Notes: a model not told the origin generated them from the letters alone. A stretch of 64,000 bases of DNA from Campylobacterota bacterium (GCA_014764025.1 JACXUD010000001.1:10643-74642), one strand, 5' to 3'; positions 1-64,000 are shown, numbered from the stretch's first letter. Numbers and translations: made by a program.

Positions 1-839
1 TGTAGTGCTACGGTATTCTCTTGGAGTTTTGCGTCTGCTTCCTGAAGCTTCTCTACTACTTTCTCTTTTTTAGCCACAATCTTTTTGTGTGGGATCATTT
101 CAAGTTCGATGCCGTCTATTTCTTTCTCTAGCATAAGAAGTCTTGGAGATTTCTCCGCTTTCTCATAGATAGGTTTTTTGCTCGATTTGTGATCGCTTAG
201 GATTTTGACAAGCTCTCCCCCGAACTCTTCCTCGTACACAACATCAGTACCGCCAGTCAAAAGAATTCTAAGTGCGTTCTTTTCATCCCTTAGCATTTCT
301 TTTGGTACGTTCATTTTAAGAAAATACTCTACTGCGATAGGGTTGTTCTTTTTTTGTTGTGCCTGATACACTTTTACAAGCTGTTGCACCTCTTTGTAAA
401 GGTCTTGCTTACTGCACTCCTCTTTCTCTTTGTCTTTCATGCGGTTATAGTCATAGTCAATGTGAGCAATGGCTTCTCTAATTTGAAGTCCTACTCTTGG
501 GTAATACCCCGTTGCAATGTAATGTTTAGCAGCGTACTCTAGTGCTTTGTGATATGCTGATCCCACAATAAGCCCTCTGCTCAAACCAAAGAAAGGACGT
601 AAAAAACGTCTTACTGCATAATCTAAAGGGTTGGCATTTCCGCTAGAGAAAGAACTTCCTGAAATATATACAAGTGCATCGTCTTTCTTCTCTGTGATCA
701 TGTCGCAGATAACTCTTACTGCTGTTTTTTTTTCTTTGATCATTCTCTCTGCAATATCATTAACCAATGTTTCACGGTCAATAGAGGTAGCGTGTGTCTC
801 TTCTAATGACTGTGGGTTTTGTAAAACTATACTTGACAT
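1..839 (-). CDS. PD-(D/E)XK (RecB/Cas4-type) nuclease-family protein, C-terminus outside window
   Basis: Absent from the ORF track because its stop lies left of position 1. My translation of the reverse strand from ATG (complement of 837-839; AAGGAAA RBS, 4-nt spacer) stays open for 279 codons (MSSIVLQNPQSLEETHATSIDRETLVNDIAERMIKEKK...). It contains LLTGGTDVVYEEEFGGELVKILSDHKSSKKP, which matches the D...(D/E)xK nuclease core pattern. Confidence 0.5.
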   Translation of the reverse strand, partial: MSSIVLQNPQSLEETHATSIDRETLVNDIAERMIKEKKTAVRVICDMITEKKDDALVYISGSSFSSGNANPLDYAVRRFLRPFFGLSRGLIVGSAYHKALEYAAKHYIATGYYPRVGLQIREAIAHIDYDYNRMKDKEKEECSKQDLYKEVQQLVKVYQAQQKKNNPIAVEYFLKMNVPKEMLRDEKNALRILLTGGTDVVYEEEFGGELVKILSDHKSSKKPIYEKAEKSPRLLMLEKEIDGIELEMIPHKKIVAKKEKVVEKLQEADAKLQENTVAL

Positions 840-860
840 GATGTTTCCTTTTCTCAATAT

Positions 861-869
861 AGTATATCA
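861..869 (-). promoter_or_regulatory. extended -10 promoter element (TGATATACT on minus strand)
   Basis: The reverse complement of agtatatca is TGATATACT, about 20 nt upstream of the ATG at 839. The same TGATATANT element recurs upstream of other genes in this window. Confidence 0.35.
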
Positions 870-943
870 TATCATAATTATTTTATTAAATCAATAGTTT
901 TTTTATGACATTTTTCATATTTGTTGTTTTTTAATTGTATTTA

Positions 944-952
944 TGATATAAT
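944..952 (+). promoter_or_regulatory. extended -10 promoter element TGATATAAT
   Basis: Exact TGnTATAAT in an AT-rich intergenic region, about 100 nt upstream of the micro-ORF at 1057. Confidence 0.4.
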
Positions 953-1056
953 ATATTACATTAAAGAAAAGGAAGCTATAAGGATAGCGATGTTCCTGAT
1001 TTGATTTGGACGATCCCAAACTAAATAAAGAAAAATCTATAAAGGAGGTTGGTAGT

Positions 1057-1146
1057 ATGAAAAAAAAATACAGCACCCCAAAGCTGCATTGTTACGGTAA
1101 GCGGCCACAAAACCCGAAACCGATCATCATAAAAAGGACGGCATAA
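1057..1146 (+). CDS. 29-aa highly basic micro-ORF (MKKKYSTPKLHCYGKRPQNPKPIIIKRTA)
   Basis: ATG preceded by AAAGGAGG at 7-nt spacing and followed by a hairpin plus T-run. Too short for the ORF track. Coding status unproven. Confidence 0.3.
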   Translation: MKKKYSTPKLHCYGKRPQNPKPIIIKRTA

Positions 1147-1169
1147 CGTCTAAGCGGAGGGAGAAAGGC

Positions 1170-1192
1170 AAGGGTTTCCCTTAGTCTTTTTT
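1170..1192 (+). terminator. candidate intrinsic terminator after the micro-ORF
   Basis: AAGGG-ttt-CCCTT stem-loop followed by T6. An outer GGAGGG (1156-1161) / CCCTCC (1197-1202) pairing could extend the structure. Confidence 0.35.
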
Positions 1193-1319
1193 GTTACCCT
1201 CCCAACCTACAAAAACCACCTATTTTTCCATTTAAAACAAAATTTCTGCAAAAAACTTGATTTCTGTATAAATCTTTAGATAGCATTTTAAGAGAATTAA
1301 ATAATTAAAAGGAAATAGT

Positions 1320-2468
1320 ATGGAAGGGAATCAGATTTTCAATACCATCGAAGAGATCAAGGCCACACTAGAAGTCAATGAAAAAAGAGCTGTAGAGCTT
1401 CTTTCTAAAGAGTTAGTTCCTTGTATTACCACTGGTACAGAAAAAAGAACACGATACTACACAACTACAAATATGATCGGTCACACAAAAAAATATATAG
1501 AGATCAAAATGGGCGAAAAGGATATCCCCCACACCAATAGAGATATCTTCCTAAAAGAGCCTATTGACGAAATGATGGACGAGGCAATAACAGATCCCGC
1601 AGTAGTGATCACGGTAACGAATCAGAAAGGCGGTGTCAGCAAGACCACAAATACTGTTACTATTGCGACAGCTCTTGCTATGCTAGGTCAACGAGTTTTA
1701 GTAGTAGATTTAGACCCTCAAGCTCAATCCTCAACCTACTTCAATGACGATAGTTTTATAGGCCGTTCTATTATGCTGCTATTTAGAGAGTATGATATGA
1801 ATAAGGATAACATTACCAAAGAATTAGTTGAGAGCGTTATCCATACCGAAGAGGGTATTTCTATTAACGGTAAATTCTCTATAGATATCCTTCCTTCAGA
1901 GTTGAGACTAGGGAGAACTATGGAGGCTATCGCAAGAAACTTCGGAAGTCATAAGGCTCTTTCCTTGATACTTGATCAGGTCAAAAACGAATACGATTTT
2001 ATTATCATCGATACACCACCATCACCAGGACTTCCTCTTATTTCCAGTATGTACGCAACGGACAAAGTGGTACTTTCCGCAAAGCCCACCCAAAAGAGTT
2101 TAGAAGGGTTGGAAATGACCATCGAAGAGATCAAAGATTTTAATAGAGAAGTTGAAAAAGAAACCCAAATGGACGCTATTTTCATCAATGAGTTTAACCC
2201 GATCCTAAATCATCACCATAGATTACTTGAGGAAAGCGTAGGGCACTCAAGAAAAATCGGGATACCTGAAGAGAGAGAATTTGTCAGCAAGTTAGCTCCA
2301 ACCATTTTTGAGACTTCGCAAGAGGCAAAAGTGTCAATTCTTGACTATCTCGAAAAGCCAAAAGATACTCTAGCGGCATTTGATCCGTTCTTTAGATATG
2401 CAAGTTACCTGGTACTTGAAAGAGTAGAAAAGGCTGAAGCTGAAAAATCCATGAAAAAGGGAGCATAA
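1320..2468 (+). CDS. parA: ParA/SopA-type partition ATPase (type Ia, long N-terminal extension)
   Basis: Deviant Walker A VTNQKGGVSKTT, plus VVDLDPQ and IIIDTPPS. About 100 aa of N-terminal extension precedes the ATPase core. A ParB-like reading frame follows immediately. Confidence 0.9.
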   Translation: MEGNQIFNTIEEIKATLEVNEKRAVELLSKELVPCITTGTEKRTRYYTTTNMIGHTKKYIEIKMGEKDIPHTNRDIFLKEPIDEMMDEAITDPAVVITVTNQKGGVSKTTNTVTIATALAMLGQRVLVVDLDPQAQSSTYFNDDSFIGRSIMLLFREYDMNKDNITKELVESVIHTEEGISINGKFSIDILPSELRLGRTMEAIARNFGSHKALSLILDQVKNEYDFIIIDTPPSPGLPLISSMYATDKVVLSAKPTQKSLEGLEMTIEEIKDFNREVEKETQMDAIFINEFNPILNHHHRLLEESVGHSRKIGIPEEREFVSKLAPTIFETSQEAKVSILDYLEKPKDTLAAFDPFFRYASYLVLERVEKAEAEKSMKKGA

Positions 2469-2469
2469 G

Positions 2470-3264
2470 ATGACAAAGAAGCAACCTGAAACCGTTGAAG
2501 AGATACAAGCAATGATCACTAAACTAGAGGGAAGCAAAAGCCAAAAATCACTTATGGAGAAAAAGCGACTTGAGAGAAAACTTGCCACAATGACAAAAGG
2601 GAAAGAGGCATCCGGTGTTTTTTCTGCGGAGGAGGACAAGAAGAAGCTCCAACTTATCTATGTGGATATCGACAAAATAGACTTCCCTGAATTCAAAGAC
2701 AGATAGGACTTTCTAAGATCAGAGCTTTTATCTATGTTCCCGCAGAAAATTTTACGCTTAGGGATTTTAATATGGTGGTATTGCATGAGAATACCGAAAG
2801 GGAAGGTCTTAACAACTATGATCTTCTTCGTAATGTTTTGAACATCATCTGTATCGATCTTGGTGACGTAGGGGAAAGCGAGGCGGTAAGATATGCGAAT
2901 ATGGCCCTTAACTACCAAAAGGGAAACATTAAAAATGTAACAGATGAGGTAATAAATGCTTAGTATGCCTACTGAGCTATTGGTTGCACTTCAAGAGAAT
3001 AATATTACTTACTCTGCCGCACTGGAACTCAATAAAATAAAAGATGATGAGAAGCGTAATGCTCTACTGAAGCGATGTATAGATGAAGGAATGTCGGTCT
3101 CTGAACTTTCAAAAGAAGTGAAAGTGATCAACGGGAAGAAGCCAAAGGATACGGATGAGGTAAAAACGGTTTTCAAACAAATGGAAAAACGGTTTAAAAA
3201 ACTTGATCAAAAAAAGAAAAAAGAGTTTACTAAAGAGCTTAATGAACTTATGGAAAGATATTAG
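2470..3264 (+). pseudogene. parB: ParB-like gene split into three ORFs (2470-2706, 2772-2963, 2956-3264)
   Basis: ORF1 ends IDKIDFPEFKDR*. The middle frame (open from 2691) reads ...VVLHENTEREGLNNYDLL (ParB box ENxxRExL). ORF3 reads LSMPTELLVALQENNITYSAALEL (ParB helix-turn-helix (HTH) region). ORF1 and ORF3 share a frame and the middle ORF is displaced by 1 nt. No GxRR arginine patch is visible. Confidence 0.5.
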
Positions 3265-3405
3265 GAGTTTTGGAACTTCTTGATACTCCACCACATAAAT
3301 AAGGTGGATTCTTCTTCCACTAGGCAACCCTAGTATAATAGATGAGTCGATCAGTGTTTTTACAATGGTTTGTAGAGTGTATTTTTCTATGATGTGACTT
3401 TGGAA

Positions 3406-3441
3406 ATGCCAAATATGGTCAGCTTATTTGATTTTTGGCAT
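3406..3441. promoter_or_regulatory. 8-bp inverted repeat ATGCCAAA(n20)TTTGGCAT downstream of par genes
   Basis: Perfect 8-bp arms in the 280-bp gap after the parB remnants. A centromere or operator role is speculative. Confidence 0.2.
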
Positions 3442-3484
3442 AGTCAAAAAAATGTGCAAATTGACCAAAATCACTTGACATTGT

Positions 3485-3513
3485 TCGCAAAACGATCTAT
3501 AATTACTATATAT
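3485..3513 (+). promoter_or_regulatory. consensus sigma70-type promoter (TTGACA-17 nt-TATAAT)
   Basis: TTGACA at 3485-3490 and TATAAT at 3508-3513 with an exact 17-nt spacer, about 50 nt upstream of the ATG at 3563. Confidence 0.55.
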
Positions 3514-3562
3514 AAATTAATTAAACATCAACAAAAGGTCGAGTTTGTCTAAGGAGGACAAA

Positions 3563-3922
3563 ATGAGAAACATAACCCTCGGAATGGCTCTTTACCATAT
3601 CAACAAAGAGGCCAAAAAGGCACTGGAGGAATGGGGAGATAGAGAAAGGTCTAGTTTTTTATATAGTATAAAAAACGCAGTAATAAATAAATTAAACAAG
3701 AAACCAATTGATGCACACACTTTCCCAATGGGGGTAATGTATCTATATGAGATTGATGGGTTTACTTTCCATCATCGATATAGCAATGGCCATAACATAG
3801 AGCCAACCAAAAGCTTATCTTCAATATCAAGCGAAGATAAGCTATGCCTTTCTACAGAAGAAGTTAAAGAGGCATATAAGGTCATTAATGATTTTATTGG
3901 CTTCACAGTAATCGAATATTAA
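3563..3922 (+). CDS. hypothetical protein (~119 aa)
   Basis: The track ORF starts at TTG 3545. The ATG at 3563 has AAGGAGG 5 nt upstream and is the more likely start. No recognisable motif. Confidence 0.55.
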   Translation: MRNITLGMALYHINKEAKKALEEWGDRERSSFLYSIKNAVINKLNKKPIDAHTFPMGVMYLYEIDGFTFHHRYSNGHNIEPTKSLSSISSEDKLCLSTEEVKEAYKVINDFIGFTVIEY

Positions 3923-3942
3923 TTAATAAAAGGAGAGAAAAA

Positions 3943-4410
3943 ATGCACGATAACACACTTCTATTCATGCGAGTCGGGCTTAATCCGACGGCTTTACAAA
4001 TTTTATCTACTCTGATTGAGGGGAAAGAGCCATCCATAAGAGCTTGTCAATTGTGGTACAATGGGGAGAGGACACCAAAAAATGGGATAGTTGATATAGC
4101 CCATCGTCTTGATACCCACATGAGCGAGTACGCTCTACAGATTGTGCATGATTTACACGTCTCTGATAAAAAAGAAATATTGGTATGTAAGTTCAAAAAC
4201 GATGATGATCTATGGACTAACCATAGATCAATGTATGGGCTTAACAACAATGTCCACACTGCTCTCATTAATAGAATTATTGTGATCGGAACGGCGATGG
4301 GAATCGATGTACATACACAGACAAGTAGTGTTGAAGATGAAGATTACAATCACGAAGCTGACTGGAATAGTTGTGCCAATGTTTGGATAGACACGGGAAA
4401 AATTATCTAA
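3943..4410 (+). CDS. hypothetical protein (155 aa)
   Basis: Track ORF with GGAGAG upstream, tightly following the previous gene. No recognisable motif. Confidence 0.55.
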   Translation: MHDNTLLFMRVGLNPTALQILSTLIEGKEPSIRACQLWYNGERTPKNGIVDIAHRLDTHMSEYALQIVHDLHVSDKKEILVCKFKNDDDLWTNHRSMYGLNNNVHTALINRIIVIGTAMGIDVHTQTSSVEDEDYNHEADWNSCANVWIDTGKII

Positions 4411-4497
4411 TTCGGAACTAAAACCTAAAGAGTTTCGGATTTCCCACCTCCCACCCATTCTCTATGTTAAAATTTTTCAAAACTAGAGAGGAAGCTT

Positions 4498-6018
4498 ATG
4501 GAAAACCAAAAGGCAGTAGTGGTCATTCTTTATGGAGAGCCGGGTACTAGAAAAACCACAATCGTTAATGCCATAGGGTATGATGAAAGCGTATCTGCGA
4601 CCACTAGGGCCAAAAGGGAAGGGGAGGTGCATGGAAAGCACTATTTCTTCGTTGATAGAGAAACCTTCAATCCAAACGACTTCTATGAGTTCAAACAATT
4701 TCCAGATACAAACAATATGCTTCAGACCTACGGTACTCCAAAGCTCATGCTCCGTGATTATATTCTCAGAAAAGAGCCCATTTCGGTAGTATTGGAAGCT
4801 GAAGGTGTGGTTGAGGTAGAAAAGAAGCTCCGAGAAGAGTTCGGAGAAAATGTCATTATTGTAAAAGCTCATACAACGATCTCAAACAAGCAGACCATAA
4901 TAAACTCGTTGTTGGCAGAAGGTTATACTGAAGATGCAGCATGGGCAAGACTGAACAGAGGAGATGATGGGCAAAAGGTAAGATATCATAAACTAGACAT
5001 AAAGGCTGATTGCACTTTTGATGAATACACCGTTTCCCATATAGACGAAATAGAAGAGATCATAGGGATCAGAAGCAACTATAAAGACAGAGAAGCATTG
5101 GTGAGAGCCGTTGCACAATATGAAACACTGGATGAGTTTAAGAATGATTGCCTCTTTCATGGCTCAGGAGAACGCATAAAAGGCAAATTAAAGGGTAGTG
5201 GCTATGACGGTATGCTATGGACGGCAAAAACCCCTACCGTGGCTCAGAACTATATCGGCAGCCCTGGTACAGTGATCGCTTTTCGGAAGCCTTGCAGTTT
5301 TGAAGAGAAAATACCATTCAGTATTCTTGGATATAGGGATATGGCAATGGTGGATCTTGTTAGGCAAATGGGCTACGAACTGGATGTAACAAGGGGCAAA
5401 ACGGGAGTCGTGATTTCCTATACTGCCAAGAAGAATGGAGAGAATGCCTCATTGCCGACACACAAAGAGATCTATACCTACTTGACGGATGTGCTCGGAT
5501 ATCCAAAAGAAAATTCCTTGAGGGTTAAAATGAGATATGATGGGGAGAAGCTGAATTTTCTTCCAAGTGATTACAAAAAGAATGGTAAGCTCTTTGTATT
5601 CTTGGGAGCAAGTAATCTGAAGGTTGCGGATATCGCAAAAGCTGAAAGTGATCTCACGGAAGTAGAGTATCACCAAACCGGAAACTTTAAAACATTGGAA
5701 GAGAGAGGGTATGATGCAGTAAGAATCAATGATTTTGCCCAAAGTGAGAACTGGGGGAATGTGGGTCATGTGAGTTTGGGGTTGACGAGTCATGGTCTTG
5801 AGAAGATGCAAGGTAGCTGTTTTTGTATAGGTGCTAAGAATTTTGACTGGGGTGAAAACTCAATGTCTCTGCGTCAAACCAGTACGCCGGAGTTCTCGTT
5901 TGAAGAGATATTTGAGGAGTCGAGAGCTTATCGCAATCAAAAGGATATGGACCGGATCATAGGCATTCAAAGCGATGCTACAGTGGGTTTGCAACTGGGA
6001 AAAAGAAGAAGCATTTAA
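4498..6018 (+). CDS. guanylate-kinase-like P-loop domain fused to an uncharacterised ~320-aa C-terminal domain
   Basis: The N-terminus has YGEPGTRKTT (P-loop), SATTRAKREGEVHGKHYFFVDRETF and LQTYGTP, which together form the guanylate-kinase signature. The C-terminal part (from about aa 200) has LFHGSGERIKG...GMLWTAKTPTVAQNYIG and RGYDAVRINDF, with no family I can assign confidently. Confidence 0.7.
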   Translation: MENQKAVVVILYGEPGTRKTTIVNAIGYDESVSATTRAKREGEVHGKHYFFVDRETFNPNDFYEFKQFPDTNNMLQTYGTPKLMLRDYILRKEPISVVLEAEGVVEVEKKLREEFGENVIIVKAHTTISNKQTIINSLLAEGYTEDAAWARLNRGDDGQKVRYHKLDIKADCTFDEYTVSHIDEIEEIIGIRSNYKDREALVRAVAQYETLDEFKNDCLFHGSGERIKGKLKGSGYDGMLWTAKTPTVAQNYIGSPGTVIAFRKPCSFEEKIPFSILGYRDMAMVDLVRQMGYELDVTRGKTGVVISYTAKKNGENASLPTHKEIYTYLTDVLGYPKENSLRVKMRYDGEKLNFLPSDYKKNGKLFVFLGASNLKVADIAKAESDLTEVEYHQTGNFKTLEERGYDAVRINDFAQSENWGNVGHVSLGLTSHGLEKMQGSCFCIGAKNFDWGENSMSLRQTSTPEFSFEEIFEESRAYRNQKDMDRIIGIQSDATVGLQLGKRRSI

Positions 6019-6209
6019 AAAATAAAAAATTATCTCTCTATAGGTGGATAAGAGAAGATCGCAGACTGAGCGACTATGCGATACTGGCTCAGGTGCAAAA
6101 TCCTTTTCTTGCTGAATTCAGCGAAGATTTTGGAGTTCTTGAGATATACAGAGAGGAGAGCTTTAGAAACCCCGATAAAAACAAATAGCCTAGTGCCATA
6201 GCCCAAGCC

Positions 6210-7646
6210 TCATGGTTTGGCAGGAGCGATAGTGTTCTCTTGTGTAGGGGAACGCCCCTCATCCCCTATGATAAAAATTTCAGACATCTTCCCGTTGCGT
6301 CTTACATCGTTGAGATCTCCTCCTATTGCCGGATCCCAGTTAAGCACATCGGACTCAACACCCGCTTTTTTAAACTTCTGTTTCATCCCGTCTTGATAAT
6401 CGGTTTCTATCTCTAGGTTTTCTTCCCCAAGCTCCGATATTCTCTTGTGGTATGCTGCCATTCCGCTTTCGTTCCGTATAAACTCTTCTTTGTTCTTTGA
6501 TTTCTCTACGCTCAGTGTCACATATCCGTTGGCTGCTTTTTGTCCCGCTTTGTCTTGATCATAAGCAAGGATCACCTTGATACCTCTAAATAGACCCATT
6601 TGTTCTTGAGAAAGTCCGTGAGTACCTGGAATAGCAAAGCCCGGATTGGTAACCTTTTCATTGTTGCCAGTTATGGAGCATAGGTCCATACTACCTTCAG
6701 TAGCAAAAAGTGTCGTGTGTGTTCTAAGTGTTCGGTTGGTTACTCCAAACGGCAAAGGTTTGACCAATGCGGTATTTGAAATCTGAAGCTCCTTGACCCC
6801 ATCTGCTCTCATGGCTGAGGTTGGCTCCGTTGGCCGGAGCATGAATCCGGTTACTTCATTTACTGTATAGAGATCAAAAGACGGAATAAATAAAAATCCA
6901 CCCTCTCTGATATAATTGAACTTAAATGTCGGTAGTCCCAACTCTCGCTTGAGGAAACCATTGTCTATAAGGTCTTGCTCGAACAGTTCTTGCCTTGGTG
7001 TTCCTTTGCCAAAAAGTCCCCTAAAGGTTTTGAGCATTTCGCCCAGTGACTCTTGATCGAGATATCCAATGCTTTGAGCATAGATATTCTTTGGATCGAT
7101 CCCTCTCTTTTCTTCCAGGTACTTGTTCTTTTTTTTAAGCTGTTCGGGCTGTCTTGTGAACTGATAGATTAGAGTATATCCCACTTTGAGGCGTTGCTGA
7201 TCAGAGAGCTCGTCATAGATCTCTAAAGCCTTTCTCAGATCAATGGCTGTTGGTGTGCGGTCTTTGTCGAACACTAGGTATTCTACCTCTCTTGTGACTG
7301 GTGCGGTGTGAGCCGTAGATACAGTTGGAGTGTATGTTCTATTTGGGTCGGGGTAGATCCGAAAAGTATCGGCTAACCACCTTCCCGCTTCCAAAAACGA
7401 CATTCCCTTATAGTCCTCGACCAAAGTGAAGATATCCCTTGACTCACCACAATCAATGCAGCGACAACTCTTGTCGTCATCAAAAATATGTACCGTGGGC
7501 TGTTTTCTTTTTTTATGCTCAGTTATACATTCATACTTATCCCTCTGCATTGGGATACCAAGGGCATCCATTACGGCAGTGACCCCGATCTTCTCTTTAA
7601 GTTTTTCTTTATCGAAGGTTGGGGTGTATGACATCGTGTTCTCCAT
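6210..7646 (-). CDS. DnaG-type DNA primase (CHC2 zinc finger + Toprim)
   Basis: YECITEHKKRKQPTVHIFDDDKSCRCIDCGESRDIF matches the C-x2-H...C-x2-C zinc finger. LFATEGSMDL and VILAYDQDKAGQKAA match the Toprim E and DxD motifs. Confidence 0.8.
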   Translation of the reverse strand: MENTMSYTPTFDKEKLKEKIGVTAVMDALGIPMQRDKYECITEHKKRKQPTVHIFDDDKSCRCIDCGESRDIFTLVEDYKGMSFLEAGRWLADTFRIYPDPNRTYTPTVSTAHTAPVTREVEYLVFDKDRTPTAIDLRKALEIYDELSDQQRLKVGYTLIYQFTRQPEQLKKKNKYLEEKRGIDPKNIYAQSIGYLDQESLGEMLKTFRGLFGKGTPRQELFEQDLIDNGFLKRELGLPTFKFNYIREGGFLFIPSFDLYTVNEVTGFMLRPTEPTSAMRADGVKELQISNTALVKPLPFGVTNRTLRTHTTLFATEGSMDLCSITGNNEKVTNPGFAIPGTHGLSQEQMGLFRGIKVILAYDQDKAGQKAANGYVTLSVEKSKNKEEFIRNESGMAAYHKRISELGEENLEIETDYQDGMKQKFKKAGVESDVLNWDPAIGGDLNDVRRNGKMSEIFIIGDEGRSPTQENTIAPAKP

Positions 7647-7759
7647 AGAGCTAATTGATTACCAAATTATACAAATAAGTTAGCTCAGAATAAAGGAATC
7701 CGAAATTATTGAAGAAAATTTTAATTGACAAAATATTTTAATTATGATAATCTTGCAAT

Positions 7760-8611
7760 ATGAATAAGATCGAATCACTAATAAAAGACAAAATTGCATC
7801 ACTGAACGAGGAAATGCAAAAGAAGATGGAAATGTTTGTTGAAGGCCACTCTTTTGATGATATAGGAAAAGAGTTTGGACAGATGAGACAATATCCCTCT
7901 AAACAGATCTTAGCCGAGATCGATAGTATGTATAAGAAGATACCGGGTCTTAAAGAATATTGTGACAATTTGTTTGGAAAGGAAAGCGGTCATGTGCTCC
8001 TGGAAAAAGCTTCTAAAAACTATCATCGCATCTTGGGACGTATCGCAAGAGCTAACTACGGAAAATCTTTGGTGTGCGGGATGACGGCAAACAAAGAGGA
8101 TTCAATGGGCGAAGCTGCAAAAGAGCTTAGAGGGATCATTGAAGAGGATGGACTTCCTTTGGAGATCAATCCTGAAGGTATCGAGTCTCCGTCGATCAGC
8201 CGCATTGAATTCCTACTGGGCTGTGATAGCAAAAGCGAATGGGGTCTGTCCAAAGACAAGACCCAAGTGCTTGCAAACAAGAAACTCAGCCTTTTGGCAA
8301 ATATATGCAAGTGGGAAGTCAAGGAAGTCAAGAGTATTTGGGAGATATATGCTCTCTTGAAAGAAGAGCTCCCTGAATACATCGACGAGCAAGGCTTCGA
8401 TGTAGGGAAGAAATTTGTGCGTTACCTGGCTAGAAAAGGGTGGAACGTAAAAGACAAAAAGAACTGCAACTTGGTTAGGATCAGAAATGCCAAAGAGAAT
8501 AACGGGACACCTATCTATGAAGTGGAAGCACTAGATATTCCCGACATAGAAGAATACCTTCTGAAAACCAATAGCATTATTAGAGGAAACTATGGGGAAA
8601 GTAAGAAATAA
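7760..8611 (+). CDS. hypothetical protein (283 aa), possible N-terminal HTH
   Basis: Track ORF. MFVEGHSFDDIGKEFG resembles a sigma-r4/LuxR-type HTH, but only weakly. No RBS is visible before ATG 7760. Confidence 0.5.
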   Translation: MNKIESLIKDKIASLNEEMQKKMEMFVEGHSFDDIGKEFGQMRQYPSKQILAEIDSMYKKIPGLKEYCDNLFGKESGHVLLEKASKNYHRILGRIARANYGKSLVCGMTANKEDSMGEAAKELRGIIEEDGLPLEINPEGIESPSISRIEFLLGCDSKSEWGLSKDKTQVLANKKLSLLANICKWEVKEVKSIWEIYALLKEELPEYIDEQGFDVGKKFVRYLARKGWNVKDKKNCNLVRIRNAKENNGTPIYEVEALDIPDIEEYLLKTNSIIRGNYGESKK

Positions 8612-9380
8612 TATAAAAGAGGGAGTAGAGGAGTTTATCTTCTCTGCCCACACCTGCCTAAAAAGCATTACAAATTCTGAGCGTCTTGAAGAGTTTCCTA
8701 TCCTTGTGGGAAAACTGCCTAGTAAAGAAGATTACTCTTTCAAGGAAGATGAGGCTTGGACCAGTACACGGACCAAGATGAACGAGTCGAGTATTGCCAA
8801 AGGGTACTTTATAGGAAACCTCAAGCCTAAGTGGGATCTATACTACAAAAGAGAGCTTATGGCTTATCTCATTGGAACTGCACTGCTCTTTTTTGTTGTG
8901 GGCCTCGTTAAGGATTCTTTTCCGGTCATTGCTGGAGCTATAGTTGCTATTTTTCTTGCTATAGGAATTCCGACCATACTTTCAAAGATCAGTAAAGTAT
9001 TTCACGATGAAGACTACATCAACTCCCCAAAACGCAATTACTATCTAAAGAAAAGGGGCACTGCTCAAAAACAAAGATATGGAAAGCTTGAAAAGAGAGC
9101 AAAGAATAATCGCTTTTGGGAAGAGCTTATCTTTGGAGGCTTGCTCCTGGATGCAGCAGAGGACAACGAAAGGGAAGCGATAGAAAAGAGATTGCAAGAG
9201 ATACATCTTAAAAAGTCCAATGGTCAAGAAGATCTCTTTATGGACTTTATGAATGAAACCTACCGTGTTTTCCTCCGTGCATTCTCAGGGGATATGCAAG
9301 ACGGCGATGTGCGTTTCGGATATAATGCTCAAGCGTACACACTCGCACTAGGGCAGCTAAAAGAGAAAATTTTAAAATAA
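8592..9380 (+). CDS. membrane protein (two central hydrophobic helices)
   Basis: LMAYLIGTALLFFVVGLV and VIAGAIVAIFLAIGIPTIL. Overlaps the upstream gene by 20 nt. Confidence 0.5.
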   Translation: MGKVRNNIKEGVEEFIFSAHTCLKSITNSERLEEFPILVGKLPSKEDYSFKEDEAWTSTRTKMNESSIAKGYFIGNLKPKWDLYYKRELMAYLIGTALLFFVVGLVKDSFPVIAGAIVAIFLAIGIPTILSKISKVFHDEDYINSPKRNYYLKKRGTAQKQRYGKLEKRAKNNRFWEELIFGGLLLDAAEDNEREAIEKRLQEIHLKKSNGQEDLFMDFMNETYRVFLRAFSGDMQDGDVRFGYNAQAYTLALGQLKEKILK

Positions 9381-9402
9381 TCGATACAAAGTTTGATTTT
9401 CA

Positions 9403-9411
9403 TGATATAAT
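9403..9411 (+). promoter_or_regulatory. extended -10 promoter element TGATATAAT
   Basis: Exact TGnTATAAT 44 nt upstream of ATG 9455 (RBS AAAGGAG). Confidence 0.45.
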
Positions 9412-9454
9412 GCGTTATACTTTTAAAAATTGAGAACAACTAAAGGAGAACACA

Positions 9455-9799
9455 ATGTCAAAGGGACAAACTCAAGAACTATCAAACGATGAGAAAAAAT
9501 GGTTGGGCGGTGCGATCAGTGCCTTGCACTATAAGTCACTTGAAGAGAAAAAGGCGGTCCTTGGTACTGCAAAGATTAAGTTTTTAGTATGGCTAGTTGA
9601 GAAGAACAGAACTAAAGACGGTGTTCCTAAGAGCGTGGAAGGTATCAAGAACGCACTTGACGATGAAGATATCGTAATTGCATACGGAACGGTTTCAAAT
9701 ACAATGAGATTCCTTTGTGAGCTTGGATATGCTGAAAAGGTAGCTGAGTCCGGCAAGGGAAATAAAAATGAAAGATACTCTCTAGTGGGTATTAAATAA
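9455..9799 (+). CDS. small winged-helix-like DNA-binding protein (114 aa)
   Basis: ...AYGTVSNTMRFLCELGYAEKVAESGKGNKNERYSL resembles a recognition helix plus wing. First gene of the + strand transfer block. Confidence 0.4.
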   Translation: MSKGQTQELSNDEKKWLGGAISALHYKSLEEKKAVLGTAKIKFLVWLVEKNRTKDGVPKSVEGIKNALDDEDIVIAYGTVSNTMRFLCELGYAEKVAESGKGNKNERYSLVGIK

Positions 9800-9815
9800 G
9801 CAAAAAACTCTCCAT

Positions 9816-9846
9816 GTCGGCGGCGTGTAAACTCTTTACCGCCGAC
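9816..9846 (+). terminator. hairpin GTCGGCGG(n15)CCGCCGAC after the 9455 gene
   Basis: Perfect 8-bp GC-rich stem 17 nt after the stop, with T-rich sequence 10 nt downstream. Confidence 0.4.
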
Positions 9847-9936
9847 ACAATCCAACTTTTCTACTCCAATGTTAAAAAAATATTTAAGAAGCCTTGTAGG
9901 GTGCTTTTTTTTTCTGTATATTAATACCAAAATAAT

Positions 9937-10473
9937 GTGTATCGCACACTATACGGGGAAGCCATGATGACACAAGCTTGCAATATTACAAATAAAGGTA
10001 TCAGTATTTTCGATGCAGCATCCACATTGACTGAGACTAGAAGAAACACTGAAATTGCGAATGTTTCAAAAATCAGTTACTACCAGGTGACTGCCTGGTG
10101 TCAAGAAAAAGAAAGAGCCCATCACGCTCTCTTTATTATGGAGTATTACAAGCGGATTAATAAAGAAGCCGAGGCAAAGCTCATGGAGGAGTTGGGGCTC
10201 AAGGCAGACATGACGGAAGAGATGTTGACTACATTGGTGTTTCCTAAAAAGATCGTCAAAGATTACCTCAGCTCATCTATCGAATGGAAGAGGGAAGTGA
10301 TGGAAGATTTCCTCTGTTCAAACAGTGCACTGCTTGAGAAGCAAATAGAGCTAGTCAATATGTATATCAATGCCAAAAAAGGTGAAAGTTACGCCAAAGA
10401 ACGATACAACCCGTTTGATAGCGGAAACAATATCCAAATAATAGCAAAGACTTCTGATACCAGCCACCTATAG
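9937..10473 (+). CDS. hypothetical protein (start uncertain: GTG 9937 or ATG 9964/9967)
   Basis: Track ORF directly upstream of the VirB4-like gene. No motif recognised. Confidence 0.5.
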   Translation: MYRTLYGEAMMTQACNITNKGISIFDAASTLTETRRNTEIANVSKISYYQVTAWCQEKERAHHALFIMEYYKRINKEAEAKLMEELGLKADMTEEMLTTLVFPKKIVKDYLSSSIEWKREVMEDFLCSNSALLEKQIELVNMYINAKKGESYAKERYNPFDSGNNIQIIAKTSDTSHL

Positions 10474-10480
10474 GAAAAGA

Positions 10481-12847
10481 ATGGACTTCAAGGAATATTT
10501 AACCCAGGGACTAGAATATATAATACTTTATCTTTCAAAGATGGACTTTATGAAAACAGTCTCTCTTTATGGGATCAATGATTATAGTATTTATTTGGCA
10601 AGTGGGAAGAAAAAAGAGCTCTTTGGTTGTAAATTGGAAACATCCAGTAATAGATACCACTCTATCCCATCGATCTCTTCAATAGCGAACAATATCAGAC
10701 ACGCACAAGGACGCTCTCAGTTATTCCTCTATTATGTCAAGAACGGGAATACGCAGGGGATATATGTATATTCCTATAATGATGAGGCCATAGAACAGAT
10801 TTGTAGGGATTTTAGAGTTCCTATTATGTCCGGCGATGAGGTGGTAAAGTCTCTCTTTAAGATTTTCCTGATCGGCGATCATTACAAGACAACTGACAAC
10901 CGTATTGTTTACGAGTACGATATAGGGCAAGACGAAAAGTTCTTTGTGCCGTGGTCACTGGAATTGAACTCCGGTAGATTTAGACAGATGACGCAACTCG
11001 GCTTTGATAATATGCTCGATGAGGGAACGCTCTATCAGGCCACAAGTTATGTGGAAAGTGATATCTTTACTCCCCAAGAGCTCTTTAGCCTCGACTGGGA
11101 AGGGGTGCTTGGTTTTACTTTTGATTATAGTCATGTGGCCACAAAGGCAAGAGTGCAGACCTATGAGAGTGTTGCAAGACTTGGTGACAAACAGTTCTAC
11201 GATATCGTTTCTCAGATAAATAGTAGAGAAGGTGACAATAGACAGATCCAAGATATGATAGAGAACGAAACGTGCCTTGTGAACACCGTTCTGTACATAA
11301 AGAACAACTATGAAACCACGGTAAGTAAGATCGGTCTTTTGTTGGGTGCAAAATTTACCAAGAACTATCTTACTGGTCCTTCTGTTTTTGGCAAAACGCT
11401 TATGAATGCCAGGGACTATGATTTTGATGCCCTTCTTCCAAGTGAACAAACAAAACAGTTCTTTGCCACAAGCCATAAGCGTCAAGTGCCTAAAAATATC
11501 TTCCCTATGTGTATAGGAAAAGATATCAACGGGAATATTATCAACTACAGTTTTGAGGAGAACAAGTCCCCCCATGCTATGTTTATCGGTAGTACGGGTG
11601 CGGGTAAATCTACGCAGGTCATTATAATGCTTATGCAGATGATGGGCTATGATATCAATACGGGGAAGGCTCTGCGTTTTGATCAGTTCAATATCAGATA
11701 TACCGATGTCGGTTACTCTGCGGGTAACTTTGCATCAAGTCTTAAAAAGGCATACCCCGACAAAGTAAAAATATACTCTTCTATGGTCAAGAATATGCGT
11801 TTCTCGCTCTTTAATATCAAGGTAAAGAACGGGATGATCGATGAAGATGAGCTTGACTATATGGTGGGGATCATCAACTTTGCTCTTTCTGTTCAGGACG
11901 GGGGAGTTTCCGATAAAGACAAGATCGGGATGATGACGGGTGTAGAGCAGAATTTCCTCAAGACAATCGTAAGAGATCTGCTGAAGAACAAGTCACACTC
12001 GGACCTTTACCTTTCGGAGTTCACAAAAGAGCCGGGAGTGTATGATGAGCTACTTAAAGAACTCCACGCTTTAGGTTTTAGTTCCGAACTGGATAATGCC
12101 AATTTGGTCTCAGAACTTCCCGAAAAGTACAACTATCTCAAAAAGCCTATTTTGGCAGATGTAATCAACCTCTCTATTACCTACTCAGGAAAACCCCAAT
12201 ATTCTGCGGTGGAGCAAGAGGATATCAAGCAGCTCACTAGAAAGCTGAGAAGCTTAGAAAACCTAACTTTCCTTAGTGGGCACTCAAACCTCTCTCAAGT
12301 AAGAGAAAACTTCTCACACCTTGATCTTGATAGGGTAAAGAAGGATCCGGTGTCGTTCAGTATCATTTACTGGATGTTGGCTAAAGAGTGGATCGATATT
12401 GCGAAGAGCGAGGCAGAAGAGAGACTTGCAAAAAGACTTCCTACAAAGAAAACCATCTTCCCGGTGGACGAGGCTCATATCTTCTTCTCATTTGGCTCTA
12501 CCGCCTTTGAAAACCTCTTTATTTCCGCAGTAAAAGAAATGCGTAAGTTCGGCGGTATCTTCGTCTTTATGAGTCAAGAGTTGGACGATGTACCTGAAAA
12601 GGTTGTGACGCAGCTAGGCACAAAGGTATTCATTGTTTCGCCTGAAGAGAAGGCTTCTTTGAAAAATATCGTCGAGAGAAGCTTTGGTGAAATGAAGGAA
12701 GCGGATGAGAAAGTCCTTGAGGCAATAGGGGACTATATGATGTTCGTTAAATACGAAAAAGGATCTATCGGGCTGAAGTTCGATATCGCTCCTGAAGATG
12801 AATGGTTTTATAAGCCGTACCACCCTGATTTCGAGGATCATCAATGA
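10481..12847 (+). CDS. VirB4/TraC-class conjugative-transfer ATPase (788 aa)
   Basis: Walker A FIGSTGAGKST and Walker B IFPVDEAHIFF. Size and position beside a coupling protein fit. The family call rests on motifs and context only. Confidence 0.6.
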   Translation: MDFKEYLTQGLEYIILYLSKMDFMKTVSLYGINDYSIYLASGKKKELFGCKLETSSNRYHSIPSISSIANNIRHAQGRSQLFLYYVKNGNTQGIYVYSYNDEAIEQICRDFRVPIMSGDEVVKSLFKIFLIGDHYKTTDNRIVYEYDIGQDEKFFVPWSLELNSGRFRQMTQLGFDNMLDEGTLYQATSYVESDIFTPQELFSLDWEGVLGFTFDYSHVATKARVQTYESVARLGDKQFYDIVSQINSREGDNRQIQDMIENETCLVNTVLYIKNNYETTVSKIGLLLGAKFTKNYLTGPSVFGKTLMNARDYDFDALLPSEQTKQFFATSHKRQVPKNIFPMCIGKDINGNIINYSFEENKSPHAMFIGSTGAGKSTQVIIMLMQMMGYDINTGKALRFDQFNIRYTDVGYSAGNFASSLKKAYPDKVKIYSSMVKNMRFSLFNIKVKNGMIDEDELDYMVGIINFALSVQDGGVSDKDKIGMMTGVEQNFLKTIVRDLLKNKSHSDLYLSEFTKEPGVYDELLKELHALGFSSELDNANLVSELPEKYNYLKKPILADVINLSITYSGKPQYSAVEQEDIKQLTRKLRSLENLTFLSGHSNLSQVRENFSHLDLDRVKKDPVSFSIIYWMLAKEWIDIAKSEAEERLAKRLPTKKTIFPVDEAHIFFSFGSTAFENLFISAVKEMRKFGGIFVFMSQELDDVPEKVVTQLGTKVFIVSPEEKASLKNIVERSFGEMKEADEKVLEAIGDYMMFVKYEKGSIGLKFDIAPEDEWFYKPYHPDFEDHQ

Positions 12848-13305
12848 GAAAGTGTCTTTTATTTGCTGTAATGCTCTCTTTATTGGGTGCAGATACTTGT
12901 CCTTCGCTGACACGATTGGACTTTGTAGATAATGCCTCTTGTCACTTGAGTGATATGGCAAAGAACTACGATAAGCTCAAAGAAAAGATAGACTATCGCC
13001 TTAAAGATGTTCCGATTGGGCAAACCGCAGCACTTATAGGAACGGAGACCAAAGGGCAGTACCATATAGATGCGGTCACAACTGAAGTTACCGCACTGGG
13101 AATGCAATCGATCATTTCAAATATCTCCTCAGTATCCTCCAAGATCGCTTCCGCTGAAATGCAGTATCGCTACATTATGGATTTAGACCTCAGTATCGCA
13201 GAGATATTGATAGCCCAAAACCTTACACTGCACAACTGGGTACAAAAAGATGAGCTTGAGAGGTTTATTCCGACTTCTGAAGAACATAGTAAAAATAAGA
13301 AGTAA
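12844..13305 (+). CDS. exported protein (153 aa, N-terminal signal peptide)
   Basis: MRKCLLFAVMLSLLGA... Overlaps the upstream stop by 4 nt (ATGA). Confidence 0.5.
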   Translation: MRKCLLFAVMLSLLGADTCPSLTRLDFVDNASCHLSDMAKNYDKLKEKIDYRLKDVPIGQTAALIGTETKGQYHIDAVTTEVTALGMQSIISNISSVSSKIASAEMQYRYIMDLDLSIAEILIAQNLTLHNWVQKDELERFIPTSEEHSKNKK

Positions 13306-13313
13306 GGAGAGTT

Positions 13314-15545
13314 ATGCCTACTTATGTTAAAAAGCGTGGTATAGAAGAATATATCAGCTATTTCCACAAATACAAAGCGATCCAGTACGCAGGGGTATTC
13401 AAAAATGAAATGGCCTACCGTGTAACTTGGATACTCCCGGCATTTTTTATCATTTCCCCGGCTCTGTTCTTCATGGCAGTTTTTGCCACGATCATGTTCT
13501 ATACTACCAAGTTTCATAAGGAGTTTTTTAGTGACAAAAGAAAGCTTACCCGGTATGAAGGTGTCCTTGCACCAAAAAGTTCCAATGATGTTGTTGCGGT
13601 GATTGGATATCAAATAGGGGAAGATGAGGTTGCAGAACATATTCAGTTAGCTAGAAGGGACGACAAAGAGGGCAGAAAGAAGCTCATGGAAAAGCAAATA
13701 GCTAATGAAAGATGGGAAAACAAGTTCAAACACATCGGAATTTCAAGGGATTTGGCTACCACCCATTTTGTCATAAATGGTAAAACTGGATCGGGAAAAA
13801 CCGAAATGATACGCTCTATTGCTAACGATGCGTGTCTTGCTATAGGTGGTGGTTTTTTGCACAATGATGGCAAAAGCGACAGTAAGTTACTTCGTGAATT
13901 CGTTACGCAAGCTCAAAAACTTGGGCGTGAAACTTCCGTGAGTGTAATGAACTTTCTTAAACCTGAGCTTAACGCAGAGTCCAACACTTTCTCTCCTTTA
14001 CATATCATGCACCCGCTCAAAACGGTTGAATTCTTAGGGGGACTGACGGGAGGTGGAGAAAGTTCTGACGGGAATGCCGCCTACTTTTTTAATCAGGGCA
14101 AGGCTCTTTTGGCTCCGATCATTATGCTAACCTACCTTAGAAACAAATACTTCGATGAGGGTTACAACCTAGAGCTCATCTTTAATAACACCAAACTGGA
14201 AAACCAAATCATTCTCAGAAATATTGGCTACTGTATGTGTAGGGACATCAATGACATGATCCTTGCTTCTCCTAAGCTTAAAGCGATGATCTCTACCGTT
14301 ACGATTGCGGCAGAGGATGATAACCTCTATGCTCTTTCTGCCCTCATAGAGTACATGACACAACACGCTACTAAAGTGAAGGAAGTGAAAGAAGAGACGG
14401 GGATAGAGTATTATGAGATAAAAGAGATCTATCTTGCCGGATACTATTTGATCAATGCGTACCTTTCAAGGGCATGGAATCAATTCTCCTCGCTTTTGGA
14501 CATAACGGCTAGAGTGCTTTATATCGTGGGGAAAGAAGAAGGGTTTAGCTTCTTTGGAGAAGGTGCTGCAAAAATAGGCGACATTAAGCTAATGATGAAA
14601 ACCATTCGTACCGGAACGGAAGGGGAAGAGGCGATCAAGGAGTTTAGAGAGGCATATAGGCTTCCTGAGTATGGAATAACCAATGCTGATCTCGCTCAAC
14701 TTTATAATGCTCTTCATAGACAACCTCAGCAGGGGGGAAATATCGACTCACCTCCTGCCGACGCAGTGCAACAAATCGCATACGCAATCCAACAGTGGGC
14801 GAGTTTGGCAAACGTCTTTACGATGTATAAGCATATCTTTGGGCAAACCGATCCTGAGATCAAGCCGGAAAAGCTTATCAAGGATAACCGCTTCTTATAT
14901 GTTCTTCTTCCTCCTTTGGAGCTCTCCCCGGATATCGTAGAAATTCTCGGAAAGATTCTCATTAAGACCGTTCAGGAAGTAGCAGCTATCGCATTGCTTG
15001 GAGAACAGATATCTATGCATAAGACACTGGGAAATATTTACAAAGATAGACTTACACCAAAACCGTTTACTTTTGCCGTATTTGACGAGTATGGGGCATA
15101 CCCGGTTGAGCTCTCGGTATTGCTTGCTCAACTACGTTCACTTTCTATATCTGTGGCCCTTGGGGTGCAAGACCACGCATCTTTGAAGGTAAAAGGGGAG
15201 TCTCAAACTTCTCTTGAGAGAGCCTTAGCAAACACCACAAAGATCATCACGAAGACTGAAGATAAAGAGACAATCGAGTGGGTAAAGAGTATGCTCTCGG
15301 ATGTTAATATAGAATCGACAAAGATGCAAAGAGATATGCACGGAGACTGGGTAAGTACCGTAGATGCGGAGATCACTGAGAAGAAGAGCTTCGAGCCTGA
15401 GACACTTAGAGACTTCGGAAACGGTTTCTCTTTGGTCATGCTAGGAAGTAAGGAGGAAGACCTTGTATTTATGCAGAGCTTCTATCGTGGAGGTAGTCCT
15501 GAGACCATCTTTATCAAGCGTTACCTCAACTTGAAATTCACCTAA
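13314..15545 (+). CDS. type IV coupling protein (VirD4/TraD/TraG class)
   Basis: N-terminal hydrophobic segment WILPAFFIISPALFFMAVFATIMFY, Walker A INGKTGSGKT and Walker B-like FAVFDEYGAY. 743 aa. Confidence 0.65.
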   Translation: MPTYVKKRGIEEYISYFHKYKAIQYAGVFKNEMAYRVTWILPAFFIISPALFFMAVFATIMFYTTKFHKEFFSDKRKLTRYEGVLAPKSSNDVVAVIGYQIGEDEVAEHIQLARRDDKEGRKKLMEKQIANERWENKFKHIGISRDLATTHFVINGKTGSGKTEMIRSIANDACLAIGGGFLHNDGKSDSKLLREFVTQAQKLGRETSVSVMNFLKPELNAESNTFSPLHIMHPLKTVEFLGGLTGGGESSDGNAAYFFNQGKALLAPIIMLTYLRNKYFDEGYNLELIFNNTKLENQIILRNIGYCMCRDINDMILASPKLKAMISTVTIAAEDDNLYALSALIEYMTQHATKVKEVKEETGIEYYEIKEIYLAGYYLINAYLSRAWNQFSSLLDITARVLYIVGKEEGFSFFGEGAAKIGDIKLMMKTIRTGTEGEEAIKEFREAYRLPEYGITNADLAQLYNALHRQPQQGGNIDSPPADAVQQIAYAIQQWASLANVFTMYKHIFGQTDPEIKPEKLIKDNRFLYVLLPPLELSPDIVEILGKILIKTVQEVAAIALLGEQISMHKTLGNIYKDRLTPKPFTFAVFDEYGAYPVELSVLLAQLRSLSISVALGVQDHASLKVKGESQTSLERALANTTKIITKTEDKETIEWVKSMLSDVNIESTKMQRDMHGDWVSTVDAEITEKKSFEPETLRDFGNGFSLVMLGSKEEDLVFMQSFYRGGSPETIFIKRYLNLKFT

Positions 15546-15602
15546 GAACATCTTGAGCTCCTAACACGGTTGCTACTCCTAGTGATCGTGGGGAATTTGA
15601 TA

Positions 15603-16040
15603 CTACTCTAAGAGTAAAGGAACCCCCTTGTAGATGTCAAACATATCAAGCAACGTCGCATCCTCTTTGGCTAAAGCCTCGTCGATTCTTCTCATGTCCT
15701 TCATGGAAAGCTTATTACTTTTACCCGGCTGAGGTGGCAAGAAGATGCTTTTTTCATAGAAACAGAAACAAGGCCACTATTCTCTTTTTTCCACTCTGGG
15801 TAGGCTGCCTCGATCTTATCTATAAAATAATCGATTGCTCCATTTTGTATTTTTCAGAAGGATCTATTTTGAGTAGTACGGGTTTGAGCGTATGCCAGTT
15901 CTTGTAGCGGTATTGCCTGGTAAGAAGATTGATTGATTTGTTTATGCTGATCCAGTCTTTACCGATCATCGTTCTAAGCTCTTCTGCGTGTTCTCTGAAA
16001 TCATCATAGGTTGGTAGTAATATGGGGAGTTTTGCAAAAA
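15603..16040 (-). pseudogene. possible decayed gene downstream of recT (protein-like reading in three frames)
   Basis: The track shows no ORF of 60 aa or more in the 522-bp gap. The reverse strand reads ...PTYDDFREHAEELRTMIGKDWISINKSINLLTRQYRYKNWHTLKPVLLKIDPSEKYK / AIDYFIDKIEAAYPEWKKE / CFCFYEKSIFLPPQPGKSNKLSMKDMRRIDEALAKEDATLLDMFDIYKGVPLLLE*, with a frame change at each slash. Coordinates are +/-1. Confidence 0.25.
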
Positions 16041-16067
16041 AATAGAAGGTTTAGGAGGGGGGGAGGC

Positions 16068-16958
16068 TTATGCGGCCTTTTGTTGATTCCCTCCCATTTT
16101 GCTTGGAAGCTTTTCAGTTTGATGCACTTCGCCTGATTTTTCATCATACTCAAGGATCACTCCGTCGTATTCGGTTTCAGGTGCTTTTCTGTCTTCTGCA
16201 TTGATCTGTGACATAACAATAGTGCTAAACGGTAAGAACTTCGCCTCACGCTTGATCACTGTCTTTTTCCACATAGTATCTGTATGCAAGTTCCAAATAC
16301 TGTCAGGCTTATGCTGTGAATGGGAGAGGCTTCTGATCTTCTCTACCTCTTCTGCGTACATGAAGCCATAGTGTCTTCCTCCATTGGTAAGAAGTGCCAA
16401 CATATAGACACCGATACGTTTTCCTCTTTGGCTTGGCGGGCAAGGAACATGAAGGAACTCTACACCTCTTTGCGTGATCTTTTGAGAGAACTCATCACCC
16501 TCCCAAACCACTTCTGCAAAGATGTCCATGATCTGACCGCTTCTTCTAGCAAGTTCAAGAAGCCCCAAGTAACCGATTTGGTATGTCGCTTTGCCTTTGT
16601 AAGGTATGATATACGCATGACCGAGGTTTCTATCCAAAGATAGACCCATTTGAGCCGATTGGATCGCACACCCTAGAATACTTGCGGGCTCCAACATTAA
16701 TAAGCTTGGATCGCCTCTTAGAAGTGTAAGCACCTCTCTCTTAAATCTCTCCACCTCTGTTGAAGAAGCAAGGACTTTCAAGAACTGGTCAGAATTCTTC
16801 TCCAGTGCCTTGGAGAGTAGTTCGATCTGTTGTTGCTGTGGCGTTTTTTGTTTTACCGCAGGAGCATTATTGTTGTTTTGGTTATTGCCTTGGGTATGTG
16901 CCTCGACAACCTGATTTTGTTGTGCCGTTTTTTCTTTTGCTTTATCACGTAGTCCCAT
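16068..16958 (-). CDS. recT: RecT-family single-strand annealing recombinase
   Basis: GCAIQSAQMGLSLDRNLGHAYIIPYKGKATYQIGYLGLLELARRSGQ and EVVWEGDEF are typical of the RecT core. Confidence 0.85.
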   Translation of the reverse strand: MGLRDKAKEKTAQQNQVVEAHTQGNNQNNNNAPAVKQKTPQQQQIELLSKALEKNSDQFLKVLASSTEVERFKREVLTLLRGDPSLLMLEPASILGCAIQSAQMGLSLDRNLGHAYIIPYKGKATYQIGYLGLLELARRSGQIMDIFAEVVWEGDEFSQKITQRGVEFLHVPCPPSQRGKRIGVYMLALLTNGGRHYGFMYAEEVEKIRSLSHSQHKPDSIWNLHTDTMWKKTVIKREAKFLPFSTIVMSQINAEDRKAPETEYDGVILEYDEKSGEVHQTEKLPSKMGGNQQKAA

Positions 16959-16987
16959 GATATTTTCCTTTCTTTTTAATATATCTT

Positions 16988-16996
16988 ACTATATCA
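16988..16996 (-). promoter_or_regulatory. extended -10 promoter element (TGATATAGT on minus strand)
   Basis: The reverse complement of actatatca lies about 30 nt upstream of the recT ATG. The leader contains AAAGGAAAA. Confidence 0.35.
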
Positions 16997-17118
16997 TAAA
17001 TAATATTATAATGCAATAGTAAAAAGGCATTTTATTGAAAAAAATCATAAATATTCTATTTTATCGCAAAAAAGGAAAACACATTCCCTAAAAAGATACT
17101 TCTCTGAAATATATTATT

Positions 17119-17304
17119 TTCACGATTAAGTAAGTTATTCCATGCACCCAAAACAACCACCTCGTACTCAGCCTAACGTCAACCGATGAAAAGAGGGGAA
17201 AAAGGGGAAAAATGGTGAAAAAAGAGGCTCATGGCGGGTTTTGGATTGTGTGGTGTTGCGACCATTTGAGCAAGTAGGTATAGAATTGCTTACTTAATCG
17301 TGAA
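17119..17304. repeat. 186-bp element bounded by perfect 16-bp inverted repeats (TTCACGATTAAGTAAG / CTTACTTAATCGTGAA)
   Basis: Arms at 17119-17134 and 17289-17304. The 154-bp interior is visibly GC-richer than its surroundings and contains GGGGAAAAA twice in tandem. It lies between the divergent recT promoter and the 17385 promoter. Confidence 0.6.
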
Positions 17305-17384
17305 TTTAAGGCTACCCTACTATCTCATAAGATATTTCGGGGAAAGTATAGCGTAGGGCGTGGAAGTGGGTGTTTTTTATGGGC

Positions 17385-17390
17385 TATAAT
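17385..17390 (+). promoter_or_regulatory. -10 hexamer TATAAT
   Basis: Perfect hexamer 25 nt upstream of ATG 17416 (RBS AAGGAG). Confidence 0.35.
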
Positions 17391-17415
17391 TTGGGAAATA
17401 CGCAAGGAGTGAAGA

Positions 17416-17601
17416 ATGGAAAAGCACAAAGAGATCGATTGGCCTACACCTCAAGAGAACGTGAAAAACATTATGGACGGAGTATTAACACCTGACAATG
17501 CGTGGCTTGCTGCGGAGAATAAAGAGGTTACATCAAAAGAGACCATACTCCAAAAGATCAGTACCGGAGACCCGCAAAGTGGAGGCGGGCTCAAAATGTA
17601 G
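17416..17601 (+). CDS. small hypothetical protein (61 aa)
   Basis: Track ORF with a good RBS. No motif recognised. Confidence 0.35.
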   Translation: MEKHKEIDWPTPQENVKNIMDGVLTPDNAWLAAENKEVTSKETILQKISTGDPQSGGGLKM

Positions 17602-17624
17602 CCCTACAAAAGAAAGAGGCAAAA

Positions 17625-17738
17625 ATGAAATCTGAAAATAATGACCAATTTAACTATATGATGCTTTCAATACTACAAAGGGATTGTGAGTATTTCTTGG
17701 GCTACGGAAACCATTCTGCGAAAAAACACTTCAGGTAA
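17625..17738 (+). CDS. 37-aa ORF MKSENNDQFNYMMLSILQRDCEYFLGYGNHSAKKHFR, possibly a truncated gene
   Basis: ATG with AAGAGG upstream. The ORF ends about 40 nt before the converging integrase stop. It is below the track length cut-off. Confidence 0.2.
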   Translation: MKSENNDQFNYMMLSILQRDCEYFLGYGNHSAKKHFR

Positions 17739-17775
17739 TGATCTTGGCGGGGAAGGAGTAGGGAGAAAACTCTAA

Positions 17776-18924
17776 CTACTGTTCCGGTGGGTTTTCTTCC
17801 TCACTCTTTTTTCCTTGCATGGCAGCATCCAACATTCTCGCTGCCTGACTCACTCTTTCCCTTTCTATATGCGTATAAACCAATGTCGAAGCACTGCTAG
17901 AGTGTCCTAGAAGCTCCTGAAGCAATCTTTGGTCTTTTGTAATGCGATAAATGGTTGTAGCATAGGTGTGCCTAAAGAGGTGTGCTCCCATTTTTACTTT
18001 TTTAATGCCCGAATGCTCTAAAATATCTCTTATCTTATGGGAAACGGACTCAGAGTTTGCCAAAGTCTCATCAGCACCCTTCTTTCTGCCGTCAGGAGAA
18101 CAAAAGAGCAGATCATCGGTACACCTCGTACTATAAAGCCATTCATCGAGATAGGGCTGTAGTAGGGCTTCTGATATTTCAATAACCCTTATCTTGTCAC
18201 CCTTTCCCACTACTGGGAACTTCAATAGTCCGTCCTTGCGTGTGATTTTCTTTCTTTTGATCCCAAGAGCTTCAGCTATCCTTGTTCCTCCAAAAAGTGC
18301 TACCCGGACAAAGAGATTATAGAAGAGATACATACGCTCTGAAGTGAACTCATAGGGAAGTTCTCCATTCCCGCTTATATTCCCTAGTAGGGTGTGCACT
18401 TCTTTTTCTTCAAGAAATGCCGGAAGCTCGTCTCTGTTTTGTAGCTGCTGTCTCTTCCAGGTACTAAGTTCCAAATTATAGATGTATCCATTCCCACTAT
18501 TGGGCGTATTCTCATTATGTTTGGAGATATAGCCAAAGAAGTTCGTCATGGCGTTCTTATAGTTTTTCTTGGTGTTCTTTTTCATTCCCGCAGTGCTTGA
18601 GGATAGGAACTGCTTGACGATATCCTCAGAGATCTCTTTCATGCTAGTAAGCTTTCGACGCTTCAGGTAGATATGAAGCTTCTTTACTGGCACAAAAAAG
18701 CTCTTTATGCCCTTCATTCCACTATCGGCAATGTCTTTGACGATCTGTTCTATCTCTTCTATGGTTTCGGGGGAATTATTTAGCTTGATATCGCATTCTT
18801 CGAGGAGTTTCTGATCGGTTACGTTTGCATCAGAGAGGTTGGTCTTTTTGTAGAGTACGTAGCGTGTGATCCAAAAGAGAAGAGAGTCCTCAAGGCTCTC
18901 TCCGATATCAAGAGGAAACCTCAT
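17776..18924 (-). CDS. tyrosine recombinase / integrase (phage-integrase family)
   Basis: GGTRIAEALGI (catalytic R), HLFRHTYAT (HxxR) and LLGHSSSASTLVYTH (H/W and nucleophile Y). The long N-terminal region ahead of the catalytic domain is of unknown role. Confidence 0.9.
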   Translation of the reverse strand: MRFPLDIGESLEDSLLFWITRYVLYKKTNLSDANVTDQKLLEECDIKLNNSPETIEEIEQIVKDIADSGMKGIKSFFVPVKKLHIYLKRRKLTSMKEISEDIVKQFLSSSTAGMKKNTKKNYKNAMTNFFGYISKHNENTPNSGNGYIYNLELSTWKRQQLQNRDELPAFLEEKEVHTLLGNISGNGELPYEFTSERMYLFYNLFVRVALFGGTRIAEALGIKRKKITRKDGLLKFPVVGKGDKIRVIEISEALLQPYLDEWLYSTRCTDDLLFCSPDGRKKGADETLANSESVSHKIRDILEHSGIKKVKMGAHLFRHTYATTIYRITKDQRLLQELLGHSSSASTLVYTHIERERVSQAARMLDAAMQGKKSEEENPPEQ

Positions 18925-19463
18925 CCGTTTACCCTTGATACTACCTTATTTATTTCCATCTCATCTTTCTCTTTGAGTTCTGCTATTTTGCCTCTAATAA
19001 AGTGTGCAAACTGATCGTCATTGACATTATGTTCTAACGCACTCTCTAGGGCTCGTGGCAAATACTTTTTCAGTTCGTTGTCTTTTTCCGATTCTGAGAG
19101 CTCAGGAAAATTATCAAGAAGGATAGGGCCTATCAGACGGTTAATTTCCCACCCGATACTTACCTTTGCCGCAAAGTAGAGTAGAGCCATTACCAATGGT
19201 ACTACAAAAAGAGAGAAATCTGAGACATATTGACGTAGCCCTGGGTCATTTTTAGCAAAAAGCAAGAATACTGCGATGATCCCGGTAACGGCAATAAGAA
19301 CAAGGAGCAATAGGCTATGTAGCCCGACCGTGTTATTGTGTATATCGTCAAAGCCTCTTTCTCTGAGGTTTCCCCCAAATCTTTGCTCGCACGCATCATA
19401 AACCATAGCATTTCTCACTGTTCCAAGTGGCTTCAGTGTTTTTTTAAGTATTCCTTTTAGCAT
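18921..19463 (-). CDS. membrane protein (180 aa, two TM helices)
   Basis: LLLLVLIAVTGIIAVFLLF and FSLFVVPLVMALLYFAA. Its stop overlaps the integrase start by 4 nt. Confidence 0.5.
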   Translation of the reverse strand: MLKGILKKTLKPLGTVRNAMVYDACEQRFGGNLRERGFDDIHNNTVGLHSLLLLVLIAVTGIIAVFLLFAKNDPGLRQYVSDFSLFVVPLVMALLYFAAKVSIGWEINRLIGPILLDNFPELSESEKDNELKKYLPRALESALEHNVNDDQFAHFIRGKIAELKEKDEMEINKVVSRVNG

Positions 19464-19681
19464 TCTTCCTCTTCCTCTTCCTTTTTTATTTTTTTGAGTT
19501 CTCCGATAAAAACTGTATCCACATCAGCACGTTTAATCATTTTGGCATAATTGGCCATTGTCATCCCCGCATCACTCATTCTTACTTTATCTTGTGGCTT
19601 GGATGATGCGGTAATATTGATCCAAAAATACATGATCGCAGAAAGTGCTATCCAAAAGATACTTACTCCAAATTCTTCCAT
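19457..19681 (-). CDS. small membrane protein (74 aa) with EEEEEE tail
   Basis: VSIFWIALSAIMYFWI. Overlaps the downstream ORF by 7 nt. Confidence 0.45.
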   Translation of the reverse strand: MEEFGVSIFWIALSAIMYFWINITASSKPQDKVRMSDAGMTMANYAKMIKRADVDTVFIGELKKIKKEEEEEEC

Positions 19682-19724
19682 TTTATTCCTTTTTATAAGA
19701 TATGATATTAGTTTACCCTACTTC

Positions 19725-19754
19725 TTATTCAGAAAAGATAAATTTTCTGAATAA
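19725..19754. promoter_or_regulatory. perfect 12-bp-arm palindrome TTATTCAGAAAA-gataaa-TTTTCTGAATAA
   Basis: Located 44 nt upstream (minus-strand sense) of the 19681 start codon. Operator-like, with no T-run to suggest a terminator. Confidence 0.45.
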
Positions 19755-19950
19755 TATTGCTTTCTAAATTCGTAACCCCTATTGGAGTTCGTTTTTATAT
19801 AATGTCCCTGTTTCTCAAGACAGTTTTTTGGAACTTCGGTCTTTGGAGAATTTGGAGTATGATGTTTTGAGTCTCTTGAGTTCGGTATTTTCTTTCTGCC
19901 TCTCCATACTCATAAACCTACTCCTAAATTTCGTTTTTTTATTATAGCGA

Positions 19951-20154
19951 TCATTTTGGTAGATTATTGACTTTGTTTTTTGAGTAGCCGGACCATATCA
20001 AGAGAATAAAGAAACCCAACACTAAACCCATAATAATAAAGATATCGCCGTCTCTACTACAACAAAATCCATTCTTGGTAACTTTATCCCAAAAGGAAAA
20101 CATTCCCATTCCCTCTAATATTGCAAAGAGAATAAAGTAGAAATTCTTTGTCAT
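19951..20154 (-). CDS. small membrane protein (67 aa, two hydrophobic segments)
   Basis: Track ORF. FYFILFAILEGMGMF and IIMGLVLGFFILLIW. Confidence 0.4.
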   Translation of the reverse strand: MTKNFYFILFAILEGMGMFSFWDKVTKNGFCCSRDGDIFIIMGLVLGFFILLIWSGYSKNKVNNLPK

Positions 20155-20156
20155 AA

Positions 20157-20669
20157 CTATACCTCCTCCGCTTGGGATTCAAAAAGGATATCTTCAGCGA
20201 TACGCTCATATTCCTCTTCGCTCAATTCGTTTTTATACATTGCACCAAATGGACCTATCAGCTCAGTAAAATGCCATTTCCTTTTTTCAGGATCAAAGAG
20301 ATAGTAGTATAGTGCCTCATAGTCATCTACTACATCATGGCTCATCTTGTCAAACTGCTCCATTGTGATCACAAACGGCTTAACTTCATTCCAGGAATAA
20401 TTTTTCCCGAAAGGTTGGTGAGCATGAAAATAGCTAGGTTTTCCCTCTACCGGATCTTTCCCTATCGGATTAAACCACCCCTCGCTTGCTTCAGTTGCGG
20501 TATGCTCCACCTCAAGGATGCGACCTCCGCTTAGTAGCTCCTCTATACTTTCTACCGTATCGTACTTCTGAAGCATTGGCAGCATACTCTCAGGTTTTCC
20601 GTCATAGTGCGAATGCACACAAAGTACCTTATCCTCTTTTTTAAGCCCTATTAATGCGTGTGTTGCCAT
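20157..20669 (-). CDS. hypothetical protein (170 aa)
   Basis: Track ORF with GGAGGG-like RBS context. No motif recognised. Confidence 0.5.
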   Translation of the reverse strand: MATHALIGLKKEDKVLCVHSHYDGKPESMLPMLQKYDTVESIEELLSGGRILEVEHTATEASEGWFNPIGKDPVEGKPSYFHAHQPFGKNYSWNEVKPFVITMEQFDKMSHDVVDDYEALYYYLFDPEKRKWHFTELIGPFGAMYKNELSEEEYERIAEDILFESQAEEV

Positions 20670-20681
20670 TACTCTTCCCTC

Positions 20682-20864
20682 CTAAAATAGTTCTTTATAG
20701 CCGTCATACTCATAAAAGACCGTGCTTGTGCCGTCATTTACTTCATAGCCTACTGGTGTTCCTTTCGGAACTACATTGCCGCACTCATCACAAAAGATGG
20801 TGCAATCCTCGCTCACCTCTGCTTTTCTAACCTCTTCAAGCTCATAGCTTTTTACAAAGTCCAC
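20682..20864 (-). CDS. small hypothetical protein (60 aa, GTG start)
   Basis: Track ORF. A single CDEC motif only. Confidence 0.3.
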   Translation of the reverse strand: MDFVKSYELEEVRKAEVSEDCTIFCDECGNVVPKGTPVGYEVNDGTSTVFYEYDGYKELF

Positions 20865-21041
20865 GCTCTCCTCAAGCCCTTCTAGCTATGCTTTGCTAAA
20901 AGCAACCCTTACTAATGTTGGACTGTCTGCCTCACCCTCATTTTCAGGGATATACACCTCAAGTCCTATTACGATCTCGTCTGCTCCGATATTAAAGATT
21001 TTCATTTCATTTCCTTTTCTTGATATATTTAAAGAGAACGA

Positions 21042-21368
21042 CTAAGCCGCCGTTCTCACACTCTCTACGTTTCCGTATCTTTTAAGAATTCTTTTCTCCG
21101 CTTTTTTCACAAAAGACTCAAAGGACCTCTTTGATCTGAAGATATAGAATTTGTATCTCATAAATGCGATCTCTGCGGCTTCTTCTTGAGTGAAATACCC
21201 TTTGAGTCTAAAGAGCTCCAAATTGCTATCAAAAGCATAAACGATGGTATGTTCGCCTTGTCCGTCATCGCCCACTGAAATAGATACGATTTCCTCTTCT
21301 CTATCTACTGAAACCGAGTGAACTTTACCGCTTTTTCTAGCCTCTAAAACTAAGTGAATTTGCTTCAT
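21042..21368 (-). CDS. hypothetical protein (108 aa)
   Basis: Track ORF with its own promoter-like element and the conserved 20-nt leader. Confidence 0.5.
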   Translation of the reverse strand: MKQIHLVLEARKSGKVHSVSVDREEEIVSISVGDDGQGEHTIVYAFDSNLELFRLKGYFTQEEAAEIAFMRYKFYIFRSKRSFESFVKKAEKRILKRYGNVESVRTAA

Positions 21369-21394
21369 GGAATTTCCTTTTCTTGATATATCTG

Positions 21395-21403
21395 ATTATA
21401 TCA
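21395..21403 (-). promoter_or_regulatory. extended -10 promoter element (TGATATAAT on minus strand)
   Basis: The reverse complement of attatatca lies just downstream of the 21510-21527 terminator and about 27 nt upstream of ATG 21368. Confidence 0.45.
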
Positions 21404-21509
21404 TAAATATATTTTTAAATTAATAGTTTTAGAGGTTTTTGTCAATTTTTTATAGTATTTTTCGGTATTTTTTTGTGAGAATTTTTCTATACAAAGGAAG
21501 TGTAAAAAA

Positions 21510-21527
21510 ACACCTTGGAAAAGGTGT
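21510..21527 (-). terminator. intrinsic terminator ending the long minus-strand operon (bidirectional design)
   Basis: ACACCTT-ggaa-AAGGTGT 7-bp stem flanked by A7 on one side and T6 on the other, starting 6 nt after the stop of the 882-aa gene. Confidence 0.6.
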
Positions 21528-21532
21528 GTTTT

Positions 21533-24181
21533 TTACTTGCTGAGTCCGCTTGTGAGAGCCACTAGGCTCTCTTGTGAAACGGTATTTGTGCTAACCGGAA
21601 TTATGGTTTCCTTCTCTTCTTCGGTAGTAGAGGTAGTGATAGAGCTATCCGCTTTTCTCTGCTCTTCGGTGACTGTCGTTTTAAGGCTTTCCCTCATGGC
21701 ACTTTCCGCAGCTTTTGGTTTGCGGGAATTGCTAAGTTGTGCCTCTCTTACGATCCCGAAGAAAGGAGCAAGTGTTTTTACTTCTTCAACGGTCTTTTTG
21801 GCTGCTTCATTTATTGCCTTGACCACTGTGGGTCTAGGTGCAATCTCCTCTTTGTTGTCCTGGCTCTTGACATACATTGGGTTTGTTTCGCTAGAACGTG
21901 GCACGAAGTACGCTTGTCTTCCCATTCTCCAATCAGGTACTCCGCTTGAGAGCATTGATAGGTAGCTTCCAAGTGCTTTAGCGTGTGCATAACTTGGCTG
22001 TGCTGATAGGTAATCATAGATCGTAGGCTCTTCTTTGGCACTTCTCATGTACGCTGCTCCTTCTTCTGCAAGTCCATTGATCGTGAAGCCCGAAACGTGG
22101 AGATCTCTGATTGTCGCCATCATTGCCTTGTTGAGCTGTACCCTATCAGAGGAGATTTGTGCTTTTTGTTCCTCACTCAACCCTTGTGCACCTAAAGCGT
22201 CAGGGCTTGGGAACTTGACTGTATTTGGCAATACTCCGTTGTCAATACCTTCGCCCATTGCCTCGATAGCTTGTCTCGCCATTTCTGTTAGCTTACTGGC
22301 TGCGTTGGGATTTCTTAGAAGTGTATAATTCTTGTTGTTAAGCTCTCTAAAGTCAAAACGGTTGGTAAGTTTGGCAGCATTCACTATTGCGGCATAACTT
22401 CCCTCTTTCCCTCCTAGTGTTTTGCCTATATCAATCGTTCCCTTGCTTGGGTTTAGATCATTTAGTAGTGACCTCAACGCATCTGCCAACACTCCGCTTA
22501 TATCTTCCCCTCCTCTTTTCTTTATGTGACGTTCTACCCTTTTTTCAAGCTGCACATAAAGTTCAGAGTAAGGTATCTCTTTTTCATTGGCGGTAGTATA
22601 AACCCCCCTGCTATCCACTTTACTCAATCTATAAATAGACTCAGCGATATCGTCTGCGACTGTCGCTTCAAGTTTTGCGGGTAGAACTGTGCTTCCTGCC
22701 TGAAGAGAAGCAATAGAGTATCCAGGAGATAGGACTACTTCTTTGATTTGGGTATTTTTGATATTTCTCACAACCGTATCAAACTGCAAAACTGTCGTGA
22801 TAACGCTTGATAGGTTTCCGTCACGGATATTTCTAGCGATATCCCAAGTCAGCCCTGGTTTATAGTTTCTTGCGATATTCCCTTTTCCATCAGTTCCCCA
22901 TCTGAACATTCCGTGCTGATCTTCTTTTGTGATCTTGTCATCCCTCTCGGCAAGAATAGCTGTTGCAAAAAGCTTGGACATATCTGAGAAGTTCATAAGA
23001 TAATCCGCATCAACATCCTTGAATACTTGTGCATAACCTTTCTCTTCGATCCATTGTTGAAATTTCTTGCCGATCACATCAAGTTCTATTTTGAAGCTTT
23101 CTTGTTGTGCCGGATCGCCTTCTGCTCCCTTGATCTTTGCAAGGATATCTTTAACGGCTTTATGGAACGCCATACCCTGACTGTATTCTTTGAATTTACG
23201 GAAAGGGTCGGTTTCCTTACTCTGTATCTTTCTATCGAGTCTTGAAGTATCGATTGCTACTGGCATACCTAACTCAGGAGAATACCCGGTCACAATCCCT
23301 CCGACCTCTGTTCTAAAAGAAGGCTCACCCGACAAAATGCCCTCCCACTTTATTTTCCCACCTAGTTCTTGAGCCAATTCCTCTTTTTTGTTGGTAGGTG
23401 CTTTGGTCTTATTGTACGCAGAAAGAAGCTCGAATTGGAAGGCATTAAGCGGGACCCAGTTAAGATCGTTTGCGGAAAGCTCTATCTTCTTATCCATGAT
23501 CATCCTAGAGAGTTTATATGCACTCTCTTTGATCTTGCTTCCCGTCACTTTGTTTTCATAAGCTAGTTCTTGTTGTTCGATTCTACCCATGACATTGATA
23601 TAGTTATTGATATTCTCATCGGTTGAAACACTAAGAACGGCATTCATGGAATTTATAAGGTGTGGTATAGTGTCGCTATTGACATCGATGCTTTTGATGT
23701 ATGTGCCGTTTGGTCCATCTTCTCTGTGGATATACTTTTCAAAATCTTTAGAGAAGAAAAGGGCCTCCGGGTGTGCTTCCAAAAACGCTTCTGCAAAATC
23801 TATCTTATTTGGATCAGGCAAAATCCTTGTAACCATCTTTGCGAACAGTGAGGTTTTGACTCCTTGTTCCGCACCCATCATGGCCGCAAGCTCTTGTTGC
23901 GTAAGGATCTCTTTATTATCTCCGATAAACTTCGTGCCGGCTAAGAAATTCCCTTGCCCATCCCATGCGATCTCCGCTACACGCTTATTGTCTTTGAAAA
24001 TATCTGTAACTGCATCTGTTTGGGCAAACCCCAAAGGAATGATTCTTGCTTCACTTGGTAATTCACTTAATTCCTCTTGGGTAAATCCTTGCTCTTCAGG
24101 GAAAGAAGCGTATGGTATTGTTGGAGAGGAAGCAAAATCGATATATGTTCCTACGGGTCTTAATTTTTCTAAGTCAAGCAT
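21533..24181 (-). CDS. large hypothetical protein (882 aa), soluble, no recognisable motif
   Basis: Long uninterrupted track ORF with RBS AAAAGGAAAA upstream. No Walker, HUH or TM features seen. Confidence 0.6.
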   Translation of the reverse strand: MLDLEKLRPVGTYIDFASSPTIPYASFPEEQGFTQEELSELPSEARIIPLGFAQTDAVTDIFKDNKRVAEIAWDGQGNFLAGTKFIGDNKEILTQQELAAMMGAEQGVKTSLFAKMVTRILPDPNKIDFAEAFLEAHPEALFFSKDFEKYIHREDGPNGTYIKSIDVNSDTIPHLINSMNAVLSVSTDENINNYINVMGRIEQQELAYENKVTGSKIKESAYKLSRMIMDKKIELSANDLNWVPLNAFQFELLSAYNKTKAPTNKKEELAQELGGKIKWEGILSGEPSFRTEVGGIVTGYSPELGMPVAIDTSRLDRKIQSKETDPFRKFKEYSQGMAFHKAVKDILAKIKGAEGDPAQQESFKIELDVIGKKFQQWIEEKGYAQVFKDVDADYLMNFSDMSKLFATAILAERDDKITKEDQHGMFRWGTDGKGNIARNYKPGLTWDIARNIRDGNLSSVITTVLQFDTVVRNIKNTQIKEVVLSPGYSIASLQAGSTVLPAKLEATVADDIAESIYRLSKVDSRGVYTTANEKEIPYSELYVQLEKRVERHIKKRGGEDISGVLADALRSLLNDLNPSKGTIDIGKTLGGKEGSYAAIVNAAKLTNRFDFRELNNKNYTLLRNPNAASKLTEMARQAIEAMGEGIDNGVLPNTVKFPSPDALGAQGLSEEQKAQISSDRVQLNKAMMATIRDLHVSGFTINGLAEEGAAYMRSAKEEPTIYDYLSAQPSYAHAKALGSYLSMLSSGVPDWRMGRQAYFVPRSSETNPMYVKSQDNKEEIAPRPTVVKAINEAAKKTVEEVKTLAPFFGIVREAQLSNSRKPKAAESAMRESLKTTVTEEQRKADSSITTSTTEEEKETIIPVSTNTVSQESLVALTSGLSK

Positions 24182-24276
24182 GGTTTTCCTTTTTCTGCCT
24201 AAGCGTGTTCTTGTATAGATATTTTACAAGAAACGGAGCGTTTATAGGAAAAATACCAAACTCTTTAGGATTTTAT

Positions 24277-24936
24277 TCACCAGCCGTTTCTGAGGTGTTC
24301 TTGCTCTAGTATATGGGAAATACTTTTGATCCCCACAAGCTCATCAGTTATCACTATTTCTTTCTCGAAGCCAATATGCTCAATGAAAGCCAGTGTGCGA
24401 TTTTCTATAAGTCTATACTTGTCTTTTTCTGATAAGTCGCCGAGTCCACTATCGGTCATCGACAAACCTCCTAGTGCAATGATGGTGTTCTGAATGCCAT
24501 TCTGAGGATTGATCAGACTCTTGTAGTGCTTAACGGCTCCTTCGTAATCCTTTCCAAAGTCCATCATCACTGCAACTTGCCCCTCTTTGCCTCTCAATAG
24601 ACCTTTTTTTATGGTCGTGGTTTTTTCGTTTTGGCTTATATACTGCATTTCGCAATAGATCCTATGTCGCATGAAGTCATACCACTCTTTTCCGTTCTCT
24701 CCAACATACACAATATAAAGGCTCAGATCATCCCTCTTTGACATTTCGAGGCAAGAACTGTAAAAGAACGGCTCTCTTTGATTTCTTTCTCTCCCCATAT
24801 AAAGATAATGCTTTTGGATAGTAAGCTCTCTTCTGTTCTCTGACACTTTATTGCTCCTTGAGTGATTCTTGATTTTTTTTACCCTCGAACTCTTCGAGTG
24901 CTTCTTTGTTTTCTTCTGATATTTGAAAGGCTGCAT
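24277..24936 (-). CDS. hypothetical protein (start uncertain: 24936 or ATG 24798)
   Basis: Track ORF. The first 30 codons overlap the upstream gene. Confidence 0.45.
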   Translation of the reverse strand: MQPFKYQKKTKKHSKSSRVKKIKNHSRSNKVSENRRELTIQKHYLYMGRERNQREPFFYSSCLEMSKRDDLSLYIVYVGENGKEWYDFMRHRIYCEMQYISQNEKTTTIKKGLLRGKEGQVAVMMDFGKDYEGAVKHYKSLINPQNGIQNTIIALGGLSMTDSGLGDLSEKDKYRLIENRTLAFIEHIGFEKEIVITDELVGIKSISHILEQEHLRNGW

Positions 24937-25303
24937 TTGTTGCTACTGCCCTAAGATAAATAAGTCGTTGTCTTGTATTCGTCTTTTGAAGCTCTGAGGT
25001 ATTGTTGAGCGATGAAACCATTTTGCTTACTTCCTGGGAAGCCCTGCTGAGTTCTTCGTATTCTGACAAGGTAAGAGCGATGATCTCATCGAGCTTCCTT
25101 GTCTCTTTATCTAGCTGCTCATCAAGTTTTTTCATTTCCTCTATTGTTTTCAGAGAAGCTTTTCGTAGATCGATGAGCTTTTCTAGTGCTGCGGCTTCTT
25201 GAGGATCGCAAGTATCTCCAAACCCATACAGAGGCATACTGGCAAGCAAAGCCAAAAGTGTGCCTTTTAGTAATTGTCTTATATGGAAGTTTATCAAATT
25301 CAT
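24848..25303 (-). CDS. exported coiled-coil protein (151 aa)
   Basis: Hydrophobic N-terminus LLKGTLLALLASMPLYG, then heptad-like K/E/L-rich sequence. Confidence 0.5.
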   Translation of the reverse strand: MNLINFHIRQLLKGTLLALLASMPLYGFGDTCDPQEAAALEKLIDLRKASLKTIEEMKKLDEQLDKETRKLDEIIALTLSEYEELSRASQEVSKMVSSLNNTSELQKTNTRQRLIYLRAVATNAAFQISEENKEALEEFEGKKNQESLKEQ

Positions 25304-25827
25304 TTACCTTCTTTTCTAGCTTTTAGCTCTTGTGCCATATTCTCGTCGAACATATCTTGTAAAATAGCGGTATTGGTCCTAAGAGAAACAACGCACATCA
25401 AAGCAGTATTATTGAGGGTCGAAACGTATGAATTTGTCATATTCTTTAATTTGCTCGTATTAAAGGAGAGCTTGAACTGTGCTGCATACTCATTGATACC
25501 TGACGCAATCGCATCATCCAATGAGGCATCCATTTCTTTTTCACTCTCGATCATTTTGTCTGTCTGACGTTTTCCTTCCTCAAGATACGAAATCCAGTCG
25601 CCGGAAAGTTCAGAGTAGAACTTGTTTTTATCTACCCCTCTATGCACTTGGGCAATAGCGTTCATCTGAAGCATAAGTGCTTTTCTGCATAGTGCGGTGT
25701 CCGATGCTTCTTTACAAGCTTCATTTGCTTCGTCTATTTTCTCTTGTTTCAATCCGTCGTTTTCAGGATTGATCTCCGCAAAAAGCATCGAGATCAAAAG
25801 CAATGAAGAGTAAAGTATTTTCTTCAT
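25300..25827 (-). CDS. exported protein (175 aa)
   Basis: Signal peptide MKKILYSSLLLISMLFA. 4-nt overlap with the downstream gene. Confidence 0.5.
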   Translation of the reverse strand: MKKILYSSLLLISMLFAEINPENDGLKQEKIDEANEACKEASDTALCRKALMLQMNAIAQVHRGVDKNKFYSELSGDWISYLEEGKRQTDKMIESEKEMDASLDDAIASGINEYAAQFKLSFNTSKLKNMTNSYVSTLNNTALMCVVSLRTNTAILQDMFDENMAQELKARKEGK

Positions 25828-25838
25828 CTTGTTCCTCT

Positions 25839-26576
25839 TTATTTAGTAAGGTTTGTAGGCTTATAAAGCTCTGTGAATGTGATACCAAGCGGATTGATAG
25901 GACTACCCTTTGAAGGATCAACTTTCCCTATTGCCTCTACTATCATATTCCCCTCTCTCTGTCTGTAACTTTCAGTATTTCCATCAAAGATACTTGCGAC
26001 CACCTTGTAGCTGATACGAATACTAAAGGAGTCGCCGTCTGTTCTGAAGTCCTCAATGCTCTGATCAGTAATAGAGTAGAACTCGACAAGCGTGTTTTTG
26101 TTCATCCCAAATACCATAGAGGTCAGATACGCTTCAAAGTCATTATATGCCTTGCTGTTCTTCTCTAGGTAGTTGTCTCTGAATATTACTGCCTCTTCTG
26201 AATTTGCATAGAAATCATCAAGCGTTCTGATAGGCACTTGGAAGTTGTTCGATACTTTCCCCCAAGTATAAAGTCCGTAAAGCCTGATATAGTTGGAGAT
26301 ACCTCTCTTGAATTCAGTGGAGGCCACATTCAGCTTAGTAGGAACGACGGTTATGGCTCTTCCCATAATATCCATCATAATTATCCCTTTACTTAACTGC
26401 ACTCTTGATTCATCCATTCTTTGTGCTGCCGCATCAACCTTTTCATTCAGGGTAGTGCCCACATAGACATTCCAAGCCAGTGAAGCCGCCAACATTATCC
26501 AAAGCATCCAACAATTATTTACTAAAAAATCTTTCCATCTTTGGAACATTGAGCTATTGTATTTGATATTTCCCAT
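25839..26576 (-). CDS. bitopic membrane protein (N-terminal TM + ~200-aa periplasmic domain)
   Basis: CWMLWIMLAASLAWNVYVG. The topology resembles the VirB8/DotI/TraE class, but no sequence motif supports that assignment. Confidence 0.5.
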   Translation of the reverse strand: MGNIKYNSSMFQRWKDFLVNNCWMLWIMLAASLAWNVYVGTTLNEKVDAAAQRMDESRVQLSKGIIMMDIMGRAITVVPTKLNVASTEFKRGISNYIRLYGLYTWGKVSNNFQVPIRTLDDFYANSEEAVIFRDNYLEKNSKAYNDFEAYLTSMVFGMNKNTLVEFYSITDQSIEDFRTDGDSFSIRISYKVVASIFDGNTESYRQREGNMIVEAIGKVDPSKGSPINPLGITFTELYKPTNLTK

Positions 26577-27265
26577 TACTTGATACCTTTCATTGATTGA
26601 TTCTGTATTTGCTCTTGTGCGTATTGTTGTGCTAGTTCTATCTGTAGTTCTTCGTCTCTAAAGAGGTCTAGTTGTGTTCTGAGTGATTGTTTACTGCCAA
26701 GTTCCATGACTCCTTCCTCCTGATTGTACTTTTTGAGCATATAGCCTTTAAGGGCTTTCTTTTCTGATCCCTTGGAAATAAATCGTGCCGTGGCGATCTT
26801 GAACATCATCGAGTGAGACCAACTCTCTCTTGAAGCTTCCGCAAATTGTTGTTCATAATGAACGATTTGGGCATCATTGAGAGCTCTCTGAAGTAAGAAG
26901 GAGTCCAAAATCTCTATGATCTTCAACGCCTCCACCTCCAATGATTCTGTTTTTGGTGCAAGTTCGTCATTAAGGTAGTAGTCAATATACTCAAAGACCG
27001 ACTCAATCTGAGAAGGGCTTATGATCCCTATTGAGGAGAGAAAGAGAATGATATACTCTTTGTCCACTTTAATTTTAGTTCCTTCCGGCAACGGCTCCAA
27101 AGAAGCACTCATAGGGATAAGCGTAGGGTGAGGAAAAAGATCAAAGCCCTTATTCTCCATGATGAAGCTATTATCGACCCTTGGATACCCAAATATCCCG
27201 TTTAGATATCCGGTGTTGAGGTATCTCATTGCTTTTTTGACAATATCTAGTCCTCCCATACCCAA
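26576..27265 (-). CDS. hypothetical soluble protein (229 aa)
   Basis: Track ORF. The start of the downstream gene overlaps its stop by 1 nt. Confidence 0.5.
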   Translation of the reverse strand: MGMGGLDIVKKAMRYLNTGYLNGIFGYPRVDNSFIMENKGFDLFPHPTLIPMSASLEPLPEGTKIKVDKEYIILFLSSIGIISPSQIESVFEYIDYYLNDELAPKTESLEVEALKIIEILDSFLLQRALNDAQIVHYEQQFAEASRESWSHSMMFKIATARFISKGSEKKALKGYMLKKYNQEEGVMELGSKQSLRTQLDLFRDEELQIELAQQYAQEQIQNQSMKGIK

Positions 27266-28563
27266 CCCCTTGTCTCTTTCACTTCTTTGATCTTATACTT
27301 GATGATCGTTCCCACTTGCTCTCTATACTCTGCCATGTCTTCTTTAGTGTAGCCGTCATGGTAAACCAAAGGTCTTTCTTTTGAGAGCAATTTTTCTACT
27401 TTAGTGAAGATATTGAGAAAGAAGATTTCAATAAACTTTATTGCTATTTCATCATTAATGTCTCCACGCTTGTCTCTTTCTCTAATGTCTGTAGATATCT
27501 CGACCATTTCTTCTTCCACGATTCGCTCTATTGCCCTTTTATTGAGGTTGATAATCTTTCTATTGTATGCTGCACAAAAAAATCTTCTCACCTCGCCCAT
27601 TTCTCCACCCATCAGAAGAATAGAAGAGAGTCTTTTTCCCACTTCTCCGGCAAAGCGTGTAGCAAGCACATTTTTATTCATCATTACCTCTAATGAATGA
27701 AGTAGTGCTGCGTGTCTTACTTGTGCCCGATCTGCTTTGTCTGCTTTCAGATAAACCCTTGAGAGCTCCAATACCTCAACTGTCTCCCTATTCTCTACAG
27801 TAAGTAAAGGAGAGAAAATAACCGAGAACAGCGAAGATCTTCCTCCTGGCTCGCACCACGCTACCTCTTTTTCAAAGAACAAGAAGTCTAGCGGTGCAAT
27901 AGTGGTTTCTTTTTGGGCAAAAAGTCCCGAAAGTCTCTTATTGAGTACACCCATTATCGAAAAGAAGTTAGACAATACATCGCTATCGGATATCTTCATA
28001 AGAAGCATATTGCTTTTATCAAAAAAGCTCTGTTGGTTTTTTATAAACTCCGAAGACTCAAAAACGCTTACTGCGGAATCTGCATGATATTCAATACTCC
28101 ACTCTCCGTTCTGCTCACCTACGAAGCAACTTTTTGCTTGTCTCCCGAATTCATAGGAGAGCTTGAGTAGTCTCAAGATATCCTCTCCGTCCTCTCCGAA
28201 GATAGTGAATTTATTTAAGAGCTCTTCATTTAAGATCGTGTGCGAGAAAAGTCCCAAAATAGCAAGGATCGCATTTTGCTCATAGATCGCTTGCTTGTCC
28301 AGTACCGCCTCTTCCGCTTTTGACTCCAATAGAATTCTGATCTCTTCTAGGATCGCATAAAAGAGTAGTGCCTTTTGAGGCGAAATGTTTTCAATGTGGC
28401 TATCCCATATACTTGCTTCCTCTACCGTCTTGTACCGGAACGTATTGATATTCTTTGGTCCACCCTCTGTTTGCATAAGCATTTGAATAAGATTGTAGTA
28501 AGTATAGAACTTGAGTGCGGGAATTGCGACGATGTTCTTAGCCACATTGTTGTTAGTTTTCAT
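27247..28563 (-). CDS. hypothetical soluble protein (438 aa)
   Basis: Track ORF overlapping both neighbours. No motif recognised. Confidence 0.55.
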   Translation of the reverse strand: MKTNNNVAKNIVAIPALKFYTYYNLIQMLMQTEGGPKNINTFRYKTVEEASIWDSHIENISPQKALLFYAILEEIRILLESKAEEAVLDKQAIYEQNAILAILGLFSHTILNEELLNKFTIFGEDGEDILRLLKLSYEFGRQAKSCFVGEQNGEWSIEYHADSAVSVFESSEFIKNQQSFFDKSNMLLMKISDSDVLSNFFSIMGVLNKRLSGLFAQKETTIAPLDFLFFEKEVAWCEPGGRSSLFSVIFSPLLTVENRETVEVLELSRVYLKADKADRAQVRHAALLHSLEVMMNKNVLATRFAGEVGKRLSSILLMGGEMGEVRRFFCAAYNRKIINLNKRAIERIVEEEMVEISTDIRERDKRGDINDEIAIKFIEIFFLNIFTKVEKLLSKERPLVYHDGYTKEDMAEYREQVGTIIKYKIKEVKETRGWVWED

Positions 28564-28966
28564 TGTAGGTCTCTTTTACTTCTTTTTTGATCGATTTATA
28601 GATTGCTTGCTCTAATAAAAAGATTTCCATTTTATTAGAAGAGTCCAGTGCATCGCCCTCAAGAGACACCGCCTCGGTAAGTGGTACGCTTTTAAGTGTT
28701 GTCATTTTTGACGCAAGTTCATTCTTGAGAGTTTCGTTTCGCTTTCTGAGCTCTGCTAGGAGTGCATAGGTTTTATTTAGGTACTCTCTTTTCTCTTTAT
28801 GCTTATATGCCCAGTAAGCAATCTCTTTATATGTGTCCGTCATGGCATTCTTGTCGAGTCTTTCTACTATTGGCTTGCAAACCAATGCGTTTGCACTGGT
28901 AGCCAAAAAGAGTAGTAATGTATTCAATGCTAGTAGCTTTCTCATCTTATTCCATCCCGTAAGCAA
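28553..28966 (-). CDS. small exported protein (likely start at MRKLLALNTLLLFLATSANA)
   Basis: Signal peptide with an A-x-A-like site, followed by a helical K/E-rich body. Confidence 0.5.
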   Translation of the reverse strand: MLTGWNKMRKLLALNTLLLFLATSANALVCKPIVERLDKNAMTDTYKEIAYWAYKHKEKREYLNKTYALLAELRKRNETLKNELASKMTTLKSVPLTEAVSLEGDALDSSNKMEIFLLEQAIYKSIKKEVKETYNEN

Positions 28967-30470
28967 AAGCGGATACTTTTCCTAATGCTTTTTCTATATC
29001 GGTAGCCTTTTTGTAGGCTGCACTGATCAGAGTCTCTTGTGCCATGTGTCGATTAATTATCTGCTTGTATTTATCCCTTGCATCAGGCGGTAGTTTGTCG
29101 ATAGTGTCTTGCCCCATGTGTGTCAGCATCTTGTGTCTTCTCGTGGCATTTCTTGCCACCACAAAAACATTCGCTGCCGTTCTAGTGGTATAGACATCTT
29201 CCACATAAGGCTCTGAAGGCACTCCAAAGTCCCTATCGGCGATCTTCGCATACTCGCTTTGGACCTTTTCCACGTATCCATCACGGATATATGTTCTTCC
29301 TGCACCTTTGTTGTAGCAGTTGATCCCTTCATACGTCACACCAAACTTGCCCACACAATCACTGAACACCGTCACACCATAATCCACGCCAACACTGGCA
29401 ATAGAAACGGTTTGCGAGAAAGTTCCGTGCCCCGGATACCTTTGAAGTACAACATCTTGGTGAGCATAGTTGTTGATTTGCATGATCCCGAAGTCTTGTG
29501 AGCCGTTACTGTTCCTTGCCCCTACTGCATCAGGTCTCAGCCTACTTTCGTGCATTCCGATTGCAAGTGCCATCTTCCAATTTCCTAAACCTTGTGCTTG
29601 AGATTTTTCATAATAAAGAGGCCAAAAGGTATCGACTCTCCCTTCAAGTGTCGAAGATATCTCTCTGCTCCCCTTGGAAACCATTGCCTCTCCTTGAGTC
29701 TGTATTTCAGCTTGTATCTCGCTCTCTGAAATATTCCCATACTGTCTGCCTCCGGTTAAACTACAGTCATCACCCGAGACACCCGTTTTCTGAGAAGCCT
29801 CCTTACACTCTAGGTAGCGTTGGAGTCTTCTAGTGTTCATCATGTTTATTCCGGCATCCTTTACGGCCTTATCTATCTCGCCGCCTTTCCCATAAATCTT
29901 TTTATTGTCTGCGGAATCGATCTCTACATATCTCTTTGGATCGGTACTGCTAGAGTTTTCGCCGAAAGTCTCCTTGCCTCCAAATAGAGCAATCTTTTTT
30001 GAGGCAAGTTGGTCATACCCGCCTATCCCGCTTAACGCTTTTGAGAATTCTTTTTCCTTCTCCTCTAGCGTACTGGTACAGAAGCTCTTGAGCCTTTGCT
30101 TTTGACATCCACTCATATTACTCGTTACATTCAAACTACAAGGCCCTAGATCAAGATTGAGATTATCAGTGAATGACATCAGCTTATCCAAGTGCGAGTC
30201 AAGTGAATCAAGTACCGAACATATATCTGCTGAAGGTAGCGAAAAAGATGGCATAGTACATTGAGCAGTGATAGTACCTAGTCCCGGAATCGTTATATCT
30301 CCCGTACTGGATGAAGCAGTATTGAGAGCGTCATTCAAAAGATCTCCTCCGCTTTCTGTATTCAGCACATCATTTAAAGTCCCCCCTTGCAAAGAAGCAC
30401 TTCCAAAGAAGAGAGTGAATACTGTTGAGGCTACGAACTTCATATACTTATTCTGCTGTGTTTTCTTCAT
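28947..30470 (-). CDS. exported lytic transglycosylase (SLT domain) with extra N- and C-terminal modules
   Basis: Signal peptide. MALAIGMHESRLRPDAV (catalytic E-S), FGIMQIN and CYNKGAG form the SLT signature. The N- and C-terminal modules are shared with the next two genes. Confidence 0.75.
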   Translation of the reverse strand: MKKTQQNKYMKFVASTVFTLFFGSASLQGGTLNDVLNTESGGDLLNDALNTASSSTGDITIPGLGTITAQCTMPSFSLPSADICSVLDSLDSHLDKLMSFTDNLNLDLGPCSLNVTSNMSGCQKQRLKSFCTSTLEEKEKEFSKALSGIGGYDQLASKKIALFGGKETFGENSSSTDPKRYVEIDSADNKKIYGKGGEIDKAVKDAGINMMNTRRLQRYLECKEASQKTGVSGDDCSLTGGRQYGNISESEIQAEIQTQGEAMVSKGSREISSTLEGRVDTFWPLYYEKSQAQGLGNWKMALAIGMHESRLRPDAVGARNSNGSQDFGIMQINNYAHQDVVLQRYPGHGTFSQTVSIASVGVDYGVTVFSDCVGKFGVTYEGINCYNKGAGRTYIRDGYVEKVQSEYAKIADRDFGVPSEPYVEDVYTTRTAANVFVVARNATRRHKMLTHMGQDTIDKLPPDARDKYKQIINRHMAQETLISAAYKKATDIEKALGKVSAFAYGME

Positions 30471-31578
30471 TGCTTTCCCTTGCTAGATATGCCTTTAAGT
30501 CCTCTATCGGTGCTTTTGGATCATAGGCAGAAGATACCGCTTCAACCTTCCCATAGCCCAACATGATAGAATTCTTCTTGAGGTTTACTGTCTCTTTATA
30601 GAGTGCATCGATCAAAATATCTGCGGCATTTTGTCTCGCTACGCCGTCTGAATACTCATTTGCAACCTCTTCAGGCATCTTGTCCATACTTTCAGAGTCT
30701 TTATAGACATAGTAGGTGCTTCCTCTAGCTGCTTTGTTCATGGTCTTAAATTCTGCTGCCGAAGCGATCTCTATTTTAGATACTTGCTTCTTTGCGATTG
30801 AGCCAATACTCTCTTTCCCGTACTCTACCTCTTGCTTACAGTCATCTTTCGCCTTGTCCTCTTTATCATTACACTCTGCAAGCTTCTTTTGGTACTCTGC
30901 TTCAACTGAAGCTAGATTGGCCGCCACACTTTCGTCTGATACTGCAATATGTTGTGCAGCTTCCACTATCTGCTTCTCTGTTTCCACGGAGTCTTCAGGG
31001 AGCTTCATGTATCCTGGCTCTTTACACTTCTCTCCGTGCATCTTCATACAATCTCTCACATCATCAATGGAGGAGGAGAAGATCCCGTACCGATTTCCCA
31101 TTTCCTCAATCGGTGTCTTTTTTTCTATCTCTTCATTGGTTAGACCGCTTGGATGCTTAATATCTTTGAGCTCTTTCCCGCCTTTACAATCTTTCCCCTT
31201 AGAGCCCTTGATCAGCTTATATTCATTTGATGAGGTAGTTATAGGGTTAAGCGGGGACATCACACCTTTCTTATCGTCCCCCAGTGCTTCAGTACATCTT
31301 TTTTTAAGATCATCAAAAAAATCACTGTTGGATGTGGTAGAGATATTGCACCCACCTATCGAGAAGTTTCCATTTAGAAGTTGCTCTATGGAAGATACGG
31401 CTCCGCAAATATCATCCGCTTCAGGTATGTTAAAATCACAACTTAGGGAAACGCTACTATTGGTACTTACCAATCCGTCTGTGCTTGTAGTAGCAACACT
31501 GAATGGACTTGCAAAGACCGCACTCGACACAAGAAGAGTTACTCCGATCCTTTTTGACTGTCTAATTATGTTCTTCAT
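30448..31578 (-). CDS. exported Cys-containing protein, paralog of flanking genes (376 aa)
   Basis: Signal peptide. LSCDFNIPEADDICGAVSSIEQLLNGNFSIGGCNISTTS aligns with the N-terminal modules of the 507-aa and 309-aa proteins. The VETEKQIVEAA and C-terminal MPEEVANEY modules are also shared. Confidence 0.55.
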   Translation of the reverse strand: MKNIIRQSKRIGVTLLVSSAVFASPFSVATTSTDGLVSTNSSVSLSCDFNIPEADDICGAVSSIEQLLNGNFSIGGCNISTTSNSDFFDDLKKRCTEALGDDKKGVMSPLNPITTSSNEYKLIKGSKGKDCKGGKELKDIKHPSGLTNEEIEKKTPIEEMGNRYGIFSSSIDDVRDCMKMHGEKCKEPGYMKLPEDSVETEKQIVEAAQHIAVSDESVAANLASVEAEYQKKLAECNDKEDKAKDDCKQEVEYGKESIGSIAKKQVSKIEIASAAEFKTMNKAARGSTYYVYKDSESMDKMPEEVANEYSDGVARQNAADILIDALYKETVNLKKNSIMLGYGKVEAVSSAYDPKAPIEDLKAYLARESNEENTAE

Positions 31579-32504
31579 GGCAATACCTCTGTTTGAATTG
31601 CATCAGTTTCACTTCTTGACACGCTCTCATAGCGAGATACTGAAGTGATTGCCTCTTTGGTTGCAAGTATTTCACTCATATCTTTTCTAAGATTGTTGAT
31701 AGCCAACATCGAAGCATAGGTCTCTGTTTTGGCACTTTCCTCAATAGTTGAAATCTGAATATATTTTTCTCTCATGTCAGGCGGGAGATCATTTTTTACC
31801 TCATCGGAAATAAGAAACACGCTCTTGCTTTCCGTCGTTGCCAACTTGAGTGTTGCACTTTTCGCATTAAGCTCTCTGTCATACCCTTCTTTTGAATTTT
31901 TGCTTCTCTGAGAGTTTAGATTTAGGCTGCTTTTGAAGTCGCATGACATAGAGCTTAGTGTGCTGTCTTTTTTGCAATCTTCTTTTTCTTCCGTGGACGC
32001 TACCGTGGAGTATCCTTGGCTTTGCTCATCAGCGTCGGGATAGTTTTGAGCCAAAGCAGCTTCTACAATTTTCTTCTCGGTCTCTACCGTATCTTTACCG
32101 CCCATAAAACCCATTTCACCATAATGTAGCTCTCTTGAAAAAATATTCATTGACTTTTCTTTCCCCTCTCTCCTTTTTGTCTTTTCTTGTTCTGAGGATG
32201 TTGGAATAGTCGCTGTTGTAGAATAAACGAATTTGCCCTCCCTGAGTGCTTTCTCAAAAGGGCTCTCACTCAAAATAAATGCTTGAGACTCAGGCGTATG
32301 CTCTAGCCCGGAACTTGAGATACTGCATGGACCAATATTAAAATTGAATGTCAGTAGATCATCGAGTTTCCCCAATAGGTCGAAATCGGTACATTCGATA
32401 GCAGCATTAATTCCAATAGACTTATCGGTAGTGGAGTCCGTTTCGCCTCCCATTAATACTGTTGTGAGTAGTGCTATTGCTATTATTTTACGATGCTTTG
32501 GCAA
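31575..32504 (-). CDS. exported protein, third paralog (309 aa)
   Basis: Signal peptide. IECTDFDLLGKLDDLLTFNFNIGPCSISSS, VETEKKIVEAA and LPPDMREKYIQI. Confidence 0.55.
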   Translation of the reverse strand: MPKHRKIIAIALLTTVLMGGETDSTTDKSIGINAAIECTDFDLLGKLDDLLTFNFNIGPCSISSSGLEHTPESQAFILSESPFEKALREGKFVYSTTATIPTSSEQEKTKRREGKEKSMNIFSRELHYGEMGFMGGKDTVETEKKIVEAALAQNYPDADEQSQGYSTVASTEEKEDCKKDSTLSSMSCDFKSSLNLNSQRSKNSKEGYDRELNAKSATLKLATTESKSVFLISDEVKNDLPPDMREKYIQISTIEESAKTETYASMLAINNLRKDMSEILATKEAITSVSRYESVSRSETDAIQTEVLP

Positions 32505-33310
32505 GTTTCATCCCCTGAAAGCTGTAAACAAAATCTCTTCTTTTCCCTTTCGTTAGAGAAGAGTATCCTATATCCTTTTGAAGTTTCACTGTAACTAGCC
32601 CCGTAGCTTGACAAAAAGCCTTCAACCGTAGAGCTCTTGTAAGGAATATAAAGAGTGGTCTTATCTTGCACCCTGCCTGGTGTCTTTGGTCTTGCCGTCT
32701 TATTCCCCGCAATAGAGTTCAGATCAGGCAGATCGAAAGCATTAGGATTTCTTGGTGCTGAAGCTATTGTAGTTGCTGGGGGTGGTGGTGTTATTGAGGA
32801 TGAGGTAGGCGTACTAACTTCTCTGATCGTCGGCACGACTGTTTCCATAGTGTCATCACTGCCACCAAAACCATCATACTTCTTATAAAGCGGGACCAAA
32901 AAGAGATCTTCCGCACTAAAAGTTCTTTCTACTTTTGGAGCTTCGATCTTAATGCGGTATGTTCCGTTCTCTTTGATTTTATAGATTCTAGGATAGGTAA
33001 TCTTCCCCTCTTCCAGGAGGTATTTACCTGCCTCTTGAGCTTTTACCATTTCCTTGTATTTGGATATAGTTCTCTTAAAATCTCCAAGGGCGAGCTTGTA
33101 TCCTTTTTTGATATATTCTGCTTTTGCACTTTTTCTACCAAGATCATAGTAGAATTTTTGCATTTGAGTCATATCTGAAGGTGCTTCAGTTCCATGCAAT
33201 AAGCTTGTCGCAAAAAGAGCGACAATAAGTGCCTTAGAGAGGTTTACTGACAACATGGCTTTCTTCTTGATATCTAGGCTCTTGAGGGTATTTATTGTCA
33301 TTTCCTTCAT
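32483..33310 (-). CDS. exported protein with Pro/Thr-rich linker (275 aa)
   Basis: Hydrophobic N-terminus ALIVALFATSLLHG and linker TPTSSSITPPPPATTIASAP. Confidence 0.5.
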   Translation of the reverse strand: MKEMTINTLKSLDIKKKAMLSVNLSKALIVALFATSLLHGTEAPSDMTQMQKFYYDLGRKSAKAEYIKKGYKLALGDFKRTISKYKEMVKAQEAGKYLLEEGKITYPRIYKIKENGTYRIKIEAPKVERTFSAEDLFLVPLYKKYDGFGGSDDTMETVVPTIREVSTPTSSSITPPPPATTIASAPRNPNAFDLPDLNSIAGNKTARPKTPGRVQDKTTLYIPYKSSTVEGFLSSYGASYSETSKGYRILFSNEREKKRFCLQLSGDETCQSIVK

Positions 33311-34718
33311 TGTCTAGTTCTTCTTTAAGTTTTGCTCTTAGTCCCTTACTCTCTTCGATCTCCTCCACAAGAAGGTCGTAAAGCTTGGAAATGGTTTTCT
33401 CCATAGACGCTATCTTTTCCTCTAACGGTTTAGTTGCCTTTGTGACCATGCCTTCAAGCGTTGTCATTGTTCCCTCATTTGGGGAAACTTCTTTCTCTTC
33501 CGTCTCATCTTCTTCCTCTGAAGAGCGAGGTGTACCCAAATTGAATTCTTTGAGTTTTTCTTCTAGTGCTTCACCTACATTGTATTTGATGTAGTCTCCA
33601 AACCCTTCTTCATCGGCTTGTCCAGTAATCATTTCTTTTAGGGAGTCAAAATAGAGTCTTAGCGATTCTTTTGTTGCAACTTCACTCTTTGGAGTCTCTT
33701 CTCTTTCTTCCTCTATGATATTCTCTATCGTGTTGTCTGAAGGAGTATAGGCTTGAAGCATCTTTTCCATTGTCTCAGTGAAAGTAACAAACTCTTCCAT
33801 GAGAATTTCTTTAACAATCGTTGCAATGGCATTAGGGTTGATCGTCGGTTGTGTTCTTGGCTGTTCTTCATCTTCTGAAACACTTGGAGCAACCAATTTC
33901 TCTTTGATGATTTCCTCTAATGCCTTAAATCCGTCCTCTTTGTCTTTTAGGGCATTTGCAACAAGTTCTTTGAGCTCTCCTATCTCTTTCTCAATCACTT
34001 CAGTAGAAGGTGCGGTTTGTTGCTCCTGGTACACCCTTGGTCCACCAAAACTCACTTCCGAATCAGGAATTGTGATCCCCTCGATCTTCTTAATGAAAGA
34101 CTTCAGAGTGTTGTACATTTGAGTGCTTTCTGCATCATTGAAAAGTTTTACGATCTCTTGAATATTGACTTTGAATTTTTCATCAAACGCATTTAAAGCA
34201 GCGTCCTTTTCATTTTCAAAAGTCGGGCCTTTGAGCATAAAGTAGTTTCTGATCTGAGCTTTTACTTTTCCGTGATTTTTATAAACATCATCCATGATAG
34301 CCATAAAAATACCATGAGGATTGATCACATCATTTAGTAGATGAGAAGCCACAAGCCCAGTTCTGTAAAGTTCAGGAAGGTCTTTTAGCAAAAAGAGAAA
34401 AGTGTAAGCATTGATATCTCTTAGCCCTACAACGCCCTCTACTTTTTCACTAACTACTGTTTCATGCTCATTGTAGATACTCTTAATGATATTGGATACG
34501 CCCACTTGAGAGTAGATACCCGGCATTTCATTCCCTGCTCTATAAAAAGAAGCGAGCGTCTGCTGTTCATTCTCTCCGTCCTCCAAGATAGCTGCAAGCA
34601 GAGAAGTTTTGTCGATCTCAAACTCTCCTTTGCTTGCTGTCGCCACAAGCCCCTCTATTCCTCTGCTTGAAACTATTTGTTGTCTGTTGCCATTATTACC
34701 GTTTGTATTGTATTGCAT
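33234..34718 (-). CDS. acidic, Glu-rich soluble protein (494 aa)
   Basis: Track ORF with long E/K-rich helical stretches. No motif recognised. Confidence 0.55.
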   Translation of the reverse strand: MQYNTNGNNGNRQQIVSSRGIEGLVATASKGEFEIDKTSLLAAILEDGENEQQTLASFYRAGNEMPGIYSQVGVSNIIKSIYNEHETVVSEKVEGVVGLRDINAYTFLFLLKDLPELYRTGLVASHLLNDVINPHGIFMAIMDDVYKNHGKVKAQIRNYFMLKGPTFENEKDAALNAFDEKFKVNIQEIVKLFNDAESTQMYNTLKSFIKKIEGITIPDSEVSFGGPRVYQEQQTAPSTEVIEKEIGELKELVANALKDKEDGFKALEEIIKEKLVAPSVSEDEEQPRTQPTINPNAIATIVKEILMEEFVTFTETMEKMLQAYTPSDNTIENIIEEEREETPKSEVATKESLRLYFDSLKEMITGQADEEGFGDYIKYNVGEALEEKLKEFNLGTPRSSEEEDETEEKEVSPNEGTMTTLEGMVTKATKPLEEKIASMEKTISKLYDLLVEEIEESKGLRAKLKEELDNEGNDNKYPQEPRYQEESHVVSKPL

Positions 34719-34736
34719 GATTTTCCTTTTTAATTT

Positions 34737-34991
34737 TTACAGAAATACGAGTTTGTTTTTGTCTTTATTGTGTTGCAGTATGTCAGGCCGTCCATTCTCA
34801 GTAGAAAAAACACTGTATTCACTGAGATTGATTCTTTTGAGCCTGAAGCGGTATCTGATTCTCTTTACAAATTTGATACTTTGAAGTGTGATCAAGATTA
34901 AGAAAAAAGCCATGATCGCAGTCGATGAAATAAAGTAAACCAACTGCTCTATGTATTGAGAGGCTTGGGCTGCCTGATTCGCATTCTCCAT
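34737..34991 (-). CDS. small single-TM protein (84 aa)
   Basis: LVYFISSTAIMAFFLILITL followed by a basic stretch, KRIRYRFRLKR. Confidence 0.45.
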   Translation of the reverse strand: MENANQAAQASQYIEQLVYFISSTAIMAFFLILITLQSIKFVKRIRYRFRLKRINLSEYSVFSTENGRPDILQHNKDKNKLVFL

Positions 34992-35073
34992 TCGTTTCTC
35001 CTAGTGAAATTTTTTAAATGTTAGCGAAAAAAAAGGCATCCCAAAAGGATTTGGAAATTAAAAAAACTATTTT

Positions 35074-35613
35074 TTATCGGCATACTTGCTTGTGCTTTAT
35101 AAACATAAAGCTGTCTGCGTCCCCCGTCTTTACATGGCTTGTGAAAGCATAGTAGGCATCTATGAATTTGTTTGGAGTATAGACATGGGTGATCTCTGTT
35201 TCTCCTGAAGCATTTGTAGTGGAAGTCAGCGTGGACTCATCGGCAGTAACACCCGCAAAAGCTCCTCCACAAATATACCAGTTATCCGCATCGACTTCAA
35301 CCCTAAGATTGGCAGCATAAACCGGAACGGTCTTGCCTCCAACCTTTACTCCTACTTCGGAGATATTGGCAATCAGATCTGGCGTTGTAGCTCTACAATC
35401 TATCTTTGGCACTACAATACATCTATAATTTACCGTCTCCCCTCCGATTTGATAGCTGTTCGCACTCAGGGTCGGTGTCGCATTGCTGATTAGTTCATAT
35501 CCGGCTGATCTTTGAGACAGAACTATATTGTCATACTCTGCGGGAGTGAGATAGTTGCTTGCACCAAGAATACTGGAAAGCAAAACTCCCACAACCATAA
35601 GTTTGTTACGCAT
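35074..35613 (-). CDS. exported beta-rich protein with 4 Cys (179 aa)
   Basis: Signal peptide MRNKLMVVGVLLSSILGA. Confidence 0.5.
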   Translation of the reverse strand: MRNKLMVVGVLLSSILGASNYLTPAEYDNIVLSQRSAGYELISNATPTLSANSYQIGGETVNYRCIVVPKIDCRATTPDLIANISEVGVKVGGKTVPVYAANLRVEVDADNWYICGGAFAGVTADESTLTSTTNASGETEITHVYTPNKFIDAYYAFTSHVKTGDADSFMFIKHKQVCR

Positions 35614-35909
35614 TATCTTTTCTCCTTTCTAAAGGTTTCTACTAGGTCCTCGTAAATCAGCATGAGTGAGATAGGCGGGTGCAGATTTCCTCCGCACTGT
35701 GCCCTGAAAAGGTTTGCTACTGTTGCGATCTTTCCTTTTTCATCTTCGTTTCTTGCACTGTTCTTGGCTACGGGGATCGCTGCGTTCAAATTGTTTAGCC
35801 CACTTAGGTCAAATACAAGCCTCAACCATTCAAAGAGCTCTTTTTTCTCGACTGATATAGATATAGTCCCCAGTGTTTTTAATGTGTCGGACTGTTTATT
35901 TGTTTCCAT
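35613..35909 (-). CDS. small soluble protein (98 aa)
   Basis: Track ORF. The start of the downstream gene overlaps its stop by 1 nt. Confidence 0.45.
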   Translation of the reverse strand: METNKQSDTLKTLGTISISVEKKELFEWLRLVFDLSGLNNLNAAIPVAKNSARNEDEKGKIATVANLFRAQCGGNLHPPISLMLIYEDLVETFRKEKR

Positions 35910-35985
35910 TATATTCTTCGCCTTTTTTTAAACTAATAGATTCTATCACACCTTCAAGTTGAGTTTGGGGTTTTCCCAAACTATG

Positions 35986-37212
35986 CTACTTTTTTCTTCC
36001 GATGTTGAAGCCACCCGCTTCTTGAGGAGTAATCGTTCCGTTTTTGACCAACTCTTTAATGTGGTTTTCAAAGCTTATGGCCGTTAAATGCCTTCCGTTC
36101 TCTGTGCTTTCAAGGGACGCAACTACCTTGCTGATATCCCCGTTTGCTAGGTGTACCCTATCTTGCTCACTTGGTATCAGTATCTCAAAGAGTGGGACGA
36201 TCACCCCTTTGTTGTTAATATGAAGCTTGTGTGCCACGATTGCTTTAATGGAAGCGGCGAGTAGGTACTCCTCCCCTTTGGTAACAGAAGCTAGGGTGAC
36301 AAGAGCCTCTTTTACGTTAGAAGCGTGCATTGTTCCAAGTGCTAAGTGTCCCTTTACACCTACATCGATCATCATGCGGATATCTTTTTTCCCTCTTGCT
36401 TCACCAAACATTACTACCGAAGGGTTGTTTCTCAATAGGTGATTATTGATATTTTCCCTCAACTCATCTTCAGTCTCTCCGGTAATATCTCTTCCTAGCT
36501 CAAATTGTCTTACTGGTGCTGCTGTTGCAATGTGCCCGTATTCTATTGGATTTTCATAGGTAATGATAGTTCCCGTTGTTTCTTCCGCAAATAAGCCAAC
36601 CTCGGCTGCCAGTGCCGTAGTTTTCCCACTCCCAGTTGGGCCGCAGTGAAGAATTAACCCCCCACCTCTCACTACACCTCTCTTGAGCTTGCCTTCAGGT
36701 GTTGCGATCTCTACTTGGCTAATAAGCTTCTCGATCTCATTCTTGTAAAAAGAAGGGTAGCCTACGCCCTCGAATGTAGGTATCTCTGAAGTAAGGTATC
36801 TTACACTCAGCCCTTTTCCGCTTGCGTCAGAAGAGTAATTTATTCTGTAAACTCCAAGCCCCATAACATAGATCGAAAAATCAACACTCACGGACTCCAT
36901 TTTCTCATCTTTGAGATCAGTAAACTTTTTTACAAGAGAGGTGATCTGCTCACCAGAAACCATTACCGAGTTTCCTTGTTCGTCCTTAAACGGGATGTGG
37001 GCTTTTACTAGAGATACATTAACCGCCTGATCTTCCCTAATAAGTATATCCGTTACTCTAAACCCCTGATCGATCCATCCGGTCTTTATTTGCTTAATGA
37101 TTTTATAAAACCATACCCCGTTAGAGCCTAGTGCGACAACAAACTTATCCTCTCCCTTTGATTTGTTTTCATCAATAAATGAATTTGCGTTCTTTTTTTG
37201 TGCTATGATCAT
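35986..37212 (-). CDS. PilT/DotB-class hexameric secretion ATPase
   Basis: Walker A HCGPTGSGKTT, Asp-box/Walker B VVMFGEARGKKD and His box KGHLALGTMHASN. At 408 aa it lacks the long N-terminus and Zn-Cys motif of the GspE class. Confidence 0.8.
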   Translation of the reverse strand: MIIAQKKNANSFIDENKSKGEDKFVVALGSNGVWFYKIIKQIKTGWIDQGFRVTDILIREDQAVNVSLVKAHIPFKDEQGNSVMVSGEQITSLVKKFTDLKDEKMESVSVDFSIYVMGLGVYRINYSSDASGKGLSVRYLTSEIPTFEGVGYPSFYKNEIEKLISQVEIATPEGKLKRGVVRGGGLILHCGPTGSGKTTALAAEVGLFAEETTGTIITYENPIEYGHIATAAPVRQFELGRDITGETEDELRENINNHLLRNNPSVVMFGEARGKKDIRMMIDVGVKGHLALGTMHASNVKEALVTLASVTKGEEYLLAASIKAIVAHKLHINNKGVIVPLFEILIPSEQDRVHLANGDISKVVASLESTENGRHLTAISFENHIKELVKNGTITPQEAGGFNIGRKK

Positions 37213-37232
37213 TGTGTTTTCTCCTTTTTTTG

Positions 37233-38405
37233 TTAATACGTAAAATATGTTCGCCCATCTGTGGGTGCTGCTGTGTCTTTTAGGTTGAAATTGCTACTAT
37301 AAATCACCGATGTATGTGGCGGTCTTACATTTCCTGCGGTAATAAAATTGTCTTGCGGAAGTGTTGGTGCAACTATCACGCAAGAATCAATATTGTTATT
37401 TATACATTGAGACATAAAAGGAACAAAAAATAACCCGTTCCCAAAACCGTCCACGGTTACGGAAGTATCTCCCATGAAAAGATTTTGCACCATTCTTCTC
37501 CAATAAAGAGCTCTTCGGTTAATATCCGTTGTTCTCCAAATATTATCGGTATTGAGGTTGGTGCATGAGCCTCCCGCTATTGCACAATTCGCCGCCGTAA
37601 CTTGTGCAGCATCATCGCCGAATGCTTCCCAAAACCAAGGCACAAACTCATCGTCCATACTGTGTAGTGCTCCTGGTGGCGGTGCATTAAACTCTGTCAA
37701 TAGTTTTGTTTCGTGAAAACTCTTCAGGGTGTCTTTTATTCGGTTGATCTTAGTGTGTGAAAATCTTCTTCGATAATCAAATACATTGTTCATCGTGAAC
37801 TCATAATTTGATACCGCAGAAAAAGTACCCGTTGTCGATCTTCTGTCGTAATTTATCCTTACGCTTGGCGGTAAACGTGGGTCTATATCCGTATTAGCGA
37901 CATGAGCTCCCGTTCTTGTATATGCCCCTCCCGTACTGTAAAGCACATCAAGTATCTTAGGACACCTCAACTCTAGTGCGGTTGCAGTTTTTGTGATACG
38001 AGAACATACGCCATTATAGTTCTCTATAATTGTATTTTCCAACTGACCTTGCTCTGCTGCCGTTAGAGAGTTAAACTGGATGCTATAAGTTATTTTCCTA
38101 TCGTTACCCGCATCGGAATATACCGGGTAAGGAGAGGTCATTTTGCAGTCATTATGTTGCCATCCCCATGACAAAGTAGTATCTGCGGGGATATCTGAAC
38201 AAATAGGCTCAAAAGCATCAAGTATAGCTACAAAAGACTGTTTAACACCTCTTTCCATTTCGTCATAATCCACAAACTCAGCTTCCGCTTGTCTGCTTTC
38301 TTTTGCACTGTTCATTCCCCTGATGACGCCAATGTATAATAGGGCGATCAGTATAAGGGAAATACCCAATTCCAAAAGAGAAAAACCTTTTCTTAATCTA
38401 GCCAT
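37233..38405 (-). CDS. large prepilin-type protein (390 aa; minor pilin or tip-adhesin candidate)
   Basis: Class III signal MARLRKG|FSLLELGISLILIALLYIGV, with G at -1, F at +1 and E at +5. Confidence 0.7.
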   Translation of the reverse strand: MARLRKGFSLLELGISLILIALLYIGVIRGMNSAKESRQAEAEFVDYDEMERGVKQSFVAILDAFEPICSDIPADTTLSWGWQHNDCKMTSPYPVYSDAGNDRKITYSIQFNSLTAAEQGQLENTIIENYNGVCSRITKTATALELRCPKILDVLYSTGGAYTRTGAHVANTDIDPRLPPSVRINYDRRSTTGTFSAVSNYEFTMNNVFDYRRRFSHTKINRIKDTLKSFHETKLLTEFNAPPPGALHSMDDEFVPWFWEAFGDDAAQVTAANCAIAGGSCTNLNTDNIWRTTDINRRALYWRRMVQNLFMGDTSVTVDGFGNGLFFVPFMSQCINNNIDSCVIVAPTLPQDNFITAGNVRPPHTSVIYSSNFNLKDTAAPTDGRTYFTY

Positions 38406-39654
38406 CGTTATTTGCCTTATAGAGTAGTAGTCTTAATGTAAATTCGTCTCCCTTTTGAGAGAAATAGTCCACTATAACCGGACAACTTTTGATTAGCGGC
38501 AATACTTGATTTTTTATGATCGAGCCCTTGGCTTCTTCGAGTCTAAGTTCTATCACTTGCCCGTCTCTTCTAATAGGTGTCGTTACACCTTCGATTTCTG
38601 TTGCTTGCACTAGACAAGAACGGCTTAAAGCCAATTTATTAGTAGAGAGGATATTTTGCTCTAAATAGGTTTCATCAAGCTCTATCGTTTTACTTAGTGT
38701 CTTAGAGTAGAGATCATCTTGAGAAAATCTAAAGCCTTCCCCTATAAAAATTTGCTCTAAAATCATTGTCGTATCGTATTTGATACCTCCTCTTTTTGGA
38801 CCAGGAGGATAAACCCAAACCTCATTATTTACAAGTTGAGGTTGTACCGGAGGTATATGTTGAGGTGAGGACATACTAAATGAGATCACTCTGCGAAGCT
38901 CTTTGTCTTCTGTTCCTTCCTTGTAACTTTTGATCTCGCTATCTAAAAGCTCTAAAAGCTTGAGCGAAGCCCCTCTAGCTAGGTGATTCTTCTCTACTTC
39001 GGTCAGAGGATTTACTACTGGTTGTGGTGGCGGTGCTTTAACAACCTCGATATCATCAGTCAATAAAAAGCTATATGCGATCCAAGAAAAAACTATAAGT
39101 ACCGCTACAAAAAGATAAAGAGTTGTTTTACTCTTTTTTGTGAATTCGCTCTTGATATCATCAATAGAAAGATCGATCTCGGAGTTGCTTCGTCCTGAAA
39201 AATATACTTCTGCTGCATCAGAAGGGGTCATATCATCTTCAATAGGAACTTCACTAAGCATCACTACCGTATCGTAAGTTTCAAGGATTAAGAGCCTATC
39301 GCCATAGTCATAGTAGGCATTTTCAAGCATTCTGTTCTTGATGTATGCCACTAAGAGTTTACAGTCCTCAAGAAAAGAAGGGGTATAGTATTTGGCATCT
39401 TCTATGAAAATTCGATAAGTCTCTTCTCCAAACTTTAAAGACTCAAACTTTGCTTTTTCAGAGCCATCGTTCTCTTTAAAGTAGGACTCTTCTTCGTGCA
39501 CACCCTCTTCAGTAATAATCACTCTTAGAGTATCTTCGCCTAGAGAGTTTCGCTTGGTAATCTTCTCATTACCTTCTATCTCTATCTCTTCGCTCTGCCC
39601 ATGCTTCTTGAGGTTGTTCAAAAAGGATATTTGGGGAAATTTGAATGACATCAT
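38398..39654 (-). CDS. bitopic inner-membrane protein (418 aa), pilus-assembly candidate
   Basis: Single central TM LYLFVAVLIVFSWIAYSFLL. Sits between the secretin-side genes and the pilin-like gene. The role is inferred from context only. Confidence 0.4.
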   Translation of the reverse strand: MMSFKFPQISFLNNLKKHGQSEEIEIEGNEKITKRNSLGEDTLRVIITEEGVHEEESYFKENDGSEKAKFESLKFGEETYRIFIEDAKYYTPSFLEDCKLLVAYIKNRMLENAYYDYGDRLLILETYDTVVMLSEVPIEDDMTPSDAAEVYFSGRSNSEIDLSIDDIKSEFTKKSKTTLYLFVAVLIVFSWIAYSFLLTDDIEVVKAPPPQPVVNPLTEVEKNHLARGASLKLLELLDSEIKSYKEGTEDKELRRVISFSMSSPQHIPPVQPQLVNNEVWVYPPGPKRGGIKYDTTMILEQIFIGEGFRFSQDDLYSKTLSKTIELDETYLEQNILSTNKLALSRSCLVQATEIEGVTTPIRRDGQVIELRLEEAKGSIIKNQVLPLIKSCPVIVDYFSQKGDEFTLRLLLYKANNDG

Positions 39655-39664
39655 TTCTCCTCTA

Positions 39665-40273
39665 TTAAAATTCCATCGTTTCTATTGTCGTGTTAGACTC
39701 TGTGCCATCTGCCGACATAATCTGACGCTCTACTTTGAGTGATTTTGGATGTATGCTTATGATCTTCTCTCCACTCGCAAGCTTATCGCCCACGACATAT
39801 CTGCCACTATTTGTAAATAATGTGCATTTCCCCTTGTCGCAACTTACTCCAGTCACTCTAAAGCCCATTCCTCCCATCTGCTCAGGGGATTGTGGAACTT
39901 CTGTACTTTCCGCACCAACGATGTCTCCATTTACTGCAACAACCACACCTCCGCTTCTCGGAAATACTGGATTGCCTTTTCTTGGAGTTTCTTGTGTTAC
40001 TCCGGTGACATTGTATGACCCAGTAGTGTTGGAATTATTGTTGCGTCTCGCTTCCCTCTCTCGCTTTTGCCTCTCTCTTTCTTCGGCAAAAGATAAAAAG
40101 ATTTTATCTATGTCATCGCTTGATAGCTCCTTTGTTTCTAAAACCGAAGGATCTTTAGGCGTAGATGTCGCATTGTTGCTCCCATCCAAAGGAGGCAAGC
40201 CTTCTGCGTTGAGAGTTGCGACAAAGAAAGAAAGTAGCCCTATCCTGAAAAGTGTTTTTTTATCAAACATCAC
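39665..40273 (-). CDS. exported protein (202 aa), pilus-assembly candidate
   Basis: Signal peptide LFRIGLLSFFVATLNA. 4-nt overlap with the secretin gene. Confidence 0.4.
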   Translation of the reverse strand: MMFDKKTLFRIGLLSFFVATLNAEGLPPLDGSNNATSTPKDPSVLETKELSSDDIDKIFLSFAEERERQKREREARRNNNSNTTGSYNVTGVTQETPRKGNPVFPRSGGVVVAVNGDIVGAESTEVPQSPEQMGGMGFRVTGVSCDKGKCTLFTNSGRYVVGDKLASGEKIISIHPKSLKVERQIMSADGTESNTTIETMEF

Positions 40274-42012
40274 ATTCTCCTAACGCTTTTAGGTGATACA
40301 ACGATCAAGAACTCGCTCACTTGTGAAGAGCGTTTATTTAACCCAAAGAGGCCGCCGATAGGGTTGTCAAGCTGTGACGCTCCCGGCACACCCTCTTGGT
40401 TTGAATTATCTTGTCTCAATTTGAGTCCAGTTAGAACGATTGCAGTGTTCATATTTGTTGAAGATGGAACTGAGAGCTCATTGATAGAAAGTCTAGGAAG
40501 CACCGTTTCTCCTCCACCTTGCAAAGGAAGTGTCTTGTCTCCACGGTACTCTGAAATCTCCATTCTTGTAGCTAGGTTTACCACCTCTCCATTTTCCGCA
40601 AGTGTAGGAGTGATCTCTATTGTAATACCCGCTTCTGCGACTTTCGCCTCATTCGCTATCTCACTTGTACCACCGCTATTGACTACCGAACTTGTAACAT
40701 AAGGCTCTAGGTCTTGAGCTTTAAATGATGAAAGTAATCCTGATCTTGTGACCACATGGAAATCTTTTATAATCCGGCTGTTACCGTAAGCTTGGAGAGC
40801 TTTTACCACGCTTGTAAGCCCATTCTTGCTTCCTGAGATTGTGATACCTCCTCCGATGTCAGAAGAGTAGTCCATACCTACATTGATCACATCATAACCG
40901 ACCTTCTCTGCCATTGTTGCAAAAGCCTTGTTCCAATCAACACCTACGCCCATTTCATCATTCAGATCAACCCTGATAATGCTTACCGTTAGATCAATTG
41001 GAGTTTGTCTTTTAAGCTCGGTACGAACAAGTTTCTTGATATTTCTCACATAAGACGGCTTATCCATAACAAATAGATATCCTCTTCCTGACACATGAGC
41101 TTTTGCTTTTGAACTACTTAGGTGCTGTGCGATATACTCACTGAACTCTTTTCTAAGATCCTCTTTGGAAGTTAGTGTTGCTCCACTCATGCTTGATGAC
41201 CCCATTCCACTTGAGCCACTCATTCCACTTGAGCCACTCATAGATTGTCCACTGCTCATATAATCTACTGCGTAATATGTTGGAAGATCAAGCTCTGCTG
41301 TTTCGTAGTCTTTCACCCTTACTAGGTCATTGGAGACTTTTTCTACTTTTAGGTCTGCTGCTTCAGCGAATTTTCTAATCGCATCCATTCTGTCACATCC
41401 CTTGTGATAGAAAGAGACATTCGGCATACTTGGCCTTCCGTCACTTCCTTCGTTTGCAGAGTAAAATCTTGTATCAAACGTAAATCCCATTCCGTATTTT
41501 TTACTGAAGTCTTTAAATACCTCATAAGGGCTTACTCCATTAAAAGACATTTCAATGGTTGGTTTTTGACCTCTTTTGCACTCTTTCACCTCATGCTGTC
41601 GCTCAACATTCTCTTTGTTGAATACTGTCAAGATTCCATTTCTATACTTGTAGCTGATTCCGCTATGTGTGTAGATGACAGATAGAAACTCTCCGAGTGT
41701 TCCCTTGAAGTTCATTGTCACTTTGTACTCAGAAGAAGGAATGAATGTTCTATCAAGAGGCACATCAAGCGATCTTGATACCTGACTTACCGCATAATAG
41801 ACAGAACTATTGACAAAATTCGCATCTACCCTTTTAGACATGATCCTGGATAGTTCACTTGATTTATCATGGGCTGCTCTATATGATTCCACATCTTGCA
41901 AGCTGCGTCTTGCATCATTACCCAGTGTTGCACTGTTTCTTGTTGTACTTGCACATCCTGATAGGACCAATAGAGCGATAGCTCCCAATGAGATTTGTTT
42001 TGTAAGTTTCAT
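40270..42012 (-). CDS. secretin lipoprotein (type IVb pilus / T2SS secretin family)
   Basis: Lipobox LVLSGC. The C-terminal secretin domain reads ...TAIVLTGLKLRQDNSNQEGVPGASQLDNPIGGLFGLNKRSSQVSEFLIVVSPKSV. Confidence 0.85.
   Translation of the reverse strand: MKLTKQISLGAIALLVLSGCASTTRNSATLGNDARRSLQDVESYRAAHDKSSELSRIMSKRVDANFVNSSVYYAVSQVSRSLDVPLDRTFIPSSEYKVTMNFKGTLGEFLSVIYTHSGISYKYRNGILTVFNKENVERQHEVKECKRGQKPTIEMSFNGVSPYEVFKDFSKKYGMGFTFDTRFYSANEGSDGRPSMPNVSFYHKGCDRMDAIRKFAEAADLKVEKVSNDLVRVKDYETAELDLPTYYAVDYMSSGQSMSGSSGMSGSSGMGSSSMSGATLTSKEDLRKEFSEYIAQHLSSSKAKAHVSGRGYLFVMDKPSYVRNIKKLVRTELKRQTPIDLTVSIIRVDLNDEMGVGVDWNKAFATMAEKVGYDVINVGMDYSSDIGGGITISGSKNGLTSVVKALQAYGNSRIIKDFHVVTRSGLLSSFKAQDLEPYVTSSVVNSGGTSEIANEAKVAEAGITIEITPTLAENGEVVNLATRMEISEYRGDKTLPLQGGGETVLPRLSINELSVPSSTNMNTAIVLTGLKLRQDNSNQEGVPGASQLDNPIGGLFGLNKRSSQVSEFLIVVSPKSVRRM
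41203..41238. repeat. two perfect tandem 18-nt units inside the secretin gene (encode SGSSGM SGSSGM)
   Basis: cattccacttgagccact occurs twice in tandem. It lies within a Ser/Gly/Met low-complexity linker. Confidence 0.7.
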
Positions 42013-42032
42013 TCTTTTCTTTCCTTCTCTTA

Positions 42033-43799
42033 TTATTTAATTTTTTCCCAAATTGTCTCAGAGGTATCCAAAACCCCTTCTCTGATCAGTTGAATATAAC
42101 GCCCCAACTTATTCTCTCCTATTTCCATTTCACATGCTTCATTCTCAATTTCAAATGGTTTCATTTTGTTGCTAAGTAGTTTTTCTAGGAAATCTTGTGT
42201 CATTCTGAAATATTCAGTTACCGGAACTCTTCCTAGATATCCTGTTCCACCACAACGCACACATCCGTCACCTACAATGTAGGTCTTGCCGTCCATACTC
42301 ACATCCTTGAGGAATGTATTGAGCGGTTTAGTGTAGGCGTAGCGTATTTCTTTGTTGTTTTTCAGTTCCTCTAGCTTTGCAGCATTAACATTTTCCGTAT
42401 CGAGTTTCTTGCAGTGTGGGCATAAGCTCTGCACAAGTGTTTGGTTTGTCGAGAAAAGCACGATATTCACTGCTGTTTCGTAAGGCACTCCAAACGCCTT
42501 CTCTAAAGCAAAGAAAATATTGAAAGCACTTCTGAAGTGTGCCGTTGTCATAATGAGTTGTCCGGCCTCACTGAGCTCAACCAAAGCATCTACAAGCTCT
42601 TTCTCTTTTCTCATTTCTCCAACAAAAGCCACATCAGGATCGGAACGCTTGAGCATACGCACATATTCAAGAAAACCCATTTTCTTATCTTTTGCATCGT
42701 CGTCACCTTGCTTAGGAACATAGATTTGGTGTTGGGTTGTGTTTGGTCGATTTATACGATATTCCACCGGATCTTCTATGGTGAACACACGCTGATTTTC
42801 GTTCACGGTACTAAGGAGTCTTGAAACCAATGAACTCTTTCCTGACCCAGTGACCCCTGAAGCTACAAAAAGTCCACCTCTTTGCTTGATCGCTTGTTTG
42901 ATTCTCTTCTCGAATTCAGGGGAATGATTCATGTTTTTTACAAAATCATAATCTCCTCCTTCAATAGAAGTCTTTTTGAGTACCCTTGCAACCAAAGAAG
43001 CCTTCTTGAGTGTTCCATCAGGTGTAATAGCAACACGAAGATCGACTCCTAGATCGTCATATTCAATACGTCCATCTTGCCCTTTATAAAGTGCTTCAGC
43101 ATTAAACGCACCCCTTGAATACTCTGCTGCCGTAAGCATGATCTCTTTAATGAGGGCCATTCCGTCTGTTAGCTTCATCATCCAGTCAGTTTGTTCTTCA
43201 AGGAGACCATTTATTCTAAAGAGGATATTGAACTCTTTTTCTCCGTATGTGATATGTATGTCACTTACGTCTCTATCTCTAGCAATTTTTACAACGTCTT
43301 TAAAGTTGATACTTGATACATAATGACTCTTTGCTCTATCAACACTTCTTTTGGCTGTTTTGGTTGTATGACCCTTGTTGGTGTCTGATTTTAGGTTTTC
43401 ATATTTTTTATAGTCACTAAAAGGGAGTATCACAAAGTCATCCGTGCTTCCAACCGTAGGGACAATACATGGTTTTACTTCTTTATCACCCTTGTATGCT
43501 TTCCCGTCTCTAAGTTTTAATTCATCAAAGGTTGCAATCTCTAAAGTGGGCAAATGAGGCTTAAACGCTTCATAGGCAATTTCCGCAGACTCCTCCTCTG
43601 TTAAAATCTTCAACATCGCAAGCACTTCAATGATATGCCTATCTCCACCTAGCTCATTTCTCTTCTCTTTTGCTTGCATTAAGAGCTCAGGACCTTTTAC
43701 ATCTTCAATGGCCTTATAAAGATGAATGATCTCGTACTTGATCCTTACTTCTCTAAAAGTGATATTCCATTTAGACTTTCCACTTAGGCTTGCCGTCAT
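42033..43799 (-). CDS. GspE/PilB-class pilus assembly ATPase
   Basis: Walker A ASGVTGSGKSS, VAFVGEMR and MTTAHFRS. The tetracysteine CPHCKK...CVRCGGTGYLGR is typical of GspE-type ATPases. Confidence 0.85.
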   Translation of the reverse strand: MTASLSGKSKWNITFREVRIKYEIIHLYKAIEDVKGPELLMQAKEKRNELGGDRHIIEVLAMLKILTEEESAEIAYEAFKPHLPTLEIATFDELKLRDGKAYKGDKEVKPCIVPTVGSTDDFVILPFSDYKKYENLKSDTNKGHTTKTAKRSVDRAKSHYVSSINFKDVVKIARDRDVSDIHITYGEKEFNILFRINGLLEEQTDWMMKLTDGMALIKEIMLTAAEYSRGAFNAEALYKGQDGRIEYDDLGVDLRVAITPDGTLKKASLVARVLKKTSIEGGDYDFVKNMNHSPEFEKRIKQAIKQRGGLFVASGVTGSGKSSLVSRLLSTVNENQRVFTIEDPVEYRINRPNTTQHQIYVPKQGDDDAKDKKMGFLEYVRMLKRSDPDVAFVGEMRKEKELVDALVELSEAGQLIMTTAHFRSAFNIFFALEKAFGVPYETAVNIVLFSTNQTLVQSLCPHCKKLDTENVNAAKLEELKNNKEIRYAYTKPLNTFLKDVSMDGKTYIVGDGCVRCGGTGYLGRVPVTEYFRMTQDFLEKLLSNKMKPFEIENEACEMEIGENKLGRYIQLIREGVLDTSETIWEKIK

Positions 43800-43812
43800 T
43801 TTTTGATTGCTC

Positions 43813-44352
43813 CTATCTCGATACTATTCCACTATAAGAACACGGATCAGTTGCTTCGCTGTTCTGCATCCCGCCTAGATCATACTGGTAGTTTCCGTTT
43901 ATGATCACTTCGCTAGGTATTGCTTTTTGAATTAATCCTCTTCCATAACTTGCTTTTTGTGCTGCATTACATGAAAAGACAGTGCTTGTAGTACCACTCC
44001 AAGCAGCGTTAAGACTTCCAACGCTGCCAGGACTATCTACAAAACCCCATATCGTATCTTCTTGATAAGGTGTAGAGCAGTGAGACAGAAGGGAAAGTGT
44101 GTGTAAGGTTTTACACGCTCTAAGTAGAGCCCCTTCTATTGCTTCAGTCTCATCTTTTCTAGCTTCTTCCTCACTTTTAAAATTTGTCATGTCGTAGCTG
44201 TATTCATATCTCTGTTTTTGATTAAGACTTCTTGTTTGGGGATCATACTCTCCTATGAAAAAAGTCTTATTTTGAGCATTATGCTTGGTGACGGAAATGT
44301 ATGCGAAGTACATTCCCGTCAATAAAAACAAGATCATGGCAGCTAAAGGCAC
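43813..44352 (-). CDS. membrane-anchored protein with 5 Cys (179 aa; GTG start, GGAG RBS)
   Basis: N-terminal anchor LAAMILFLLTGMYFAYISV. No class III signal, so a pseudopilin-like role is speculative. Confidence 0.4.
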   Translation of the reverse strand: MPLAAMILFLLTGMYFAYISVTKHNAQNKTFFIGEYDPQTRSLNQKQRYEYSYDMTNFKSEEEARKDETEAIEGALLRACKTLHTLSLLSHCSTPYQEDTIWGFVDSPGSVGSLNAAWSGTTSTVFSCNAAQKASYGRGLIQKAIPSEVIINGNYQYDLGGMQNSEATDPCSYSGIVSR

Positions 44353-44366
44353 GACAAACTCCTAAA

Positions 44367-44849
44367 TTATTGACAAGTTGTATTTGTCTTAGTGATCACG
44401 ATTGTTGATCCCGCCGCCGTAGCCGTCCAAGGTGTACTGTTAGAGTTTACTTGGTTAAGAACTAGAGTTTGCACTGTTGGATCTTCATAGCTAGTTGTAG
44501 TCAAAGTTACTGTTTGGTTGCTACCCGCAGCACAGTTGTACTTCCAACTTGCAACGTCTTGAGTCTTTGTTGGTCCACCCATTGCATTAACAAGTACAGT
44601 GATCGTGTCAAGGTTAGCTGCTGCACCGATAGGGTAAACACCATTGTTGTATTTTTTAGTAGTCTCTAGTCCAGTAAGTACATCAGAAACCTTTTGGAAT
44701 TCTGTATCTGCTTGTGACTGAGCGTGTTTTTTACCGAATGAGCTTAAAGCCGCAATCGCAATTCCACCGACAAGTAGCAATACTAGACCGATTTCCAATA
44801 GTCCAAATGCAGGACGCATCTTTGCTGTTTTTTGAGTTTGAGTTATCAT
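44367..44849 (-). CDS. type IVb-like major prepilin
   Basis: MITQTQKTAKMRPA|FGLLEIGLVLLLVGGIAIAAL places E at +5 if cleavage follows Ala14. There is a C-terminal Cys pair (NCAAG...TTCQ). The 160-aa size and good RBS fit. Confidence 0.7.
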   Translation of the reverse strand: MITQTQKTAKMRPAFGLLEIGLVLLLVGGIAIAALSSFGKKHAQSQADTEFQKVSDVLTGLETTKKYNNGVYPIGAAANLDTITVLVNAMGGPTKTQDVASWKYNCAAGSNQTVTLTTTSYEDPTVQTLVLNQVNSNSTPWTATAAGSTIVITKTNTTCQ

Positions 44850-44868
44850 TTTTTTCCTTTTTAAAAAT

Positions 44869-45852
44869 TTAAGCCGTTGGCCCTAGATTCATAAGTTTGA
44901 TTAAAACTTGAATCACCATGTAAATTGGTGGTGTCAATAAGACAATGGATATCGTTTTGAGTGCTGAATTGATAGTCTCTTGTAAAGTTTCTATCTCTTC
45001 GGTTTTCTCAATAATTGCTAAATCAATACCTTTCTCTATTTCCCCCCTTTCTAAATTTATTTTAAGCTCTGCTGCTTGTTCAAGAGTTACCATCTTCTCT
45101 TTTTGCATAAGAGTAAGAAGTCCATTTGCATCGTTTTTGTATTTCTTTGTTTCTTTCAAAGAAAACTGCTTTGCAAGCGTCTGAATGATCTCTCCTGACG
45201 TATAGCTCATCTTATACATTGTCCTAGCCGTTGATAGGGCTAAAATGCCGTTCAACCTCTGAAAAACACCCTTTAGATAAGGAACTTTTTGAGGTATCAC
45301 GGCAAGGAAAAAGCCCAAGACTATTCCGTAAGACAAATTGATTGGAACATAGTTGTTCAATATAAAGAGCTCAAAATCGGTAAACTTGATAAGCGTATCT
45401 CCGTTCCCAATCTTTACGAACTCTTTAACGATTTCATTTAGACCAAACACCAACAAAAAGTAGATGGCAAACGGAAAGTAGAGTTTTGCCTTTACTCCCC
45501 TTTTTGTGGAGGTTGCCTTCTCCTTAATTGGTGCGTAGTCTTGGAAGATCGTACCTAGTGCGATCTGCTTTTTGTTCGCCTCTTTGATGAGGGCGATGAT
45601 GTCTTGATCAAGATAGGGCTTGTATGCGATATCTTTAGGCTCATTCTTATCTTTTAATCGTCTTGATATCATTGCAAGTTCTGAAGATAGCTGCTTGTCC
45701 TTCTTTAGCTCTACTGAGTATTTCATTAGTAGTTCATAACTCGGAATACCCATTTTAGGTGCGGAGACCTCTACCCTATAAATGATCCGTTGCAATTTGC
45801 TCTTATTAATAAGCCTTTCGATGTTTTTTGCATAACTCTTTAGGGTACTCAT
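44869..45852 (-). CDS. GspF/PilC/TcpE-like inner-membrane platform protein
   Basis: The topology (cytoplasmic domain, TM, short loop, TM, cytoplasmic domain, C-terminal TM) matches platform proteins. The TM segments are FPFAIYFLLVFGL, LSYGIVLGFFLAVI and ISIVLLTPPIYMVIQVLI. The call rests on architecture and context. Confidence 0.5.
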   Translation of the reverse strand: MSTLKSYAKNIERLINKSKLQRIIYRVEVSAPKMGIPSYELLMKYSVELKKDKQLSSELAMISRRLKDKNEPKDIAYKPYLDQDIIALIKEANKKQIALGTIFQDYAPIKEKATSTKRGVKAKLYFPFAIYFLLVFGLNEIVKEFVKIGNGDTLIKFTDFELFILNNYVPINLSYGIVLGFFLAVIPQKVPYLKGVFQRLNGILALSTARTMYKMSYTSGEIIQTLAKQFSLKETKKYKNDANGLLTLMQKEKMVTLEQAAELKINLERGEIEKGIDLAIIEKTEEIETLQETINSALKTISIVLLTPPIYMVIQVLIKLMNLGPTA

Positions 45853-47288
45853 TCTTCTTCCCCTCGCTTATTGATATAAACCGTTCCATTAGATGTTTGA
45901 GCACTCATTTCTGTCCCGGTTGCTCTTTTGAGGTACTGATTAAGGTCCTCAAGCTTTTCAATCTTTACGGTCTTATCTACTGGCACGTTTCCATCAAAGT
46001 CGAGCTCATAGTTGATTCCGGTTTGCTCTCCAAGTTCTTTTACGATTGTCTTGATCGTATAAGGCTTATTGAGCATAATCGGCTTATAATCTGCAACCAC
46101 GAAAGAGAGTTGCTTTTTCCCTTCTGCATTGGTTACTTTTATTTTTCTGATTGTTTTCTTGCGTCTTTTTAATACTGCATCAAGATCATTAATGCTTGTC
46201 ACCTTTTGCTCAGAGAAGCCGATCTCAAACTCTCCATGCTCAAAAGGTACGACACTTTCATTAGGATAAAGTCTCTGTACGATCTGTAAAAGAGTTACGC
46301 CTTCATAGATACCTTGACCCCTAGCAAGTCTTCTCTTCTCCATTTCAGCTGTCGCTTTTCTATCAGCCTCAAGCTTTGCTATATTTGCCTTTCTTTCGGC
46401 TTCTTCTTTTGCCTTTCGCAGAGCCATGTCTGCTTCCATCTTTGCAAGTTTCGCTTTCTTTTCCGCTTCAATCCTAGCTAGTTCTACTTTTTTACGAGCC
46501 TCTTCTTCTTTTCTTTGTGCCTCAAGTTGTGCAAGACGAGCTTTGCTTTCTTCAGCTTCTTGTTTAGCCAGTCTTTCTTTTTCGAGACGTTCCCTCTTCT
46601 CTTGCTCTTTTTGTGCTATCGCTGCTAATCTCGCTTGTTCTCTTCTCTCGGCCTCTTCTTTTGCCTTTGCGACAAGAAGATTGTGTGCGTTGATCTTGTT
46701 ATTGATTTCATTTAAAGACTCAGGCGTTACACTCACAAAAAGTCTATTGCCTCTATATTTTATACTCTTTGCATCATGTACTGAGGAAATTGCTTTTTTG
46801 AGGCTCTTTATGTCCCCTAAAGTAGGAAAGTCCAAAGTAACCATCTTTCTTGAAGAGATCGCTATTCTATTCCCTCCAACCTCAACAAAAACGCCTCTCT
46901 CTTGTAGATAATTCCCTAGCTCAGAAACCGTACCTCCGTTAAAGTAGATAGGGGACAATCTTTTTGCCGTATCATCTGTGATTTTAAATGAAAAAGGTTG
47001 GCTAGTGGAGTTTGCATAATCTTTTGCCTCGTTAAGTGCCTCCACTAGAGTCGAATGGTGAAGCAAAGGTAAAACCGTCGTATTGCCCATCTGCTTACCA
47101 TGAGCTGAAGTCCAGTGATTTTCAGGAACATAAGCCGTACTTGCATCATAACCTCCGTATGCACTCACGCTCATCAATAGTCCAGCTATCAAGATGGCTT
47201 TACTTCCTTGCATTTTTATCAAAAGATTCGTCCTTCCACTGTGTTTTTGTATTGTCAATTTTGAAAACTTTAACAGAAAAAAAGTCAT
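45849..47288 (-). CDS. exported protein with long KE-rich coiled coil (TolA-like low complexity)
   Basis: Probable signal peptide at MQGSKAILIAGLLMSVSAYG. Central AKEEAERREQARLAAIAQKEQEKRERLEKERLAKQEAEE... The start is uncertain. Confidence 0.5.
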   Translation of the reverse strand: MTFFLLKFSKLTIQKHSGRTNLLIKMQGSKAILIAGLLMSVSAYGGYDASTAYVPENHWTSAHGKQMGNTTVLPLLHHSTLVEALNEAKDYANSTSQPFSFKITDDTAKRLSPIYFNGGTVSELGNYLQERGVFVEVGGNRIAISSRKMVTLDFPTLGDIKSLKKAISSVHDAKSIKYRGNRLFVSVTPESLNEINNKINAHNLLVAKAKEEAERREQARLAAIAQKEQEKRERLEKERLAKQEAEESKARLAQLEAQRKEEEARKKVELARIEAEKKAKLAKMEADMALRKAKEEAERKANIAKLEADRKATAEMEKRRLARGQGIYEGVTLLQIVQRLYPNESVVPFEHGEFEIGFSEQKVTSINDLDAVLKRRKKTIRKIKVTNAEGKKQLSFVVADYKPIMLNKPYTIKTIVKELGEQTGINYELDFDGNVPVDKTVKIEKLEDLNQYLKRATGTEMSAQTSNGTVYINKRGEEE

Positions 47289-47297
47289 GTCAAAAGG

Positions 47298-48836
47298 TTA
47301 CGACGCAATTTTTGACAGATTTTCTATAAATTTTTCTGTCGCCTTTTCTTTTGCGGCAAAAGCCTCTTCAATGCCTTCAGGTTTCTCTTCCCTTAACGCT
47401 TGCTCCACCTCTGCCGTCATTGAGTCGGTCGAGTTTCTTCCGCTTGCTATCTCCTCTACTTCTTCGTCTCTTAGGTTGAATATTCTCTCTACTCTCTCCA
47501 CGAAAGAATCGGAAACCGTATAGTTGTAATAGTTCCAGGATAGAAGAAACATATTGGCAAAGGCATCACTTCTAAAAGCGGGGTTGGATCCGTCGTTTTT
47601 CCCCTTCACAATAGACACAATACATTTGTTGTCATAGATTTCCGTGATCATTCTTAGTGAGTAATCCTTCATTTTAACTACGGCTGTTCCAGCGGGAAGA
47701 TTGATGAATTGGTTGAGGATATAGAAGAGTGCAAAAAATCTAAAGTAAAGCACCATGATATATTTGCTTCTTTCTATCCTCTCTGCGTCTGTGATCTTCT
47801 TGTCTTTAGGGAGGGGCTCAGGAAGATATACGCCTCTAAGAAGCTTGTCCATTTCAGGGTCGCCCTTCAACATTTCGTAATACTTTTGAATGCTTCTTGT
47901 GTACTCTAATCCCGTTGAGGTAATTGCGAATTTGTCCAAGTAGAGACTGAAACGCCCTGTCTCCTCATCTATAAGCTTCTTGATAAGGTCGAAAGAAAAT
48001 GTGATATTTGCTTTCCCGTCAAACACTCTGAAGTTATCAATGCTTCCTCCGTATTGATTCTGAAGCACATCCTCAAACTCTTCAGTGCTCATAACTGAAT
48101 CATACTTTTCTGCTCCATCTTGCGACAAATACCCTTCTGCAATCTTAAAGAGATCTAAAAATTGGTCGTGTGACCTAAACATAGAAAATAATGTTCTGTA
48201 TTCATTTGAAACCCTTGCCTTCTGCACATCCTTTTCATTAGAAAATAGCAAAGGAAGGTCTTTAAGGAGCGTTAGCCTCTCAACCCTTTCGTATCCATCG
48301 ACCACTCTTACTTTCTGTTTGAAGAATTTATACCTAAGATGACTCATCCACCCCAATCTCAAGTAATATCTTTGTCTATTTATTTCGTTCTTGTGGTCTG
48401 TCGGGATCATTGCCATTGAAAGTGGATAATAGAGGTAGTAAAGTGCTTTATCTATTTGACGATACAATTTCAGTTTCAACAAAAGTCCTTGCCCGACCTT
48501 TCTCTTTAGGCTACTGAGTCTCTTTATGTCATCTTCTATCTGTGCTACGCTCTTAGCGGCAAACAAACTCCAAAAGAAGAAGATCAACACCCCTCCAACC
48601 ACATAATATAAAGCCAAATTAAGAGGGGTTTGTGCCTGGTCGTGAGTGCTAAGAATAAGGTACTGGGAAATCTTTATCTCCCCGGTATAGTTTTGATTAG
48701 TGAGCAAAAATGCCAAAATAACAAAAGTTGCAATCGCATAGATAAAATAAGCTAACCACTTGAAGGACTTCTTTAGCTCAGTATGTTCTCGTTTTCTTTG
48801 TTCAATATTCTTGTAATCGTTATTATTTGCCATCAA
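47298..48836 (-). CDS. membrane protein (512 aa; TTG start, first gene of the minus-strand block)
   Basis: WLAYFIYAIATFVILAFLL and LALYYVVGGVLIFFFWSLFAA, followed by a large soluble domain. Confidence 0.5.
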   Translation of the reverse strand: MMANNNDYKNIEQRKREHTELKKSFKWLAYFIYAIATFVILAFLLTNQNYTGEIKISQYLILSTHDQAQTPLNLALYYVVGGVLIFFFWSLFAAKSVAQIEDDIKRLSSLKRKVGQGLLLKLKLYRQIDKALYYLYYPLSMAMIPTDHKNEINRQRYYLRLGWMSHLRYKFFKQKVRVVDGYERVERLTLLKDLPLLFSNEKDVQKARVSNEYRTLFSMFRSHDQFLDLFKIAEGYLSQDGAEKYDSVMSTEEFEDVLQNQYGGSIDNFRVFDGKANITFSFDLIKKLIDEETGRFSLYLDKFAITSTGLEYTRSIQKYYEMLKGDPEMDKLLRGVYLPEPLPKDKKITDAERIERSKYIMVLYFRFFALFYILNQFINLPAGTAVVKMKDYSLRMITEIYDNKCIVSIVKGKNDGSNPAFRSDAFANMFLLSWNYYNYTVSDSFVERVERIFNLRDEEVEEIASGRNSTDSMTAEVEQALREEKPEGIEEAFAAKEKATEKFIENLSKIAS

Positions 48837-48918
48837 AATACCTTACTTTTTGTGGAAATCATAGCTATAAAAAAGGCATGATAAAAGATTTTTACGAAAA
48901 TCTAGTCCATTTCCGAAA

Positions 48919-51900
48919 GTGTTTTGGAAAAAAGAGAATTACGAATTTCATACTGCGGTTTATGTCGATACAATAGCCTATCCAATAACTAAGAAGGGAA
49001 TGGCAATGGCAGAAATAGCTACCAAAAACAAAAGACTTAGCGACAGTGCACTATATCAAAATATCGAACAACTGATTAATAATAGAGAAGATGCAAAATC
49101 TTGGGCTTCAAAGGCATTAAGAGACAATGCAATCGGCTTGGATTTAAACAATATAGGTCAGCAGTTCGTGGATTTTGTTCAGCACACTAACGCTACTTCA
49201 CTTGATGAGGTTTTTGATCATTTTGTAAAAAGAAACTGGCTTTTGCCCGACGGGAGTATTCAGCTTTCATCTTTTCAAGTTGCAGAAGTATTGGATGTAA
49301 CTTTTAAAGAAGAGGTATTAGGGGGAAATGTCTTTACTGATATCAACTTTAGTATCAAAATGAACGATCAAGACAAGCCTGAAAACATCAAACTCACCAG
49401 TGGCTTTAAATTCGATAACAACACCCATACCCTTAAAATATACCCTGAAGAGAAATCAGACCTCTTTGATAGAGCAAAGCAGCCCTTCTTCTACACAAAA
49501 GACCTACTCTTCACAATCTCCAATAGTGGAACAAGAGCCCAAATAGAGGATATCTTCAATCAGATAGGTAAAGACTCCTTTTTGCTTTTGGGAAGATTGG
49601 ATAATAGTTATATTCCGGGAATCGTTATCCCTGACCCTGCTAGAAGCCTTGCCAAGATCAATTACGACCACCAAGATAAACTGATCCACTCTGGACTACC
49701 TACTCCAAAAATAGATGAGGCTTCTGAAAATGAGCACATGATCATCCACTCTTTTGCTGAAAGATTGGCAATACTCAATAAAGTTGGAAGTTACGTCTAT
49801 GAAAAAACCACTGGGAAAACTTCAGAAAGAGAAGAAATCACCAATAAGATGCTTTCTTCCCTATTCTCTAAAAACGAGAACGGTCACGAAACAAGGGATA
49901 GGCTCAAGGCCATTCTCTTCCAATACACCACTCAAGAAAAAAGAGACACGGCATTTGAGACCTTTAGAGATATACTGATTGACTCTAGCACTCCGGCAAA
50001 AGATATCGCCAAAGCCGTAGAGGATGGCATTATGCAACTTCCTTATGAGGTCAGAGATTCGATTGCTAATATTTCCCTAAAAACTGCTACCTATCTTGAT
50101 TACTCTTCAAGAGACGAAAAGACGCTTAAAAAAACAATGTCTAGTCCTAAGCTCGGATCAACGCTACTTGGAAATATACCAGGAGAAGGGATAGTAACAG
50201 AAACACTTATGGAGCGTATGAGTGATTTCTCGGAAGAGGAAAAAACCTCCGCTATCCTTTCTGAACTAAAAACTGCTGCCAAAGAATCATACAGCTTCAT
50301 AGGATCTGCCATTATCAATGGATATAGCCGTATCTCCTTTTCAAACAAAAGAGGGGAAATAAACTGGGAAAACTCCAACTTTACCAATACTGTGTTTGCC
50401 AAGGTTTCAGATAAAACAGAACTTGAAGATACACTCCTTGAATATCTACACAACGAAACTCCCGCTTTCCCTGCTCTGATTGACGGAAATTACTACATTG
50501 TCAGCAGACGCTCTTTTGTTGGCACTAATGCCGTTGGGTATTCGATCACCAATGAGGACAAAAAAGCGATTGCAAAAGCAGTAGATGAGATTGTACCGGA
50601 TGATCTATTGGGAACTCTCTACCGTTTTGCCTCTTCTGATCTAAGTGTAACCGGAATGCGAAACATAAGCAATGCGGGTATTACTGTTGGAAAAATGATT
50701 GGGCAAAGTGAAAAAAGCGTGGGCTTGCAAGCAACCTTTTCTTCAAGATTTGGTAACACACTAAGCAGAAGAGGTAGAAATAAAAAGTCGGAAACCAAAG
50801 AGTCGATAGATAAACTCTCTATGGGTGAATTGTGTTCAAGTTTCCTTTCTTTAGATAGAACGCAAAAGTGTTTCCCTAACTTGCTCAACGTGGACGGGAA
50901 AGACGTTTCAGCTAAAGATATTGAAAAGAATGCCTTCCTCCGTGCTTACTACGCCTATCTTGGTGAGAGATCCGCAGCAATGGCTAACATTATCGGCGTT
51001 GGTGCGGGTGTAAAAATCAGGGAGCCGTTTGATATTCTCGACAAAAGCAAAAACGTACTTCCTGAAGAGGATAAAAAAGAAGAAATGGGCTTCAATCAGG
51101 AAGGTGGGATACTGGACTTCAAGCATTATCCTAAAGTGATCAACCTAGCAACCGAAGAGCATAAAAAAGAGTTCTTTAGGCTTGCGGTGCTTGCTACTGA
51201 TAATACAATAAAAGATACCCTTGGAGGCAATCATACGAGTGTCGAGGATGCACTAAAGGAAACCCTACTACCTAAGCTAAAAGAGGCTCAGTATGCAATT
51301 ATGAAGATTTCAAGAAGAAAGAATGGATCAATCAGGGAAAAGGCTGAAAAGTTTGTTCTTGTAAATAAAGACCTTAGAGCTATTGCAAACACTAATATCC
51401 CGGTTTTCGCTTTCTTTAAAGAGCTTAAAAATAATGGCTTTATCGACAAAAAGAACACCACAAAAGAAGTAACTTTTGCGGAAAAGGATATCCATACCCT
51501 ATTTGATAAAACACTTGAGGTAATCAATAGGGACATTAAAAGCCTACCGGATATCTTTGATGTGGTTAAGAAGCTCAGAGGAGAGGTAATCAGAAATGAG
51601 AACATTGAAAGGGTGACACAAAATGAAGCCTTTAGCCCTCTCGCCTTAGCTAACTATGACGAGAAAAAATTGACACTGTTCTTTAATTCTCTCAAAAAGA
51701 GTGGTCTCGATCAGATCATTAAGGACTTCCACCTTGAGAAACTCAAAACACCTAAAGAGATCGCAGAGGAGATTTTCGACAACCCTAAAGAGCAAGCGGT
51801 AGCTATTGACTTTCTTCAGAAGAAATATGAAGGACAAGCTTATAAGTTTAGCGATCTCAAAGTTGAGGACAGAAGAATTGAGTCCATTCAAGCCTACTTT

Positions 51901-54900
51901 GATGTAGTAATGGCTACCGACCCTGATATCGGAGATAACTATAAGGTAGATAGCGAGAAGATCAAAGCACTATTTGAAACCATGAGAGGAGAAGGCTCTA
52001 GGGATATCGGTACATTAAGACAAGCGGTAAAGCTGCTTAATACTTTTGCTTTTGCTAATTATGTAGAAATACTAAAAGAGCATAAAGCTTCAAAAGGAGA
52101 GGATCTCTCTGCATCTGATAAAAATGTGCTTATAAAGACCTACCTTGGAGAAGTCCTATTATTAAAAGACTCACAAATAAACGACGTACTGGGTAATATG
52201 GCACTGCACATGAAAAAAGGCATCAAGTCATCTTTGCTTGGTGTTGAAATGAGAGGCGGTAAAACAAGATCAGCGATTGAGTTTGCAAACCTAAAGAACA
52301 ATGTTTACGGCACTTCCGCATTGGCTTTCTTTCAGGGGAAAAACTTTAATGATATTCTCGAACAAGGGTTTGACAGTAACCCGCTTGCTTTCCTTAGACA
52401 TTCTACTATTCTTGGTGATCAAAAGATGTTTGTAAAACAAAGTAGTAATATGCCTCTTGCCTTTACAGAATGGACTCCAATGAACATTCCAACGAAACTA
52501 AAGAGAAGCAATCTACTTAAAAACCCGCTTATGGATTCAAACAGAGCTCCTTCGGATCACCTCACAAGGGAGTTCTCACAAAAGCTCTCGATCATCGAAA
52601 AAGAAGCGGTGAACATTTCAGATGATGACATGAAAAACATCATTGCTAAAAACAAGGATTATATATCAGAAGAAACTGCTGCGGCAATTATGAACGGTCC
52701 TGACACTGAAAAAGGTAAATTACTAGGGAAGGTAATGTATTTTTACCTTGGAAGTATTGTTAAGGATGGTTTTCTGGATAAAGAAAGTGAGAATGAAAAG
52801 GTCGGGAAAGAAATCAGAAGCCTCTTTGGTCCTTATTGGGATACATACAAGAAAGAGCTTGCTAGTGTGAAAGAGCTTGACGGAAATATTGTCTATATGG
52901 GGAAGCAGTACATTTCTAGCCATATTGGAAGCACTAAAAATGAAATCACAATCAGAACAAAGGAACTCCCGCCGATCACCACCGGGCTAGATGTCTCTTA
53001 CGCTATCGAAAACAAAACTCAACTAAATAAAGCTGATTTGTCTAGCGAGTATGCTTCTTTCCTTGATGCCTTGTCTTTGCCAGTAAAAGACAGTAAAGTG
53101 CTTCTCCCTAAGTTTAATACTTTCAGAAAGCCTTCCGAACTAAAAAATGCCTATAAGGAGTTTGGTGCGATCTTTACCGATATGACCAATTCCCTATATG
53201 AAGAGATTAAAAACGATACCGACCATCTAAACAGTGACATTCTTGCGGATGACATTACGGCTCACGAACTTGCAAGAAAAGCAAAAGTAGTGACAAGTAA
53301 GATCAAGTTCTCTATTACGGGTGCAGATAGAAACCTTACTACCGATTCTCCTTACTACCCTATCAAGGTGGACGGATATGCTGCTGACGGCATAGAGATC
53401 GATATAAAGAGAACACTTGAAACAGTAAAAGACTCTATTGGTTTTAGCCCGCAAGAACTCAAAGGCTTTGATGAACAGACACAAAAAGAATTCAATAATA
53501 TTGTTGAAAAACACCTATTAAATCACGAAAAGATTGCAGAGGCACTACAAAACGCATCTTATAGGGCTGTTGCTTTAGAATTGTACGACCCTAAAGAGCT
53601 AAAAACTGCGGTCAAGACAAGACTTTCGCCTTTTGTAAATCAGAAAAACCCTCTAAAGTCCAGTACCGTTTCTTTTGAGCTTTATTTTACAAAAAATACC
53701 AATATGTTCGCTCCTATGTCTCCTAAGAACATTGGAGATCCCAAACTGTGGATACAACTCAAAGCTCCTGAAGCAACATACTCGAATTTTGTTGCTTCAT
53801 CCATTGTGCTAAAAGGAAGTATCCCTTCACCGGAGGACCCTAGTAATATCGAAAACAAAACACTATACCCTAAGCACGCTACGATAGATTTCACTACGGG
53901 TCAAAAGATTTTTGTCCACTCTCTCGTTGAGGATCACAATGCCCCTGATAGTGAATATAAGACACTCTCGAAACGCTTTACTTCAAATGCCACTTCAGGG
54001 ATTCTTTGGTCTCTCGATAGAGGGGAAGAGAGAAAAAGTCACCCGGCAACCATGATCGGCGATGAGGCCCACAAAGACGTTCAAGGAAACAAGGGTGAAG
54101 AGTACCAGGGTCTAGTGAATGCTATTGAAGAAAACGAAGAAAAACCTTTCAATAAAAGACTGACCGGAACGCCTTCTGCTTCAGGTCTTAAAAAACAAGG
54201 AGAACTTTACAGAAAACTTGATCCAAACCTCGGTGATAAAGTGGGAAGTGAACTTTTTGCAAACTGTGGAAATATCGACTTTAAAGGAGTTATACTTAGC
54301 TTTATAGATGAAGAAGGATTTAAGTATAGTAATATCCTTGAAGAGCCCCTTAAAGATGGTGTTATGAGAGCTGTTGCCCGCATTTCTGAAAAAGGTGCTG
54401 CTGCCAACCTTTATGACATTAAAGAAGAACTTACGGATAAGATACTCAATAATGATGAGATAAATAATGCCCTTAATAACTACAAGAGAAGTAAAGGGGT
54501 TTACACCTCAAGATACGAAGATGTTCAGGAGATCGAAGACGCCATAAGAGAAGCCTCAAGAATTATGCTCAGAAACATTCAAAAAGAAGTGGCTGTTGAG
54601 GTTGAGGAATACCTCAATTCCCCTAACGGAAAAGCTAGAGCCGCACTCTATGACGATATTGCATCGTTTAGGCAGACACTCAAAGAGGAGGGATTAAGAG
54701 ATAAAGTAAGAGGAATGGATCTAAGCCTACATGAATTTGTAGAACTTACTGTTTCTCCTGGCTCTTCACTCATTAAACCTTCACACGGCTTCTCTAATCC
54801 GGTTGGTATGAGCTATGTGCTAGACCAAATTCATGCTATCTTGGTCATCAGAAGAAACGAACACGCTACCTATATCAACACTGACGCTCACCCTACATTC

Positions 54901-56577
54901 AGAAAGATAGAGGACCTAAACGGTGCAGAAAAAGCAATCCTTAGATTGGAGTCTTATTGCGAGAAATATAGAAATGATTTCAAGATTTCAGAGTTTGAGA
55001 ACACCTACAATACTCTTCTTACGTTAGCGATCAATGGAACGAGAGAGCACTCCAAAGCTCTTCTTGGGATGACCACTGACAAATTCAATAAAATCGTTAA
55101 TGCAGAAAAGAAAACAACCGGAAAAGCATTAATGGACGATTTCAAAAGGCTTATGGAGGAAAACACTCCGATCCCTGAAGAAAAAAGAGAGGTTTTCAAG
55201 TTCCTTCTTACTTCTGTGGACCATATTCTTTCCCAAAAAGACACAATTCAAAAACTACTTCGCTCACTAGAAGAATATGAGGAAACAAACTTTGAGTTCT
55301 ATCCTGGGAAAAAGACAAAAGTAACCACTCAAGAGCTCAAGGGAATTCAGTTTATAATCAAAACGCCGGATGGAGAAGTTGAACTTGGCGGCTCTGCTCC
55401 TAAAGCTGATCCTGACAAGATTGGAAAGATAGAAAAAGATAATTTCAAGTATGCTTCTTCTTGGATCGATGCCTTCGGAGTACACGCTCATAGATATATT
55501 GACAAGAACGATCCGACGAGAGTATCAACTTTTGATTTTGTCTTTAAGAGTGACTTTAAATATCGTCCTTTCCCGGACCTTCCTTTTGTGGAAACGAAAC
55601 TCAATGTTCGTTCCGTGGATGACAGATCTATCTTGGAAGTTGCTGCATCTTCCATTGATTCATCAAAATCTATGCTTAGGGATGTCAATGAAGGTCTAAG
55701 CACTAGGATTATGACCACAAGAACGGCGATCACAAGATTTTCAATTTTGGAAATACTTAACGCACTTATGGAGAGAAGCGATACTTCCAAAAAGCAATAT
55801 TTACTCGTAAACCCTACAAACGATGAGATCGCAGAACTTGTTCAGCTTCTAAACTCCAAGGAGAAGGGTTATGCCTCATTGGTCTCTAGCAAGAACATAG
55901 AGATTTTGGGTGTTGAGCCTTCCATGTTTAATATCATCGCAGGTCCACTCCATGCCAAAGGTGCGGGTATTCACTATGTCGGGAACGTAGATAGCCTTGC
56001 GGAAGGTATCAACATGGAAATTACTGACAAGGCTCATTATAGAGGTGCATTTAAAGACCCTGAAGTTTACACACAAAGTTTGGCAAGAGGTATCGGCTAT
56101 AACAATACCGTTTCCAAGTATAGCCTTTATGCAGACGGAGCCGTTGTTGCTTTGTCGGGGAATAGAACAAGTCTTGATCCTCAAAGAGTAAGAAATACAC
56201 TCAAAGAAGGTGTTGTGATAGACTCAAGAACTTCAACTGTCTCTCCTCAAACCATTGCATTGCCTTTGGGTAGCGAAAAGGTCAAAAAGGCTTATTCTGT
56301 AAAAGTGAACGAGGCTAGAGAGATTGGGTTTGATTCGTATCTGATCTATATGGGTGGTGCGTTCCCAAGTGAGTCAAAAAGGCTTCTTGCATTGCCTGAG
56401 AAAGATCGCTTTGAAGAGATTAGGAAGATGACTTTTGTAACCACTACACATGATGAAATGAACAGATTGAAGGAATTAGGCAAAGCTAAAGCTGTGGGCA
56501 ATTCCCCTCAATCTCCTTCACTTACTCAAAGTGTAGCCTTTGTAAACTCCCCTTCAGTTTCACCGATGTCTCTTTGA
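48919..56577 (+). CDS. giant (about 2550 aa) protein with a split SNF2-family helicase core
   Basis: Motif I LLGVEMRGGKTRSAI (about aa 1113), motif II MIGDEAHKD (about aa 1715), motif III RLTGTPSASGLKK (about aa 1748), motif V SLAEGINME (about aa 2360) and motif VI QSLARGIGY (about aa 2386). The start is uncertain: GTG 48919, or ATG 49000/49006 behind AAGAAGGG. Confidence 0.75.
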   Translation: MFWKKENYEFHTAVYVDTIAYPITKKGMAMAEIATKNKRLSDSALYQNIEQLINNREDAKSWASKALRDNAIGLDLNNIGQQFVDFVQHTNATSLDEVFDHFVKRNWLLPDGSIQLSSFQVAEVLDVTFKEEVLGGNVFTDINFSIKMNDQDKPENIKLTSGFKFDNNTHTLKIYPEEKSDLFDRAKQPFFYTKDLLFTISNSGTRAQIEDIFNQIGKDSFLLLGRLDNSYIPGIVIPDPARSLAKINYDHQDKLIHSGLPTPKIDEASENEHMIIHSFAERLAILNKVGSYVYEKTTGKTSEREEITNKMLSSLFSKNENGHETRDRLKAILFQYTTQEKRDTAFETFRDILIDSSTPAKDIAKAVEDGIMQLPYEVRDSIANISLKTATYLDYSSRDEKTLKKTMSSPKLGSTLLGNIPGEGIVTETLMERMSDFSEEEKTSAILSELKTAAKESYSFIGSAIINGYSRISFSNKRGEINWENSNFTNTVFAKVSDKTELEDTLLEYLHNETPAFPALIDGNYYIVSRRSFVGTNAVGYSITNEDKKAIAKAVDEIVPDDLLGTLYRFASSDLSVTGMRNISNAGITVGKMIGQSEKSVGLQATFSSRFGNTLSRRGRNKKSETKESIDKLSMGELCSSFLSLDRTQKCFPNLLNVDGKDVSAKDIEKNAFLRAYYAYLGERSAAMANIIGVGAGVKIREPFDILDKSKNVLPEEDKKEEMGFNQEGGILDFKHYPKVINLATEEHKKEFFRLAVLATDNTIKDTLGGNHTSVEDALKETLLPKLKEAQYAIMKISRRKNGSIREKAEKFVLVNKDLRAIANTNIPVFAFFKELKNNGFIDKKNTTKEVTFAEKDIHTLFDKTLEVINRDIKSLPDIFDVVKKLRGEVIRNENIERVTQNEAFSPLALANYDEKKLTLFFNSLKKSGLDQIIKDFHLEKLKTPKEIAEEIFDNPKEQAVAIDFLQKKYEGQAYKFSDLKVEDRRIESIQAYFDVVMATDPDIGDNYKVDSEKIKALFETMRGEGSRDIGTLRQAVKLLNTFAFANYVEILKEHKASKGEDLSASDKNVLIKTYLGEVLLLKDSQINDVLGNMALHMKKGIKSSLLGVEMRGGKTRSAIEFANLKNNVYGTSALAFFQGKNFNDILEQGFDSNPLAFLRHSTILGDQKMFVKQSSNMPLAFTEWTPMNIPTKLKRSNLLKNPLMDSNRAPSDHLTREFSQKLSIIEKEAVNISDDDMKNIIAKNKDYISEETAAAIMNGPDTEKGKLLGKVMYFYLGSIVKDGFLDKESENEKVGKEIRSLFGPYWDTYKKELASVKELDGNIVYMGKQYISSHIGSTKNEITIRTKELPPITTGLDVSYAIENKTQLNKADLSSEYASFLDALSLPVKDSKVLLPKFNTFRKPSELKNAYKEFGAIFTDMTNSLYEEIKNDTDHLNSDILADDITAHELARKAKVVTSKIKFSITGADRNLTTDSPYYPIKVDGYAADGIEIDIKRTLETVKDSIGFSPQELKGFDEQTQKEFNNIVEKHLLNHEKIAEALQNASYRAVALELYDPKELKTAVKTRLSPFVNQKNPLKSSTVSFELYFTKNTNMFAPMSPKNIGDPKLWIQLKAPEATYSNFVASSIVLKGSIPSPEDPSNIENKTLYPKHATIDFTTGQKIFVHSLVEDHNAPDSEYKTLSKRFTSNATSGILWSLDRGEERKSHPATMIGDEAHKDVQGNKGEEYQGLVNAIEENEEKPFNKRLTGTPSASGLKKQGELYRKLDPNLGDKVGSELFANCGNIDFKGVILSFIDEEGFKYSNILEEPLKDGVMRAVARISEKGAAANLYDIKEELTDKILNNDEINNALNNYKRSKGVYTSRYEDVQEIEDAIREASRIMLRNIQKEVAVEVEEYLNSPNGKARAALYDDIASFRQTLKEEGLRDKVRGMDLSLHEFVELTVSPGSSLIKPSHGFSNPVGMSYVLDQIHAILVIRRNEHATYINTDAHPTFRKIEDLNGAEKAILRLESYCEKYRNDFKISEFENTYNTLLTLAINGTREHSKALLGMTTDKFNKIVNAEKKTTGKALMDDFKRLMEENTPIPEEKREVFKFLLTSVDHILSQKDTIQKLLRSLEEYEETNFEFYPGKKTKVTTQELKGIQFIIKTPDGEVELGGSAPKADPDKIGKIEKDNFKYASSWIDAFGVHAHRYIDKNDPTRVSTFDFVFKSDFKYRPFPDLPFVETKLNVRSVDDRSILEVAASSIDSSKSMLRDVNEGLSTRIMTTRTAITRFSILEILNALMERSDTSKKQYLLVNPTNDEIAELVQLLNSKEKGYASLVSSKNIEILGVEPSMFNIIAGPLHAKGAGIHYVGNVDSLAEGINMEITDKAHYRGAFKDPEVYTQSLARGIGYNNTVSKYSLYADGAVVALSGNRTSLDPQRVRNTLKEGVVIDSRTSTVSPQTIALPLGSEKVKKAYSVKVNEAREIGFDSYLIYMGGAFPSESKRLLALPEKDRFEEIRKMTFVTTTHDEMNRLKELGKAKAVGNSPQSPSLTQSVAFVNSPSVSPMSL

Positions 56578-56633
56578 GACCTTTCGGTGCAACTTTTTTC
56601 TTTGTATAATAAAACCAAAAAGGCTTTTCCTAG

Positions 56634-58004
56634 ATGATCTATTTTTATACCGAAGATGAATATTACTATTCCAAAAAAGGAATGGAAGATCTCTTGAGCA
56701 ACGAGAAGTATAGTAGTATAGAGAAGATTTTAGCCCTTCCCTCTGAAGAGAACATTAAGAATATTTCATCTTCGGACTTTGACAGAACGGCTCTTCTTGC
56801 TCCTTATCTACCCGGCACGATCTCCCAAAAGTTTGAAAGCACACAATTCTTTGAAATAATAAGACTCCCAAATAGGCACGGAATTCTAACTACTGGACAA
56901 GAAAAACTCAAAATGCTTCCCCATGAGGTGCTTGAGTCGAAACTTGGAGTAAGGATGGAGCTCTCACGTATAACCATGAAGGATTACGGGGGTGCTGAAG
57001 AACTACATGAGCAGGTTGCGATCATCAAGCAAAAAATAAAACACCGTATTCCCACTAAAGGTTTTCTATTAACCGGAATTCCTGGCACTGGGAAGAGCTT
57101 TTTTGCAAAAGCCCTAGCCGGAGAGTTGGGTTTTGTCCTAGTTTCGGTAAATCTTAGTGTATTTGAGGAAAGGGAAGATACAGTTTCAGCGATCAATTCA
57201 TTCTTTGACTTCTTTGAGAGCACACCAGGAAACTATATCCTTTGGATAGACGAGATCGAGAAGATGATGACCGGAAAGAAATCTCAACAGATTATGGGTG
57301 CTTTGCTCACAAAGATCAATGACTCCAAAAACCTCACAAGCGTTTCAAACTTCTTCATTATCGCAACTGCCAATAATGTCAAAAAAATAGAGAATACTAA
57401 CCCTGAGTTTTTTAGGAACGGAAGATTTGACCTTATTATCTTCTTACTGAATCCTTCTGAGGTAAATGCGAAAAACATCTTCAGGCTGTATATCAAAAAG
57501 CATGAGAAAAACCTCATTGAGGAATTCTTGCCCAATGCCATATTTGCCTATGCACATGAAAAAGAGGGAGAGAGGCTTCCTTCACGCTCTTCGGTAATGT
57601 CTCAAAAGTTCTTTGGCATGGAAAAAGAGCATGGCTTTAGCATAGAGAAGGTTTCTGCCTTGTCTTATGCGGATTATAGAGAGGAAATAAAGAAGAGTAA
57701 GGGTTTTGCTATGGCGGTCATGTCAATCGCCAAGGAATTCCCGTTTAAATTCAATTATGAGGCATTTGTAAGAACTTCAATGATGCAATATAGACAAGAT
57801 ATTCAGCAAAAAGACCGTTTTGCCTATACACCTTCTGAAATTGAGCATATTCTCAATGTCTCATTTAATAGTTACTACTTACTTAATAAAAACAAAGAGA
57901 TCGATTACACGGAATTATGCCAAAAATTCCGACCTCTCCAAACTACTATTAAAGATGGTGTCCAAGATATTCTATCGACCTCATCTAATTTCATTCAGAT
58001 ATAG
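56634..58004 (+). CDS. classical AAA ATPase
   Basis: Walker A LTGIPGTGKSFFAKALAGE, Walker B ILWIDEIEKM, sensor-1 IIATANN and Arg-finger region FFRNGRFD. Confidence 0.85.
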   Translation: MIYFYTEDEYYYSKKGMEDLLSNEKYSSIEKILALPSEENIKNISSSDFDRTALLAPYLPGTISQKFESTQFFEIIRLPNRHGILTTGQEKLKMLPHEVLESKLGVRMELSRITMKDYGGAEELHEQVAIIKQKIKHRIPTKGFLLTGIPGTGKSFFAKALAGELGFVLVSVNLSVFEEREDTVSAINSFFDFFESTPGNYILWIDEIEKMMTGKKSQQIMGALLTKINDSKNLTSVSNFFIIATANNVKKIENTNPEFFRNGRFDLIIFLLNPSEVNAKNIFRLYIKKHEKNLIEEFLPNAIFAYAHEKEGERLPSRSSVMSQKFFGMEKEHGFSIEKVSALSYADYREEIKKSKGFAMAVMSIAKEFPFKFNYEAFVRTSMMQYRQDIQQKDRFAYTPSEIEHILNVSFNSYYLLNKNKEIDYTELCQKFRPLQTTIKDGVQDILSTSSNFIQI

Positions 58005-58011
58005 GAATTCA

Positions 58012-58623
58012 ATGAAAACAAAAAGCTTTTTTGCTTGTCTTATCTTTGCCTCTGCTTTATCTTTCGCTTCAGGCACAACCAAAGAGATATTAGTGGATCT
58101 TTCCGAGCAGATGGCATACCTAAAGGAAAACGGGTCTATTGTGGATAAAGGGAGGATATCTTCAGGAAGAAGAACACACCCTACTCCAACGGGAACTTTT
58201 GAGATCACCGAGAAAAAAAGGCATCATATTTCCAACTTGTACCCTGAGCCTTACGGTGGTGCGAAAATGCCTTATATGATGAGGTTAAGCCACGGTAAAG
58301 TTGCTCTTCATGCAGGTCATGTCGCTCCGTTCCCCGTTTCACATGGCTGCATTAGGCTCCGTCCAAAATTCGCAGCCAAAGTGTTTAATTGGGTGGATAT
58401 CGGCACATCAGTTAAGATAGTAGGAAATACTTTAAACTACAGAAGCAAAGTAACGCCTCCCCAAGTTTTACCTACACAAAAAAGCCACTCAAGGTCTGTG
58501 CCTAAAAAAGTAAGAGAAAAAGTTTCACCAAAGAGACAGAAGAGTAATTATAAAGAAGAGCATGATGATTACGATATTTATGAGTATTATAGGGCAGATA
58601 CTGGGACGTATGCTCACTACTAG
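58012..58623 (+). CDS. exported L,D-transpeptidase (YkuD domain)
   Basis: Start taken at MKTKSFFACLIFASALSFASG (signal peptide), in frame within track ORF 57820-58623. HPTPTGTF...ALHAGHVAPFPVSHGCIRL carries the catalytic H-x(n)-HGC. The tail is basic and Pro-rich. Confidence 0.85.
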   Translation: MKTKSFFACLIFASALSFASGTTKEILVDLSEQMAYLKENGSIVDKGRISSGRRTHPTPTGTFEITEKKRHHISNLYPEPYGGAKMPYMMRLSHGKVALHAGHVAPFPVSHGCIRLRPKFAAKVFNWVDIGTSVKIVGNTLNYRSKVTPPQVLPTQKSHSRSVPKKVREKVSPKRQKSNYKEEHDDYDIYEYYRADTGTYAHY

Positions 58624-58644
58624 AAAACCTAGTAGTGAGGTTTT
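58624..58644. terminator. bidirectional hairpin exactly filling the gap between convergent stop codons
   Basis: AAAACCT-agtagtg-AGGTTTT lies between TAG 58621-58623 and the minus-strand stop at 58645-58647. Confidence 0.5.
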
Positions 58645-58977
58645 TTATGAAGTGGCTTTAATATCTCCCAAGTGACGTATAACTGTTTCTCCCGCTATCT
58701 TGAGATACATATATGATATTCCCAAGTTTTTCTCCTGGTCCTCACTGATATTAATATCCCTTGCGATGATCAAAGAGTTTCTTAGTATTACAAGTTTACT
58801 CTTTGCGGAGTTCACATAGTCATCAAGTATCTTTATAAGCTTCTGATCCAAAGGAGTTTTTACCTTTTCTGCCTCATAAATGGATACTGAAGCATCAAAG
58901 TCCTGAATGATCGACTCCATCATTGAATCCATGTCCATTACTGAATACGGGCAAATAATCTTTTTTTCGTGCATCAT
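58645..58977 (-). CDS. hypothetical helical protein (110 aa)
   Basis: Track ORF. No motif recognised. Confidence 0.45.
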   Translation of the reverse strand: MMHEKKIICPYSVMDMDSMMESIIQDFDASVSIYEAEKVKTPLDQKLIKILDDYVNSAKSKLVILRNSLIIARDINISEDQEKNLGISYMYLKIAGETVIRHLGDIKATS

Positions 58978-58983
58978 GTCTCC

Positions 58984-59634
58984 TTATCTGCTCATCTTAA
59001 AGCTGCTGCTGTTATCTAAAAGAGTTTCTTTTTGCAAGATAGGCTCTTCTTCTCTCTTTTCGCTATATGTGCCCTTCACTATCAACTGAAGTTCTTCTTT
59101 TTGAATGTTTCTCATTTGTTCAAGAACAGAAATCGAGAAGCATACTGCACCTTCTTCTTTTATATAAGGTAATTTTTCAGCCATATACTCTCTCTCTTGC
59201 TTTGAATATGTAGATAGATTGTATTCTACGTTTACCAACATGGTATGAATGCCACTTACGATACCCCCTACCTTTTTGGCATACATCTTCTCTACCTCAT
59301 CGCCGGAAGCTTCTGCATCATCTTTCATTTTGTTTACTGCCACTGAAAGCTCTAGCATATTTCCATCAATGAGTGCGTTTCTGACATTGATAGCGTTCTC
59401 TTTGGTTTCTCCTTCCATAATAGACAGTAGAGTATAGAGGTTTACGTTTGCCCTCTCAAGTGTATCTGAAAGGGAAAGGAATTTTTTCTCAGTCGCTATA
59501 ATTCTTCCCGTTTTAATCTCACCAAATTCACTACTTAGATTGTTTAAAATCTCATCTATGGCTCTCAGGTCGTTTGTCGATTGGTAAAGGCTCTGAAAAA
59601 CCTCATCCCTTGGTTTCTTTTCTAATTGCATCAT
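58984..59634 (-). CDS. hypothetical helical protein (216 aa)
   Basis: Track ORF. No motif recognised. Confidence 0.5.
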   Translation of the reverse strand: MMQLEKKPRDEVFQSLYQSTNDLRAIDEILNNLSSEFGEIKTGRIIATEKKFLSLSDTLERANVNLYTLLSIMEGETKENAINVRNALIDGNMLELSVAVNKMKDDAEASGDEVEKMYAKKVGGIVSGIHTMLVNVEYNLSTYSKQEREYMAEKLPYIKEEGAVCFSISVLEQMRNIQKEELQLIVKGTYSEKREEEPILQKETLLDNSSSFKMSR

Positions 59635-59724
59635 AATTCCTTGTCAATTTGATTTGCGTTCTATCTTTATTATACTTGAGATTTTTGTCTTAGGAAAGGC
59701 AGTTTCCCACCTTTTCCCAAACTA

Positions 59725-60738
59725 TTAGTAAAATCTGATCAGATATTTTCGTGATCCGTCAGGAAGATAGAAATTGTAAAACCTCTTGTCTGTAGTTATT
59801 TTCCGGTGATATCCGTTTGCATAGACGTTGTATTCTCTTTTTCCTCCTGGTATCCAGTCGATCAATTCAACTGTTATCGGAGATCCCATATAGTGACTAT
59901 CCGAAATCTCAAACCAATTTCTCCCATCATATATTCCGTAAACGGCATTTTTATACTTGTTGAGGTTGGAAAGTTGATTCATTGCAGTAACCCAATTACT
60001 GAAATTATCCCGTATCGCCAACTGGTTTGCCCTATTGGAAACATACCCTATCCCCGCAGCATCCATGAAGTTCATCATATACTGTCTTTTATATGGAGTA
60101 AGGGTTATAAATACTGGTTGGGTCTGCACATAGAATATGTTTGTCTTTGGATCAAGATTAAAATAGAGATCCTTCCCTTCTTGTGCCCTAATTGCTCCAT
60201 AGAACTTATCAAAGAAATAAGACATTCTCATTCGCTCAGATGATGAGAAATCTATGCTGTTCATCATTTTTCTTGCGGAAGGATCGGTCTGTACGATATA
60301 CTTTCCACTCATCACATCACCATATAACACTTTTGCGGTTGTGTAGTGTTTGGATAGTTCACTATAACGTGAAGGGGTGTTGTTTCGGATATTGACTTCC
60401 TTCTCGAAGCTCCTACCATATAGCCCACTACCACCAACCTCGATCAGAGGATTGTTTCTTGCCTTAACTATCGCATCGTCCCACTTATGAGGAACATCAT
60501 ACCCCACAAAAGCATCATCGCTATCCGGCGAAAAGTAGGTTTTAAACCTCTCATTGAGCCCTAATCTCATTAGGGTCTGCTGTAAAGAGTGTGTATGTAG
60601 GTGTTTTTCACCCATATCCATAGGGCTCATTCCCACGATTGGCTCTACTGCTATATCGGGCTCGTTCTGTATCGAGGAACATCCCGCAAACATAAGCGAT
60701 ACCCCTACGGCAAAAAGAAGCGACTTAGTTTTCTTCAT
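59725..60738 (-). CDS. lipoprotein (337 aa)
   Basis: MKKTKSLLFAVGVSLMFAGCSS is a signal peptide plus lipobox. Confidence 0.6.
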   Translation of the reverse strand: MKKTKSLLFAVGVSLMFAGCSSIQNEPDIAVEPIVGMSPMDMGEKHLHTHSLQQTLMRLGLNERFKTYFSPDSDDAFVGYDVPHKWDDAIVKARNNPLIEVGGSGLYGRSFEKEVNIRNNTPSRYSELSKHYTTAKVLYGDVMSGKYIVQTDPSARKMMNSIDFSSSERMRMSYFFDKFYGAIRAQEGKDLYFNLDPKTNIFYVQTQPVFITLTPYKRQYMMNFMDAAGIGYVSNRANQLAIRDNFSNWVTAMNQLSNLNKYKNAVYGIYDGRNWFEISDSHYMGSPITVELIDWIPGGKREYNVYANGYHRKITTDKRFYNFYLPDGSRKYLIRFY

Positions 60739-61687
60739 TGTTTTCTCCTATAATTTTTTTCAACTTGTTCAGATAGCTCTTAACTGAATCCTGGTTACGC
60801 TTACTCAGTTTTTTGTATTTCTTTGCCACAAGTGCTGCAACCGATTTAAGTTCATCCTCCGTTGTTGCTTGATCCTTAGATAACTTCTCTAGGTATTCTT
60901 GTGTTCTCTTCAACGAGTAATCTTTTGTGAGTTCTTCCTCCTTGATAGCTGCTATGATCTCTTTACCATCTTCTTTGGAGAGTGCAAAAACCTTTTGAAG
61001 TAAATGAGGTGTCTTTTCGTGCAATCTCCCTTCCATATACAACTGAAGGATAGAGGGCTCATACTCAAATATTTTCGTTTTCTCAAAGAACACTCTTGGT
61101 CTATGTTTAATATGCTCAAAAAAAGACATGAAGCTGTCGATAACATTCTCGCATCCACAAAGCTTTATGATTTCTTTTTCTAGCTTGTTCTTGTTGGCTT
61201 CCGATATAGAGCGATCCATAGAGACAAAAAGCTTCAGCAACCTAATGCCCATATTGAAGTTTTGCTCCTTTTTCCCTTCAACTCCACAACCCAAGAAGAA
61301 AGGCACTAAAGATACTCTTCTTTTTAAATTCTCTTCGGCAGATGGGTTTTCTCTGTAAAGATTTTCATGTTCAGTAATTGTACTTTTAGTGATAACATCT
61401 TCACAAAAATCCGATATAACAGATGGGATAGATTTAAAAAGCTCTTTGTCTTCCGAAATCAACACTAGCCTCTTGTACACTAGATATCTTCTATATCCCG
61501 CAACCAACTCATATTTGTTATCGTCTTTTTTGCACAATACGATTGGCTGAAAGACTCCTTTAGTTTTCTCAATCGAAGTCAGTAGTTCCATAAAGGACTG
61601 TGTTTCTACAATAAACTCTTCGGGTTTTCTGTTGTGATAATTGTTCTGTATATGAATTTGATCCAATGGAATTTTCTCAACTATCAT
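60725..61687 (-). CDS. ParB/Srx-fold (ParB N-terminal domain) protein
   Basis: IPLDQIHIQNNYHNRKP...LLTSIEKTKGVFQPIVLCKKDDNKYELVAGYRRYLVYK matches the ParB-box pattern, including the GxRR arginine patch. Confidence 0.75.
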   Translation of the reverse strand: MIVEKIPLDQIHIQNNYHNRKPEEFIVETQSFMELLTSIEKTKGVFQPIVLCKKDDNKYELVAGYRRYLVYKRLVLISEDKELFKSIPSVISDFCEDVITKSTITEHENLYRENPSAEENLKRRVSLVPFFLGCGVEGKKEQNFNMGIRLLKLFVSMDRSISEANKNKLEKEIIKLCGCENVIDSFMSFFEHIKHRPRVFFEKTKIFEYEPSILQLYMEGRLHEKTPHLLQKVFALSKEDGKEIIAAIKEEELTKDYSLKRTQEYLEKLSKDQATTEDELKSVAALVAKKYKKLSKRNQDSVKSYLNKLKKIIGENNEEN

Positions 61688-62402
61688 GCTGTCCCTCCAA
61701 AACTCGATTAAGGTTTCCTTCTTGCTCGCTCTCTTCTACCATCCTTCCAAAAGCTACGATGCTGTCGCTTTCATCTTCATCTTCATCTTCATCTTCATCC
61801 TCTTCTTCATGCTTATTATCTCCAAAGAGGTCAATAATGCTCTCAGTGTTGTGTGAAGAAGATTCCACTCCTACCCCACTGCTTTCCTCGTTAAGATAAA
61901 TCTCTCCTACTTGTCTCGGCTCTTCTTCAGTCTCACTGCTTTGCTGTGAAGCTCCTATGATCACAAGGCTTTGAGTCTCACTTTCTTCCGTTTCGTAAAC
62001 TGTGCTCTCTTGTGTATCGGATTCGACTACCACCTCTTCAGTTTGTGTTATTGTGGTGGTTTTAATGGGTATTTGAGTCTCTTTCCAAAGGCCCTTCTTT
62101 TCTTTTATAATTTCTTCCAGTCCACTCTTGAGTTCGCTTTTTGCTTGCGGCGTATTGTATTTATATTGTGTCCCCACAATGTATTTCATGTGTGGATTAA
62201 TCGTCTGTACGCTTTCCAGTTCTTTAACTTCAGTGAATTTTATAAAACTCGATATAGAGTCATCGAGTCTCGAAAGGATCTCTTTTTGTTCTTGCTCAGA
62301 CAATGCGGAAAGGAAAATAGTAAGTCCTCCCAGGATCGCTTCCGAAACACTATTGTGCCCACTGGATGACGAGGGGAGGAATTCAACAAGCTTCTCTAAC
62401 AA
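61677..62402 (-). CDS. strongly acidic protein (241 aa) with an (E/D) repeat
   Basis: ...HEEEDEDEDEDEDESDS... and many E/S/T-rich stretches. Confidence 0.5.
   Translation of the reverse strand: MLEKLVEFLPSSSSGHNSVSEAILGGLTIFLSALSEQEQKEILSRLDDSISSFIKFTEVKELESVQTINPHMKYIVGTQYKYNTPQAKSELKSGLEEIIKEKKGLWKETQIPIKTTTITQTEEVVVESDTQESTVYETEESETQSLVIIGASQQSSETEEEPRQVGEIYLNEESSGVGVESSSHNTESIIDLFGDNKHEEEDEDEDEDEDESDSIVAFGRMVEESEQEGNLNRVLEGQHDS
61771..61810. repeat. TCATCT-type hexanucleotide microsatellite encoding the (ED)n run
   Basis: The sequence is tcatcttcatcttcatcttcatcttcatcctcttcttcat. Confidence 0.7.
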
Positions 62403-62414
62403 AAGTTCGCCTTA

Positions 62415-62738
62415 TTATGCTGTAATTCTTGGTATGTCGGCATCTTGAATAGTGATAATAGTATGAATGAGTGTATCCATTATCACTTCATCGTTTTTCA
62501 AAATTCCCGACATGATGTTCTTGAGATTGCTCTTAGTGCTTTTATGGCCCTTGCTGCATACCACACCAATCTCTTCAAGAACACTCTTCCTATCTTGAAT
62601 AAAATTAAGATGTTGATTTTTGTCGGTGTCAATATAAGGAGATACGGCTTGCAGCATAGTTGCGATCTTTCGAGAGTTCTCGAAATAAGTGTCTGCGAGT
62701 GCGTTGTGAGTAGTATTTTTATTTGTTTCTAGGGTCAT
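62415..62738 (-). CDS. hypothetical protein (107 aa)
   Basis: Track ORF. No motif recognised. Confidence 0.45.
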   Translation of the reverse strand: MTLETNKNTTHNALADTYFENSRKIATMLQAVSPYIDTDKNQHLNFIQDRKSVLEEIGVVCSKGHKSTKSNLKNIMSGILKNDEVIMDTLIHTIITIQDADIPRITA

Positions 62739-62818
62739 AAAATAGTCCGTTATATGTAATAGATATACATATTCTACAGATATTTTATGCCTAAAAAAAG
62801 AGTACGACTATATTATTT

Positions 62819-63172
62819 TTAATTTTTTTCTTTAACTAAAAGTCCACTTTTTTGAGAAAGACTAAGAAAAGAATTGTAGCCCTCAGCGATTGCCTCCATA
62901 CCGGCTTCAGTATAGAAAGAATCGTCTTTGTCTGCTTGTGCATCAATCACAAATGTAATTGCGATTTGCTTTTGCTTCCAAAACGGATCTCTTTCCTCTT
63001 TAGGGATTGAATTAACCTTTTCTCCTTCTAGGATCAACTCATCTTTGGTGAGGTGCTTCAGCTCATTAAAAAATGATTCAATCTTATCAAAGTGTGGGTA
63101 TGCAGCAAACATACTTCTGTCTGCATCCAGGATCGCTAGTCCATTCCCGCCTTTATTTTTTGCTTCTTCCAT
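62819..63172 (-). CDS. hypothetical protein (117 aa)
   Basis: Track ORF. No motif recognised. Confidence 0.45.
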   Translation of the reverse strand: MEEAKNKGGNGLAILDADRSMFAAYPHFDKIESFFNELKHLTKDELILEGEKVNSIPKEERDPFWKQKQIAITFVIDAQADKDDSFYTEAGMEAIAEGYNSFLSLSQKSGLLVKEKN

Positions 63173-63220
63173 GACTTTTCCTTTATAAATTAAAATAAAT
63201 TAATTAGTAGAATTAATGAA

Positions 63221-64000
63221 TTATCTCGAATTTTTCCTTAAATTACTATTCTCTGAAATATTTTCGCTCTTCTGAATAATCTTTTTAGGTGCTTTTTGTG
63301 GATTATTTATGTGTTCCACCAACTGCTCAACTACCTCAACGATATCTTCTCCTTCAATAAGATGATCAAACCATTCTTCCTTTTTCATTATCGGATTGGC
63401 TGTATTGGCTGCTCCCATATAAGCCCCAAGGAATACACATTCCTTACTGAAATATTCACCTACATACTTTTTACTAACCTCTTGAGGTATAACATATCCA
63501 TCAGTAATAAATACGGCTATATCTTGTTGCTTAAAAAGGCTTTTGTTTTCCTTGAGTGCATTAGCAATTCCTCCCGTTCCTCCGGTTGCCTGGATAGCTA
63601 CAAGATCGTCCTCGTTGGCAGGAAGCTTGATCGTTTGGTAAGTACCTTGTCTATAACCGCCTCCTATCATAGCTCCTAAAGCCACGATATCGAGCTTATT
63701 GAATTTTTTAGCTAATCTGTTCGCTGCCAAAAGAAGAGTTCTTTGGTTTTTAACGGGTAGTCCACTCATAGAACTTGAAAGATCCAGTATGAAAGTTATC
63801 TTCTTGTCTCTCAGTTCATTTTTCTGTTCCCTTTTTCTTTTGTAAAGCTTGGTTGAGCCGGGGTTAGTTTTGAGTCCGGGAATACCTTTTGTATTCAGCT
63901 TATTAGAGGGTTTTCTTGTTGCATACTTTTGGCTTTTGCTTTCATCTTTTATCTTACTAAGTAGCGATACGATCTTCTTGATAGCACTTTTAAAGTATTC
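63221..64000 (-). CDS. VWA (von Willebrand factor A) domain protein, N-terminus outside window
   Basis: The track starts it at Met 63769, but the frame stays open to position 64000. My translation upstream reads ...KRKREQKNELRDKKITFILDLSSSMSGLPV, where DLSSS is the MIDAS DxSxS motif. Downstream, ATGGTGGIANAL and VFITDGYV fit the rest of the VWA fold. Confidence 0.75.
   Translation of the reverse strand, partial: EYFKSAIKKIVSLLSKIKDESKSQKYATRKPSNKLNTKGIPGLKTNPGSTKLYKRKREQKNELRDKKITFILDLSSSMSGLPVKNQRTLLLAANRLAKKFNKLDIVALGAMIGGGYRQGTYQTIKLPANEDDLVAIQATGGTGGIANALKENKSLFKQQDIAVFITDGYVIPQEVSKKYVGEYFSKECVFLGAYMGAANTANPIMKKEEWFDHLIEGEDIVEVVEQLVEHINNPQKAPKKIIQKSENISENSNLRKNSR

Follow-up and report, generated by a model that had tools for sequence, protein, structure and literature searches.

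We propose that ORF3-ORF14, the conserved core of a fifteen-gene block at positions 24277-35909 (minus strand) of the window, i.e. the 64,000-nucleotide stretch of Campylobacterota DNA analyzed here, encode the components that a highly divergent conjugative T4SS, carried by Campylobacterota plasmids, places in the inner membrane and periplasm; we put the probability of this reading at roughly 0.6. The block is most likely the envelope module of an undescribed conjugation system related to type IVB, to which the type IV pilus is an optional addition.

All fifteen co-directional ORFs named in the preliminary description were recovered on the minus strand at the coordinates given there (Table 1). 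The genes are tightly packed, and a purine-rich ribosome-binding site lies ahead of every one of them. Junctions within the block range from -23 to +18 nt, with the exception of gaps of 76 and 82 nt around ORF1/ORF2, and 95 nt separate the block from the following 882-aa gene. In a separate gene annotation of the source contig, the starts of ORF5, ORF9, ORF11, and ORF15 lie slightly downstream of the longest ORF. Since the block shows no standout terminator-like site on its minus strand, and a bidirectional terminator-like hairpin lies at 21510-21527, just past the 882-aa gene, the transcription unit probably extends from about 48836 to 21533, in agreement with the earlier proposal that the block shares an operon with the pilus genes. 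By conservation, the ORFs are real genes and not chance ORFs, because independent contigs carry homologues of ORF3-ORF14, 20-50% identical, with the gene order preserved. None of the related loci has a homologue of ORF1, ORF2, or ORF15, which may be lineage-specific cargo.

Table 1. Location and properties of the block ORFs and of the genes surrounding them in the window.
Feature	Coordinates	Strand	Properties
VirB4-like ATPase	10481..12847	+	788 aa; FtsK/HerA/VirB4 superfamily; ATPase domain closest to R64 TraU (VirB4/DotO class)
Exported protein	12844..13305	+	153 aa; always between VirB4-like ATPase and coupling protein
Type IV coupling protein	13314..15545	+	Nearest IncI1 TrbC/DotL
Last operon gene	21533..24181	-	882 aa; no recognizable domain
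ORF15	24277..24936	-	219 aa (called 189 aa); no signal peptide; not conserved
ORF14	24848..25303	-	151 aa; small, exported, helical-looking by eye; ORF13 paralogue
ORF13	25300..25827	-	175 aa; small, exported, helical-looking by eye; ORF14 paralogue
ORF12	25839..26576	-	245 aa; N-terminal membrane anchor, predicted periplasmic NTF2-like domain; second hallmark family
ORF11	26576..27265	-	229 aa (called 227 aa); no signal peptide; weak hydrophobic segment 72-90
ORF10	27247..28563	-	438 aa; no signal peptide; conserved in close relatives only
ORF9	28553..28966	-	137 aa (called 130 aa); small, exported, helical-looking composition by eye; conserved
ORF8	28947..30470	-	507 aa; exported; ORF6/7-type N-terminal domain, SLT, shared C-terminal motif
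ORF7	30448..31578	-	376 aa; exported; ORF6/ORF8 paralogue; 7 family-wide invariant Cys
ORF6	31575..32504	-	309 aa; exported; ORF7/ORF8 paralogue
ORF5	32483..33310	-	275 aa (called start 33256, 257 aa); exported; hallmark family of the system
ORF4	33234..34718	-	494 aa; no signal peptide; conserved N-terminal domain of ~230 aa, acidic low-complexity tail (96 D+E)
ORF3	34737..34991	-	84 aa; one transmembrane helix, then basic tail; conserved, including pICON-type loci
ORF2	35074..35613	-	179 aa; signal peptide; 4 Cys; absent from relatives
ORF1	35613..35909	-	98 aa; no signal peptide; absent from relatives, probably lineage-specific
PilT/TraJ/DotB-class hexameric ATPase	35986..37212	-	408 aa; immediately upstream of block
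Type IV pilus module	37233..48836	-	Upstream of PilT-like ATPase and block
Large minor pilin (PilV-like)	37233..38405	-	KG|FSLLE
Secretin	40270..42012	-	
PilB-like ATPase	42033..43799	-	
Major pilin	44367..44849	-	
Putative platform protein	44869..45852	-	
Membrane protein	47298..48836	-	512 aa; 3 hydrophobic segments; also in pICON
Classical AAA ATPase	56634..58004	+	In five of the related loci examined: pICON, L012, pHELV-1, C. corcagiensis plasmid, Caminibacter plasmid

Hydropathy analysis identified ten exported or membrane-anchored products, encoded by the ORFs starting at 35074, 34737, 32483, 31575, 30448, 28947, 28553, 25839, 25300, and 24848, exactly the ten singled out before. The notion of an exported module of fifteen ORFs needs trimming, however, since only 12 of the 15 are conserved and five (ORF1, ORF4, ORF10, ORF11, and ORF15) lack a signal peptide and look cytoplasmic, ORF4, ORF10, and ORF11 being conserved ones. 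Each block protein has at most one hydrophobic segment. The SLT of ORF8 (residues 295-411; 34.6 bits against a Pfam cut-off of 21.3) was the sole domain recognized in the block by searches of Pfam, NCBIfam, PHROGs (ten ORFs), and PDB sequences; that only this transglycosylase is assignable had already been noted. By eye, an E-S pair at residues 308-309 lies where SLT enzymes have the catalytic Glu, and a VirB1-like function of ORF8 appears plausible. In ORF5, a variable Pro/Ser/Thr linker connects two conserved domains; the protein has a C-terminal Cys pair. The ORF7 family reaches pICON, pHELV-1, and Campylobacter fetus mp1, and ORF11, conserved out to the pICON family, is directly upstream of ORF12 every time. 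Judged by eye from their sequences, the exported proteins are mostly helical-looking; VirB9/DotH-type core proteins are beta-rich, a difference that counts against the favored reading.

Three ATPases outside the block point to known transfer systems. In Pfam, the VirB4-like ATPase matched HerA_C, FtsK_SpoIIIE, and AAA_10 and nothing else; its NCBIfam scores against the VirB4 family TIGR00929 (26 bits, cut-off 643) and TIGR03744 (16.7 bits) covered only the P-loop, and its family profile matched HerA helicases (E 5e-7) ahead of the VirB4 protein TrwK (E 0.14) in the PDB. When compared by hhalign with transfer proteins, it aligned with R64 TraU at 94.9% over 401 columns, the whole ATPase domain, versus 38% for TrwK and 15% for F TraC. 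The coupling protein exceeded the Pfam cut-off for TrwB_AAD_bind (32.7 bits versus 20.5), had TrbC_conju as its best NCBIfam match (E 2.5e-29; 102 bits, cut-off 800), and aligned with R64 TrbC at 99.1% over 457 columns; by these homologies the window carries a coupling protein of the DNA-transfer type. The third ATPase aligned with R64 TraJ at 99.2% (NCBIfam TraJ, 69 bits, cut-off 368) and could be either a pilus retraction motor or a VirB11 equivalent. The preliminary description, which found no VirB11, had therefore overlooked a VirB11-class candidate adjoining the block. Among R64, R388, and F, the best hhalign match of all three ATPases was to the IncI1 plasmid R64; their NCBIfam scores are far under the equivalog cut-offs. 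Elsewhere in the window, a giant 2552-aa protein with no recognized domain adjoins the conserved AAA ATPase.

The Foldseek comparison of predicted structures that had been suggested for the block was run on ORF12, the sole protein of the fifteen to be modeled. The AlphaFold2 model (pLDDT 94) consists of a membrane helix and an NTF2-like domain, and its T4SS matches were DotI (3wz4; target-normalized TM-score 0.57-0.60), R64 TraM (3wz3), an IcmL-like protein (5cnl), TcpC (3ub1), and CagV. The best-ranked matches were plastid ARC6/PARC6, all E-values were just ~1e-3, and NTF2-like folds are common. Sequence profiles revealed no link between the ORF12 family and VirB8/DotI-type families. By predicted structure alone, ORF12 is a candidate VirB8-class (DotI/TraM-like) bitopic protein with a periplasmic NTF2-like domain.

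Profile searches had been expected to decide whether most of the ORFs belong to a known MPF type (T, F, I, or G), and no such assignment emerged: by sequence, the block is not assignable to any known MPF type. Apart from ORF12 (by structure) and a weak SLT match to R388, no block protein matched any transfer protein of R64, R388, or F. Features in common with MPF_I/type IVB (R64; Legionella Dot/Icm) are the ATPases resembling TraU, TrbC, and TraJ, the DotI/TraM-type anchored NTF2 fold predicted for ORF12, and type IV pilus genes (secretin, PilB-like ATPase, pilin, and large PilV-like minor pilin) that are co-linear with the transfer genes. A PilT/TraJ-like ATPase ahead of a long run of exported proteins is a further likeness. 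The pil genes of R64 are upstream of traE-traY, and the order of pilus genes, PilT/TraJ-like ATPase, and exported proteins resembles this arrangement (the R64 genes read were traH-traY and trbA-C). In contrast to MPF_I, Pfam, NCBIfam, and hhalign detected no homologue of TraH/I/K/L/N/O/P/Q/R/V/W/X/Y (DotD, C, H, G, F, A, and others), the VirB4-like ATPase has 788 aa versus 1014 aa in TraU, and neither a NikB-type relaxase nor a shufflon was found here. Every block family scored at most 5.4% probability against every R64 Tra/Trb protein (hhalign), phmmer returned nothing below E 0.01, and NCBIfam IncI1 or Dot/Icm families gave no matches except one sub-threshold IcmG/DotF match in a protein of one relative (not located).

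As in minimal systems of monoderms (MPF_FA/FATA; Tcp of pCW3), the recognizable parts are limited to a VirB4-class ATPase, a VirB8-like NTF2 protein, a peptidoglycan hydrolase, and a coupling protein, with no VirB7/9/10 core recognized, and TcpC is among the ORF12 matches; however, the hosts here are diderm Campylobacterota, the recognizable parts are nearer type IVB, and a VirB6-like polytopic protein of the TcpH type is missing. The parts list of MPF_T (VirB/VirD4; R388 Trw) is similar in its SLT (VirB1-like), VirB8-like, VirB4-class, and VirB11-class components and coupling protein, whereas the Trw proteins gave only weak ATPase and SLT matches (TrwK 38%; TrwB 82% over 95 columns) and no homologues of VirB2, 3, 5, 6, 7, 9, or 10 were detected by hhalign against R388 Trw or by Pfam/NCBIfam. 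MPF_G ICEs (PAPI-1, ICEclc) and MPF_F (F plasmid) also combine conjugation genes with many exported Cys-rich periplasmic proteins, and MPF_G has a type IVb pilus, but apart from the TIGR03744 score of the ATPase no TIGR037xx ICE family (TIGR03744-03765) or F-type Tra family was matched in NCBIfam/Pfam, and hhalign of the block against F Tra proteins (TraE/K/B/V/W/U/N/H/G-type) was negative.

The earlier failure to find a VirB6, a VirB9/VirB10 or Dot/Icm core protein, or a VirB2 was reproduced. No VirB2 pilin was detected by Pfam, NCBIfam, or hhalign, and no outer-membrane core component (VirB7/9/10 or DotC/D/H/G) by these sequence-level methods in the window proteins and 116 proteins of relatives. 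Judged by hydrophobic segments, no VirB6/DotA/TraG-like polytopic protein is present; the best candidate, the 512-aa membrane protein, lies outside the block. Pfam/NCBIfam recognized no relaxase domain among the window ORFs scanned, which were part of the total (unusual relaxases would escape), and an HUH-type motif is absent from every listed ORF. Of the proposed "divergent or new envelope-spanning apparatus", divergence stands, with an SLT and a VirB8/DotI-like protein present and no MPF type assigned. Being wholly new does not, since the predicted ORF12 fold and the three ATPases point to a very distant type IVB/MPF_I relationship, and spanning the envelope is not supported here, as neither an outer-membrane component nor a relaxase was identified. 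The system would be a remote relative of type IVB (MPF_I) whose envelope proteins either diverged past sequence detection or were replaced.

Related metagenomic contigs preserve ORF3-ORF14 and their order, and Campylobacter, Helicobacter, and Caminibacter plasmids do so in part. Among the 72,556 plasmids of PLSDB, 14, all from these three genera, carry the VirB4-like ATPase. The ORF5 family was found in exactly these 14; the ORF12 family is present in 13, mostly no more than a few kb from the ATPase; the coupling protein is present in at least 11. pICON carries most of the core (including the ORF5, ORF12, SLT, ORF6/7/8, and ORF11 families). In both C. fetus mp1 and the 31-kb C. corcagiensis plasmid, a single co-directional series of genes holds the ATPase, SLT, ORF5-like, and ORF12-like genes within 3-8 kb; in mp1 it also includes an ORF7-like gene (ORF6/7/8 type). 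The co-occurrence of the block with the VirB4/coupling protein pair, raised earlier as a check, was thus observed, and because the two best-conserved families accompany the ATPase and share its operon in smaller plasmids, a functional tie of the block to the ATPase and coupling protein is supported. On contigs L027 and L028, the ATPase, 153-aa, coupling protein, and pilus genes follow one another in this order, contiguous and co-directional. Counting against the conjugative reading, MOB-suite typed all these plasmids as non-mobilizable, and none of them is known to transfer.

A T4SS-like machine with a non-conjugative job, such as effector or toxin delivery, DNA release, or DNA uptake, is an unlikely explanation of the block. 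The lack of a recognized relaxase in the ORFs scanned would fit it, the 2552-aa protein could be a secreted substrate, and mp1 possesses the module although no coupling protein was found there. Against this, the coupling protein accompanies the module in the window and most of the 14 plasmids, the plasmids that bear the module also have recombination, ParA/ParB, and primase genes, and among the PLSDB records searched the module is confined to those 14, chromosomes having been sampled by one ORF5-family scan of representative genomes. The plasmid backbone in the window itself (ParA, ParB, primase, RecT, and integrase) fits a mobile element.

That the block merely serves the upstream pilus, supplying assembly factors, minor subunits, or adhesins and no channel, is improbable. 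Its position in the same operon, directly downstream of the pilus genes and PilT-like ATPase, speaks for such a role, as does contig L017, where pilus genes are followed by ORF3-ORF8 homologues. However, pICON, the C. corcagiensis plasmid, and mp1 carry core families with no secretin, pilin, or PilB among the genes examined, and on all three the ORF5-like and ORF12-like genes flank the VirB4-like ATPase. Prepilin leaders are absent from all block proteins, and the VirB8/DotI-type fold predicted for ORF12 also argues against a pilus role. Since block families also occur in several relatives whose examined parts showed no pilus gene, the pilus is probably an accessory of the block and not its obligate partner; of the proposal that the apparatus works with the VirB4/coupling protein pair and the pilus, the former partnership is retained and the latter is not obligatory.

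A phage origin, e.g. as an envelope-penetration or release apparatus of phage-plasmids, is very improbable: portal, terminase, capsid, and tape-measure genes adjoin the module in mp1, relatives carry YopX and AntA genes, and RecT occurs in the window, but the VirB4-like ATPase had no match in 50,697 phage records, ten block proteins had no significant PHROG match (best E 0.0068), the ORF12 model had no convincing match to viral structures, the window ORFs scanned include no virion genes, and a coupling protein is present.

In the conjugative system that we favor, the TrbC/DotL-like coupling protein would, by homology, bring the DNA substrate to an inner-membrane complex energized by the TraU-like VirB4-class ATPase, whose homology covers the ATPase domain. 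ORF12, with its predicted VirB8/DotI-like fold, would act as an inner-membrane/periplasmic scaffold, possibly with ORF11 and ORF3, and the SLT domain of ORF8 would open the peptidoglycan. ORF5, the ORF6/7/8 paralogues, and the small exported ORF9, ORF13, and ORF14 might build a periplasm-crossing or surface/tip structure. In IncI1 plasmids, a thin pilus gives mating-pair contact; by analogy, the PilT/TraJ-like ATPase and the upstream type IV pilus could provide contact and retraction. If this reading is correct, plasmids that standard typing tools call non-transmissible would carry a transfer machine.

The window makes up most of a 65.5-kb metagenomic contig (Logan SRR11282939_721), has a G+C content of approximately 40% and carries a plasmid-type backbone (ParA, ParB, primase, RecT and tyrosine recombinase); no tRNA genes were found in it. 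All 15 minus-strand ORFs listed for the block in the preliminary description were confirmed, each preceded by a ribosome-binding site, with most junctions overlapping or only a few bases long. The list of ten exported or membrane-anchored products was reproduced by hydropathy analysis, in which ORF1, 4, 10, 11 and 15 lacked a signal peptide. The block constitutes the distal portion of a single long minus-strand unit.

Coordinates of the features discussed in the window
Feature	Coordinates	Strand	Remarks
506-aa protein	4498-6018	+	guanylate-kinase-like P-loop match limited to a short N-terminal stretch; remainder unassigned
VirB4-like ATPase, 788 aa	10481-12847	+	followed by the gene for a 153-aa exported protein
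Coupling protein	13314-15545	+	
AT-rich element, ~48 nt	16973-17020; 21380-21427		partial copies 21001-21028, 21364-21391
Integrase	17776-18924		
Pilus/block operon	21533-48836	-	
882-aa gene		-	after block; bidirectional hairpin 21510-21527 at its end
Block, ORF1-ORF15	24277-35909	-	
PilT/TraJ-class ATPase	35986-37212	-	between pilus genes and block
Type IV pilus genes	48836-37233	-	first in unit
390-aa protein	37233-38405	-	canonical prepilin leader, KG|FSLLE
Putative major pilin, 160 aa	44367-44849	-	long leader (…RPA|FGLLE)
2552-aa ORF	48919-56577	+	without Pfam domain
Classical AAA ATPase	56634-58004	+	
YkuD-type L,D-transpeptidase	57820-58623	+	

The 390-aa protein resembles a large minor pilin of the PilV type, or an adhesin. 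A shufflon at the integrase was considered and rejected, as no suitable inverted repeats were found in 15500-24300. The AT-rich element (TTCTTGATATATCT.ATTATATCATAAATA...) lies just upstream of the minus-strand RecT gene and of a 108-aa ORF (21042-21368), and might serve both as a common promoter or operator. Giant ORFs were also observed in relatives (2458 aa, paired with an AAA ATPase, in the Campylobacter concisus plasmid pICON, and 2408 aa in the related contig L028), and, of the related loci examined, five carry a homologue of the AAA ATPase; an iterated search gave no link between the giant ORF of the window and that of pICON.

The block genes are real and conserved. The order ORF3-ORF14 is kept, at 20-50% identity, in related loci from metagenomes, a Campylobacterales MAG and C. 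concisus, and the ORF5 family has just a handful of members by word index. Iterated profile searches with the related loci revealed that ORF6, ORF7 and ORF8 are paralogues having an N-terminal Cys motif and a C-terminal motif in common, and that ORF13 and ORF14 are likewise paralogous. The pICON family displays the order ORF5-like, ORF8N-like, small gene, ~500-aa gene, ORF11-like, ORF12-like and small gene, with the SLT domain encoded by a separate gene. ORF1, ORF2 and ORF15, for which no counterpart was found in any related locus searched, may be cargo. For the gene preceding ORF5 in the small plasmids, a link to ORF4 was considered and rejected.

As far as sequence goes, the preliminary description was right that nothing but the transglycosylase can be assigned: the SLT domain of ORF8 is the only family recognised among the block proteins by Pfam, NCBIfam and PHROGs, and family profiles of ORF5, 7, 10, 11 and 12 retrieved nothing from all PDB sequences. 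Ten related loci supplied 116 homologues and neighbouring proteins, in which Pfam and NCBIfam detected only SLT, AntA, T2SSF, secretin and a few sub-threshold matches, the latter including an IcmG/DotF match (E 1.2e-4) in one unlocated member by NCBIfam. Another unlocated member gave a sub-threshold NCBIfam match to a Mycoplasma ICE pilin-like family (E 1.8e-4), and R64 TraP showed weak phmmer matches to the ~300-aa gene that immediately precedes the ORF5 homologue in C. fetus mp1 and in L021, another related locus. A megablast search of the block against PLSDB returned no match, and a scan of viral contigs with the ORF5 family returned none. No relaxase was recognised in the window ORFs scanned, no polytopic VirB6/DotA-like protein was found in the window and no outer-membrane core was recognisable among its proteins. 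A YkuD-type L,D-transpeptidase homologue directly follows the truncated block in the related locus L017 (14056-14697); hence, the SLT domain may not be the system's only means of remodelling peptidoglycan.

The block is tied to the ATPase and the coupling protein by co-occurrence in 72,556 PLSDB plasmids searched with tblastn. The 788-aa ATPase identified 14 plasmids (12 from Campylobacter, one from Helicobacter cinaedi and one from Caminibacter), all typed non-mobilizable; the ORF5 family retrieved exactly the same 14, the ORF12 family 13 of them, and the same-lineage coupling protein at least 11. Linkage points in the same direction. C. fetus mp1 and a C. corcagiensis plasmid of 31 kb each have the ORF5-like, ORF12-like, SLT and ATPase genes in one co-directional run within 3-8 kb; in pHELV-1, 4.5 kb separate the ATPase from the ORF12 homologue upstream of it. 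An occurrence of the block without conjugation genes, which the preliminary description had named as a ground for refutation, was not observed. In the window itself the pilus/block operon and the genes for the ATPase and coupling protein occupy opposite strands; since in two related loci (L027 and L028) the ATPase, 153-aa, coupling-protein and pilus genes are contiguous and co-directional, the pilus genes coming directly after those for the ATPase and coupling protein, this separation is probably a rearrangement, and the opposite strand suggests an inversion in the lineage of the window.

The 44.8-kb plasmid mp1 of C. fetus subsp. venerealis (NZ_CP014569.1, 1-44765) combines an ORF5/ORF7/ORF12/SLT/ATPase module, whose ORF12 homologue is in two pieces, with phage genes for portal, terminase, capsid, tape measure and holin. 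A search of mp1 for a coupling protein found none, a 620-aa gene after the ATPase having been rejected for this role, and mp1 may be a phage-plasmid whose transfer module is decaying or has been repurposed. The plasmid of Caminibacter pacificus, a deep-sea-vent member of the Nautiliales (NZ_CP040940.1, 11655-35002), has a long co-directional run with the ATPase, an AAA ATPase, a pseudopilin, SLT and a PilB-like ATPase; the ORF5 family was detectable there and the ORF12 family was not. A PilN-family secretin match in the NCBIfam scan of relatives, from an unlocated member, may come from this plasmid.

Family alignments were compared by hhalign with every transfer protein of R64 (MPF_I), R388 (MPF_T) and F (MPF_F), and all three ATPases showed affinity to R64. 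The 788-aa ATPase matched R64 TraU at 94.9% over 401 columns, as against 38% for R388 TrwK and 15% for F TraC; the coupling protein matched R64 TrbC at 99.1% over 457 columns, as against 82% over 95 columns for R388 TrwB and 71% for F TraD; and the PilT-like ATPase, set against R64 and R388, matched R64 TraJ at 99.2% and R388 TrwD at 96.7%. Independently of hhalign, NCBIfam ranked TrbC_conju first for the coupling protein. Judged from its sequence, the 788-aa ATPase is not a family-level VirB4: it falls far under the TIGR00929 cut-off, and its profile ranks HerA over VirB4 in the PDB. The block families gave no hhalign match to the Tra/Trw proteins of the three plasmids. ORF12 scored 0.9% against the single R64 TraM sequence, though its predicted structure supports a relationship, which indicates that a profile set against a single sequence is underpowered at this distance and that the hhalign negatives for the other ORFs are weak evidence. 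CampyICE1, with its annotated traG/N/L/E genes, differs from the block system, which is not described in the pICON papers or the CampyICE1 paper.

An exhaustive profile search identified 114 representative relatives of ORF12, and 98 aligned members gave no match to the Pfam VirB8 family. AlphaFold2 modelling with the 98-sequence alignment produced a confident model (pLDDT 94, pTM 0.74), whereas 16 sequences gave one too poor for use (pLDDT 57). In the model, an N-terminal membrane helix precedes a long antiparallel sheet of four strands, against which further helices pack. Foldseek matched it in the PDB to NTF2-like proteins, those of comparable biological setting being the type IV secretion scaffolds DotI (3wz4/3wz5, target-normalised TM-score 0.57-0.60), R64 TraM (3wz3), IcmL-like (5cnl), TcpC (3ub1) and CagV (6iqt); the E-values were modest (~1e-3) and plastid ARC6/PARC6 ranked first, so the NTF2-like fold by itself is not specific. 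No convincing match was seen among viral structures. Membrane anchor, predicted periplasmic NTF2 domain and genomic context combined suggest that ORF12 belongs to the VirB8/DotI class.

On the most economical reading, the block belongs to a conjugative type IV secretion system that has diverged very far, is a distant relative of type IVB/MPF_I and, as far as sampled, is confined to Campylobacterota plasmids. The mating-channel proposal is partly supported: it holds as regards the tie to the ATPase and coupling protein and the absence of any family by sequence except SLT, but on this reading the system is a variant of type IV secretion/conjugation, not a wholly new kind. The block would supply inner-membrane and periplasmic parts, with exported ORF5, ORF6/7/8 and ORF9/13/14 forming the conduit, DNA as the presumed substrate, and the pilus serving mating-pair contact. 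A non-conjugative role in secretion or DNA release, with which the failure to recognise a relaxase would agree, is unlikely. The pilus itself appears accessory, as several block-family relatives have no pilus gene in the parts examined; the converse, a block purely accessory to the type IV pilus, is contradicted by its conservation in those relatives and is highly improbable. Least probable is a phage origin, suggested only by the virion genes alongside the module in C. fetus mp1, given that the ATPase is absent from 50,697 phage records and the ten block proteins run against PHROGs gave no significant match.

There is a reasonable chance that this divergent conjugative system merits a new MPF class. 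We give a probability of about 0.35 to the joint proposal of a ninth, Campylobacterota-specific class that kept only the TraU-like, TrbC/DotL-like and PilT/TraJ-like ATPases, a DotI-like scaffold and the transglycosylase from a type IVB-like ancestor, whose periplasmic/outer-membrane conduit (ORF5, the ORF6/7/8 paralogues and small exported proteins) would be unrelated to VirB7/9/10 or DotC/D/H, and which would have recruited the pilus secretin in some lineages.

Detection and classification of conjugation systems depend almost wholly on profiles for the eight MPF types known so far, and a plasmid that matches none of them is scored non-transmissible. The present gene set escapes Pfam, NCBIfam and MOB-suite despite its transfer-machine hallmarks, and its plasmids reside in Campylobacter jejuni, C. 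fetus, C. concisus (pICON), C. helveticus, Helicobacter cinaedi and the deep-sea Caminibacter; pICON carries the csep1 marker, which is linked to Crohn's disease. If the ninth-class proposal is true, an entire group of Campylobacter and Helicobacter plasmids now typed "non-mobilizable", including the Crohn's-associated pICON, would be self-transmissible. If the system is functional, mobility predictions for these plasmids would change, the evolution of type IVB systems would gain a very deep branch, and there would be a natural case of a type IV secretion envelope core replaced or diverged past recognition, which would bear on which parts of such systems are truly indispensable.
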